A stretch of 60,000 nucleotides of DNA from Malacoraja senta (lineage: Eukaryota). A program made the position numbers and the translations under genes. Shown here in pieces: positions 1-60,000 of the stretch. Under the pieces are notes generated by a model. That model worked only from the letters and a program-made list of their open reading frames with translations. It did no database searches and had not been told where the DNA came from. Location: positions 932,001 through 992,000 of the forward strand of contig CM075992.1 of assembly GCA_038087875.1 (NCBI GenBank), in the 5' to 3' direction. Positions within the stretch are counted from its first letter, which is position 1; every line of letters starts with the position of its first letter.

Positions 1-115
1 CCGGAGCCCGCGCCGCTCTCGGACCGTGCGTCCCGCCGCGCGCATGCGCGGCCCCGCTTACCGCCGACGCGATGACGCGACCACGGCGTGACGTTGTGTA
101 TTCACGTCACAAGGT
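1..115. promoter_or_regulatory. Edge of CpG-rich promoter-like region (NRF1 and CRE-like motifs)
   Basis: Very CpG-dense. Perfect NRF1 palindrome GCGCATGCGC at 40-49, three TGACG half-CRE motifs at about 73-110, and a minus-strand donor-like G|GTAAGC at 62/61. Truncated by the window edge. Confidence 0.6.
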
Positions 116-260
116 CACAAGTGACTGTAGCAGAATGAGGCCATTCGGCCCATCAAGTCAATTCCTCCATTCAATCAGGGCTGATCTATTTCTCCCTCCT
201 AACCCCATTCTCCAGCCTTCTCCCCTTAACCCCTGACACCCGTACTAATCAACAATCTAG

Positions 261-709
261 CTCCGGTCGGTCCGCAATAACCAACCTGACCTCCCGGTGG
301 CTCAGCACTACAACTCCCCCTCCCATTCCGTATCTGACCTCTCTGTCCTGGGTCTCCTCCATGGCCACAGCGAGCAACACCGTAAATTGGAGGAAATGCA
401 CCTCATATTCCGCTTGGGCAGTCTACATCCTGGGGGCCTCAACATTGAATTCTCCCAATTCTGCTAGCCCTTGCTGTCCCCTCCCCTTCATCAGCCCTCT
501 GGTTGTCTCCTCCCCTCCCCCAGCCCTCGGGCTCCTCCTCCGCCTTTGTCCTTTTTTCCTTTCTTCTCCCCACCCCCTATCAGTCTGAAGAAGGGTTTCG
601 GCCCGAAACGTCACCTATTTCCTTCGCTCCATAGATGCTGCTGCACCCGCTGAGTTTCTCCAGCATTTTTGTGTACCTTCGATTTTCCAGCATCTGCAGT
701 TCCTTCTTT
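261..709 (+). mobile_element. Penelope-like element 3' end: GIY-YIG endonuclease C-terminus plus pseudo-LTR
   Basis: 261-467 translates as LRSVRNNQPDLPVAQHYNSPSHSVSDLSVLGLLHGHSEQHRKLEEMHLIFRLGSLHPGGLNIEFSQFC*, typical of PLE GIY-YIG tails (HxN...E...L...P.GLN). Flanked by the direct repeat aacaatctagctccg at 251-265 and 710-724. Confidence 0.85.
581..618 (+). ncRNA. Putative minimal type-I hammerhead ribozyme core in the PLE pseudo-LTR
   Basis: CUGAAGA-A-GGG(uuucgg)CCC-GAAA-CG-UC: both conserved core boxes, a stem II, a palindromic ACGU stem III and a GUC triplet ending at 612. Stem I is only 2 bp in this copy. Confidence 0.55.
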
Positions 710-1129
710 AACAATCTAGCTCCGCCCATTGACGGCCTCCACAGCCTCCTGTGGCAATGAATTTCACAGATTCAACACCCTCCGAGTAAAGAAATTCCTC
801 CTCATCTACTTCCTAAAGGAACGTCCTTTAATTCTGAGCCCATGCCCTCTGGTCCTAGACTCTCCCACTAGTGGAAACATCCTCTCCACATCCACTCTAT
901 CCAAGCCTTTCACTATTCAGTAAGTTTCAATGAGGTTCCCCCTCATCCTTCTAAACTCCAGCGAGTACAAGACCCAGTGCTGTCAAACGCTCATCATAAG
1001 TTAACCTAGTCATTCCTGGGATCATTCATGTAAACCTCCTCTGGACCCTCGCGAAAGCCAGCATATCCTCAGATTCAGTATTCAATTCTTGAATCTAGAT
1101 TAACTTGATTTTTACACTAGTCCCACCCC

Positions 1130-1680
1130 CCCCCCCCACCATCCCTCCAAACCTGTCCTATCCATATACTTATCTAAATGTTTCTTAAGCGTTGGGATAG
1201 TCCCAGCCACAACTACCACTCTGGCAACTCACTCCATACACCCACCACCCTTTGTGTGAAAATGTTATCTCTCAGATTCCCATTAAATCTTTTCCCCTTC
1301 ACCTATGTCCTCATGTGCTCAAATCCCCTACTCTGTGCATCTACCCAATCTATTCCTCTCATGATTTTATACACCTCTACAATATCACCTCATCCTCCTG
1401 CGCTCCAAGGAAGAGTCCTAGCCTACTCAACCTCTCCCTGTAGCTCAGACCTTCGTGTCCTGGCAACATCCTCGTAAATCTTCTCTGTACCCTTTCCAGC
1501 TTGACAACATCTTTCCAATAACATGGTGCTCAGAACTGAACACAATACTCTAAATGTGGCCTTACCAACGTCATTGGGGAGAAGGCAGGAGAATGGGGTT
1601 GAGAGGTAAAGATAGATCAGCCATAATTGAATCGCAGAGTACACGATGGGCCAAATAGCCTAAGTCTGCTTCCATATCTT
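1130..1680. mobile_element. Older CR1-like fragments
   Basis: Degenerate minus-strand CR1 RT 3' region (gaactgaacacaatactctaaatgtggcc) followed by a plus-strand CR1 tail (gagaaggcaggagaatgggg). Confidence 0.6.
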
Positions 1681-1722
1681 ATGATCATAAGCAGGAAATG
1701 CCACATCTCAAACATCTCCTAC

Positions 1723-1783
1723 CTTCACTAGTTTGGGGTTCAGGCTGATGGCAAGTCCCCTGATCACGCACAGCAGGATGTCT
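1723..1783 (-). CDS. Candidate SAMD1-like internal exon (61 nt, RHPAVRDQGTCHQPEPQTSE)
   Basis: Acceptor tttcctctttccAG and donor GAAG|GTAGGA. Its phase-0 start matches the phase-0 end of exon 2708-2793. No homology recognised. Confidence 0.45.
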
Positions 1784-2279
1784 CTGGAAAGAGGAAATAC
1801 TTAGTTTAGTTTAGAGATACAGCAAGGAAACAGGCCCTTCAGCCCACACCGACCATCTGTTCACACTAGTTCCATGTTATCCCACTTTCGCATCCACTCC
1901 CTACACACTTATTTATAAAGGTCAGTTGATCTGCAAACCCGCACATCTTGGGATGTGGGAGGAAACAGGCGCTTCTGCCCATGGAGCTCGCGCTGACCAG
2001 CGATCACGTACACTAGTTCTATCCTATGCACTAGGGACAATTTACAGGTCAATTCACCTACAAACCTGCACGTCTTTGGGACGTGGCAGGAAACCATTTC
2101 TTTCACCTATCCTGCTGCCTTGAAGAATACACTCAAGGTCCTTTTATTTGTCCGTACCCGACTACATGCCAAAATCATAAAAACTGCAGATGCTGAAAAT
2201 CTAAAATAGAAAGAGAGAATGCTGGAAACCCAGCATGTCAGGCAGCATCTGTGGGAAGAGAACCAGAGTTAAGGTGAAG

Positions 2280-2560
2280 ATAGACATAAAAATCTGGAGT
2301 AACTCAGTGGGACAGGCAACATCTCTGGAGAGAAGGAATGGGTGACGTTTCAGGTCAAGACCCTTCTTCAGACTGCTTAGGGATAAGGGAAACGCGAGAT
2401 ATAGACGATGATGTGGAGCGATAAAAAATAATGAATAAAAGATGTGCAAAAAAGTAACGATGATAAAGGAAATAGGCCATTGTAAGCTGCTTGTTGGGTG
2501 AAAATGAGAAGCTAGTGTGACTTGGGTGGGAGAGGGATAGAGAGAGAGGGAATGTTGGGG
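2280..2560 (-). mobile_element. Penelope-derived pseudo-LTR repeat with hammerhead-like core at about 2344-2371
   Basis: Reverse complement of ctgaagaagggtcttgacctgaaacgtcacccattccttctctccagagatg... Confidence 0.75.
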
Positions 2561-2707
2561 CTAAGACATTTTGTAGGTTCTGGCTCTGCCCGGACGCAAG
2601 GTCTCCAAACTGAAACATGAATCCATTAACACCGCCCCTGGAGAGAGCGAGGGAGAGAGTCACAGAATCATGGACGCTGCGAGAGGTAGTGTGTGAAATG
2701 TACTCAC

Positions 2708-2793
2708 GTTGTCCATGCACTGGGGTACCGCCGCCGTGTCACCGTCCGCCAGACTGAGCTGATCAAACGTTCCCCCGTCTACTCCTGCCTCAC
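2708..2793 (-). CDS. Candidate SAMD1-like internal exon (86 nt, GEAGVDGGTFDQLSLADGDTAAVPQCMDN)
   Basis: Acceptor tgtcctgttttgtgccgcAG and strong donor AAC|GTGAGT. Its phase-1 start matches the phase-1 end of exon 4124-4568. Confidence 0.55.
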
Positions 2794-3703
2794 CTGCGGC
2801 ACAAAACAGGACACAAACCAGAGGCTGAGTGTAACATATGGGTGCGGTCTTTACCAATACAGCGGTGACACAGGCTGGGAGAGGGTGGCGAAGGTGGCAT
2901 TTAGCACGATTTCTTCAGCAGGTGGAGGGAAGGGTCGCGGCCTGTAGAGGCAGCCGCCGAGCCGGCCTCTGCTTGACCCGCGGAGGTCCAGAGAACCGCA
3001 GTGGACAGCGGAGCCAAAGAATGAGGGCCGGTGAGAGAGTGAACCGGGGTCTTGCCTTCCATCCACACCCTCAAGGCCAGCTGCGGCAGGCAGGCAGCCC
3101 CGGGGCACAAAGGCTGAAGGTGGATGGGGCGAGGAAACATAGAAACATAGAAAAATAGGTGCAAGAGTAGGCCATTCAGCCCTTCGAGCCAGCACCGCCA
3201 TTCAATACGATCATGGCTGATCATCCAAAATCAGTATCATGTTCCTGCTTTCTCCCCATATCCCTTGATTCCGTTAGCCCTAAGAGCTAAATCTAACTCG
3301 CTCATGAAAACATCCAGTGCCTTCTATGGCAGAGAATTCCACAGATTCAGGAGCGAGACGACGGCACGTTGGACGATCCGGAGGGAGGCGATGGCTGGAG
3401 GCCCTGCAGCAGCCTGGGGCTCGCCTGGATCGGAAGACCGCTCCAGGAGGCCAAGCGCGCGGACCGGACTGGACTTTGTAAATAGCACCAAAACCTACTG
3501 ACACTTAAGTGCGGTCTCAATGGACTGTTTCTATGCACTTTGTACTAATCGGGGCAATAGTTTACTGAACTCTTGAGTCACACAGCATGGAAACGGGCCC
3601 TTCGGCCCAACTTGCCCACACCAACCAACATGTCCCAGCTGCACTAGTCCCACCTGCCTGCGTTTGTCCCATATCCCTGTAAACCTGCCCTATACATGTA
3701 CCT

Positions 3704-3875
3704 AGAGAAACTCAGCGGGTATGGCAGCATCTATGGAGCGGAGGAAATAGGCAACGTTTCGGCCCGAAACGTTGCCTATTTCCTTCGCTCCATAGATGCT
3801 GCCGTACCCACTGAGTTTCTCCAGCAATTTTGTCTACCTTCGATTTTCCAGCATCTGCAGTTCCTTCTTGAACAG
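3704..3875. mobile_element. Foldback (palindromic) Penelope-derived short element with 13-bp TSD
   Basis: Arms are near-perfect reverse complements around gcaacgtttcggcccgaaacgttgc. TSD tatacatgtacct at 3691-3703 and 3876-3888. Confidence 0.85.
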
Positions 3876-4123
3876 TATACATGTACCTGCCTCCTCTGGC
3901 AGCTTGTTCCATACACCCACCCCACTTTGTGTAAAATAAGTTACCCCTCAGGATTAGTGTGGATAGGTGTGACGGTCATCTCGGACAGGATGGGCTGAAG
4001 GGCCTCTATCTAAGCTGTATAATGCTATGACTATGAGTGTTGGAAGATGGGTCTTCTGCCAGAGATGCTGCCTGTCCCGCTGAGCTACGCCAGCTAACTT
4101 TGCTATGACTATGCCTATGTTAC

Positions 4124-4568
4124 CTTGGTGGATGCCAGGCTCCTGGACGTGCGGGTCTCCACAGGCTCCATCCATGGGGACAGAGACGTCAGGAGAGCTT
4201 GTTTCACCCACGATGTTCGGAGAGAGGTGCACTTGCCCCCTCTCTGGCTCCTCGGCCTCTTGTCCCGGCTCAGCTCCAGTGAGGTCCTTGGTCTCATGGC
4301 CTTGGGACTGCGACGGGCCTTGCCCTGCAGCTGATGCCACTTCGAGCTGCTCTTCAGAGGACAGCTCCTCACCGGTGTCTTCAACAGCGGGTGATTTGGC
4401 GGGGCTCTCCTCACCTTCTTCACTCCCGCCATCGCTGGCGGTCTCCACGTCATTCTGCGCCTCCCTCGGCACCTGCCTCCTCAACCCCACATCTTTCGTT
4501 GCAGCCGCCTTTTCTTCATCACTTCCTTCGCTGTCCGACGGCTTGGCCTCCTTTGTTCTCCTGGTCTT
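4124..4568 (-). CDS. SAMD1: SAMD1-like exon 2: acidic, low-complexity linker (KTRRTKEAKPSDSEGSDEEK...EPGIHQ)
   Basis: Acceptor gtcttcctgcAG in phase 0 matching exon 1, donor CAAG|GTAACA, open 445-nt frame with protein-like E/S/G composition. Confidence 0.7.
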
Positions 4569-4754
4569 CTGCAGGAAGACAGAGCAACAGTGTTGAGCTG
4601 AGAACAAGTAATCCGCAACGTCACCTATCCACGTTCCTGAAGAAGGGTCCCGACCAGAAACATCACCCATCTACCTTCTCCAGAGATGCTGCCTGACCCA
4701 CTGAGTTACTCCAGCACTCTGTGAAACGTCACCTATCCATGTTCTCCAGAGATG

Positions 4755-5131
4755 CTTATAGAAACGTACAAGATTCTTAAGGGGTTGGACAGGCTAGATG
4801 CAGGAAGATTGTTCCCGATGTTGGGGAAGTCCAGAACAAGGGGTCACAGTTTAAGGGTAAGGGGGAAGTCTTTTAGGACCGAGATGAGAAAATCATTTTT
4901 CACACAGAGAGTGGTGAATCTGTGGAATTCTCCGCCACAGAAGGTAGTTGAGGACAGTTCATTGGCTATATTTAAGAGGGAGTTAGATGTGGCCCTTGTG
5001 GGTAAAGGGATCAGCGGGTATGGAGAGAAGGCAGGTACAGGATACTGAGTTGGATGATCAGCCATGATCATATTGAATGGCGGTGCAGGCTCGAAGGGCC
5101 AAATGGCCTACTCCTGCACCTATTTTCTATG
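4755..5131 (+). mobile_element. CR1-like LINE 3' fragment inserted in a Penelope-derived repeat
   Basis: Encodes LIETYKILKGLDRLDAGRLFPMLGKSRTRGHS, followed by the tail gcctactcctgcacctattttctatg. PLE repeat sequence continues on both sides. Confidence 0.9.
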
Positions 5132-7319
5132 CTGCCTGACCCACTGAGTTACTCCAGCATTTTGGGTCTTTTTTTTTTGTAAACCAGCATCTACAGTTCC
5201 TTGCTTCTACAATTAACAATAGCTAGAGAGGAAGCTACACTGTCAGAAAGAGTACAAAGCCCTATATAACTGAAACAGACCTCCCTACCTTGGTTGGACA
5301 TAACATGCTGGAGTAACTCAGCGGGACAGGCAGCATCTCTGGAGAGAAGGAATGGGTGACATTTCGGATCAAGACCCTTCTCCAGTATTTGGTTTAAACC
5401 AGCATCTGCAGTTCCTTCCTCGTATTCAATTACCCCATCCACAAACAGTGACATTCTGATACCTTTCCCGGTTCCTTACTGAATACATGTACTCGTGTTT
5501 GTTGAATCATCCATTAGATCCGAGAGTTCTGTACCCATTCGCCCTTTAGACGCAGACAACCAACCCTCCCTACTCCCCATACAGCGGGGGTGGCGTTCCT
5601 GAGGAACGGTCTGTACTACAGTTTTCCACAAAGCAAAGTTTAGCCATCTCAGCACGGGTCAACAAACAGGAGTTGTAAACAATAGGTCCATTTCCCCCTC
5701 CTCGTGTCATCTTCATAAACTTACTTTGTGAAGGAAAGCAGAGATAGATAGGTTCTTGATTAAGGTTACAGGGAGAAGGCAGGAGAATGGGATGAGTGGG
5801 ACAAATAGATCAGACATGATTGAATGGAGCAGCAGACTCGATGGGCCGAATGGCCTAATCCTGCTCCTTTGTCTTATGATACTTTCCTCCCCATCTTTAC
5901 TTTAGTTTAGAAATACAGCATGGAAACAGGCCCTTCAGCCCACGTTGACCACCAATCACCCGTTCTGTGTTATCCCACTTTTCACATCCAGTCCCCGCAC
6001 ACCAGGGGGCAATTTACAGAGAATTATTAACCTAGAAACCTGCACGTCTTTAGGATGTGGGATGAACCCATGCAGTCACAGGGAGAACGTGAAAACTCCA
6101 CACAGACAGCACCCGAGTTTAGGATCGAAATCTGGTCTCTGGCGCCGTGAAGTGGCAACTACCAGCTTCGCCTCTACATTGGGTCATCAGCAAACTCATC
6201 CCAGTGATAACATAAGCTGCAAACAGCTGAGGCCCAGTGCCGATCCCTGTACAAAGCATCCAGCAAAGGCCCGTGTTTATTAATCTGTTTCCTGCTAGCT
6301 GCCACTTCCTCTTTAATGTTGCTTCTGAACTACAGCTTCCACTTTCAGCACTGAACGTTGATGTGTGACACGGCGTTCCCTGCATCACACAGAGTGAATG
6401 TTCTCATTCCCAGCCCGCACCCAGAGCCAGACACACTCCAAGCCCACCCTCCCACATCCACACTGGGTGCTGCTGCTCCCATGGTCGAGACCCCTGCATG
6501 CTCTGCTCACACCCACACGTGGTACCACCCATGTCACACCACAGTGGGCACAGCCTCCACAGCCCACTCCAGTCCCACAACAGACCCCCCTCCCACCCCC
6601 ATCCCTGGCACCTACTCACTCCAACACCCACACCGGGCACCCAGTCATCCAGACAGTCTGAAGAAGGGTCTCAACCGGAAACGTCACCCATTCCTCCAGC
6701 TTTCTGTGGCTATCTTCGGTTTAAAGCAGCATCTGCAGTTCCTTCTTCCACACCCAGTCATTCCCCATCATCCCGGGCACCCACTCACCCAGCACTCTCA
6801 GGCATCACCCCACCTCAGTCAATAACTTACCTCACCCCCTCAGGCACCCGGTCAATCACCACCCACCCACCTTGGGCACCCTGTTACTCTCTCACCCTCT
6901 GGCACTCACTCACACCCTCTTCCCCCACCTTGTAGTTCCCACTCACCATCTGTGAGCATACCTTCACCCTGGTCGCTAACTTACCCCCCCCCCCCTATCC
7001 TCTGGCACCCACATACACCCTCACCACCCCCACCCTGGAGCACCCTCTCACCCTGGGCACCTAGTGCCCACCCACCCACACTGGACACCTGGAGCCCACC
7101 CAGGGGCACCCACCCACACTGGACCCCTAGCCCAAGGGCAGCCAGTCACCCCTCATCACAGACCCTGGTCACTGACTCACCTCACACCCTCGGGCACCCT
7201 GTTACTCCCCACACTGCCACCCTCGGGCACCCAGTCAACACATTCAAAGGCACCCGGTGCCTACCAACCCCTCCTGGATACCGAATCACACTCCCCTCTC
7301 CTACACTGGACACCCTGTG

Positions 7320-8270
7320 CGCACCCAGTACCCCCTCACCCCACCCAAGGGGCACCCTGTCACACCCCACCCACCCAAGGGGCACCCAGTACCCCCTCAC
7401 CCCACCCAAGGGGCACCCAGTACCACCACCCCATCCACCCAAGGGGCACCCAGTACCCCCTCACCCCACCCACCCAAGGGGCACCCAGTACCCCCTCACC
7501 CCACCCACCCAAAGGGGCACCCAGTACCCCCTCACCCCACCCACCCAAAGGGGCACCCAGTACCCTCTCACCCCACCCAAGGGGGCACCTAGTCACCCCC
7601 TCCCCCACCCCATCCACCCAAGGGGCACCCAGTACCCCCAACCCCATCCACCCAAGGGGCACCCAGTCCCCTCACCCCACCCAAGGGGCACCCAGTACCC
7701 CCTCACCCCACCCAAGGGGCACCCAGTACCCCCTCACCCCACCCAAGGGGCCCCCAGTACCCCCTCACCCCACCCAAGGGGCACCCAGTACCCCCTCACC
7801 CCACCCCAAGGGGCACCCAGTACCACCACCCCATCCACCCAAGGGGCACCCTGTCACACCCCCTCACCCCACCCAAGGGGCACCCAGTACCACCACCCCA
7901 TCCACCCAAGGGGCACCCTGTCAACCCCCTCACCCCACCCAAGGGGCCCCCAGTCACCCCCTCACCCCACCCCATCCACCCAGTACCCCCTCACCCCACC
8001 CAAGGGGCACCCAGTACCCCCTATCCCCACCCAAGGGGCACCCAGTACCCCCTCACCCCACCCAAGGGGCACCCTGTCAACCCCCTCACCCCACCCACCC
8101 AAAGGGGCACCCAGTACCCTCTCACCCCACCCCATCCACCCAGTACCCCCCTCACCCCACCCAAGGGGGCACCCAGTCACACCCTCCCCCACCCCACCCA
8201 CCCAAGGGGCACCCAGTCACCCTCTCACCCCACCCCATCCACCCAGTACCCCCTCACCCCACCCAAGGGT
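7320..8270. repeat. 31-bp GC-skewed minisatellite in SAMD1-like intron 1
   Basis: Unit ccaaggggcacccagtaccccctcaccccac with variants, roughly 30 copies. A degenerate C/A-rich extension runs back to about 6400. Confidence 0.95.
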
Positions 8271-8276
8271 GCCCAC

Positions 8277-8444
8277 CTTGCGCTCGGGGCCGCTGTCAGT
8301 GAGTGTGAGCCGCCGCTTCCCCTGGGCCTCGGCCTCGGCCTCCGGGCTGTTTCTGTTGCCGCCGCCGCCGCCGCGGGCCCGGGCCACCTGCTGCTCCTTG
8401 TGCCGGGCCCGGGTCAGCACCACACTGGGCGGCGGTGGCGGCCG

Positions 8445-8479
<35 letters not shown>

Positions 8480-8777
8480 GCGTGGCCGGGCTGCTGCTGC
8501 CCGAGGGCCCAGGCTCGGGCTCGGGCTCGGCTCCGGGCCCAGCTCCAGGCCCAAGCCCCGGGCTCGCGTTGCGGTACGAGTGCGAGCCCTTGTAGCGGAC
8601 CCGCAGCAGGGCCCGGGAGCGCAGCAGCCGCTCGAGTTGGCGCCGGGTGCGGCCGGGAGACACACCGTGCCGCCGCTGCACCATGGCGCAGATCCGCTCC
8701 TGGTCGGGCCGGGCCTTGCGGGCCCGCAGCCACTCGATGGCCTCGGAGATCCAGCGCCGGCACTCGGCCTCCGACAT
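8277..8777 (-). CDS. SAMD1: SAMD1-like exon 1 encoding the CpG-binding winged-helix domain
   Basis: MSEAECRRWISEAIEWLRARKARPDQERICAMVQRRHG...LLRVRYKGSHSYRN matches the SAMD1/KAT6 WH signature (LRxRKARPDxERIC...YKGSxSYRN). ATG at 8775-8777, donor AAG|GTGGGC, 501 nt. Lies in a CpG island next to a PRKAC gene, as in the known SAMD1-PRKACA synteny. Confidence 0.85.
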
Positions 8778-8960
8778 ACCCGGGCCCCAGGCTTCCCTTC
8801 ACCGGCCTAGGATCATCTCTCCTTCCCTCCCCTACCCCCAGGCCCCGGCCTCCCGCTCCCCGGCCTCCCGCTCCCCTCTCCCCGCTCCCCGCCTGTGCTG
8901 GGCGGGGCTCCAGGAGACAAACCCCGGCAGCTCCCAGTGGGCTGGGCCTGGCCTCTTGTG
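8778..8960 (-). promoter_or_regulatory. GC/CpG-rich 5' region and probable promoter of the SAMD1-like gene
   Basis: GC boxes (gggcgggg, ccccgcc) and ccggcctcccgctc repeats directly upstream of the ATG. Confidence 0.5.
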
Positions 8961-9083
8961 GAATACAGTCACACAGACCCTTCGGCCCATCATGCCCATA
9001 CCCACCCACCAACATGTATGTCCCCTGTGATGGATGCTTATGTTAAAATGTCTTTTTTTTAAAAATCTGTTGCTTTTTTTAAT

Positions 9084-9283
9084 NNNNNNNNNNNNNNNNN
9101 NNNNNNNNNNNNNNNNNNNNNNNNNNNNNNNNNNNNNNNNNNNNNNNNNNNNNNNNNNNNNNNNNNNNNNNNNNNNNNNNNNNNNNNNNNNNNNNNNNNN
9201 NNNNNNNNNNNNNNNNNNNNNNNNNNNNNNNNNNNNNNNNNNNNNNNNNNNNNNNNNNNNNNNNNNNNNNNNNNNNNNNNNNN
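9084..9283. other. Assembly gap (200 N)
   Basis: Run of N. Confidence 1.
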
Positions 9284-10510
9284 CTCATTTACACCTTTTC
9301 GCTTTTTCAGCTCACGCTTTTTTTTCTCGGCAGGGAACACGGCACAGATGGGAGCCGCAACATTGAAGGTGAGGTTATTGTGGGAAGGCAATGGACTGAA
9401 AGCAGATCCAATGCTTTGACCCTTAGAACGGATCAAAAGCTGGGACACAGGAAAATCGTCCAAATGTAAAGACATGGGTGAGCTAAGTGATTGCTTGGGA
9501 CATCGTGTTCTTCAAAAATGTGCATGCTTCAATGAGAATTGTATCCTCTTGTTGAGAAATAATTTGTATTTGCATGGCACCTTCTATGGTTCCAAGAAGC
9601 TGCATAATGTTTCGCAGGTAACGCAGAACTTTTTTGTAAGAGCGGTTGCCTTTGCAAGGCTAAAACAATTCCCCACATAAAATATCTCACAACCAGCAGG
9701 GCGGCGGTGGACACAATCAGTTCAGTGATGTTTGGTTGAATAATAATAATCGGCCAGCATACGAGGGCAACTCCACTCCATCAAGAAACAGCACATTGAA
9801 ATTATTACAAATTTGTAATTTTCCAAAGAAGTACTTCAACTGGAAAGTTAAATAAATATGGATTCTACGTTATTAGCAGTTTGCAAATATTACCACATCT
9901 CCTAACCAATCATAAGTACACAGTCTAATGGTATGAAATGCAGAATCCTTTCCTTTGTCATTCTTGAGTGAGAATATGTCGGGGAAATCAATATCACAGA
10001 CTAAACCTTCCTTGAGGTTTTCACTCTGAAGTTGCCTGAAATGAGTTGACCGAGTTGGTAGGAGGCTCAAGCAGTTAGTTGAGCTACATCAGGTCAGAAA
10101 TGGAAAAGCAGTCCCTTCACTCAGAGATACATTTTAGAAAAAAAAAATTAAAGGGCTTTAATGTATAAGTAAAATATCTTTTAAAACACAGAACATATAT
10201 AACATTCGGACACATTGAGATATAAATGGTTATCGGAGGTCGGCAAAAAAAAAAGAGAGCAGTTTAGTGTGTCATTGATAGTAGTGACCATCTGGAGAAC
10301 CTCAGGGTTTGCAGGAGTCTGTTTATGGGAAAGAGGACAAGGCTCTTCCAAGTCATGGCAATATAGTACTCCATCTGGTGGAATGCACAAACCTAACATA
10401 AAAGCTTTCAGTAAATACAAGTTTAGGCTCCCATCCAAACAGTGCCTCCTTTCAGTCCCAGATGAGTATTAATTTCCCAGTCACTTCATTGCTTCATCTC
10501 ATTTCGTTCC

Positions 10511-10636
10511 CTAGAAATCAGCAAATTCTTTAGGGTATTTCTCTGTGATGGACACACGGATTGGCTCCTCTTCATACTCGTCAAAGTTGCTGGTGTCACC
10601 AGGACCTTTCATCTTGGGTTTAAAGGGAGGTTCCTC
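10511..10636 (-). CDS. PRKACA: PKA catalytic subunit exon 10, terminal ([41 protein letters not shown])
   Basis: AGC C-tail with PxxP, an FDxY motif, turn-motif Ser and FxxF end. Acceptor ttcttcAG, TAG at 10511-10513, 126 nt. Confidence 0.95.
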
Positions 10637-10963
10637 CTGAAGAAGACAGAAACTGATTAACAGTAACTCCATGGACTTGGCCTCCAGTATATTGAGAACG
10701 AGCTACATAAACGCTGAGATGCACTTGGACGTGGCACATCTGGTAACCGAGATATTTGTACTGAATATGAATTACCCCCCAACATGCCACACATAGTTCC
10801 AACATTAGGACAAAACATAATGAGTCAGACAATTTCATTCCCCTTTTATGCCATGAATTTACTGAGGGAACATTCTGTCAGGCTTTATGGATGGAGCTGA
10901 GGATCATCACCTTTTTGAGATTGACCCATAAAATAGTCAACCAGAATTAGAGGAACAAATATG

Positions 10964-11232
10964 CATTACAGCGCCAGAGACCCAGGTTCGATCCTGACTA
11001 AGGGGGCTTGTTCGTACCTTCTCCCCATGACCTGCGTGGGTTTTCTCTGAGATCTTTGGTTCCCTCCCACACTCCAAAGATGTACAGGTATGTAGGTTAA
11101 TTGGCTTGGTATAAATGTCAAATTGTCCCTAGTGTGTGTCGGGTAGTGTTAATGTGCGGGGTCACTCGTCGGTGTGGACTCGGTGGGTTAAATGGCCTGT
11201 TACCGCGCTGTATCTCTAAACTAAACTAAACT
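10964..11232 (+). mobile_element. tRNA-derived V-SINE/HE1-like SINE, 5' truncated
   Basis: B-box GGTTCGATCC, central tccccatgacctgcgtgggtttt...cccacactccaaaga, tail ctaaactaaac. Confidence 0.8.
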
Positions 11233-11559
11233 GCTGTAGTGCTAAGAGCTTAGAAAGGTAGAAGTTGTTAAGTGTGTTCAGGAAAGTTGCCTCAGGCAAT
11301 AAATGCAGGGCACTGGGGAGAGAGAGGGTGATGCCTGACCTATTCTTGGGGAAAGGGCAGGTCAAGTAATTGTGGTGAGAGAGCACTTTGGAACTGGTGA
11401 TCCATCGCAGAAGCCTATTAGTTTAGTTTAGTTAAGCATGGAAACAGGCCCTTTCGCCCTCTGAGTCCACGCCGACTATCTATCACTCATTCACACTGGT
11501 TCTACGTTATCCCACAGAAAAAGAGTAACCTGGGAGAGAATTGGGCTCCGCAAGCACCA

Positions 11560-11952
11560 AAGTGTTTGTGCATGCGTGTGCATGCGTTTGTGTGCATCCC
11601 TCTATGTTTGTGTGTTCTTGCTTGTTTGTGAGTGAGCATGTCCAACATGTGTGTGCATGTACGTGTGTATAGGCGTGTGTGTGTGTGTGCTTGTCCGCGC
11701 GTGCGTGTGTGCTTGTCCGCGCATGTATCTGTCCACGTATGTGTGTGTCTGTGTATGAATGTATCCGTCCATGTGTGTGTGTGTGTGTGTTTGTCCGCAC
11801 ATGTATCTGTCCACGTATGTGTGTGTCTGTGTATGAATGTATCCGTCCATGTGTGTCTGCGTGGCTCCATGTGTGTCTGTATCAGTGGGTGCCCATGGTC
11901 AGCACGGTGGCTGTGCCAGTGTGTCTATGCGTGTCCATGTGTGCGTGTCTGA
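11560..11952. repeat. Compound (TG)-rich microsatellite with an internal 78-bp duplication
   Basis: gtgt/gcgt/atgt runs. The block ttgtccgc.catgtatctgtccacgtatg... occurs at 11713 and 11791. Confidence 0.9.
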
Positions 11953-12062
11953 ATGAACAACAGGCGTGAGGGAGATGTGATGTTGCATGGACAGCACCAT
12001 AGCTGCAATAAGTTCGACCTCAAGACACCGCGTGGGCTGGGGTGGGTTTGGAGTCACAGTAC

Positions 12063-12227
12063 CGTTCTTTTGTAGATGGAGATCCAGTCTGTGTTGGCAA
12101 ACCACTTGTGGTTCTTGATGTCGTTGACACCGTTTCTCAGATTACCAAACCGCTTGGTCAGGTCCACCTGCAGCAGGTTCCGCAGCAGATCCTTCAAATC
12201 TGAACTGAAATGTGACGGAAACCGCAC
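12063..12227 (-). CDS. PRKACA: PKA catalytic subunit exon 9 ([55 protein letters not shown])
   Basis: Translation, AG/GT boundaries, 165 nt. Confidence 0.97.
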
Positions 12228-12836
12228 CTGGGAAGTTTGGTACAGAGATTCAGCTGAGAGGAGAGAACTAACTTGCCAATTATGATTGTGTATATATATA
12301 TTGGAATATCACAAGCTCACTGAATAACATAAAAGGAAGTCACTACCATGTTAAATCCTCACAGGCTCAATCACTGAACGGAAATAGTCCATGTGGCCCA
12401 TTGTGCATACTAACATGAGGTACATTCACCTCACAAAACCTGCACCATTCCCCCTCACAACTATTGATCCAGTTCAACAAACAATCTGTTGGAGGAACAG
12501 TGGGCCGAGCTGCGTACTGTGGAGGGAAACAGCCAGTTGACACTTTGGGTTGGGGCGCTTCATCTAGGTTGGTCATTTGGCAGAGCCAGGGCACCCATAG
12601 ATGAAGAATTCCCAGAATATAGATCAGCTGGTAATATGGGCAGAGAAACGGCAGATGGAGTTTAATCCAGACTAGTGTGAGGTGCGTGGGAAGGAACTGA
12701 AGGAAGGTTTATACCAAAGATGGACACAAAATGCTGGAGTCACTCAGCGGGTCAGGCAGCATATCTCTGGAAAAAACCCTTCAGACTCTACCTCATGTGA
12801 GGTGCTGCATTTTGGGAGATCAAATGCAAGAGGAAA

Positions 12837-14185
12837 TTATATGGGATAGCAGCACATTTGGAAAGTGGTGAATTCATTGGACAAAGTCAGCATGGATTTA
12901 CGAAAGGTAAATCGTGTCTGACGAATCTTATAGAATTTTTCGAGGATGTAACTAGTAGAGTGGATAGGGGAGAACCAGTGGATGTGTTGTATCTGGACTT
13001 TCAGAAGGCTTTCGACAAGGTACCACATAAGAGATTAGTATACAAACTTAAAGCACACGGTATTGGGGGTTCAGTATTGATGTGGATAGAGAACTGGCTG
13101 GCAAACAGGAAGCAAAGAGTAGGAGTAAACGGGTCCTTTTCACAATGGCAGGCAGTGAATAGTGGGGTACCGCAAGGCTCAGTGCTGGGACCCCAGCTAT
13201 TTACAATTTATATTAATGAACTGGATGAGGGAATTGAAGGCAACATCTCCAAGTTTGCAGATGACACTAAGCTGGGGGGCAGTGTTAGCTGTGAGGTGGA
13301 TGCTAGGAGACTGCAAGGTGACGTGGATAGGTTGGGTGAGTGGGCAAATGTTTGGCAGATGCAGTATAATGTGGATAAATGTGAGGTTATCCACTTTGGT
13401 GGCAAAAACAGGAAAGCAGACTATTATCTAAATGGTGGCCGATTAGGAAATGGGGAGATGCAGCGAGACCTGGGTGTCATGGTACACCAGTCATTGAAAG
13501 TAGGCATGCAGGTGCAGCAGGCAGTGAAGAAAGCAAATGGTATGTTAGCTTTCATAGCAAAAGGATTTGAGTATAGGAGCAGGGAGGTTCTGCTGCAGTT
13601 GTACAGGGTCTTGGTGAGACCACACCTGGAGTATTGCGTACAGTTTTGGTCTCCAAATCTGAGGAAGGACATTATAGCCATAGAGGGAGTGCAGAGAAGG
13701 TTCACCAGACTGATTCCTGGGATGTCAGGACTTTCATATGAAGAAAGACTGGATAGACTTGGCTTATACTCGCTAGAATTTAGGAGATTGAGAGGGGATC
13801 TTATAGAAACGTACAAAATTCTTATGGGGTTGGACAGGCTAGATGCAGGAAGATTGTTCCCGATGTTGGGGAAGTCCAGGACAAGGGGTCACAGCATTAA
13901 GGATAAGGGGGAAATCCTTTAAGACCGAGATGAGGAAAAACTTTTTCACACAGAGAGTGGTGAATCTCTGGAACTCTCTGCCACAGAGGGTAGTTGAGGC
14001 CAGTTCATTGGCTATATTTAAGAGGGAGTTAGATGTGGCCCTTGTGGCTAAGGGGATCAGGGGGTATGGAGAGAAGGCAGGTACGGGATACTGAGTTGGA
14101 TGATCAGCCATGATCATATTGAATGGCGGTGCAGGCTCGAAGGGCCGAATGGCGTACTCCTGCACCTATTTTCTATGTATCTATG
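12837..14185 (+). mobile_element. CR1-like LINE (HER1-like), 5'-truncated, RT domain
   Basis: ORF 12858-13922 with [27 protein letters not shown] and FADD. One frameshift near 13895. (tcta/tgta) tail. Confidence 0.95.
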
Positions 14186-15032
14186 AATATACTCAGACGA
14201 AAGATCAACAAATTTGAAGACAAATTTGAAGACAGGGAATCAAAAGATATGGGATGCGTGCAGATAAATGGCACTGAGGTAAAAGATCAACCATGATCTT
14301 ACTGCAGGAATCCCACCTCTGTCTCTTACGTTCAACGAGTATGACCCTTCAATGCCTGTGAAAGATAACCAGTACTGGGTAATGAAGAGTGAGCAATGAA
14401 TGCACGCATTGCCAGTGATCGACAACACTCAAAAATAAATGAACAAACTTTGATCGTGAAAGTGTAAAATGTAATAATAATAACTTCCTTCCCCTTGCCC
14501 ATCAGTAAGCAGAGCGAGCCTGGCTGTTATTCAATTCTGTTTCCATCTACACAAATGCTATTTGACCTCTTGTTTTTATTTCAGATTTCCACCATCTGCA
14601 GCTTTTTGACTTTCAAGAATGGGAATCACAGTGGGAATGGCAAGGTGTCAATAATTTTGGGAATAAGGATGGGGAAAATTCAGTCAAGAAAAGTGGCCTT
14701 GGTGAGGCAGCACCTCTTAGATGTAGTTCCAAATAATGTCTCTTGGAGCTGGCATGGACTCAATGGACTGAAACGCCTTCTTCGATGTTGTGAGGAAACA
14801 TTGGGAATGGATTTTGAGGACCTGACCAAGCCTGATAATCTACTGCAATTCTGAAGGACTGTTATTAAACTGAGTTCTGCCATTTCAGTGGTTTGGCATG
14901 GGGACTTCTGACAAAGTGCCACCCATTCTAAATTCCAACAATACTGGAAACAAAACCTGCCAGCCATTTCTCTTTGTGGGCTCTTAGTTTGCACAAAACA
15001 GTCACCATATGTGCTTACATATAATTACTACT

Positions 15033-15683
15033 GCAGAAAGCGAATGGCCTGTTGGCCTTCATAACAAGAGGAGTTGAGTACAGGAGCAAAGAGGTCCTTC
15101 TGCAGTTGTACAGGGCCCTAGTGAGACCACACCTGGAGTATTGTGTCCAGTTTTGGTCTCCAAATTTGAAGAAGGACGTTCTTGCTATTGAAGGAGTGCA
15201 GCGTGGGTTCACAAGGTTAATTCCTGGGATGGCGGGACTGTCATATGCTGAGAGAATGGAGCGGCTGGGCTTGTATACTCTGGAATTTAGAAGGATGAGA
15301 GGGAATCTTATTGAAACATTAAGGGTTTCATTAAGGGTTTGGACACACTAGAGGCAGGAAACATGTTCCCGATGTTGGGGGAGTCCAGAACCGGGGCCAC
15401 AGTTTAAGAATAAGGGGTCAGCCATTTAGAACGGAGATAAGGAAAAACTTTTTCACACAGAGGGTTGTGAGTCTGTGGAATTCTCTGCCTCAGAGGGCGG
15501 TCCTCGGGATACTTTCAAGACAGAGCTAGATAAGGCTCTTAAAGACAGCGGAGTCAGGGGATATGGGGAGAAGGCAGGAACGGGGTACTGATTGGGGATG
15601 ATCAACCATGATCACATTGAATGGCGGTGCTGGCTCGAAGGGCCGAATGGCCTACTACTGCACCTATTGTCTATTGTCTACTA
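15033..15683 (+). mobile_element. CR1-like LINE 3' fragment (related subfamily)
   Basis: LLQLYRALVRPHLEYCVQFWSP; tail attgtctattgtcta. Confidence 0.9.
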
Positions 15684-15796
15684 CACTTCAAACCAATTAA
15701 TTGTTGGGATGTTTGTGATGTTGAATTGTACAAACGTACTGATATGTACTGTGTACATTCAAACCTCCTTATTTTCATTATGCAGGGGTAGAATCA

Positions 15797-15943
<147 letters not shown>

Positions 15944-16419
15944 CTAAAACACAAAACAGATGACATAGATGAGTAACACCACTCCAATTCCAATCACTAG
16001 TAAATTTAACCAGTTTCAGTTCAGTTTATTGTCACGTTACCGAGGTACAGTGAAAAGCTTCTGTTGCGTGCTAACCAGTCAGCAGGAAGACAATACATGA
16101 TTACAATCGACCCGCTTACAGTGTACAGATACATGATAAGGGAATAACGTTTAGTGCAAGGTAAACCCAGCAAGGTCCGATCAAGGACCGATCAACCAAC
16201 ATCAATCAGACCAATAGATGGGTCTGAAGAAGGGTCTTGACCCGAAACTTCACCCATTCCTCCTCTCCAGAGATGCTGCCTGTCCAGCTGAGTTACTACA
16301 GCTTTTTGTGTCTATTTCCCATTGATTCACTAATGTCCTTGAGAGACATAAATTAGCTGTCTTTACTGTCTGACCTATATGCAGCTCAATATCATAAGAT
16401 GTCTAAACTAATCATAAGA

Positions 16420-16840
16420 CCGAGGCGCAGAATTTTGCCATCCGAACAATCGAACCTGCTCAGCCATTCGAGCGTGGCTGATCTTTCCCTCTCAACCCCA
16501 TTCTCCTGCCTTCTCCCCGTAAACTTGGCCACCCTTACTAATGAAGAACCAATAGATTAAAAATACCCAATGACTTGGCCTCCACCACTGTCTGGGGCAA
16601 TGAATTCCAGGGATTCACTTCCCTCTGGTTAAATACATGTCTCCTCATCTCCATTCTAAAAGTACATCCTTTTATTCGGAGGCTGTGCCCTTTGTTCCTA
16701 GACTCTCCCACTAGTGGAAATATTCTCTCCACATCCATTCTATACAGGCCTTTTATTATTCGGTAAATTCAATGAGATTCCTCCCTCATCCTAAACTCCA
16801 GTGAGTATACTCCAGAGCCATCAAACGCTCCTCATATGTT
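16420..16840 (-). mobile_element. CR1-like LINE 3' fragment
   Basis: ORF remnant DVERIFPLVGESRNKGHSLRIKG plus CR1 tail. Confidence 0.8.
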
Positions 16841-17661
16841 AATCAGATCTTACTGATGTTTTCACCTCTGTCTGAAATAGCCTAACAAGCCAAGTGGTGC
16901 TTAGTGATGTTTAATAAACGGTAGCCATGAATAGATTTAAAAAAAGGAAGATGTCAACACTTTCCAACTGCTATGTCAATAATCATTAAATGATAATTAG
17001 CTAAATCTCAGCACATGGGGATGATCTCCTAAATCATCTGAAATTTGAAGATTTTCATGACGTTCAGATCATTTATGAGTGTATATACAAGTCATATAAT
17101 ATCATTCACCCCCCCCCCATATCTAATAAAAAGACTCAAATATATGATATGAAAAAACAAGCAATTTTCAAAAAAGACAAAGTGCAGGAGGAACTCAGCG
17201 GATCAGACAGCTCCTCAGAACATGGATAGGTGAGGTGTTTAAGAAGGAACTGCAGATGCTGGAAAATCGAAGGTACACAAAAATGCTGGAGAAACTCAGC
17301 GGGTGCAGCAGCATCTATGGAGCGAAGGAAATAGGCAATGATAGGTGAGGTTTTTGGTCGGGATCCTTCTCCAGACTGACTCATTTCAGATTTGTTTTTA
17401 TGTGATTTTCCAGATTTATAATCAGTAAAATTGCAATTGCAAGGTAAGTCGGCACCTTGTGACATGGTTACTGCACATGCAACTCTGCAGCATACTATTT
17501 ACTTTTGATACAACATGTTTGGAACTAATGGTGACACAAATATGAAGAAGGCTCTCGACCCACAACGCAATCTATTCATATTCTCCAGAAGTGCTGCATT
17601 TTGTGTCTTTTAACCATTAGTGGTGCATCAACAGTAGTGACTGTCCAAGAAATAGCTATCA

Positions 17662-17886
<225 letters not shown>

Positions 17887-18708
17887 TTAAGATTTGCTCA
17901 GACATAAAATCTTGGAACAATTACACTTGTCCCCCTTCGCCCCTTATTTAAAGACTTTTTAACCTCATTTAACAAAAGGAAAAGCTTGTGCTGCCTGGCC
18001 ACAGAATTCTATTGGCTTTTTTGCCTTCGAGAGTTTTATTGTGTGTGTCATTAAGTCCTGAAATGGGACAATGAAATTCATACTTGTAGCAGTAGCACAA
18101 CAAGCTGTAAACACAGTACTCAACAGAGACTATAATAGTGCAAACATTCAAGTGCCTAGAGCAACTATAGCAGTGCAAAGTCTGCAGTGGTTCAGTGCTG
18201 AGGAAGGGTTGTGGTTAGGGTTGTACAGGGTGGTTCAAAAACATGTTGGTTGATGAGAAGAAGCTGATCTTAAACCTGGAGTTGATGGTACTCGGGCCCC
18301 TGATGGTAGAAGAGAGGATGGCCAGGGTAGTGAGGGGCTTTGACATTAGCTGCCTCCTTGAGGGAGCGCTTCCTGTAGATCCCTTCGACAGCAATTCACT
18401 TATTTTCTATGTTTTCATTCCTTCTCCGGCCCGTCTTTACTACATGCGTTGCTGAGGTTTATAAACAGGGATACAACTGTCCATCTCACATAAACCTAAC
18501 CACAGGATTTCAGTGCTTTTTTCTTTGTCTAGTAGTTCTGTAGTTCCTTGTGTCTGCTGTCTTCTTTCGTAGGTGTGTCAGAGCGGATGGGGTGTGAAGT
18601 GGGCCTTCATTATCTTATATATGTGTGCTCGTGAGTATGATGGTGGAGGGGTGGGAACTGCGTCTACAAAGATACATGAGGTGGTAGGGAGTCATACTCT
18701 GACTGGTC

Positions 18709-18885
18709 AAGAAAGAACTGCAGATGCTGGAGAATCGAAGGTAGACAAAATTGTTGGAGGAATTCAGCGGGTGCGGCAGCATCTATGGAGCGAAGGAAAT
18801 AGGCAACGTTTCGGGCCGAAACGTTGCCTATTTCCTTCGCTCCATAGATGCTGCCGCACCTGCTGAGTTTCTCCAGGAACTTTGT
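18709..18885. mobile_element. Foldback Penelope-derived short element with 15-bp TSD
   Basis: Palindrome centred on gcaacgtttcgggccgaaacgttgc. TSD atactctgactggtc at 18694-18708 and 18886-18900. Same element as 3704-3875, in the opposite orientation. Confidence 0.88.
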
Positions 18886-19014
18886 ATACTCTGACTGGTC
18901 TGGTCTCGCCACTGCACCCATGTTGAATAGAATATTGCAGATTCTCTATTCTCAAGGCGTTCTCTGTACTTGAACGGTGAGCAGGTCACAGACAGGGCAT
19001 TTCACCATACATAC

Positions 19015-19141
19015 CTGGATGTAGCCACTTTGGTCAATCAGTATGTTTTCAGGTTTCAGGTCTCTGTATAGAAGATCTAGCGAGTGAAGGTATTCGAAGG
19101 CAAGGACAATCTGAGCTGCATAAAATCGAGAGTGAGGTTCA
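19015..19141 (-). CDS. PRKACA: PKA catalytic subunit exon 6 ([42 protein letters not shown])
   Basis: Catalytic loop YRDLKPEN; 127 nt; canonical splice sites. Confidence 0.98.
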
Positions 19142-19744
19142 CTGGAAATAAGGGAGAGGCAATTAGATTCAGTCTTCACAAGGTAGCAAACACTTAGATC
19201 AACATGGCGAGATTCCGAGTGCGTTAAGCAATTCAGTGCACACTGGTATGTGAGCTTTGTAAAAATGAAGAAAGGTTCTGATGGAAATGAGTGCGTAGAA
19301 GGGCAGAAAGAAACAGAAACGGCTGCGTTAAAGATGATCCTTTGTCCAATAGAATTAGATTGGCGATGAGCTACAAAATAATGTACTGAATGGATCATGA
19401 CTGTCAGGCTTTCCTGCTCATTTCATGAAGGACATGTTTTTATACCCATCAGTATATGAGCTTGCTACCTGCCAACACAACTCCTCACTCGGTGAACTGT
19501 CACTGACACTACTGTCTTGCTGCAGATGAAGGGACTGCCTGTATTTCAGATTACAAGAAAACTCCTATTTTTATCATATCCATTTCCCATTCATTACTCA
19601 TTAACTTCCAGCTTGCTGCACAGCTTGGGGCTTATTGGAGTAACATCCTTAGAATATTTCAAAATTTGGTATATTTGGAAAGGAACATGCTGTACAAGGT
19701 GTGCAGAGTCAAGCAGAGATAGACAAGGTTTGGGGCTAGTTGGG

Positions 19745-19955
19745 AAAGAGAGGAAGATGGAGGAGAAGGAGGAAGGGAGAGAGAGGGAGGGAGGGTGGGA
19801 GATGGTGAGGGTGAGAGAGGGAGAGAGAGAGAGGGAGAGTGAGGGGGAGAGAGGAAGAGAGGGAGAGAGAGGGAGAGGGAGAGAGATTGGGAGGAGCATG
19901 GATGGTGGAGAGGAGGTGGAGAAAGAGAGAAAGAAATTAAAAGGAGGAATAGAAA
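19745..19955. repeat. GA-rich polypurine low-complexity tract
   Basis: (GA)n and GGA runs. Confidence 0.9.
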
Positions 19956-20051
19956 GGCATGAAAACATTGACGGTTACAGAATGGGACCTCAGCCAAAAA
20001 TAGTGTGCAAGTAGGAAAAGTAGACAACCATTTCTTGGTTGTTCTAGTTTT

Positions 20052-20812
20052 TGATGGAGTTTAATGCATGTAAGTGTGAGCTGTTGCATTGTGGAAAGTC
20101 AAATCATGGCAGGATCTGTACAGTGAATGACAGTGCCTTGGGGAGTGTTACGGAGCAGAGGGATCTAGGAGTACAGGTACATAGTTCCTTGAAAGTGGTG
20201 TCACAGGTATATAGGGTGGTCAGGAAAGGTTTTGGTGCATTGACCATCATAAAGGGTATTGCATATAGAAATTGGGATGTTATGTTACAGTTGTGCAAGA
20301 CATTGGTGAAGCCGCCTTTGGAATATTGTGTTCAGTTTTGGTCACCCTGCTATAGGAAGGATGTTGTTAAGCTCGAAAGAGTGCAGTGAAGATTTACGAT
20401 GATGTTACCAGGACTTGAGGGCCTGAGCTGTCGGGAGAGGTTTGGAAGGCTAGGACTTTATTCCATGGAGCGCAGGATGACGAGAGGTGTTCTTATGGAG
20501 GTACATAAGGTCATGAGAGGAATAGATCGGATAAATGCACAGTCTTTTACCCAGACTAGGGGAATCGAGAACCAGGGAGGGGAAAGATGTTATAGGAAAC
20601 TGAAGGGCAATGTTTTCCACACAGAGGTTGTGGGTATATGGAATGAGCTGCTAGTTGAGGCAGATTCTATAACATTAAAATACTTTAAATAGGAAAGGTT
20701 TAGATAAATATGGACCAAACGCAGACTGGTGGGATTAGTGTAGGTGGGGCATTTTTGTCGGCATGGGCAAGTTGGGCAGAAGGGCCTGGTTCATGCTGTA
20801 CAACTCTATGAC
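20052..20812 (+). mobile_element. Older CR1-like LINE fragment
   Basis: Degenerate RT tail (MEFNACKCE..., RDLGVQVH, PLEYCVQFWSP) with stops. Confidence 0.85.
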
Positions 20813-21124
20813 TAACTATATTTTAAATCTGTCAGCATTAGAAAATGAACCTGCTGGTTAGTAGTTTAGTAATTTGAATGACAATGTAGTTGGCATGGAT
20901 AGTAAGTCTGCGGATGACACCAACACTGATGGTATAATTGATGGTAATTTAAGATCATAAGACCTGGATCAACTTGAAAAGTTGGCCAAAGAATGGCAGG
21001 GAATTTAATTTCACATCATAACTTCCGTCTGTCACTGACTTCTACGCTTTGTGACGCACTTTAACTTGCAAAGCCTAAAGCATCAAATTGATACGAATTG
21101 ATATCAAAAATCTAATTAAATTTG

Positions 21125-21530
21125 TATGGAAGAACTGCAGCACCGAAGATAGATACAAAATGCTGGACTAACTCAGCGGGACAGGCAGCATCTCTGGAGA
21201 GAAGGGATGGGTGACGTTTCGGGTCGAGACCCTTCTTCAGACAGAGTCAGGGGAGAGGGAAACAAGAGATATGGAAGTGTACCAAGAGCATGTAAGGTGT
21301 GAAAAGGACAGATCAAAGCAGACGATGATCAAGGAAATGTACAATGGTTCATTGTTGGCTGAGGGGAAGTTGACAACGAGGCATACAAACAGTAAAATTA
21401 ATCAGGAGGACAGTGAAACTAGTAGGGGAACTGGGGTGTGGGAGGGACAGAGAGAGAGGGAAAGCAAGGGATACTTGAAGTTAGATAAATCAATATTCAT
21501 ACTGCTGGGGATGTAAGCTGCCCAAGCGTA
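21125..21530 (-). mobile_element. Penelope-like 3' fragment with intact hammerhead-like core at 21213-21240
   Basis: Minus strand carries a GIY-YIG tail remnant (cgcttgggcagcttacatccc) and then CTGAAGAAGGGTCTCGACCCGAAACGTC. Confidence 0.8.
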
Positions 21531-22261
21531 CAAATTAAATGACAAATTAGATTTGTAATTTGGTCAATTTATAATTCCCAGCTGCAGGGAAATAAGGACC
21601 GTATAATCTAGCTGTAAGAGGTGAAATATAACCAGGAAATGTAGTTGCTGTTTGTTATGCCACCCGTCTTGTGTTCAGTCACATTTAGAAGTCTGTATAA
21701 CTTGAAGCGTTCTGTCACATGAACTGGATGTGTTTTAACAGTGAGTTGTTAAGCAATATTCAACAAATCAGAATTCCTGCTGCTGACTTTACTGTATACT
21801 TTCTGACATAGAGTCATATAGCATGGAGACAGGCCCTTCCGCCCAACTTGTCCATGCCGACAAAGATGTCCCATCTAAGCGAGTCTCATTTGCCTGCATT
21901 TGGCCCATATCCCTCTAAACCGTACCTATCCAGTTTAGTTTACTGTCACGTGTAGCGATTAGAATCTACTATAGTGGCCAAGTAAACCAAATTTCTGTGC
22001 AGCATCTGGTGATATTGAGAACATTCTGCAGTTTTGCCTTTATTCTGGTAATCCGTAATACACTGTATCGAATGATTGTTCTCATCCATCAGTGAAAAGC
22101 TATTGTTGCATGCTAACCAGTCAACGGAAAGACAGTATATGATTATAATTGAGCCATTTACAGTGTGTAGATTCGTGATAAGGGGATACTGTTTAGTTAT
22201 CAGTTACGTAACGGACTAACATATCCGTGTATCTCTCCAAGTTTATGTTCATGAGACTAAC

Positions 22262-22344
22262 CTGAACCTTCCGCTTCTCCTTAAATGTGAAAACATCTCG
22301 CCTCCCTGAATATATTCCATCACCATATACAAATTAGTGTTATC
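22262..22344 (-). CDS. PRKACA: PKA catalytic subunit exon 5 ([27 protein letters not shown])
   Basis: Hinge MEY; 83 nt; canonical splice sites. Confidence 0.97.
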
Positions 22345-23321
22345 CTGAAAGGAAAAGAATGCAGGTAAAAGCAAGTCTAGCAATGCACATAAAATGATGA
22401 TGAATTCACTTCTCGCCTTTGCTAACGAGACACAAATTTACAAAACATCATCGTGGCCGCACAGTGTGCAGCCCATCTAGCTGCCGCCTCATAGCTTTAG
22501 CAAACCTGGGTTCAATCCTAACCTATGGTGCTGTCTGTGTGGAGTTTGCGTGTTCTCCCTGGGACCATGCGGGTTTCCCCTGCATGCTCGGCTTCCTCCC
22601 ACATCCCAAAAGCATGCTGTTTGTCAGGTTAATCGGGCCCTGTAAATTGGTCCTCATGTACAGCTGAGCGGTAGAATTAGCGGAAAGCAGGTGGGAATGT
22701 GGGGAATACAACAAAAAATGGTGTGAATTAGTGCTTGATGGCCAAAATTAAAAAAATATTGGTGGATGTGGGCAAGTGTAGAACTCTACAGTTATGCAAA
22801 GTGAAAAGACTCTTTATAGTCTTCAAGAGTTGAGTTTGCTCACATAGTCGGATAAAGGGTTAGGAGTCTCATTATTTGGGTAGAAAGGAATGGCAGATGC
22901 TGGTGTATTACAAAGATCTCTGGAGAAGAAGGATTGGTGACGTTTCGGGTCGGGACATGTCTTCAGACGGTACACCATGTGAATATCGACCTTAAAGTCT
23001 CCATGGCAATCACTGCAATCCAAAATATTTCACTGATTGAGGCAATTTCAACACGAACCAGACTCTATATCAAAGTTACATTGTAATTTCTTATTAATAT
23101 TATGCTATTTTTTTTGTCTCTCTCTTCAGTAGCAATCATAAGGTCAATGAAACCTCAAGATATCTGAAGGTTTCTCTTCTCAGCAGTATTCCCTTGCAAT
23201 CCTTTCCCTCTTATTGCTTATTCCAACTGGTATTCTATCCTCCCTTCAGAAGCTCGAAGCTTATCAGGACTGGCGAGAATTAGAAAAGCAGAATAGTTCA
23301 CACATGACCCTCAACACTCAC

Positions 23322-23420
23322 CTTGAATGAAAATACTAGCCGCACCAGAAAAGGGAACCTGACAGCCTGAAGAATCCTTTTTTCGTTGAGCGTGTGCTCG
23401 ATCTGTTTCAGTTTTACCAC
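23322..23420 (-). CDS. PRKACA: PKA catalytic subunit exon 4 ([33 protein letters not shown])
   Basis: alphaC helix; 99 nt; AAG|GTGAGT donor. Confidence 0.97.
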
Positions 23421-24287
23421 CTGGATAACAAAGAAATGCAATTACTGTATTAACTAAACACAGTTGCGTTCTTGTCACATTCTAATTTGATGTGGCAAGT
23501 TTATAAAGGAAAATATGCACCTTTCACATCAAGCATAATTAGGTGGATGGGTAGGGGGAAGGGGCGTGGGAAGATCATTGATATGGCTGATAATCTTTTG
23601 AGCTTAATTTATTCAAATTCTATTAAAGACTCATCTCTAGCCATTAATGGCATACGAAATATGTTGAATTGGTGGGCTCTCAGGAACAGAGCCACCAAAT
23701 CTTGGGTCTCCAAAACCGCCTTCTTTTCTATAAGACGCTTTTCCTTTATTGAGGCAACTCATCTTGGGCTTCCTGTCATGGTTAATGTTATGTTACAAGT
23801 GGGGAGGTACAAAGTCTCTGCCTGTTCAGGGCTCCCGGGATATATGTTTGTGTTTCTGTATCATCCTTTCAAAACAGCACGTTTCATGTTTAGGTCATGA
23901 ATAAATGGCGTAGGTACGTGCATCTGCACAGTGCGTTGAGCCTTGGATCGACATGAGAGTTTGTTATGATTTGCGATGGGTAAAAGGAACTGCAGCTCTT
24001 GGTTGTGAGAGATGAGGAGACAAGCCCCAGGTCCGTTCATCTCCCTTCTATTTGAGGATGAACATGTCGAAACCCAGCTGGCCACAATGTGACCTTTAGT
24101 ATCACGAGTGCGATGCAACAATGGCAGTGGGTTACAAAACAAGACAACTAATAAATATTTCCAAAGGTAGAACAGCATGTCGACTAGAAACCTGTAAAAT
24201 GGAAAATACTTGAAGTACTCAGCTACTCGGACAGTATATGTGGAAAGAGCAGCCTAGTTATGCTAACCTAGCCTATCCTAAGGATAA

Positions 24288-24560
24288 GGTGGTTCAGTGG
24301 TAGAGTTGCTTCCTTACAGCGCTAGAGACCCGGATTTGATCCTGACCTCGAATGCTGTCTGTCCGGAGTTTGTACGTTCTCCCTATGACCGTGCCCCAGA
24401 GACGTACAGATTTGCAGGTTAATTGGCTTCGGTAAAGATTGTCAAAATTGTCCCTAGTGTGTAGGATAGTGCTAGTGTGCAGGGATCGCTGGTCGGTGTG
24501 GACTCGGTGGGCCGATGGGCCTGTTTCCACACTGCATCTCCAAACTAAAAACTAAACTAG
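24288..24560 (+). mobile_element. V-SINE/HE1-like SINE
   Basis: tRNA-like head (gtggtagagttgct...gatcctgacc) and the shared 3' end gggcctgtttcc...ctaaa. Confidence 0.8.
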
Positions 24561-26200
24561 TTAGTGTTTCAGTTGAAGACTTCTCATTAGAACTAGTCAG
24601 TTGAAGACTTCTCATTAGAACTAGTTCACCAATCTGAAACATTACCTATTTCTCGCTCCAAAAATGCTGTCTGGCCTGCTGAGTATTTCCAGAATTTTCT
24701 ATTTCAAAAATAAATACTTCTTCCTCTTACAGGTTAGTGAATCAGTTAATGTCCTTCCGGAGCACTGCGCTGTTAATCTTCTCAATACCTTACACCTTCC
24801 TTCCCAACTGGAATTTCCTATCTTGCTTGTGGCAAGTCTATTTGCTGCTGAAACATTTGAATGAAATGTGCTGTTACATAGTTCAAATCTAGATCATGCA
24901 CGTTCATATTCTGTCCCGCTTCAAGTAAAGACAGCCATTATCAAAGTAAATTTTAAATGCAGAACGCAGTGCCCCACTTTACCGTTTCAAATTGTTCACA
25001 CAGAATCGACTCAATCCAGCCAATCTTGTGGTTTCTAGAAAAGAGGAACTGCACATGCTGTTTTACAAGAGGTCACAGAGCATCACTGAATGCAACGTCT
25101 GGAACGTCACCATATCCTCCACAGATGCTGCCTGACCTGCTGAGTTACTCCAGCACTCCGTGACCAATCTTGTGGTTTTGCTTTGCCATTCATCCTCCAT
25201 CACCATCTCCCAGTGCTTCACCATTCTTCTTTCATTTGTGCTTCCCCAAAATGTGTTATTGATCCTCTCACCTGCCTGCCTGCCTATCTGTCCTGCTCAT
25301 CCAACCCTGCCTATTTGTTTTGCTTTTTTCTTCTCTGAAAAATAGATAAGGAAACTCACCTCCATGACAGCAGGACATGGAGTAAGATAAGAATAGACAC
25401 TGCTGTTCCTCAATGTCATGCTAATGTCAATATCTTTCATGCACAATACCATTACACTGCAAACTAACATGGCTGTAACATATGAAGTACGAGGAAGAAG
25501 GAAGTTACATAAGACTAGATTCAGTGTCATATCTCTGAGAAGTGTAGGAGAGATAACGTTCTAATCCATCAATCAAGCTCAAAGTTATCGTTGGAGAGAA
25601 GGGTCTCGACCAAAAACGTCACCCATTCCTTCTCTCCAGAGATGCTGCCTGTCCCGCTGAGTTACTCCGGCATTCTGTGTCTATCTTCAAAATTATCGTC
25701 TGCAGATCAATGTCTTTTTACAAACACCTTAATGGTGGAGCATGACTTTTACACCTTTTCTAACTAAATCAGGCCAATGAAAGCATGTTGAGCTACCGAG
25801 GAGACCTTCATGATTAATGTTCCTGTAATAAATGGTCCTGGAATATAAACATGTGATAATTGCATTCACGAATCTACACAAAAATAACTAATACAAGAAC
25901 CCAAACAATCTTGTACAGTAATCCAGATTTGTGATCAGATGATATATTGAATGATCAGATTATATATTGGCGGCCTGTGTAAGTGTGAGGGCTTGTAATT
26001 CTTAATGCCTATGAACCCAACCCTCAAAGGATTGTTCAATCTGGACTTCATAGTTTATGTGGAAATTCTTTTGATATGAATAAGCCTGTTACTTTTATCA
26101 CTTAACAATACCATTTACATTTGTATGTTAGTGGAGGGTCGGGGTGAACATAGTGACCATCCACGCTGAAAATTCCCTGGCTGTAGTTCTCCACATCCAT

Positions 26201-26490
26201 GGGGCGGCACAGTGGCACAGCAGTAGAGCTACTGCCTTACAGCGTCAGAGACCTGGGTTCGATCCTGACTACAGGTGCTGTCCGTACGAAGTTTGTACGT
26301 TCTCCCTGTGACCACGTGGGTTTTCTCCGGATGCACCGGTTTCCTCCCACACTCCAAAGACGTACAGATTAATTGGCTTCTGTAAATTGTAAATTGTCCC
26401 TAGTGTGTAGGATGGTGCTAGTGTACGGGGTGATCGCTGGTCGGTGTAGACTCGGTAGGCCGAAGGGCCATTTTCCATGCTATATCTCAA
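26201..26490 (+). mobile_element. Full-length V-SINE/HE1-like SINE
   Basis: ggggcggcacagtggcacagcagt A-box region, GGTTCGATCC B-box, conserved central domain. Confidence 0.88.
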
Positions 26491-26531
26491 ATCGTTGAAA
26501 TATGAAGACAGGTTAAATTCAATCTGTTCAC

Positions 26532-26660
26532 CTTCTGTTTGTCCAGTATCTTCATTGCATAATGTTCCTTCGTAGCTTTGTGTTTCACTAACATCACTCT
26601 GCCAAAGGACCCAGTACCAAGTGTTTTTGATCTGTCAAAGTCATCCAAACATGCCGTGTT
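26532..26660 (-). CDS. PRKACA: PKA catalytic subunit exon 3 ([43 protein letters not shown])
   Basis: Gly-rich loop GTGSFG and AMK lysine; 129 nt. Confidence 0.98.
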
Positions 26661-28279
26661 CTGCAACATAAGAAAAGTCGGTCAGTGCTTGCTTCCAAGT
26701 CTATTGCTCCTTGTTTCTTTTCAGCATCCTTCTCCTGCACTGTGCATGCTCTCCCTTCAGCACAGTGTGCTGGTCAGGGCGTTTGTGACTCAGAAACAAT
26801 GCTGAAAATGGTAGAAAAACAGACACACATTACTGAAACAGTTGACACATGCAGCTGGGAAATCACAACAATAGACAATAGGTGCAGGAGTAGGCCATTC
26901 GGCCCTTCGAGCCATCCAATGATCAACTTTGTGAAATATTGAACACTTTCAGTTTGTGTACACCTCAAAAAGAAGCGGTGCCCTTCTTTCAAAGAAAATG
27001 TGAAAATATAGCTGACGGGATTCAAAGTTCTTATTTTACTCCCAACGCTGAATACCAAAAGTGGTGTTGAGAAAGGGAAAAATGATGGAAAGCATAAAAA
27101 GGAAATGATAACAGATTGTCTTATCAGTAACATTTATGGCAGGAACTGTAAAGTCGTATGAATTAGCACGATCAATGGGGAGCTACAAATATGGGTCCAC
27201 GTTTACATGCAGTGAGATATTTAAAGATGACTTTACTGGCTTTACCTTGCACTAAACGTTATTCCCTTATCATGTATCTATACACTGTAAATGGCTCGAT
27301 TGTAATCAGGTGTTGTCTTTCCGCTGGCTGGTTAGCACGCGACAAAAGATTTTCACTGTACCTCGGTACACGTGACAATAAACTAAACTGACTGACTGAG
27401 GAAGGGATGAATTAAACTCAGGACAGAGAGCAAGAGTTGAGATAGAGGCATATTCTCTGAGGATGAGAAATTGCTCAGTGCAGAGGCTGAGGAAGGAAAG
27501 CGGAGATCTCAACACGAACAAATAAAACATTTAATGATGTTATAATGATATAAGCAAACTCCGATTCATCTTTACTAATTTTAACTTGTATACTTCTCTG
27601 CCTTATTTTCCTCTACATCCTGTTCATTAATCGAGTGTTTGTTCTGCTGATACACCAGCAGATGGCTGCTCTGCATCAATACACTGAGTAGTTGCTGCTT
27701 GTTGTTTCATTTCCTCTTCAGTATTTTTTTAGATATTATTTTAAGAAATTACAGACAAATGGGGTTCTGTTTGCTAAAATGAGCATCAAAAGGCAGAAAA
27801 TGTCCTATCTTACGTGCCTCCAGAACTATTCACTTCATTGGTACAAAGAGGCATCTCAGAGTCATACAGCACAACAGTCTGAGCCCCTCAGCCCACTATG
27901 TTCACAATGAATTTTTGTCCATCTACACCTATCCCACTGCCCGCATTAGGATTATATTCTCTATTGCTCCGAAATTATCCAGGATTTCCCTATATTAGCA
28001 AAGCACTACCTCATTAGGTATTAAATATTCACTAGAATGTAGACACAAGGAACTGCAGAAGCCCCGGTTTACAAAATAAAACAAAGTGTTGGAGTAACTC
28101 TGAGGGTCAGGCAGCATCTCTAGAGGACATAGATAGGTGACACTCCGGGTCTGGATCCTTCTTCAATGTGAACAAGGGTCCCAATCCAAAATATCACCTA
28201 TCCATGACCTCCAGCGATGCTGCCTAACCTGCAGTTACTCCAACACTTTATGCTTTATTACCATATACACTTTATAGAT

Positions 28280-29783
28280 ACATAGATACATAGAAAATAG
28301 GTGCAGGAGTAGGCCATTCGGCCCTTCGAGCCTGCACCGCCATTCAATATGATCATGGCTGATCATCCAACTCAGTATCCCGTACCTGCCTTCTCTCCAT
28401 ACCCCCTGATCCCTTTAGCCACAAGGGCCACATCTAACTCCCTCTTAAATATAGCCAATGAACTGGCCTCAACTACCCTCTGTGGCAGAGAGTTCCAGAG
28501 ATTCACCACTCTCTGTGTGAAAAAGTTTTTTCTCATCTCGGTCTTAAAGGATTTCCCCCTTATCCTTAAGCTGTGACCCCTTGTCCTGGACTTCCCCAAC
28601 ATCGGGAACAATCTTCCTGCATCTAGCCTGTCCAACCCCATAAGAATTTTGTACGTTTCTATAAGATCCCCTCTCAATCTCCTAAATTCTAGCGAGTATA
28701 AGCCAAGTCTATCCAGTCTTTCTTCATATGAAAGTCCTGACATCCCAGGAATCAGTCTGGTGAACCTTCTTTGCACTCCCTCTATGGCTATAATGTCCTT
28801 CCTCAGATTTGGAGACCAAAACTGTACACAATACTCCAGGTGTGGTCTCACCAAGACCCTGTACAACTGCAGTAGAACCTCCCTGCTCCTATACTCAAAT
28901 CCTCTTGCTATGAAGGCCAACATACCATTCGCTTTCTTCACTGCCTGCTGCACCTGCATGCCTACTTTCAATGACTGGTGTACCATGACACCCAGGTCTC
29001 GCTGCATCTCCCCATTTCCTAATCGGCCACCATTTAGATAATAGTCTGCCTTCCCGTTTTTGCCACCAAAGTGGATAACCTCACATTTATCCACATTATA
29101 CTGCATCTGCCAAACATTTGCCCACTCACCCAGCCTATCCAAGTCACCTTGCAGTCTCCTAGCATCCTCCTCACAGCTAACACTGCCCCCAGCTTAGTGT
29201 CATCCGCAAACTTGGAGATGTTGCTTTGAATTCCCTCGTCCAGATCATTAATATAAATTGTAAATAGCTGGGGTCCCAGCACTGAGCCTTGCGGTACCCC
29301 ACTAGTCACTGCCTGCCATTGTGAAAAGGACCCGTTTACTCCTATTCTTTGCTTCCTGTTTGCCAGCCAGTTCTCTATCCACATCAATACTAAACCCCTA
29401 ATACCGTGTGATTTAAGTTTGTATCCTAATCTCTTATGTGGTACCTTGTCGAAAGCCTTCTGAAAGTCCAGATACAACACATCCACTGGTTCTCCCCTAT
29501 CCACTCTACTAGTTACATCCTCGAACAAATTCTATAAGATTCGTCAGACACGATTTACCTTTCGTAAATCCATGCTGACTTTGTCCAATGATTTCACCAC
29601 TTTCCAAATGTGCTGCTATCCCATCTTTAATAACTGACTCTAGCAGTTTCCCCACTACCGATGTTAGACTAACTGGTCTGTAATTCCCCGTTTTCTCTCT
29701 CCCTCCCTTCTTAAAAAGTGGGGTTACGTTTGCTACCCTCCAATCCTCAGGAACTACTCCAGAATCTAAAGAGTTTTGAAAAT
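28280..29783 (-). mobile_element. CR1-like LINE, 5'-truncated, near-identical to 12837-14185
   Basis: ORFs 28372-29142 and 29034-29528 carry the RT motifs, separated by frameshifts. Same tail. Confidence 0.95.
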
Positions 29784-31269
29784 TTGTTATTTGTTACCAC
29801 TATAGCCTTTGGATGGATTGATAGACAAGCAAATTGTTAGGTAGGTGAGAAGAGAGGGGTAGAGAAGGGAGAATGTAACGGTGATCCCAAAGCTGGATTA
29901 GCCATGATCTTATAGAATGGCAAGACAAGCTTCTTGGGGCACAAGAAAATGCAGATGCTGGAATTGTGAGCAAAACACAAAAGTGCTGGAGTAACTCTGC
30001 AGGGCAGGCAACATCTGTGGAGGGAATGGATTGGTGACGTTTCAGGATGGGACCCTTCTTCAGGTAGATTGCAGTAGGGGAAGAAAGCTTCCCCACCCAA
30101 CATGCTGGCTGGCCCCCTGGGAATTTTCCCCTGTAACCACCCTCCACAGACACTGCCTGAGCCCCTGAGTTAATCCAGCACTGTGTGTGCTGTTCAAGCT
30201 TCTGTTCCAGCTCCGGTTTCTTAGGTTCTTATTAGGTTTCTTTTACTGAGATCTGGCCAATCCAGTTTTCCTTTGACATCTCCTTACACTACATCCCACC
30301 AGCACATGGCTTGCATAAGGCACTTTTATTTAATCACGACTATTTACTGCTCTTTAAATCTCATTCTAAGATCCTCCTGAGAATGCCAGACCATATTCCT
30401 CTCTTGGACTGCCTGAAATGAATCTGCAGCCTCAGTGACCATATCCATCTCAAATCTCCTTATTCTTGTTTTATTTCATTGCACTCCTTAAACCTTAAAC
30501 ATTTGTCCTTGTTTAGATCCGATTGTCCCTATCTTTTGTGGTTTTCATAAATCCATGGTTACAATCAATGAGAACGTTGTTTCTGACTGCTTCCTCAATT
30601 CCTTCATCCTCCCACACTATCTAACACTTTCCAACCTCACACCCTCTGTCTGTCTTGGGGAAGGGGATGGAAGGCACTATTCAAACCATCTCCATGTAGA
30701 CTTCTGAGTACTAACCAGCGTCCCACTGGACCCCAGTCACTGCAACACCTCTCTGTGCAGCAATCAATCTCAGCCATACGATTCTACCCTCCTGATTAAT
30801 GCCCAGGGCCTGGCCTGACCTAACTTCCCAAATGTGTATGCTTGCTACCAACATCTCAGTTTTGAAACCTCCCCAATCAGTTTCACATCTTAAAGCCACT
30901 GAACCATCTCAACCAGTCTAAAATATCATCACATGACTGTCATCTTGATGCATTATATTTCCTCACTTTAGGGACCCCCCCCCCTTCAATGTTTCAATTA
31001 TTTTTGGATGTTAAAAAATGGCTGCAGGTCATCCTAACATTACTTTATACATCTCTAAAGATAGTGGAAAATTTAACAGTACCATTTGAAAACCAGAGTT
31101 ATTAGGTTCCCTTATGCGACACCATGCTGTTTGAGAAACAGTAGGCGTTACTGAAAAGCTCTAACTGAATTTCACACAGCTTCTAGCACCCCGACATGCA
31201 GCTGTGATATCATCAGCCAGCCCTCACTAACTCTCTCCCTAGTTCTTGAAGATTACTGCTTCAATCAAC

Positions 31270-32000
31270 ATGGCTAGAATACTCCCGAGGACAGGTAGAA
31301 AACACGCAAGGTTTACCGACAGGGATCTCGACGTGTTTGTGGATCACACCTCCCGCAAGAGGGTGAGGGAACTTTCCAATGCAACCAGCAGTTAACACTG
31401 ACAGGAGTTTGCCAGGGAGGTCTCCACTGGGACCAAATGTTCCCCTCACTACTGACCACTAACACAAACACATCACAACCTCAAAAGATTGGTAAAAGTG
31501 AGTCCTGATAACCTCTGACATCATCACTCTATATCTCTTGCCCTAACCTCCATTCAAATTCTGCTAAAATCTTCTTTTGTGATATAGCCACCCTGTCATT
31601 CTCACGTCGCTTTTATCACTATTCCCCTCCTCCCTTTCTCTCATCAATTGCCATGTCCCTGCCGTTCTGATTCTCTCCCTCCCTGCTGCTCTCTCCACTC
31701 TTCTCTCCAATTCTCTGCCGCTTTGCTTGCCCTCTTTTCCCTGACTCCATCACTGATCCTGCTCACTCGCACACGCTCACACGGCAATGCACTTAGTCCC
31801 TCACTCTATTAATCCCCTCCACACCCGTACACTTGCACTCACATCCATGATCTATTCCACACAAATATCCAAGAAGGCCACAGCATCACGTCTACCCAAC
31901 TGTCATGTCGCAGTTGTTCCCTACAGAAGGTGAAGGTCACCAGGAACAGATGCAATGTGCTCCAGACCCAGAGGGGGCTCCCTCTCGGGCACAGCAGATT
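31270..32000 (+). pseudogene. Decayed Harbinger-like Myb/SANT (MSANTD-like) ORF remnant
   Basis: MARILPRTGRKHARFTDRDLDVFVD...*QEFAREVSTGT...HNLKRLVK|gtgagt, then acceptor ccctacAG at 31926 and KVKVTRNRCNVLQTQRGLP. Resembles the spliced Myb/SANT ORF of Harbinger elements, with stops and frameshifts. Confidence 0.4.
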
Positions 32001-35000
32001 GGTCCTCTGGAGGAGAAGGCGTGGACCTGCTGGATGCCAGGGCAGGCGAGCCCCCCGGAGATGTAGAGCTTGTCCAAGATCTGCCGGGTATGGTCTGTTC
32101 ACTGCATCTTAGCGCAACATCACTCATTGGTAGAGGTGCCTTTACTTGCACAGACTGTACTTATAACCAGAGGCCACATTTCCAACGCCACTCAGCACCT
32201 TCACACATCAGTAGGCCATGAAATTGGGACAGTCATCAAGTTCAAACAATGGCCCATTGTGCACACATCACTGAGCGGCACTTGGACCAGCAATCGCCCT
32301 AAAAGTCAAAAGTTTATACATTCTAGCATTACAGTGTCCCGGTATCTATACCTCCTTCACAGTCAAGCATTCCTTCTCAACGGGACATTGCCGCATTCTG
32401 GGTCTTACATCAACACACATCATACTATCCTAGGTAAACCTGTCTAACCTAGACACTACTGCCCATGTGCTCAGATCTTATTCTCATACAAATATCACAA
32501 GGAAGCAACAGCTGAGGATGCTTGTGGCATGTCGGGCCAGAAGGAGAGAGCAAGGGAGTATTGCGAGAACCTCTATGGATCCAGCCGTGCTTGTGATCAG
32601 GCATTTACTCTGTTTCATATGTAATCAATAGGATTTTTTCCCTAACTTGAAAACTCTTGGCTCTTGCATTTATTCTCAATCATGCAGAACAATCCTGGGT
32701 CATTACCTTCAGTATCATCTCATCACTCTCAAATATTTAATTAGTAGTTTCAAACATACCCAGAAATCAATGTTTACAAAAAATAAGAGTAGGCTGTGGT
32801 ACATGGGAAGTGTTCTCTCTGAGTTTGGAGATTAACTTGGTGATGGGATCTAATATTGTCGGTCAATATTATTGTGGGAAAACGAAATGTAAACAGTGTT
32901 CCTTCTCTTTTTAGGTTCTCCTTGAAGTAGTGGAAGAGGGAAGACTGAGTTGCAGCTTGCTGTCTCAGAGGAACCATCAGGCTGAGGCGAAGAACAGGAG
33001 GACATGATGGTGGCAGTGCAGAAGATATTGCACTCTGGGTAACCCCAGTCCCACTGTTGTGTGCCTTGTACCATGGAGGTTAAGCGGGCAGAGCAAGAAC
33101 TGAGCCCTCCTTGTCCTCTCCCTGGGAGAGAGCGTGGGAAGCAGGGACACAGTCATGCAGAAGGTGCAAAATATCACCTGGAAATCCAAACGCAAAACCA
33201 TTGGGAATTCTGAATAGACAAATAACGAATAATCTTACTATATAACCAAATAGTTCTACTCAATAACCAAAAGTCTGTAGCCTCCATTTGCTCTGGTATT
33301 TTGTTTCATTCACATGTTTAAACTATGGCGTTTTGTTCTTAATGTCTCAATGTTTTATGTTTTATTCTTACTGTATATCGTGTTGTTACTTGCGAGAGGA
33401 GCATCAAAGCAAATTCCTTGTATGTATACATACTTGGCCAGTAAATTTATTCATTTATATATTTTGCACTATTAAAATTGCGCCCCATTTTGAGTGAAGA
33501 TATCTAACTGACTGTCGATTCTACTTGTGTTTTTTGTCTTTCAGTTGCTAACCCTAAGGTAACCAAGGTAAGACAACCAGAAGCCCTGGAGTGTTTGTGC
33601 ATCTGTAATTTCAAAGCACAAAATGAACGTGTCATGTGCTACAATAGTATAAAGTTCTTGTGGGGTGTTTGTCCATTCCAGTCATACTTTTGACCCAAGT
33701 ATTCAGTTTATATTGAGCCAGCCTAGTTGTGCAAGGCCAACCTTGGGACTCATCTCATGAAGGCACGTGGCGATATCCAGTTACTGGGGGAGCAATCAAA
33801 GTTGCCAATGGTAACTGGCTAGCATTGGGCTCCCTTACAGTGTGAGCAATTCATGTTAGATACAATAGGGTACTCATACAAACGATTTAAATGTTTTGGA
33901 AATGCGAGAAGAATCTTGTTAATATCAACCAACAGATACCAAACTTCTGAAAGCCAGGCCATGTCTCAAGTCCTTCTGGAGACACCAGGAACTGCAGATA
34001 CAAAAAAATATACAAAGTGCTGGAGTAACTCAGCATGTCATGCAGCATCTCTGGAATACACAAAAAGGTGATGTTTTAGATTGGAACCCTTCTTCAGACT
34101 AATTGTGTTGGTGGGGGAGGGGGGCAAGAGAAAGCTGGAGGGGAGGTGGGTCAGCGCAGTCTGTCCCTTTCTATCTATATCCCTTCCTCCGTCTTCACAA
34201 TTCGTACCTCTTCTATCCTTATCTCCCTATCTCACACGTTTTGTCATTTCATCTCTGGCCTTTGTCCAACCGTTGGACAATCAAACACAACTCTCACATG
34301 TATTCACCTATCACTTGCCAGCCTTTGTACTGCTCCCATCTCTCTTCCAGCTTTCTCCCCCCTCACCTCCCCCTCCCCTCCCCTTCTCCACCACAATCAG
34401 TCGGACGATGGGTCCTGACCTATATATACTCGAGATGCTGCCTGACCCACTGAGTTACTCCAACACTTGGTGTCTTTTTTCTCCAGTCCTTCTGTTTGAG
34501 AAGTGTCTGCTGTTGTATAGTCACTTGTTTGAAGAATCACAGAATGATAGAAGTAGATATAAATATTTGGAGCACATCACTGCACATATGCAATGTCATG
34601 TGTCTTTTTTAAAGCCTGAGTGTGCCTGACAAGCTATGAAGTTGGGTCTACAATTGAGTAGACTGCTATGCCCACTGGACTGCAGTGTTAGAATTAGGCA
34701 GCAGTTTCAAATGAATCCATGAGTGTATGTCATGGTCAAGTGGAACAAAGGCATTTGCAGTTGCTGCCTAAGTATTCCACTTAATCAGAAGGAGATTATT
34801 AAATTCCTTTATAAACTCACTGAGTAGCTCTGGTACCATAGGTTGTACTGCTCCTAAATTAGCTTTGGTACACTTGACTTCAAGTGTTCTTACATGGGGT
34901 ATTTAAGTAAAGTTTGTAAATGAGAAGAGCTACTTGTCACAAGGGTATTCAGCCTTAGAATAATTCACAATGCAACAGCTGTTTGATGATGATGAATGAA

Positions 35001-37084
35001 CATTTAATTAAGATTTATTTTTCTGGACATTTACTTGTTGCAATTCCTGGCAGAGATTGAGAACTGACCCGAAACGTCACCCATTCCTTCTCTCCAGAGA
35101 GGCTGCCTGTCCCGCTGAGTTACTCCAGCATTTTGTGTCTACCTTTGAGAACTGACACAACCAGGGTCTGGCACTGAAGCGCAGCTCTGTACAGGTAACT
35201 GCACCACTGTGCTGCTCTGTACTTGTTGAAAAGTAGCCTGTGTGTATGGTAAGAATAGCATGATTGCCGTGAGCTCTGGTGGAAGAGGTGTTAGGTGCCT
35301 GAGCATTGTATGGCTTGTGCAAGATTATCATCAAGGACACCAGGTTTAAATATTAATTTTGTCCATGGAGGATGTTAGATAGAGACAAATACTCATTGCA
35401 AGTTGCTTTGGTCGCAGAGAAATGTTAGGTACATGGAAGTGTCAGTCTCCAGTATGCAGAGTAAACAGTGAGCATGTGAAATAAATTCCATTAATCTTGC
35501 TATGAATTCAGGCAAAATATAATTGGGTTTTTAAACATCTCTGAACCTCCAACATTAAGAGAAGTTGTTCTGGTGAGCAAGCAGTGGTTGATCTGAGCAA
35601 AAGTGATCACAAACTTGTGACATTTTTGACACTGTCAGAGGCAAGCATGATGTGGTAAAAACAACACTAACAAATACACTAACGATCTAATGAATAGAGA
35701 AACAAGGAACTGCAAATGTTGGTATTCCAAAGTAAAAGGCACAAAGTGCTCAAGTAACTTAGCTGGTCAGGCAATATCCCTGGAGAACATGGAAAGATCA
35801 AATGAGCACATAACGGTAGTGACTGGTGCTAAGATGCCAAAAATGTGTACAGAATTGCTTTAACACACTGCATTTTGCTTTGGGGTTACCTGGACACATT
35901 TTAAGGCTTAAATCTCCACCCTTTCCTGGATCTGTACTGTCTCATCGCCTATCCCACATCCAGTCAGATCACGTCACATATTCCTCCCACTAAACATTAG
36001 AAGATCAAATCTATCAATTTTCATACCTCTTGTCCACAGATTCCAGACCCTTGTTCCCAATTGCTTGCTTTCCTCCCTGAAATGACTCAGGTTATATCTC
36101 TGACTGCCTCTTCTCCATCTATCTTCATTCCTCATGCTCACGTCTGGTATCTACGCATTCACCGATGTAGATGCCAAAAATCCCCTCTCTAAATCCTTCT
36201 TCCTCACTTTGCTCAGGCTCTTGAAGCCTACCTCAGCTTTTGCTTACTCCTACCAAACAGCAATGTTTCTTATTCCCGTGACGTAACAGAAAAACTAATG
36301 ATGAAGTGTTGTTCTTGTCCTCCCCCCCACCCCGGTTCATTTTCATGGAAGCCTGCCCAGATTCAGGTGTTCAAAGGGCCCTTGAACCCGACCTTGCTTA
36401 AACTGACATATCTGTAAATTAGCAAGTCGTTGCTTGAACAAAATAGTGAGTTCCTTTCCCCTTTTCACATGGATGCTCAGAGCTGGTGCTCATCAGCTGC
36501 TTCTGGTTGCTGTCAATGCTCCAACGGGGCCTCCAACAGAGAAGGCTGGCTTTTCATCGTCAATAGATTCAGCTCATGTTTTGTGCAAAGAACTGAAGGT
36601 TAAAATCCAGACAGAGGTCAGATGAACCGCAGCATGTGCCTGGGGTATTGGCAAGCAGTTAAGACTGGTACCAGAGGGGAGGGCAGTTCAAAGCATTATA
36701 CATTCTCCTCTTCTGAATCAGAGCCCTGAGCTGATGGATATGAGAGGGATTTAGTCTTATGAAGATCTTTTTTTTTTTCAGAACATGTTATCGTGAATTT
36801 TCAGTACATACAATCTACCAAAAATAAAGAAAGCTTTTGGCAGAAGGTGAGGCAGAGGATTTAGGGAGAGAATTTAGGATATCTGTACTGTTGATTACAT
36901 AGAAACTAAAGATGAACAAAGGTAGCGAAGATAGAAGGAAAGGAATCGCATCATTCAGCTCATCATCATCTCAGTCAGAGTCGTCGTTGAGCAATGGAAG
37001 TCTGGGCCACCTGTCTGGCTGCAAAGCAAGTGGGAAGGAATTGTTTCGGTAACAGTGGTGTGGTGAGGGTAATGGTCCAAATCA

Positions 37085-37400
37085 GGGCGGCAAGGTGGTG
37101 CAGCGGTAGAGTTGCAGCATTACAGCGCCAGAGACCCCGGTTCGATCCTGATCTCGTGTGCCGTCTGGATGGAGTTTTGTACATTCTCCCTGTAACCTGC
37201 GTGGGTTTACTCCGGATGCTCCGGTTCCCTCCCACACTCCAAAGACGTACAGGTTTGTAGGTTAATTGGCTTGGTATAATCGTAAATTGTCCCGTGTGTG
37301 TGTGTAGGATAATATTAGTGTACGGGGATTGCTGGTCGGCGCAGACTCGATGGGCCGAACGGTCTGTTTCCGCGCTGTATCTCTAAACTAGAAAACTAAA
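37085..37400 (+). mobile_element. Full-length V-SINE/HE1-like SINE
   Basis: tRNA head gggcggcaaggtggtgcagcggtagag...ggttcgatcc, central domain, ctaaa tail. Confidence 0.88.
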
Positions 37401-38631
37401 ATCAAGCAGTCAGCATTTACTATTTGACACTCCCTTAATCAATAATGCAACATAATTCCTGCAGGTCAGCTAGTCCAGATACCCTGTAATTTTCAGTGAC
37501 CCTGTACCCAGTGCTCCAGCCAAAAGCACATTAAGGCTTACATGAGCAGCAGAAACCTTTGCTGCGGCTACTTCATAAGCCTCTCTCACCACTGTACTGT
37601 ATAATTAATAAAGCATTTAGAAAATCTATCTGGGCTGAGAAAGAATATCAGGCCACTTGGCTACAGTACCAGGAGGTTGAGCAATGTAACATTAACAATA
37701 CTGCAAAATATTTATGCTAGCCCATCACACTTTCTTCTTAAAAAAAAGTCCGAAGAGGGGTCTCGACCCGAAACGTCACCTATTCCTTTTCTCCAGAGAT
37801 GCTGCCTGACCTGCTGTTACTCCAGCACTTTGTGTCTATCTTTAGTGTAAACCAGCATCTGCAGTTCCTTCTTACACATTTGTTTGATTACCTTTAAAAT
37901 CGACCATTCCATGTATCTAGGTTCATATTCGCCATCAATCTGGATTGCTAATAGCTACAGAACCTGGCCACGGGGTACTTTTCTGAAACGACTGTTTCCA
38001 ATGCTCTAACTACAATATTATAACCATGGACACACTTCAAACAATAACTAGAGAATACCATTTATTGCCACATGGGTCCCTCTTACTTCCCACTCACTAT
38101 TTCTTGCTGACATTTTTCAATAGTTACTTTAGTCACCTTGTTGACTTTTTTCCTAATTCAACTACTCTAGTTTATCTTAAAATATTTCTGCTCAAGGTAT
38201 TTTCCAACCTGCTTATTAACTCACCCATACCCTATATCCTGCTGTGTTTCTCCAACAAAGTCTACTATTCTTATCCTCTGTAATAGGCTTAACTGTGTTA
38301 TTTTCTATTTCCATCTCATTTCCAAGTTTTTCTTAATACTCTTAGCTCTTTGTTGTTAATGGGTTGACAGCATATTAAGTCAGAAATAACTTGTATCTGA
38401 AAATAACTTTTACATTTACATTTTCTGATGTCATGCCCAGCTTATTAGAGTCACAGAGTCGTACAGCACGGATATGGGCCCTTAGGCCCAACTTGTCTAT
38501 GCCGATCAAAATGCCCCATCTTATCTAGTCCCATTTGCCCGCGTTTGGCCCATATTCCTCTAAACCTTTACAGGAAGTACCCAAGCACTTTGCAACCAAT
38601 GAAATACTGTAGTTTGGAAGTATGGTTCTAG

Positions 38632-39305
38632 CGAGGCAGTGAAGAAAGTGAATGGTATGTTGGCCTTCATAGCAAGAGGATTTGAGTATAGGAGCAGGGA
38701 GGTTCTACTGCAGTTGTACAGGGTCTTGGTGAGACCACACCTGGAGTATTGCGTACAGTTTTGGTCTCCAAATCTGAGGAAGGACATTATAGCCATAGAG
38801 GGAGTGCAGAGAAGGTTCACCAGACTGATTCCTGGGATGTCAGGACTTTCATATGAAGAAAGACTGGATAGACTTGGCTTATACTCGCTAGAATTTAGGA
38901 GATTGAGAGGGGATCTTATAGAAACGTACAAAATTCTTATGGGGTTGGACAGGGTGGATGCAGGAAGATTGTTCCCGATGTTGGGGAAGTCCAGGACAAG
39001 GGGTCACAGCTTAAGGATAAGGGGGAAATCCTTTAAGACCGAGATGAGGAAAAACTTTTTCACACAGAGAGTGGTGAATCTCTGGAACTCTCTGCCACAG
39101 AGGGTAGTTGAGGCCAGTTCATTGGCTATATTTAAGAGGGAGTTAGATGTGGCCCTTGTGGCTAAAGGGATCAGGGGGTATGGAGAGAAGGCAGGTACGG
39201 GATACTGAGTTGGATGATCAGCCATGATCATATTGAATGGCGGTGCAGGCTCGAAGGGCCGAATGGCCTACTCCTGCACCTATTTTCTATTCTATGTATC
39301 TATGG
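38632..39305 (+). mobile_element. CR1-like LINE 3' fragment, same young subfamily
   Basis: ORF 38639-39208 nearly identical to ORF 28372-29142. Confidence 0.95.
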
Positions 39306-40949
39306 TAACTTTTGTAAGAAAAACAAAAAGTTGTATCGAAAAAACAAACTAATTTGCCAATTCATCCACTTCCATTGTGTGGATTAAAAAGATTTACAAG
39401 GATGTGGGGATGTGGCCAGGACCTCAGGGTCTGAGCTCGGGAGATGTTGGGCAGGTGGTTACTACAACAACATTTAAAAGACATTTGGACAGGTACATGA
39501 ATAAGAAAGGTTTAGAGGGATATGGGCCAAACGTGGGCAAATGGGAAGAGATAAGATGGAGCACTTTGGTCGGCATAGACAAGTTGGGCCGAAGGGCCTA
39601 TATCCCTGACTGTGACTCTAATAAACTGGGCATGACATGATATCAGAAATTTGAAATGTATGATGAAATCATTTACACCTGCCTGAGATACAGTACACGT
39701 GAAGCCTTGTCCCATTTCAAGGACCACGTACACTCAAGCGCAGATACAATAGACTGTTTTTTTGCTCAAGATTCCTGCATCTGCAAAGTGCTGGAGGAAC
39801 TCAGCTGGTCAAGCAACACCTGTGGAGTGAAAAGGACAGTCAGAGTATCAGGGCAGAACTTTCTTCAGTCTGTCCTTTTCCCTCCACAGATGATGCCTGG
39901 TCTGCTGAACACCTCCAGAAAATTGTTGTTTATATTACATTGGACTATTTTGTTGCATCATTTTCATGTCTCAGTCTAGTAAGTGTACGTAAAGCTTGGA
40001 ATCCTGATAAAGTGACTGGAGTCAAGTCCTGCAAGTGAGGGAAGCTAACATCAATGCTTCTAACAAATGCTGGTGGATTAGCAAAGATGCATTGGGCATC
40101 TCCATTTGATCTTCTGAACAATGGATTCATTCAAATGGATCAACCATATTGAACTGCCACTGGCCATCAGGTCAACAATGTCTCATGGTGCTATAGGTTT
40201 GCAGAATTGAGACCCAGTGAGGCCAAATAGCAAATCAGATACTATGTACATTTAAAGAGTATTTGTAGGTGGTTTCCATGTGCCTGATATCTTTGACCTT
40301 GCTGGTAATTACTGCTGATTGAGGAGTGGTTGGTGAAGTCTGGATGAATTGCTGGATGGCAAATATTGTAGCCATCACTGGCAGATTGACTTGACTGAAT
40401 GCTTATGAAATCATATTATGGCATGTTAGGAGTTATGGGTGGGGTTTCATCAAGCAGTATTAGTTGTTGTTGCGTTTCTGAGTGCTGTCATACCTGTATT
40501 AATCCAGGCACGGGCAGTGTGTTCCATCCTATATCTGACTTGAGTCATAGAGAGTGACACAGTGTGGAAACAGGCCCTTTGGCCCAACTTGCCCATACCG
40601 ACCAACATGTCCCAGCTACACTCGTCCCACCTGCCCGTGTTTGTTCCATATCCCTCCAACCATGGACCTGTCTAACTGTTTTGAAGATCTCAGGTGATGA
40701 TTCACTTGCAACATGCTACTGAGCTTCTCTTTTGCTTTTGTAACTAGGTATTTGTGGCTTGTTCTGTTACGTTTCTGATCAGAGTTTTTCCCCAGCCCCA
40801 GACAGTTGATGCTGGGCTGCAGTATTGCTTTGAATGTCAAGGATAGATAGGTTCTTGTTGGAGATGGTCATTAACTGGTGCTTACCAGTCCATACTTGAT
40901 CATTGTCCAGGCTTAACTGCACTCGGGTACAGTAATTTCATTTTAAAAA

Positions 40950-41170
40950 TAGACACAAAGTGCTGGAGTAACTCAGCGGGTCAGGCAGCATCTCTGGAGA
41001 ACATGGATAAGTGACATTTCAGGTCAGGTCTCTTCGTCAGACAACTTTCAGTCCAAAGAAGAGTCCCGACCCAAAATGTCATCGATACATATTCCCCAGG
41101 AATGCTGCCTGACCCGCTGAGTTACTCCAGCATTTTGTCATTGTTTTGAAAACCACCATCTGCAGTTCAT
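40950..41170. repeat. Inverted pair of Penelope-derived pseudo-LTR modules
   Basis: tgctggagtaactcagcgggtcaggcagcat ... atgctgcctgacccgctgagttactccagca. Similar arrangements at about 28040-28255, 29950-30190 and 33985-34480. Confidence 0.8.
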
Positions 41171-43999
41171 TGTTTATACAGCTATTTCATTACCCGAGTT
41201 GCGAATGGGTAAAAACTGGTGAAAGACCTGTTTGGAACCTGTCACTAAGAATGACTAATATCTGGAGTAGACAGATCTTGTAGAAAAGGCAAAATGAGTC
41301 ATTTACAAAGGATTGGGCAGTGTAAGACAAGGGACTAAATCTCTATTATTAACTTCCTTCATTATGGATTTGGCTTATTATGGCATGATTAAGGAGCTTG
41401 GCCTAGAAATTAGTTCAAACCACTCTGGTCAGTGTGGGGTACCAGTGCATGCCAACATCGTGCATAATTTGTCAGTTCAGTATAGAGAAATATTAAGCAT
41501 TTTTCTGGGTTTTTCAATAAAATGTCTCTAATTTTGAATTGGATTATTCTTCTCCTTAACAAATGTATTTTCTTCCCTTTGGAAAGGGGCAAAATTCCTC
41601 TACATTGAGATTTAAATCCCATGGTTTTTACTCACAGAACAACTTGCCTTTGCAGCTGCTTAAACCCTCAAAACTGTGCTATTCAAAGGGACAACACCCA
41701 AACCGCTTTCTACAAACTGCAACTACGAACATCATTTCTTGGGTGCATTAACTGCTTTGCCTATGGGAGCCACAGGTTATGGTCATGCTAGAACTCAGTC
41801 TCCCAGCCTGGGATTCATTCCAGTCTGTTGGTGATCTATGCCTCATCTCTGTTTGTTGCTCACTGCTATATTAATGAGCTCACCCGAATACAACTTGACG
41901 GGGAGAAGCTGTCCACCCATTTTCTCCTTCAGCCAGGAGCAGGTAGAGGAGGCAGGGGCTTTGCTGGCTTCCCCAATGTACAGGCATTTGCGAGTGTGAG
42001 GGCTTTACGATACGATAGAACTTTATTTATCCCAGGAGGGAAATTGATCTGCCAACAGTCATGAAAAACACAAGATACATGAAACATGAAATTAAAGTGA
42101 CGAGTGGAAAGGATTGAGGAGGTGCAACGATTTGGGGGGGGGGGGGGGGGAGGATTCGGTTAGTTAATCTAGTGAGATAGGATTCTGAAGAATTTGCCAA
42201 GGCTGGAGAATTAAGGTCGGGGTGGGGAGAAGGAGAAACCTGGCACAACTGCTGTTGCTTTGGAAGAGCGGAGTCAGAGGATTTATTTAATTAAGTGTAT
42301 AAATTGAGACCTGAATAGTGTGAACAGGAAGGACTAGTTTTTTATGGCATAGGAATTCATGATTAGCATAAAAGTTTAAAGGGGGCATCTGGAATTCACA
42401 GATTGAATTGGAAACCCTTATAGCATTTAAAGTACCCAGAAGAACAGTTGGAACATTGAACAGGAACTTGCCCGCCAGCTCATAATGTCTGTGCCAAACA
42501 TGCTGCAAAGTTAAACTGATCTCATGTACCTGTACATGATCCATATCCCTCCATTCCTTGCACTTTCATATGCCTATCTAAAAGCCTCTGAAAAGTCACT
42601 CTTGTATCTGCATCCACCAGTATCTGATGTATTCTAATCTACAAAGCTATAAACTTAGGGATGAGGCTCAAACACTCAAATGGCAGCTTCTCGGGCTACG
42701 AAATGTCAATACTTTTATGATTGCTCCAGACCAGTCCCAGGAATAGAATTCATTCAGAGATTTCATCCTTCAATTATGAAGCTTCTTTAAATACTTTACT
42801 GATTCAGGTAACGACCCTGAGGCAATCTATAACTTGTTTTTTTTTAAAGAGGAATGGCGAACATTCCTCTCTCAACCAACACCTTCTGTGCAATGATGAC
42901 TCATTTTGTTCCGTTTATAGAAATACCACAATTGCAACAGCATTCTGCAATTGAAGTATTTGCTTAAGACAATTGAATATTTTAATATGCCTTATTAGAT
43001 ACGAGTTTCATTACACACAAAGTGAAGACTTTCCAGTTGGCGAGAAGATGGGTGTAACATATGACATATGGATGGTGAATAATTTATCAATTTCCCATGT
43101 AATATCACATTTTCACGAGTTTACAGGTTACAGTTCATTGAACTGAAATCAGGTCCTAATGATGCATTTGGACACTAGTTTTAAATGCCATTGGTGTGTT
43201 CCATTCATTAATTAACACAAGCTCAAGGAGCCATTTTGCGTGACAAAAAAAATACAGCACTGGAACAGGCCATTTGGCTCACAACGTTCAGGCCAAACAA
43301 CAAGATGCCGTTAAACTAAACTCTGCCTGTATGTGTAGCATGTTTGAAAAAGCTTCTGGTAAGATTTGTAGTAGTGTTTAGTTAATTTGTTGATGACACT
43401 CAAATTGATGGTATGGTGAAGTCAAGAAGGTTATCTAAGAATACTACAGGATCTTGATCAATTGGGTCGATGGGAAGAGGAATGGCCGATGGAGATTAAT
43501 TCAGATAAATGCGAGGTTTATAATGTCATAGGGTCACATAGTGTGGAAACTCACCCTTCGGCCCAAGCCACCCATGCCGACCAAGATACCCACCTATGCT
43601 ACTTGTGCAATGATACTCCATTATTCCGTAACCCTTTACTCCATTGTAGCAGACAATCGTCAATAATGGACACCATCACCCACCCGCCCTATGGTTCGCT
43701 ATGACAAGGGTTTACTGTACAGGTTAGAGGTTTACCTTTTAGTTCCCTTCATTTCTTCAGTAATCTTTCTTTATTAATATTTATTATTTTTAATTTTCTG
43801 ATCCTCATTAAACATCTGGCTTATCACAATTCCCAGTATATTTCTTAGCATCTACGACTGTGAAGATATGAGCAAAGTATTTGTTTTATAGCTTGCCCAG
43901 AATTCGAACTCCTATTGTTTAGTGATTAGCAATGTTCCAATAACCTCCACATTTAGTCAAAGCATCCTCATCACATTGTGTTAATAGTCCACAGTGATA

Positions 44000-44560
44000 G
44001 AACATAGACATAGGATAGTACAGCACAGGAACTTTGGCCCACAATGCTTGTGCCAAACATGATGGCAAGTTAAACTGATCTCATCTGCCTGTACATGATC
44101 CATAACCCTTATTTCCTGCACTTACATATACCTATCTGAAAGCTTCTTAAAAGCCACCGCATCCACCACCACCTCTGGCAAAGCATTCCAGGCCTCCACT
44201 ACTCTCTGTGTAAAAGAATTTGCCCCACACATATCCATTAAACCCCTTCTCATCTTATAGCTCATCTCACCTCTAGTGTTGAACATTTCCACCCTGGGAA
44301 AAGGGTTCTGACTGTCTATCCTATCTAAGTCTCCCATAATTGTATAAACTTCTATCAAATCTACCCTCAACCTCCAATGTTCCAGTTGCAACCTCTAAGT
44401 CTATCCAACCTTGTAGCTGAAATCCTCTAATCCAGGCAATATTCAGGTAAACCTCATCAGCACCAAAGCCTCCATATCTTTCCAGTAATGGGAGACCAGA
44501 CCTGTGCGCAATACGCCAAATGCAGCCCCAACCAAACACTAAAGTCCTATAGAGCTGCAT
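44000..44560 (-). mobile_element. Old CR1-like fragment
   Basis: LEHWRLRVDLIEVY...FTQRVVEAWNALPEVVV remnant. Confidence 0.75.
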
Positions 44561-45889
44561 ATAGCGATTACCAATTAATAATCTCTCTTTTCACCGTGTT
44601 GGGAGGAATTTGATATTTCCCTTTGCTAAATAATTTTTTGTTGCTCAATCACAGGGCAGTACCTGTATTAGTCACACTGATTCTGTAGCATTTTCCTGTT
44701 TCACATGCTGAGCTGAAACAATGAAACACCACCTCCCCTATTCATGGAAACAATGAGCAGGGCAATCATATCAGTATTTAAGGGAACGGCTTTTTGGATT
44801 GTAAACATGAGTATACAATTTTATACAACGCCCAGCAACAAGTAGTTGAGTGGCTTATTAGTCTGTTTTATGCTTCAGTGGAAAATATAAATATTAAACA
44901 TTCCCATTAATATCAATGAATTATGTATAGGTCTGCCGGCATTTTTCATCCACTTCCTTACAGCATAGCCCCTCTGCCAATAGTACATAAAGTATACATG
45001 CAATTTTAAAAAAAATACTTAAAAGGAAATTTGTAGTTTACTGAACTTCAGTGAGTGTGATCTACTTATTGATATGCATCTCACTGTTGCAAAACAAAGA
45101 TCCTCAAAAAGATTTCACCAATATTTAGCACATATCATCAAAGCAATTCTATACATTGCCATTGATTATGCACATTGTGCATTGATGGTTATGGTAGGAT
45201 TTTGTAAACTAGCTACCCTGGTATTTCTGAAACCAATGGTAACTGCCAAACAATGACACACAGGTTACTTCTAAAGCTAAAACACTCAATGTCCATGAAC
45301 ATTTGTTGTAATTATTACATGGTCTATGATCTGCAGCGTGGACTTTGATCCTTATTGCAATGCTATTGCGGTCTAAATGCATTAGTGATGCAGCAAGTTT
45401 ATTGAAGAGTGTATAGGTGTATATCTGAATGACAATAAAGTTTTCATTCATTCATCACGTTGCTGATGAGATAAATACTGCGTTATTTGCAAATACTGGA
45501 ACAAGGGGGCACCTCAGTAAACGTGAAGTCTAGAGTCAGCCTGTATTCAGCTGCTGATCTGATCTGCATGCACTTTGAGACAACTGTTTTTATGCTCCCA
45601 ATGGGAACTCAGGTTCTGGGAGTATTTTCTATGCGAATGATGTCTGATATGGTTAAATCTGATGGATATTTCAAGAACCTAGTCGTATTCTGTAGCAAAG
45701 TATGACATCTAACCTACATTCTTTTTTTTCACGGCAAATATGTGCAGATGCTGTAAATTAGAAATAATAAATGCATACTGGTGGCTATAATACCCAGCAG
45801 TCAGGCAGCATTATTGGAGGGAGAAACCGCTCTAATGTTTATTAGCTGATGACTCATTATTATCGCAATTGGGAAACCAAGATGTCTGT

Positions 45890-46960
45890 CCAAGCCAGTC
45901 CCATTTGGCTACATTTGACCCAAATCCCTCTATTCATGTACCTGTACAATGTCTTTTAAACATTGTAATTGTACCAACATGTGAAGCTTCTTCAAGCAGC
46001 TAGTTCCATGTACCCACCACTCTCAGTTTTAAAATTCTGCTCCTCAGATCCATTTAAAATTTCCCCTCTTAACATAACTCCATTCCCTCTAGTTGCACAC
46101 TCCCTTCAAGTTCAAGTGAGTTTATTGTCATGTGTCCCTGATAGGACAATGAAATTCTTTTTTCCCTTACATTGGGGAAAAGGCCATGACCATCAGCTTA
46201 TTTTTACATACCTCTGTAAGGTCACCTCTCAGCCTCCTATGCTCTCGGTAAAAAATCCCAGCCTATCCATGTTTTCCTTATAACTCAAATCCCCCAGTCA
46301 CAGTAACTTCCTCTAGCTTACTGACGTTCTTCTTATAGCTGAGTGATAAGACTGAGCACAATGTGGTTTCACAAGTGTGGTTTCACCAATGACTGTACAC
46401 TTAGTGTAACATCCCAACCCCCTGTACTCACTGCTCTGACCGATGAAGGCAAATGGGGCAAATAGCCTCTTCATTTATCTGTGTCAATGCATCCAGGGAA
46501 TTAATGTACCTGTACTCCTAGATCTCTCTGTCCTACAACATTTTCCAGGGACTTGACTGTGCAAGTCTTGCCGTGGTTTAGCTTGCCAAAATGCAACACC
46601 TCACATTTGTTAAAGTTAAATTCTATCTGCCACATTTAATCTAGATCATGTTGTAATCTTAGATAACCTTTGTGAGTGTCCACTTAGATAACTTTCTTCA
46701 GTGTCTACTGACATCAAATGTTGATGTAATGGGGAAACTTACAAACCACATTAACAATATTGTCCATATCGTTAATATAGATGACAAACAACAGTGGCCC
46801 CAGCACCAACACCTATACTACTCCATAGGTCATAGGTCTCCAATGTTAATAACAACCCTCCACTACCAACCCTTGTCTCCTTCTACCAAGACAATTTTAT
46901 ACCCAGTTGGCTATTTCATCTTCAATCTCCTGAGATTTACCCTAGCAGAATACACTCCAT
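45890..46960 (-). mobile_element. Old degenerate CR1-like fragment
   Basis: Reverse-complement remnants of RDLGV (ctcctagatctctctg), KCEVLHF (aaaatgcaacacctcacatttg) and GSVLGP (gtggccccagcaccaac). Confidence 0.65.
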
Positions 46961-48564
46961 AAAGTACATGTTATGTACTACAGAGTGCTGCACTCTGAGA
47001 TTCAGTCTTTAGACGAGATATTAAGCTTTGTCATGTGTTCTCTCAAGAATACATAAAATATATAGACATGCTTGAGGAGCAAGGGAGGTTCATGCGTGGT
47101 GTTCCCTGCTAATAATTACTCCGCATTCAAAATCACAAGGAAGATTTTTGTCACATACATCATTGCTGTGCATAAATTGACTGCCAAATGTCCCTGTAAT
47201 ACAACTGGACTCTTTGGCAGTCACGAAAGCTCAATGTAAATGCAAGTCAGTGATGCTGTCATATCCTAATAGCAACCAACCTCAGAGAAACTGACTACAA
47301 TTGGAAAAACATTGTGAATAACCAAGTAGGAAGCACTTATCTTTTCCCCCTCAACACATAGGCAAAATAGAACATCCAAGTTCAAATGCCCTGCACGGGA
47401 GGTATCCCAGTGGCTGAGTTTGTGGAGAGGTGCTCTCCACCAATAAGCAAATGGATTTGCACCATAGTCTTTGATCTGGATGTGGAGAGGATATTTCCAG
47501 TAATGGGAACAGAGGACACAGTCACAGAATAAAAGGAATACAAGGATTGCCACAGATGGCTGTGGTGGCCAAGACATTGGGTATTTTTAAAGCAGAGATG
47601 GATGGGATCTTAATTAGTTTAGTTTATTGTCATGTGTAACGAGGTACAGTGAAAATCTTTTTTTGTTGTTGTATGCTACCGAGCCAGGGGAAAGACTATA
47701 CATTATTACAATCGAGCTGCCCACAGTGTACCGATACAGGATAAAATGAGTAATGTTCTGTGCAAGATAAAGTCCAGTCAAGTTTAATTAAAGATAGTCC
47801 AAGGGTCTCCAATGAGGTAGATGGCAACTCAGGACCACTATCTTTGGTGATAGTCTGAAGAAGGGTCTCAACCCAAAACGTCACCCATTCCTTCTTTCCA
47901 GAGATGCTGCCTGTCCCGCTGAGTTACTCCAGCATTTCGTGTCTACCTTCGATTTAAACCAGCATCTGCAGTTCTTTCCTATACATCGTTGGCGATAGCA
48001 TGGTTCAGTTGCCTGACAACAGCTGGGAAGAAACTATCCCTGAATCTGGAGGTATGCCTCATAGGTTACGGGGAAATGGCAGGAGAATTGGTTTGAAAGG
48101 GAAAAATCGATCAGCCACGATCAAATGGCCTAATTCTGCTCCTATAACTTATGGTCTTATAGATAGATGAATGGAAGTTCTATTCCAGTACACTTCTGGA
48201 AGCAGAGGGCGGCTCCTCGAATCCCAAAGCTGTAACTATTGCAAACTGTATGAAATGGACAGCAATGTGGCCACCTTTTCTGGATATTGATTTCTCTGTG
48301 GAAAGAGCCTTCTATGTTCTGCCAGGAGGAAGTAATTCCCAGAGAGTGAAAGCAGTAGCCATAGGATGTCAGAAGAAATGAGAATCAGATTTAGTGTGAA
48401 GTATCAAATATAGATTTTGCCTCCATTCCCTACTTCAATCTGAATTCAAACAGGAAATGCATTACTCCAATTTAATTTGCTTAGCGTGTACCTGTGAATA
48501 TCTGGATTATTGTGGTACATGACCTACCTATGTTAAGCTCTCTTGAAATAGATCTGTGACTTAC

Positions 48565-48626
48565 CTGTGATGGGGACTCCCATTTCTGTAAGAATTCCTC
48601 TCTTGCTTTCTCTAAGTAATCTTTCA
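48565..48626 (-). CDS. PRKACA: PKA catalytic subunit exon 2 (VKDYLEKAREEFLQKWESPSQ)
   Basis: A-helix; acceptor ttttattgcAG, donor CAG|GTAAGT; 62 nt, phase-1 start as in vertebrate PRKAC genes. Confidence 0.93.
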
Positions 48627-49104
48627 CTGCAATAAAAGAACAAAAATATTTCACTTTGTTCAAATGTCATAATTGCACAGCTGCTGGCCTTCAGGATCAA
48701 TAATTTAAGAGCAGATTCTAATAAATCAGATTGATAATTACAAGGAATTGGCAGAATATGTTTTTGTTAAGAACCCACATATAGTCTTAGTCCCAGATTG
48801 AATTAATGTGGCTCTGGCAAAGAATGACTTAAAACAACCAAATACAGATCACTGTTGGTGAACCATAAGAAAAGTGGCAGACTATGGTAGTAATTCAATG
48901 CACTGACCGAGTAGTTATATTTCCCCAAGTAAATTGCACCAATGGATTAAAGCAACAGCTTGGAATATGAATAATTATCTTCACCCTTTGTGCTATTCTG
49001 GAACAGATCAAACTACAGAAGCACTCATACCCCCTGGTTGAACATGGTTGCACATGCAACAGCTTTGGCACCAATTTGAAGGGTCCTGCCATCATGATAT
49101 TTAA

Positions 49105-49497
49105 AGTTTGGAGATACTGTATGGAAACAGGCCCATCAGCCCACCGAGTCCACATCGACCATCGATCACCCATTCACATTAGTTCTATGATAAATAGACA
49201 CAAAGTGCTGGAGTAACTCAGCGGCTCAGGCAGCATCCCTGGAGAAAAAGGATGGGTGACATTTCGGGTCGGAACCCTTCTTCACACTGGTTCTATGTTA
49301 GACATTAGAGGGAATTTACAGAGTCCAATTGATCCATAAACATGCAGACCTTTGGGATGTGGGAGGAAACCAGATCACCCAGAGGACACCCATGTGGTCA
49401 CAGGGAGAATGTGTAAAGTCCGTACAGACAGCACCCAAGGTCAGGATCAAACCTGGGTCTCTGATGTTGTGAGGCAGCAGCTCTGGTAGCTGCGCCA
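49105..49497 (-). mobile_element. V-SINE/HE1-like SINE interrupted by a PLE-derived insert at about 49193-49288
   Basis: Reverse-complement SINE head and tail with an inserted tgctggagtaactcagc module. Confidence 0.75.
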
Positions 49498-49749
49498 TTG
49501 AGCGGGGACATTCTGGGAGCTGGCTTCTCCTTTAATTGCCTATTACCATTCATGGCTTGATCTGGAAGTATTGCAGGGCTTTGATCTGATCTGTTGGGTG
49601 TGGGATTCCTTGGCTCTAGCTTTTGAATGACACTTATCACAAATATGATCTTTTGTTGCAGCTACACCAATATCATAGTTGAGACCTAGTTAAGTGCTGG
49701 ATCGTGTGAACTAGTTGTGAAGAAGTGTCTCCAATTATTCTTACCAATT

Positions 49750-50240
49750 ACTACAGATGCACCATAGAAAGCTCGGTGTGGTAAACTGCTTTGCCCAAGA
49801 TGGCAAGAAATTGCAGAGTTTGGTGAACTCTGCCCAGACCATAAACCAAGCCAGTACTCTTTCCATCAACTCCATCTATGTTTCACGTTACCTTGGGAAA
49901 GCAGACAACATAATCAAGGACCACTCACACCCAGAGGTCATTCTCTTTTCTCCCTTCTCCTGTTGGGCAAAATATTACAAAAGCTTGAAAGCATGTACCA
50001 ACCAACAGCTTCAAGTAGAGCCTCTTCCCCACTGTAATCACACTCCAATGAACCACTCAGATGCCAAGGATGAATTCCTGATCTTCCAATCTACCTTGTA
50101 GTGACTTTTGCATTTGTTTTTATTTGCACTTCTGTGTGGTTGCAATCCTAAACACTCTGTTTATCTTCTCTTTTTTGCCTGGACAGCGTGCAAAACGTGT
50201 ATCTCAGTGCTCTTTAACCATAATAAACCAATATCAAAAC
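49750..50240 (+). mobile_element. Degenerate LINE 3' fragment, probably Rex1/Babar-like
   Basis: Remnant resembling 'KKLQSLVNSAQTI...KADNIIKDHSHP'. Confidence 0.5.
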
Positions 50241-52446
50241 CAATACCAAACTACCTGCCTAATCTTGGATAATATGTGCAAATATTCTCATATTCAGACC
50301 AGGTTATATCTCCAATGCTCATTGCTCCATACTTAAGCTGATAATATTTTTATTCCCAAATCAGATGGTGATTAGTTCAAGCCCTGTTAATTTTTTAACC
50401 TAGATGGTACAATAGTGAGACGTTGTTGCTTTGTCAGATACCTTGATGAGATTACTTTTCCAAACCTCTGACTTAGTTGCTAATAAAACCCATAGTCAAA
50501 TATTTAAATGTTGGTGAGTAGGGAACACACTGAGCTGTCAAGAAAGCAGGCACAAAATTGAAAATATACAATCAAGGCATCCAGCAGGATCTATCAATGA
50601 CGACTTATTTATTTCCACCATAAGCTTTTATTGAATTTGAAAACTGAAATTCTCAACATCCAAACCTTTAGGAGATACCACTACTTAGACATTGTTACTG
50701 CCAAAGGAATTAACAAGGAGGATGCTGTTTTGTCTAGCACTAGAGACTTGCATGAGGGACTTGTGTATCAGTACAAAGGGTCAGCCATTGGGAATTGGTT
50801 GAAAATAGTTTTTAATGCCAAAGTTATAAGTATTTGAGATTCCCTACTCTAGGACAGTTGATGTCTGTTGATTCTCAGTAATCGAGGAATTGGCTGGTAT
50901 TGGACAGAAAGGGAGTCAGATGATCAGGGGGTGTGGCACCAATGTGGACTTTAGGCACAAGATCATTAATGATTTTATGCATGCAAGAAAGAAGATTCAT
51001 GAGCATTAAATCCCACACTTACTTCAATCCTTTATTTAATGTTGTCCTCCACCCAATAGTTAGTGTAAACTTTCTTCCAAGAGCCACAGGTATTGCTAGA
51101 TTAGAGCCACATCAGGTTTGGTAAAACAACAATCACTTCTTCAATAACACGCATCATAGAATAGAATGAATAACCGTCATTTGTATAGCACCTTTAAAGT
51201 ATGAAGTATGTAGAAACACACAAATAATCACATCTCCCTCCACTGCTACAGAGCTAAGATGCCTGAGGAGTGGGATTGAATATGCAGGCTAGGAAGAGAA
51301 AGGGATTGTTTATTTCCTCTATTGCAGATGGTCTTCTAAAGCTGCAGCTTTTGAGCAGTGTGCAATGTGTATTCAGTAAAGCAGCAGGGGTCACAGTGAC
51401 AACTATGGCAAATCACTAGAGAGGTCATTGCACATCTAAAATTAGAACACTTGAACTGAAATGCATCCAAAAGCTTTGACTCAGTAAACAGTTCCCAGCA
51501 CACAGTGACAGAAGACATTAAAAGTCCACAGATCTCACAACACCCACTCGGGAATTAACACAAACCTGGGAAAGCAGCCAGCACAATGATTGCAAGCAGC
51601 ATTGTGTTAATTAAATAGGCCAGTCATGTACTTTCAAGGAAAACCAAGTGCATCGCACATTTTCAGGGTAAGCTGATATTTGGGTACAAAGAAAATATTC
51701 CCATTCTACTTCCCAGAAATACACCTTGCTTCAGAGTATTGAAGTCAGAACTATCCAAGGAAGCAAGTCCCTCAAATCAGGTAGTGATGCTGGGGCTTAC
51801 ATTGTGCACAATATTTCCAATTACCTAACAGATTTCATATGTTGAAAGTCTTTGGCAACATAAAAAGGGCAACACTTATGGGTGGGCAGAATGGGATAGG
51901 AACCAAAAGGGAGAGAAATCCAAAGAGGGTGGATGATTTTGTAAGATGAAGGGATCTGGGTAGATAGTTTTAGCTGAATGGGTGAGCACAAATGATACAG
52001 AAGAGGAGTGAGAGAAGTAAAGAATTGGTGGGAGAGAGCAGACCTGATTCGTAGACCACGAGTTGAACAATTTGAGGGGAAATCTCATTGAAACCTACGT
52101 ATAATGAAAGGCCTAGAAAGGACGGACGTGGAAAGGATGTTTCCCATCATGGAAAAGTCTAGAACTAGAGGGCACAGCCACAGAATAAAAGGATGTCCCT
52201 TGAAAATGGAGATGAAAAGGAATTTCTTTAGCCAGAATGTGGTGAAGCCGTGGAATTCATTGCCACAGACGGCAGTGTCATCCATGAACTATCTTTCACT
52301 CCAGTTCACTCAAGGTGATTGTCATACTTTTTGATTGAAAGCTATGGCATGGAAAACAAGCCCTGTGGCTCACAGAGACCGTGCTGACCATCGATTGCCT
52401 GTTCACAGCAGTTCTATGTTAGCTCACTTTCACACACACTCCCTAC

Positions 52447-54593
52447 AAGAACTGTAACTTTTAATAAATCTTCACCCTGGTACACACCTGCACTTCGTAA
52501 GCTGAAACAGATTGGTCGCCGACTTGAACGACTCATAAAGAAATCTCCTCTCACAGTCCACCATGAAGCTTACAAACTCCACCTCACTGCCTACAAAGAT
52601 GCCCTCATTGCTGCTAAATCTGCATACCTCTCCTCCATACTCACTGACCCCTGCCTAAACCACAGAACCCTCTTCTCCACAGTCTGCAACCTCCTCAAGC
52701 CTCGAGCCATCACTCTCCCTACCTCCACTCCGGATCTCTGCAACTCATTCCTCCACTTTTTTGCTGATAAAATTAGCACCATCTATCAATCCCTATCCCC
52801 TGTACCCGACTCCCCAGCATCTACTCCACCACCTACCAAGGCCCCTCCTTTCAACATCTCCGCTGATCTCCATACCCCTCCCCCTCACTGTTTCCTCTCC
52901 CAGTTTGACCCGGTCACCCCTACTGAAATCTCCAAACTCATCAGCTCTTCCAAACCCACTACCTGCTCCCTTGACCTCTCCCCACTCCCCTGCTGAAGTC
53001 CTGCCTCCCTGCTCTCTGCCCCTACCTCACTAATCTTTTCAACTCCTCATTGTCCCAAGGAATTGTCCCCTCTGCTTTCAAAACTGCTGCTGTCACGCCA
53101 ATCTTAAAGAAACCTGGTCTTGATCCCTCCTCTCTCATTAACTACCGCCCCATCTCAAACCTCCCCTTTCTTTCAAAAACCCTGGAGCGCATCGTCGCGT
53201 CACAACTTCATTCCCACCTCCTCGCGTATAACCTATTCGAACCCCTCCAATCTGGCTTTCGCCCCCTCCATAGCACAGAAACTGCTCTCCTCAAAGTCCT
53301 CAATGACCTCCTTACCTCTGCTGACTCTGGCTCCCTCAATATCCTCATCCTCCTCGACCTGAGTGCAGCCTTCGATACCGTCAACCACAACATCCTGCTC
53401 AACAGACTTAGGGACCTTGGCATTGAAGGTTCTGCACTCAGCTGGTTCCGTTCTTACCTTTCCAACCGATCCCACTTCATCTCTCTCCATAACCACACCT
53501 TTGCCACAGCCACTGTCACTCAAGGCGTTCCCCAAGGCTCCGTTCTTGGTCCCCTCCTCTTCATCATCTACATCCTCCCCCTTGGTCATATACTCCGTCA
53601 CTTCAACCTGGACTTCCACTGCTATGCTGATGACACCCAGATCTATCTCAGCACCAAGTCCCCCCACCACCCCCCTCTCTCCCATATCAACTCCTGCCTA
53701 TCAGCCATCAAATCTTGGATGCAACTCAACTTCCTTAAATTAAACAGTAGCAAAACAGAATTTCTCCTCATTGGCTCCAAATCAACACTCACTAAAATTA
53801 ACAACCCCACTCTCACTATCGACGGCACCACTGTCTCCCCATCTCCTCAGGCACGCAACCTTGGCGTGATCCTTGAATCAACCCTCTCCCTTGAGCCTCA
53901 CATCCGCCATGTTGTCAAAACATCATTTTTTCACCTCCGCAACATTGCAAAAATCAGATCCTCTCTCTCACACCCCCCGCTGCTGAAAGACTCATCCATG
54001 CCTTCATCTCCTCCCGACTGGACTACTGTAACTCTCTTCTTTTCGGAATCAATTCCAGCAGCATCAAACGACTCCAACTGGTCCAAAATGCAGCCGCTCG
54101 ACTCATTACCCACACCAAATCCTGGCACCACATCACCCCAGTTCTCAAAGAACTTCACTGGCTTCCCATTTCCCACCGGATCACCTACAAAATCCTGGTC
54201 CTCACCTACAAAGCCCTCAACAACCTGGCCCCCCCTTATCTCATTGACCTCCTCTCCCCCTACCAACCCTCACGGTCCCTCAGATCCACATCAGCTGGTC
54301 TCCTCTCCACTCCGAAATCAAACCTCTGCACTTTTGGAGGCAGAGCCTTCTCCAGGGCAGCTCCCAGGCTCTGGAATTCCCTCCCACAACCGGTCCGAAA
54401 TTCTGAGTCCCTCACCATCTTCCAGTCCCGCCTCAAGACCCATCTCTTCACCTCTGCATACCCTTAGTCCCATGTCCCCCTCCCCTCTGTCTTACTGCTC
54501 TATTTTGTTTTGTTTATTCCTGACTCTCAATTGTAAAGCGACTTTGAGTCCTGAAAAGCGCTATATAAATAAAATCTATTATTATTATTATTA
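52447..54593 (+). mobile_element. L2-clade LINE, 5'-truncated, RT domain
   Basis: [49 protein letters not shown] and YADDTQ motifs. Frameshift near 53970. L2-type end aaagcgctatataaataaa with (tta)n tail. Splits a minus-strand SINE (about 52345-52446 and 54594-54780). Confidence 0.93.
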
Positions 54594-55489
54594 CACATCG
54601 GGGGCGATTTGCAGACGTCAATTAACATATAAACCCACGCGCCTTTGAGAGATGTGGGAGAAAACTGCAGCACCCGGAGGAAACCCATGTGGTCACAGAA
54701 AGAACACGCAAATTCCACAGACAGCACCCGAGGTCAGAATTAAACCAGGGTCTCCGGTGCTGTGAGGCAGCAGATCTATCAGCTGTTATACTACAACTTA
54801 ATGATTGATATAATCAATGTTTAGGGCATGGATTATTCTATCTTGAGAAGAATTTCATTTTATATTTCATTTGATTCTTCTTTCTACAGTGTGTTTGCTT
54901 TTTTTGTTTCCAGTCCTATGAAAGGGAAGTAAAAGCATTCCCCGTGCTACCACTGAAGGTGGAGCCATGCTGTTGGGTTCTGCTCTATAAACATTGCATA
55001 ACCTATCTTTTATTAATAGTTAAGCCACAGCAGAAGGAGATGGCTGTGCTACAGAGCAGAAGATAGTCACAAAACAGCAAGGACCGGGGATTATGGAGAT
55101 TCAACCACAACTGAACTTCTCTGCTCACCCCTGAGACACTTTCCAGAAGCAAATCCTAGCCTCATTTTGATGTTTCTACAAAGTACTTTGGGAAATTTCC
55201 TGGCCCTCCCATTTTCAACTGCAAATATGCATGAAATGGATATATCAGCTGCTGTTATACACACTGAGTACACATCGCAAGACAATTCTGGCATTGTTGC
55301 CAGCTGGTAGTCAGCAGCACTAGCAAGGCACTAAGTGCAATTTAAATGCAACCTTACTGGGAAGGTAGGAGCATTCACCAGAGAAAATGGGACTGAGGTA
55401 CCTGGTTAGAGGGAAAATGTACAGGGTGAAAAGGCAGCATTATTATTAATTCTGGTCGTGAAAGATGATGGACAATGCTCAACAATGAC

Positions 55490-55770
55490 AGTTTAGTTTA
55501 GTTTCGTTAATTATTGTCCCGTGTACCGAGGTACAGTGAAAAGCTTTTGTTTGCGTGCTATCCAGTCATAGAAAACACCATAGATGAATACAATCAAGCC
55601 GTCCACAGTGCACAGAAAATGGATAAAGGTTATAACATTTAAGCAAAGGTGTAACATTGAAATGCGAGAAAGTCCGATTAAAGATAGCTCAAAGGTCTCT
55701 CATGAGGTTGGTGGGAGGTCAGGGCTGAACGCTAGCTGATAAGAGGACCATTCAGTTGCCTGATAACATC
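55490..55770 (-). mobile_element. LINE 3'-UTR-like repeat (Rex/L2-like), multi-copy
   Basis: ttattgtc.cgtgtaccgaggtacagtgaaaagctt; related copies at about 16020-16190, 22090-22200, 27235-27395 (opposite strand) and 47615-47840. Confidence 0.6.
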
Positions 55771-57751
55771 TGAAAGGGCCGGTCATGTTAAGGCTGAAAC
55801 ATTAACGCCCATTATATATTTCATATTTCCTTACAACATGTCGACCATTTAACCCATCAATTTTATACTGTGGCTCACAGAGGAATCTCATCCCCCCACC
55901 TATTTTCCCTGCAACCCATTCTATCCATATTCTGTCAAATCTACTGTTTTTGGGGAGGAGGGAGGAAATCAGAATACCCAGAGAAAACCCGGGAGAATGT
56001 GCAAATTCCATACCGACAGCACCAAGGGCCAGGGTTGAATCAAGGTAGCTGGTGCCAAATAGCGCCTCAGGACTGTGCCACCCTGCATTCAGCCAGAGAG
56101 ACCAAAGGGACGATCAGTCTTGGCTGACTTGAGACCCCATCATCACAGAATCCCATCATCAGCCAATTTGATTTATTCCAAGTGGTACCAAGAGATTGTT
56201 GAGGACACTGCATACAGCATGACTACAGACAGGATAATATCCTGGATGCAGATCTGAAGACCTGGATTCCATAACCGGATAAGCCCCTGTACAGTTATGG
56301 TTACAGTTATAACACTGGCATGTATTTGACAAGTTGAAAACGGCTTTGGGCGGAACATTTTGCTTTGGGGTATAACCGTATCTATCACTAGTTTCTGATT
56401 TCTGCCATCGCACGACCCATTGTTTATCTCAGAAAGCTCCAGACCATCATACATCTCAGATGATTTCTGTTATTTCCATGGTGCCAGAACCTTAGGAACC
56501 ACCATACAATTCAGTTATATCTGACTAAACTGGAATGAACGTTGAATTCTCCAATTCTAGGTAACTTATACAAACTCCTCCCTCTTGGCCTCACACCATA
56601 TCTAGCCAACCTCCTTGCCTGAAGTCATCTGTTGCCGGCTCCCATTTGTCCTGTTTTTTTCTCGCTTCCAGTTCAACCACCCCACCCCCCACTACAATCA
56701 GTCTGAAGAAGGATCCCAAACTAAATTGTTACCATTCCATTTTTCTCCCGAGATGCTGCCTGACCAGCTGAGTTACTCCAGCACTTTGTGTCTATCCTTC
56801 GTCTAGTTCTCACCTCTGTTGGAGTATAAACAATAGGTACAAATTCTAGGATATGTTTGGTGGTAAAGTAGAAATCGTTAAGAATATTCATTACTACTTG
56901 TCATCACCTTCAATGTTTTGTAAAACAAGGCACAATACCGCAACACCATATAGTAGCTGAAGGGTTCATTGACTGATTTTCAATGTAATCCAAACACAGG
57001 CAAATTCCTGAATAGATGAGGATGTTTAGGGCACCCTAAAGCCCATTCCTATAGTGCAAATGTGATACAGTCGGACTGTTACAACAGATACCACTGAATT
57101 ACTGGTACATAGGAGATATACTGCATGGAAATGGGCCCTTCGGCCCAACCTATCCGTGGTGACCATGTTGCCTTACCGAGCTAGTCCCACTTGCCCATCT
57201 CGCGCCAAACCTTTCTTATCCATGTAAAACTTCAGCATCCATTACTCATTTTGGACAGCCTGAAACCAGGGAAGATATGATGTAACTACAAGGCTCTCTT
57301 CCCTGGGCCTTAATGTCACTCTGTGCATGTGCAATTGGACTGAAGCAAAACAGGCTCTTACATGGCACTAGCTGCAATGGAGCAACATGCAGAGCACCAA
57401 CTGCAACAGAGTGACATGCATGGCATTGTAGACCTTCTTGATGATTCCTGAAATGAGTTCCTGCAGCTGTTTGGCAAGGCATAGTTAACCAAAAAAAACA
57501 TTTGCAATACCAAACTGAAAGATTCACAAGCTCATGAAACTCTCCCAGTAAATGTAGTTATAACATTCTTGGATCCCAACACTATACTGTTGAGAATTGA
57601 TTGCACTAGAAAGGCGATATTAAAAAGATTATTAAAGAAAGGGCATAAATATTTTACACCGTGGGAAATCAAGACAGAAGTACTCAGGCAATGAAGTTTA
57701 TAGTTGAGCAACAATGATCTAAGAGGAACTAGTATGATGGTTGGTTATGAC

Positions 57752-59874
57752 TAGAGCCAGGATTTTGCCATAAATGCCGTGCCTTTTCATGCCTTTTTTG
57801 ATGATTTCACCAGGATAATGTCTTTTTCATGATCGAGTGCCTAAATCAACTTTTTTTTAACCATTTTGCTAAAAGGTCGTGCTATTTTCTCTAGTTGTAC
57901 CATGATTACAATGACGTTTTCTATGATAACACGTTAATATTAATGTTATTATTAACGTGTTAACATATTATAACTTACAAGAAAACCGGGGGGCGCCACT
58001 GTTGGTCATTCAATCGTTCGTGCAGCTGCCCGCTGGTTCAGTCTTCTCCAAGACCTATTTAAGAAGGAACTGTAGATGCTGGAAAAATCGAAGGTAGAAA
58101 ATGCTGGAGAAACTCAGCGGGTGAGGCAGCATCTATGGAGAGTAGGAATAGGTGACATTTCGGGTTGAGACCCTTCTTCGGACTGATGTGGGGGGGGGGG
58201 CGGGAAAAAGAAAGGAAGAGGCGGAGACAGTAGGACTAGAAGGAGAGCTGGGAAGGGGAGGGGGAGTTGGGAGAAGAAAAGGGCTATCTAAAATTTGAGG
58301 TCAATGTTGGGGTGGAAGATTGCAACCTTCACGTGTTCCGCCCTGTTTCGACTACTGCAATCAACTCTATGTGCACAAACAGAAGATCAAATAGAACAAG
58401 TAGTCCTACAACTTTAGGCTGTGCACGCCACACGAAAGAAGAAGAGGTCAATGTTGATACCGCTGGGGTGTAGACTACCCAAGCTTGTCTTCTCACTATA
58501 TTTACTGCTGGCTCCAGTTGTAAATCTGAGTTTTCGAGTGATCTGTACAAGGCATTCATTGATGCTGGAATTCCACTGTGGAAATTAGAAAACAAACCTC
58601 TCAGAAGTTTTTTAGAGAAATACACAGAGGAACCTATACCAAGCGATTCATCATTACGGAAAAATTATGTTGACAGCAACTTCAACATTGTTGTGCAGAA
58701 AATTAGAGATGAAGTTGCATGCAACAAAATATGGATCTCAATAGACGAGACAACCAATGCTTTGGGGAGTTATGTTGCCAATGTGGTCATCGGTACACTG
58801 GAGGCAGGTCAACCATCAAAGGAGTTGACATCAGAAGTATTGGAGAAGCCAAACAGCTCAACTATTGCTCAGTTGTTTACATCTTCACTTGCTGTAGTTT
58901 GGCCAGAAGGTATAAACCACAAGAATGTTCTTCTGTTTGTGACTTAAAGTTTTATTCCCCAAAATGTTGCATTTGACATGCTTAGCTCAACAACTTCATA
59001 GAATTGCCAAGCACATACGTAGCTTGTTTCCAAATGTCGATTGGCTAGTTTCCAATGTCAAGAAAATCTTCCTCAAAGCACCGTCACGTGTGCAGTTGTT
59101 CAAGGAAATGGCACCCGAGATTCTGCTACCTCCTCAGCCTGTTTTGACAAGGTGGGGTACATGGCTCTCTGTTGTACTCTACTATGCTGCAAATTTTGAA
59201 AAGATAAAAGAAATCGTCAACTGTTTTTGAAGAAGAAGAATCTGCTGCAGTCAGCATCGTCAGTGAAATCATGCAGAAAAAGACCCTCCACCCCGATCTT
59301 GTGTATATTGCTTCCAATTTTGCAAACTTCCCACAATCTATCACTTCCCTTGAGAAACATGGCAAAACATTAGTGAATAACTTGCAGGTTTTCAACAAAG
59401 TAACTGACGATATTCGTAAAGTTCCTAGCGATGTAGGTAAAGACATACAAGGAGTGATTTTAGCTAACAAAGATCTTGAAGAAATAGAAAACATAGCTAA
59501 ACGTTTTCAAAGGTAGTTGTAATGTACAAGATATCAACATGAATATAGAGGCTGTAGCTTGTTTCAGGCACCAGTGACCTCAGCTAAGGTAGAAAGAAGT
59601 TTTTCACAACTGAAGCATATTCTGTCTGACGGCATAGTTTAACACCAGATAATTTGGAACAAAATGCTAATAATTATGTGCAACCAGGCAACTTTGGTCA
59701 TTTAAAGTAGTATACCTTTATATTATCATTTTTAACCATATTTTGGTGGTGGAAATAAATGCCTTTTATGCCTTTTTGTCAATAAATGCCCTTTTCGTGC
59801 CTTTTTTGTAATTTTATTATGCCTTTTTGCATGCCTATTTCAGAGTTTTTTAGTGCTTGAACATCCTGGCTCTA
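57752..59874 (+). mobile_element. hAT DNA transposon with decayed transposase (DUF659/CGGBP-like)
   Basis: TIRs TAGAGCCAGGAT / ATCCTGGCTCTA, 8-bp TSD gttatgac at 57744-57751 and 59875-59882, subterminal tgccttt repeats. Fragments IWISIDETT, HLTCLAQQLH, LTRWGTW and PVTSAKVERSFS. Confidence 0.93.
58058..58300 (-). mobile_element. Penelope-derived fragment nested in the hAT element
   Basis: Reverse complement of the 470-709 pseudo-LTR sequence. Confidence 0.8.
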
Positions 59875-60000
59875 GTTATGACTTTAATAAAACAATGGGT
59901 GTTTATGACATTAAAAGAGATAAATAATTATCTTGCAAAACTTGAACATTCAGTGGTCAGTGAAGAAGATCACAACGTGCAGGAAGGAACTGCAGATGCC

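Follow-up and report, generated by a model that had tools for sequence, protein, structure and literature searches.

The insert at positions 3704–3875 of the window (the whole 60,000-nucleotide stretch analysed here) is almost certainly a dead, severely 5′-truncated insertion of an endonuclease-bearing Penelope-like element (PLE), of which only the terminal repeat is left, as a direct copy, an adjacent inverted copy and a one-sided tail. The head-to-head join between the two copies was most likely made during integration. This layout, with its inverted 5′-truncated copy, palindromic junction, one-sided tail and variable target duplication, is the published PLE insertion pattern, and the interpretation given in the initial annotation is partly supported and largely anticipated in print. 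In particular, the mechanism is not new: self-priming at palindromic head-to-head junctions was already proposed in the excerpted text of PMC3846280.

Anatomy of the fold-back insert

The locus (copy 1) is made up of the following parts.

3691–3703, + strand: left target-site duplication, 13 bp, exact match to 3876–3888
3705–3762, − strand: short tail-less inverted arm, copying terminal-repeat positions equivalent to parent 603–660
3756–3770, + strand: 15-nt quasi-palindromic junction (7-1-7) with centre base 3763, equal to parent 595–609
3764–3875, + strand: long arm, the PLE 3′ end, starting with the GAAAC half of the hammerhead motif and including the tail
3876–3888, + strand: right target-site duplication, 13 bp

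The 172 bp insert and its 13 bp duplication are thus as initially annotated; a shared word of at least 13 bases occurs by chance in 3 of 2825 random flank pairs. The inverted arms, put at about 60 bp, measure 58 bp: 3705–3762 and 3764–3821 pair at 55 of 58 positions around the centre base, and at 57 of 61 when the pairing is extended 2 bases into the left target duplication. The short arm meets this duplication through 2 bases of microhomology (3702–3703). The right side continues for a further 54 bases (about 3822–3875) that have no pairing partner, which makes the arms unequal. The predicted RNA fold of 3691–3888 reaches −120.5 kcal/mol (z −19.3), a value equalled by none of 200 shuffles. 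Only the long arm carries a recognizable tail (score 45, compared with 8 for the short arm; the threshold of 30 is the 99th percentile of the background).

Both arms align with the parent element from its position 595 onward only, the long arm with 93% identity to parent 595–713. The CUGANGA core is gone and the inverted arm takes its place, as had been proposed; judged from its sequence, copy 1 cannot be a hammerhead with this half missing. The motif at the centre is present at 596–608, 3757–3769 and 18809–18821 of the window. The older repeat that hosts copy 1 lacks approximately 17–43 bases beside the right duplication (3876–3900) when compared with the host copies at 1150–1275 and 20600–20799, the larger figure (43) having been read by eye.

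The parent element and its endonuclease

The sequence of both arms derives from an element that is represented by a linear copy near the start of the window.

251–724, + strand: linear 5′-truncated parent-type PLE copy (266–709) with 15 bp duplications at 251–265 and 710–724
264–467, + strand: last 67 codons and stop of an ORF with a C-terminal GIY-YIG endonuclease
582–615, + strand: minimal hammerhead motif (core 585–591, bulged A 592, stem II 593–596/601–604, core 605–612)

The best protein match of the ORF fragment 264–467 has 82% identity (E 1.4e-26), with 480 matches at E ≤ 0.001, and five top matches carry the names Leucoraja, Rhinoraja and Hypanus, from which a skate or ray is the probable host. 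Pfam places no family on the 67-residue fragment itself. Among 15 relatives hand-picked from the 150 matches listed, 11 carry GIY-YIG at E ≤ 0.01, three of them above Pfam's cut-off. In the ESM Atlas, the fragment falls beside unnamed eukaryotic clusters at 0.94–0.95 and a cluster at 0.90 in which 15% of the members carry GIY-YIG, which we take as a lead only. The longer relatives P0083 and P0149 have an RT preceding the C-terminal GIY-YIG, whereas the copy in the window is truncated and has no RT; this arrangement in the relatives is the layout of an endonuclease-positive PLE. The Penelope origin claimed in the initial annotation is therefore upheld by a parent that ends a GIY-YIG ORF with PLE-type relatives. 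P0149, a distant relative (44% identity), also shows the cysteine linker that the excerpts of PMC8557442 ascribe to Neptune/Nematis, and its sequence tentatively points to this clade. No metagenome contig matched a 28-base word of the family. Finally, in the public batoid gene models P0001, P0005 and P0017 the PLE endonuclease end is fused to unrelated proteins, for example a neuromedin-U receptor, which is likely to reflect mis-annotation or exonisation.

The hammerhead motif and the palindromic centre

Read against the minimal-hammerhead descriptor in the excerpted text of PMC4209133, the parent motif has the core boxes and stem II, with a predicted cut after position 612 and a weak stem I. 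It resembles the minimal hammerheads of metazoan PLEs described there in its core boxes, the bulged base before stem II, the G–C first pair, the palindromic positions 15.2–16.2 and the lack of a helix III. It differs from them, as a putative motif, by a stem II of 4 bp and a stem I of only 2–3 bp in most copies, and the fold-backs lack the 5′ core. In a set of 10 copies, 97.5% of the cells are paired for stem II and 63.3% for stem I, with no compensatory change. Two of the three tested pairs of helix I hold in 9 of these 10 copies and the third in one, most window copies having 2–3 bp; the copy at 16218 forms a 6 bp stem I. A search of the whole window against Rfam at gathering scores returned nothing, and the only four matches in the region 540–680 are at chance level and to families other than hammerheads; the hammerhead fold is also missing from the RNAalifold prediction. 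Since there is no Rfam match, stem I is weak and no change is compensatory, we read parent 582–615, from its sequence, as a match to the minimal type I hammerhead motif and not as a proven ribozyme. In the RNA run X22 (see below) read ends do not pile up at the predicted cut site, a likeness to the Poseidon element, for which the excerpts of PMC11167929 likewise report a lack of RNA ends at this position.

The symmetry centre of the fold-back does lie in this motif, but it is not that of the ribozyme's own hairpin, as had been proposed. It falls on parent position 602, in the middle of the 7-1-7 quasi-palindrome 595–609, whereas stem II is centred on 597–600. Although it shares bases with loop II, the GAAAC core and the 3′ strand of stem II, the hairpin at this centre is distinct from stem II: the two pairings are mutually exclusive and of nearly the same predicted energy (−5.0 kcal/mol for the palindrome and −5.1 kcal/mol for stem II). 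The palindrome is paired in 78.3% of the cells of the 10 copies (97.5% for stem II). All seven of its pairs are present in three of the 25 segments that span the centre, namely the parent and the two fold-backs, and the other 22 have 0–5. It is therefore a trait of one young subfamily rather than a conserved ribozyme hairpin. A junction at 602 is found in two of the three segments with a perfect palindrome and in none of the other 22 (Fisher P 0.01, computed post hoc on segments that are not independent); within the window, no segment with an imperfect palindrome is joined at 602. The palindrome-forming bases 597 and 601 are each kept in approximately 42–48% of the reads of X22, and the subfamily is thus common in one or more related organisms. 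Another perfect 7-1-7 palindrome, at 34264–34278 within the 184-base loop of the old pair 33982–34495, is possibly a small template-switch scar.

Young and older copies in the window

Four fold-backs with loops of at most 40 bases were found in a scan of the window; copy 1 and a second young copy (copy 2) are the strongest. A young linear relative is also present.

18694–18900, − strand: second fold-back copy, a 177 bp insert (18709–18885) with a 15 bp duplication (18694–18708/18886–18900)
17225–17351, − strand: young linear related copy (17236–17338) with a 12 bp duplication, lying within an older copy

The short arm of copy 2 is 70 bp long and pairs at 64 of 70 positions around base 18815, which matches the centre of copy 1; the tail scores of its two arms are 37 and 10 (threshold 30), and 36 bases at one end are unpaired. 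In both copies the short arm joins the target duplication via 2–4 bases of microhomology. Target duplications in the four young copies measure 13, 15, 15 and 12 bp and are thus variable in length. The linear copy 17236–17338 begins no more than about 2 bases from the position where the ribozyme is predicted to cut. The older copy that surrounds it belongs to the same family, has the same orientation and is interrupted in its hammerhead region. The linear copy may have been retro-copied from cleaved RNA, or it may be an insertion that targeted its own family.

These features bear on whether the insert could be a DNA-transposon MITE, or a linear insert in which replication slippage later produced an inverted duplication. 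Copy 1 is indeed short and non-coding with a strong inverted repeat, as either would be. However, its inverted repeat reaches only one end of the insert, 54 bases at the other end being unpaired (36 in copy 2), the two duplications are unequal (13 and 15 bp), the short arms differ in length (58 and 70 bp) and the sequence is the 3′ end of an element bearing a GIY-YIG ORF. As for slippage, the duplication encloses both arms, which means that they arrived together. We thus consider this explanation, MITE or slippage, very improbable and largely refuted. The signs that would have spoken for a MITE in the initial annotation, fixed terminal inverted repeats and a constant short duplication, are absent, and its retro mechanism is retained on the unequal duplications and the one-sided arm. 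A non-LTR retrozyme was rejected as well: copy 1 is a single head-to-head unit without an intact core, whereas a retrozyme, as described in the excerpts consulted, consists of head-to-tail tandem units with intact hammerheads.

A profile search of the window returned 43 family segments, with 21 adjacent pairs within 600 bases: nine head-to-head, two tail-to-tail and ten in the same direction. Under a limit of 300 bases, picked after the data had been seen, the ratio of head-to-head to tail-to-tail is 9:1 (binomial P 0.011). The head-to-head neighbours 5297/5386 and 17236/17539 were dropped for their weak arm-to-arm scores (16 and 35). Five older head-to-head pairs join away from 602, three of them as follows.

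40940–41175, no strand assigned: older head-to-head pair whose junction (parent ∼583) immediately precedes the CUGANGA core, with an 8-base loop and a one-arm tail
28045–28263, no strand assigned: older head-to-head pair with its junction at parent ∼586 and a 7-base loop
39784–39933, no strand assigned: older head-to-head pair with a decayed hammerhead core in a 20–30-base loop

The arms of the pair 39784–39933 prolong stem I and leave the decayed core as the loop. In the remaining two pairs the loop measures 115 and 184 bases. Three of the older pairs are flanked by candidate duplications, 8, 9 and 10 bases long (matches of these lengths arise by chance in 140, 39 and 12 of 2825 random flank pairs, respectively), and no target duplication was found for the other two of the five. 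The tail is lopsided in six of the seven head-to-head pairs, but only three of the seven have one arm whose tail score is above the background threshold. The expectation that centres would coincide while short arms vary in length holds, within the window, for the two young copies, which share their centre and have arms of 58 and 70 bp, but the five older pairs depart from it by joining elsewhere. Across the family the junctions vary in position without being random, most of them being located within the hammerhead module or next to it.

Genomic context

Copy 2 lies approximately 130 bases past the splice donor of a protein-kinase exon (19015–19150, − strand; the family was assigned by Pfam, and we take it to be of the PKA type). 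Downstream of the SAMD1 winged-helix exon 8220–8798 (− strand), a donor-like site is present at 4123, and copy 1 lies approximately 250 bases beyond it; copy 1 is thus probably in a SAMD1 intron, and the frame near the donor-like site has no Pfam hit. Both hairpins could, judging from these positions, form in pre-mRNA. An array of approximately 31-base GC-rich units occupies 7290–8270, downstream of the SAMD1 exon, and an N gap lies near 9100–9280. Elsewhere in the window, young RT-bearing LINE-like pieces (12801–14191, 28275–29624 and 38603–39290) are 95–99% alike and in opposite orientations, and a separate RT frame of 557 codons is located at 52975–54648. The frame 58474–58947, which adjoins a PLE copy, has a weak match to DUF659 (E 0.0014, below the cut-off) and is probably a DNA-transposon remnant.

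The family in sequencing runs

We aligned four sequencing runs (the RNA run X22 and the contig runs X13, X1 and X2, for which the counts are incomplete) to the linear parent 255–730. The PLE family is very abundant in three organisms. In the RNA run, the depth rises about 25-fold at 575–590 and most 5′ loose ends fall at 579–583, showing that most family copies begin just before the hammerhead core. An end at 679 is frequent in X13 contigs, and an end at 713 in X22 and X2 (among the 24 of 1666 loose ends listed). Short tandems are suggested by joints that run back to 583, for example from 708 and from 679. The joints listed (15 of 186) include no strand switch at 602; because strong hairpins are under-sequenced, this is no evidence for or against a common fold-back. 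There is no excess of editing: A>G and T>C changes number 10 and 41 in X22 compared with 5 and 21 in X13, and C>T and G>A changes 44 and 22 compared with 27 and 13; the reads of X22 stem mostly from linear copies, which makes these counts uninformative for 3691–3888.

Formation of the junction

With confidence just short of even, we favour a route in which both target strands prime. The GIY-YIG endonuclease would nick both target strands 13–15 bases apart, and both 3′ ends would then prime reverse transcription on the element RNA, one from a distal start (parent ∼713) and the other from a second start 35–50 bases upstream, giving a tailed and a tail-less cDNA. Both cDNAs would stop in the hammerhead region and anneal via the self-complementary 15-mer 595–609; fill-in would produce the head-to-head hairpin, the CUGANGA half being dropped so that no ribozyme is left. 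The enzymatic steps of this route we infer throughout, beside an anatomy, a parent, a subfamily-specific palindrome and microhomologies that are directly observed. Activities of this kind are described, in the excerpts of PMC11167929, for the purified Poseidon PLE protein of Anolis carolinensis, which cleaves and extends both target strands in vitro and starts at two sites, the tail being the stretch between them; this lizard element probably belongs to a clade other than that of the PLE studied here. The parent with its ORF, the duplications of 12–15 bp in the four young copies and the excess of head-to-head over tail-to-tail neighbours (nine to two) also speak for this account.

A second start site is also suggested by the element itself, because short arms, unpaired copies and X13 contigs end in a similar zone. 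The short arms end at parent 663, 676, 669 and 686 (with junctions at 602, 602, ∼586 and ∼583, respectively) and six unpaired copies end at 669–689 under permissive alignment, a clustering that is rough since these positions come from local alignments of old copies, several of them over-extended. Several observations weigh against two-ended priming. Only two young copies are available, and in both the centre base follows the long arm, as snap-back of a single cDNA predicts, whereas two-ended joining would yield either base. Moreover, the short arm of copy 1 stops about 16 bases short of the common 679 end, the tail passes the threshold on one arm in only the three pairs counted above, and a strand switch at 602 is missing from the 15 of 186 joints listed.

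Snap-back self-priming, the mechanism of the initial annotation, is to our mind a serious possibility that falls well short of even weight. One cDNA from the distal start would stall at 595–598, fold on the palindrome, copy 58–70 bases and jump to the other target end via 2–4 bases of microhomology. A minus-strand cDNA end at 595 is indeed the best paired among ends at 583–611 (P 0.88–0.93 for the last three bases), and any stop at 595–598 yields an identical product. Snap-back also accords with the centre base following the tailed arm in both copies, with the private change that the arms of copy 1 have in common, with the confinement of 602 junctions to the perfect palindrome (2/3 compared with 0/22, post hoc) and with the self-priming proposed for rotifer PLEs in the excerpts of PMC3846280. 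On the other hand, the RNA would have to be stripped from the cDNA end, and snap-back alone leaves unexplained the common 25-base end zone of short arms and tail-less linear copies and, with it, the suggested second start. The palindrome dependence and the microhomologies do not separate the two routes, as two-ended priming predicts them equally. Taken together, two-ended priming fits slightly better than cDNA snap-back.

Both routes form each hairpin anew at its target. Copies 1 and 2 could instead be 5′-truncated retro-copies of one or a few ready-made fold-back elements, that is, of a non-autonomous family mobilized by the PLE. The two copies have their centre in common, together with subfamily changes at 642, 666 and 673 that are absent in both linear young copies, and 99 of 106 bases match between their long arms. 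Yet a non-CpG change at 644 is present in both arms of copy 1 and absent in copy 2 and both linear copies, so that a ready-made source would need a second fold-back event or arm-to-arm conversion, and no change is common to the two short arms alone. Together these two observations fit separate formation, and the single site 644 argues for separate formation of the two copies or for conversion. In addition, a hairpin of −120 kcal/mol would be a poor template for reverse transcription, and other junctions recur in older subfamilies. We therefore regard a ready-made source as quite improbable.

L1-style twin priming on a single, non-repeated template, in the form in which that mechanism is generally understood, was rejected for the reason that sequence of the direct arm is present again in the inverted arm.

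Comparison with known systems

In the excerpted text of PMC8557442, an inverted 5′-truncated copy adjoining the pseudo-LTR/5′ end and a one-sided tail of 30–40 bp are typical of PLEs, and the mechanism behind these inverted-junction features is called undefined. Copy 1 resembles these units in its head-to-head inverted copy, one-sided extension and 5′ truncation, and the parent family resembles the PLEs themselves in the hammerhead motif of the terminal repeat and the C-terminal GIY-YIG. In contrast, the fold-backs have no ORF inside, their unpaired extensions of 36–54 bases are partly longer than 30–40 and their junction lies inside the hammerhead core, half of which is removed.

A precedent for the junction comes from the rotifer Adineta vaga, in which palindromes at the head-to-head junctions of Penelope elements were read as self-priming in 2013 (excerpts of PMC3846280). 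The inverted repeat of Pen2a overlaps the direct one by 15 bp, as in the fold-backs here, and is 37 bp shorter. Target duplications are variable and 8–10 bp long in the A. vaga PLEs compared with 13–15 bp here, and in the excerpts of that paper the self-priming is proposed to use an antisense template and the junction is not linked to the ribozyme. Those of PMC11167929 offer no model of an inverted junction, and those of PMC4209133 describe pairs of hammerhead motifs on opposite strands 100–700 bp apart. In Drosophila, siRNAs match the inverted repeats of rearranged Penelope copies (excerpts of PMC3681739); there, long Penelope inverted repeats are the source of dsRNA, a role that is only potential for the Penelope inverted repeats of the fold-backs here. 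No description of this batoid subfamily, or of a junction inside the hammerhead core, was found in the literature covered, to which most subscription papers and the Repbase and Dfam entries do not belong; the excerpts of PMC5753468 and PMC8969392 contain nothing of relevance to the fold-backs.

Implications

As an object, copy 1 is ordinary PLE debris; its value is that of a test case for the formation of inverted PLE junctions. The models available so far, in the excerpts of the respective papers, are self-priming (PMC3846280) and extension of both strands (PMC11167929), and a fixed palindromic joint with one asymmetric centre base provides a cheap genomic test between them. For annotation, caution is needed with such stubs, which can be mistaken for MITEs or microRNA hairpins. 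The broadest reading, which we rate as rather unlikely, is that two substitutions (parent 597 and 601) in stem-loop II of one subfamily made a 15-nt palindrome that pins the joint at a single nucleotide. As a consequence, the subfamily would recurrently insert as near-perfect, ribozyme-dead hairpins, thousands per genome and many of them intronic, in which the centre base would record the copied strand, and edited dsRNA would arise from these hairpins in a lineage-specific way. If this reading of the palindrome is true, the centre base would be a natural read-out between snap-back and two-ended priming for Penelope elements.
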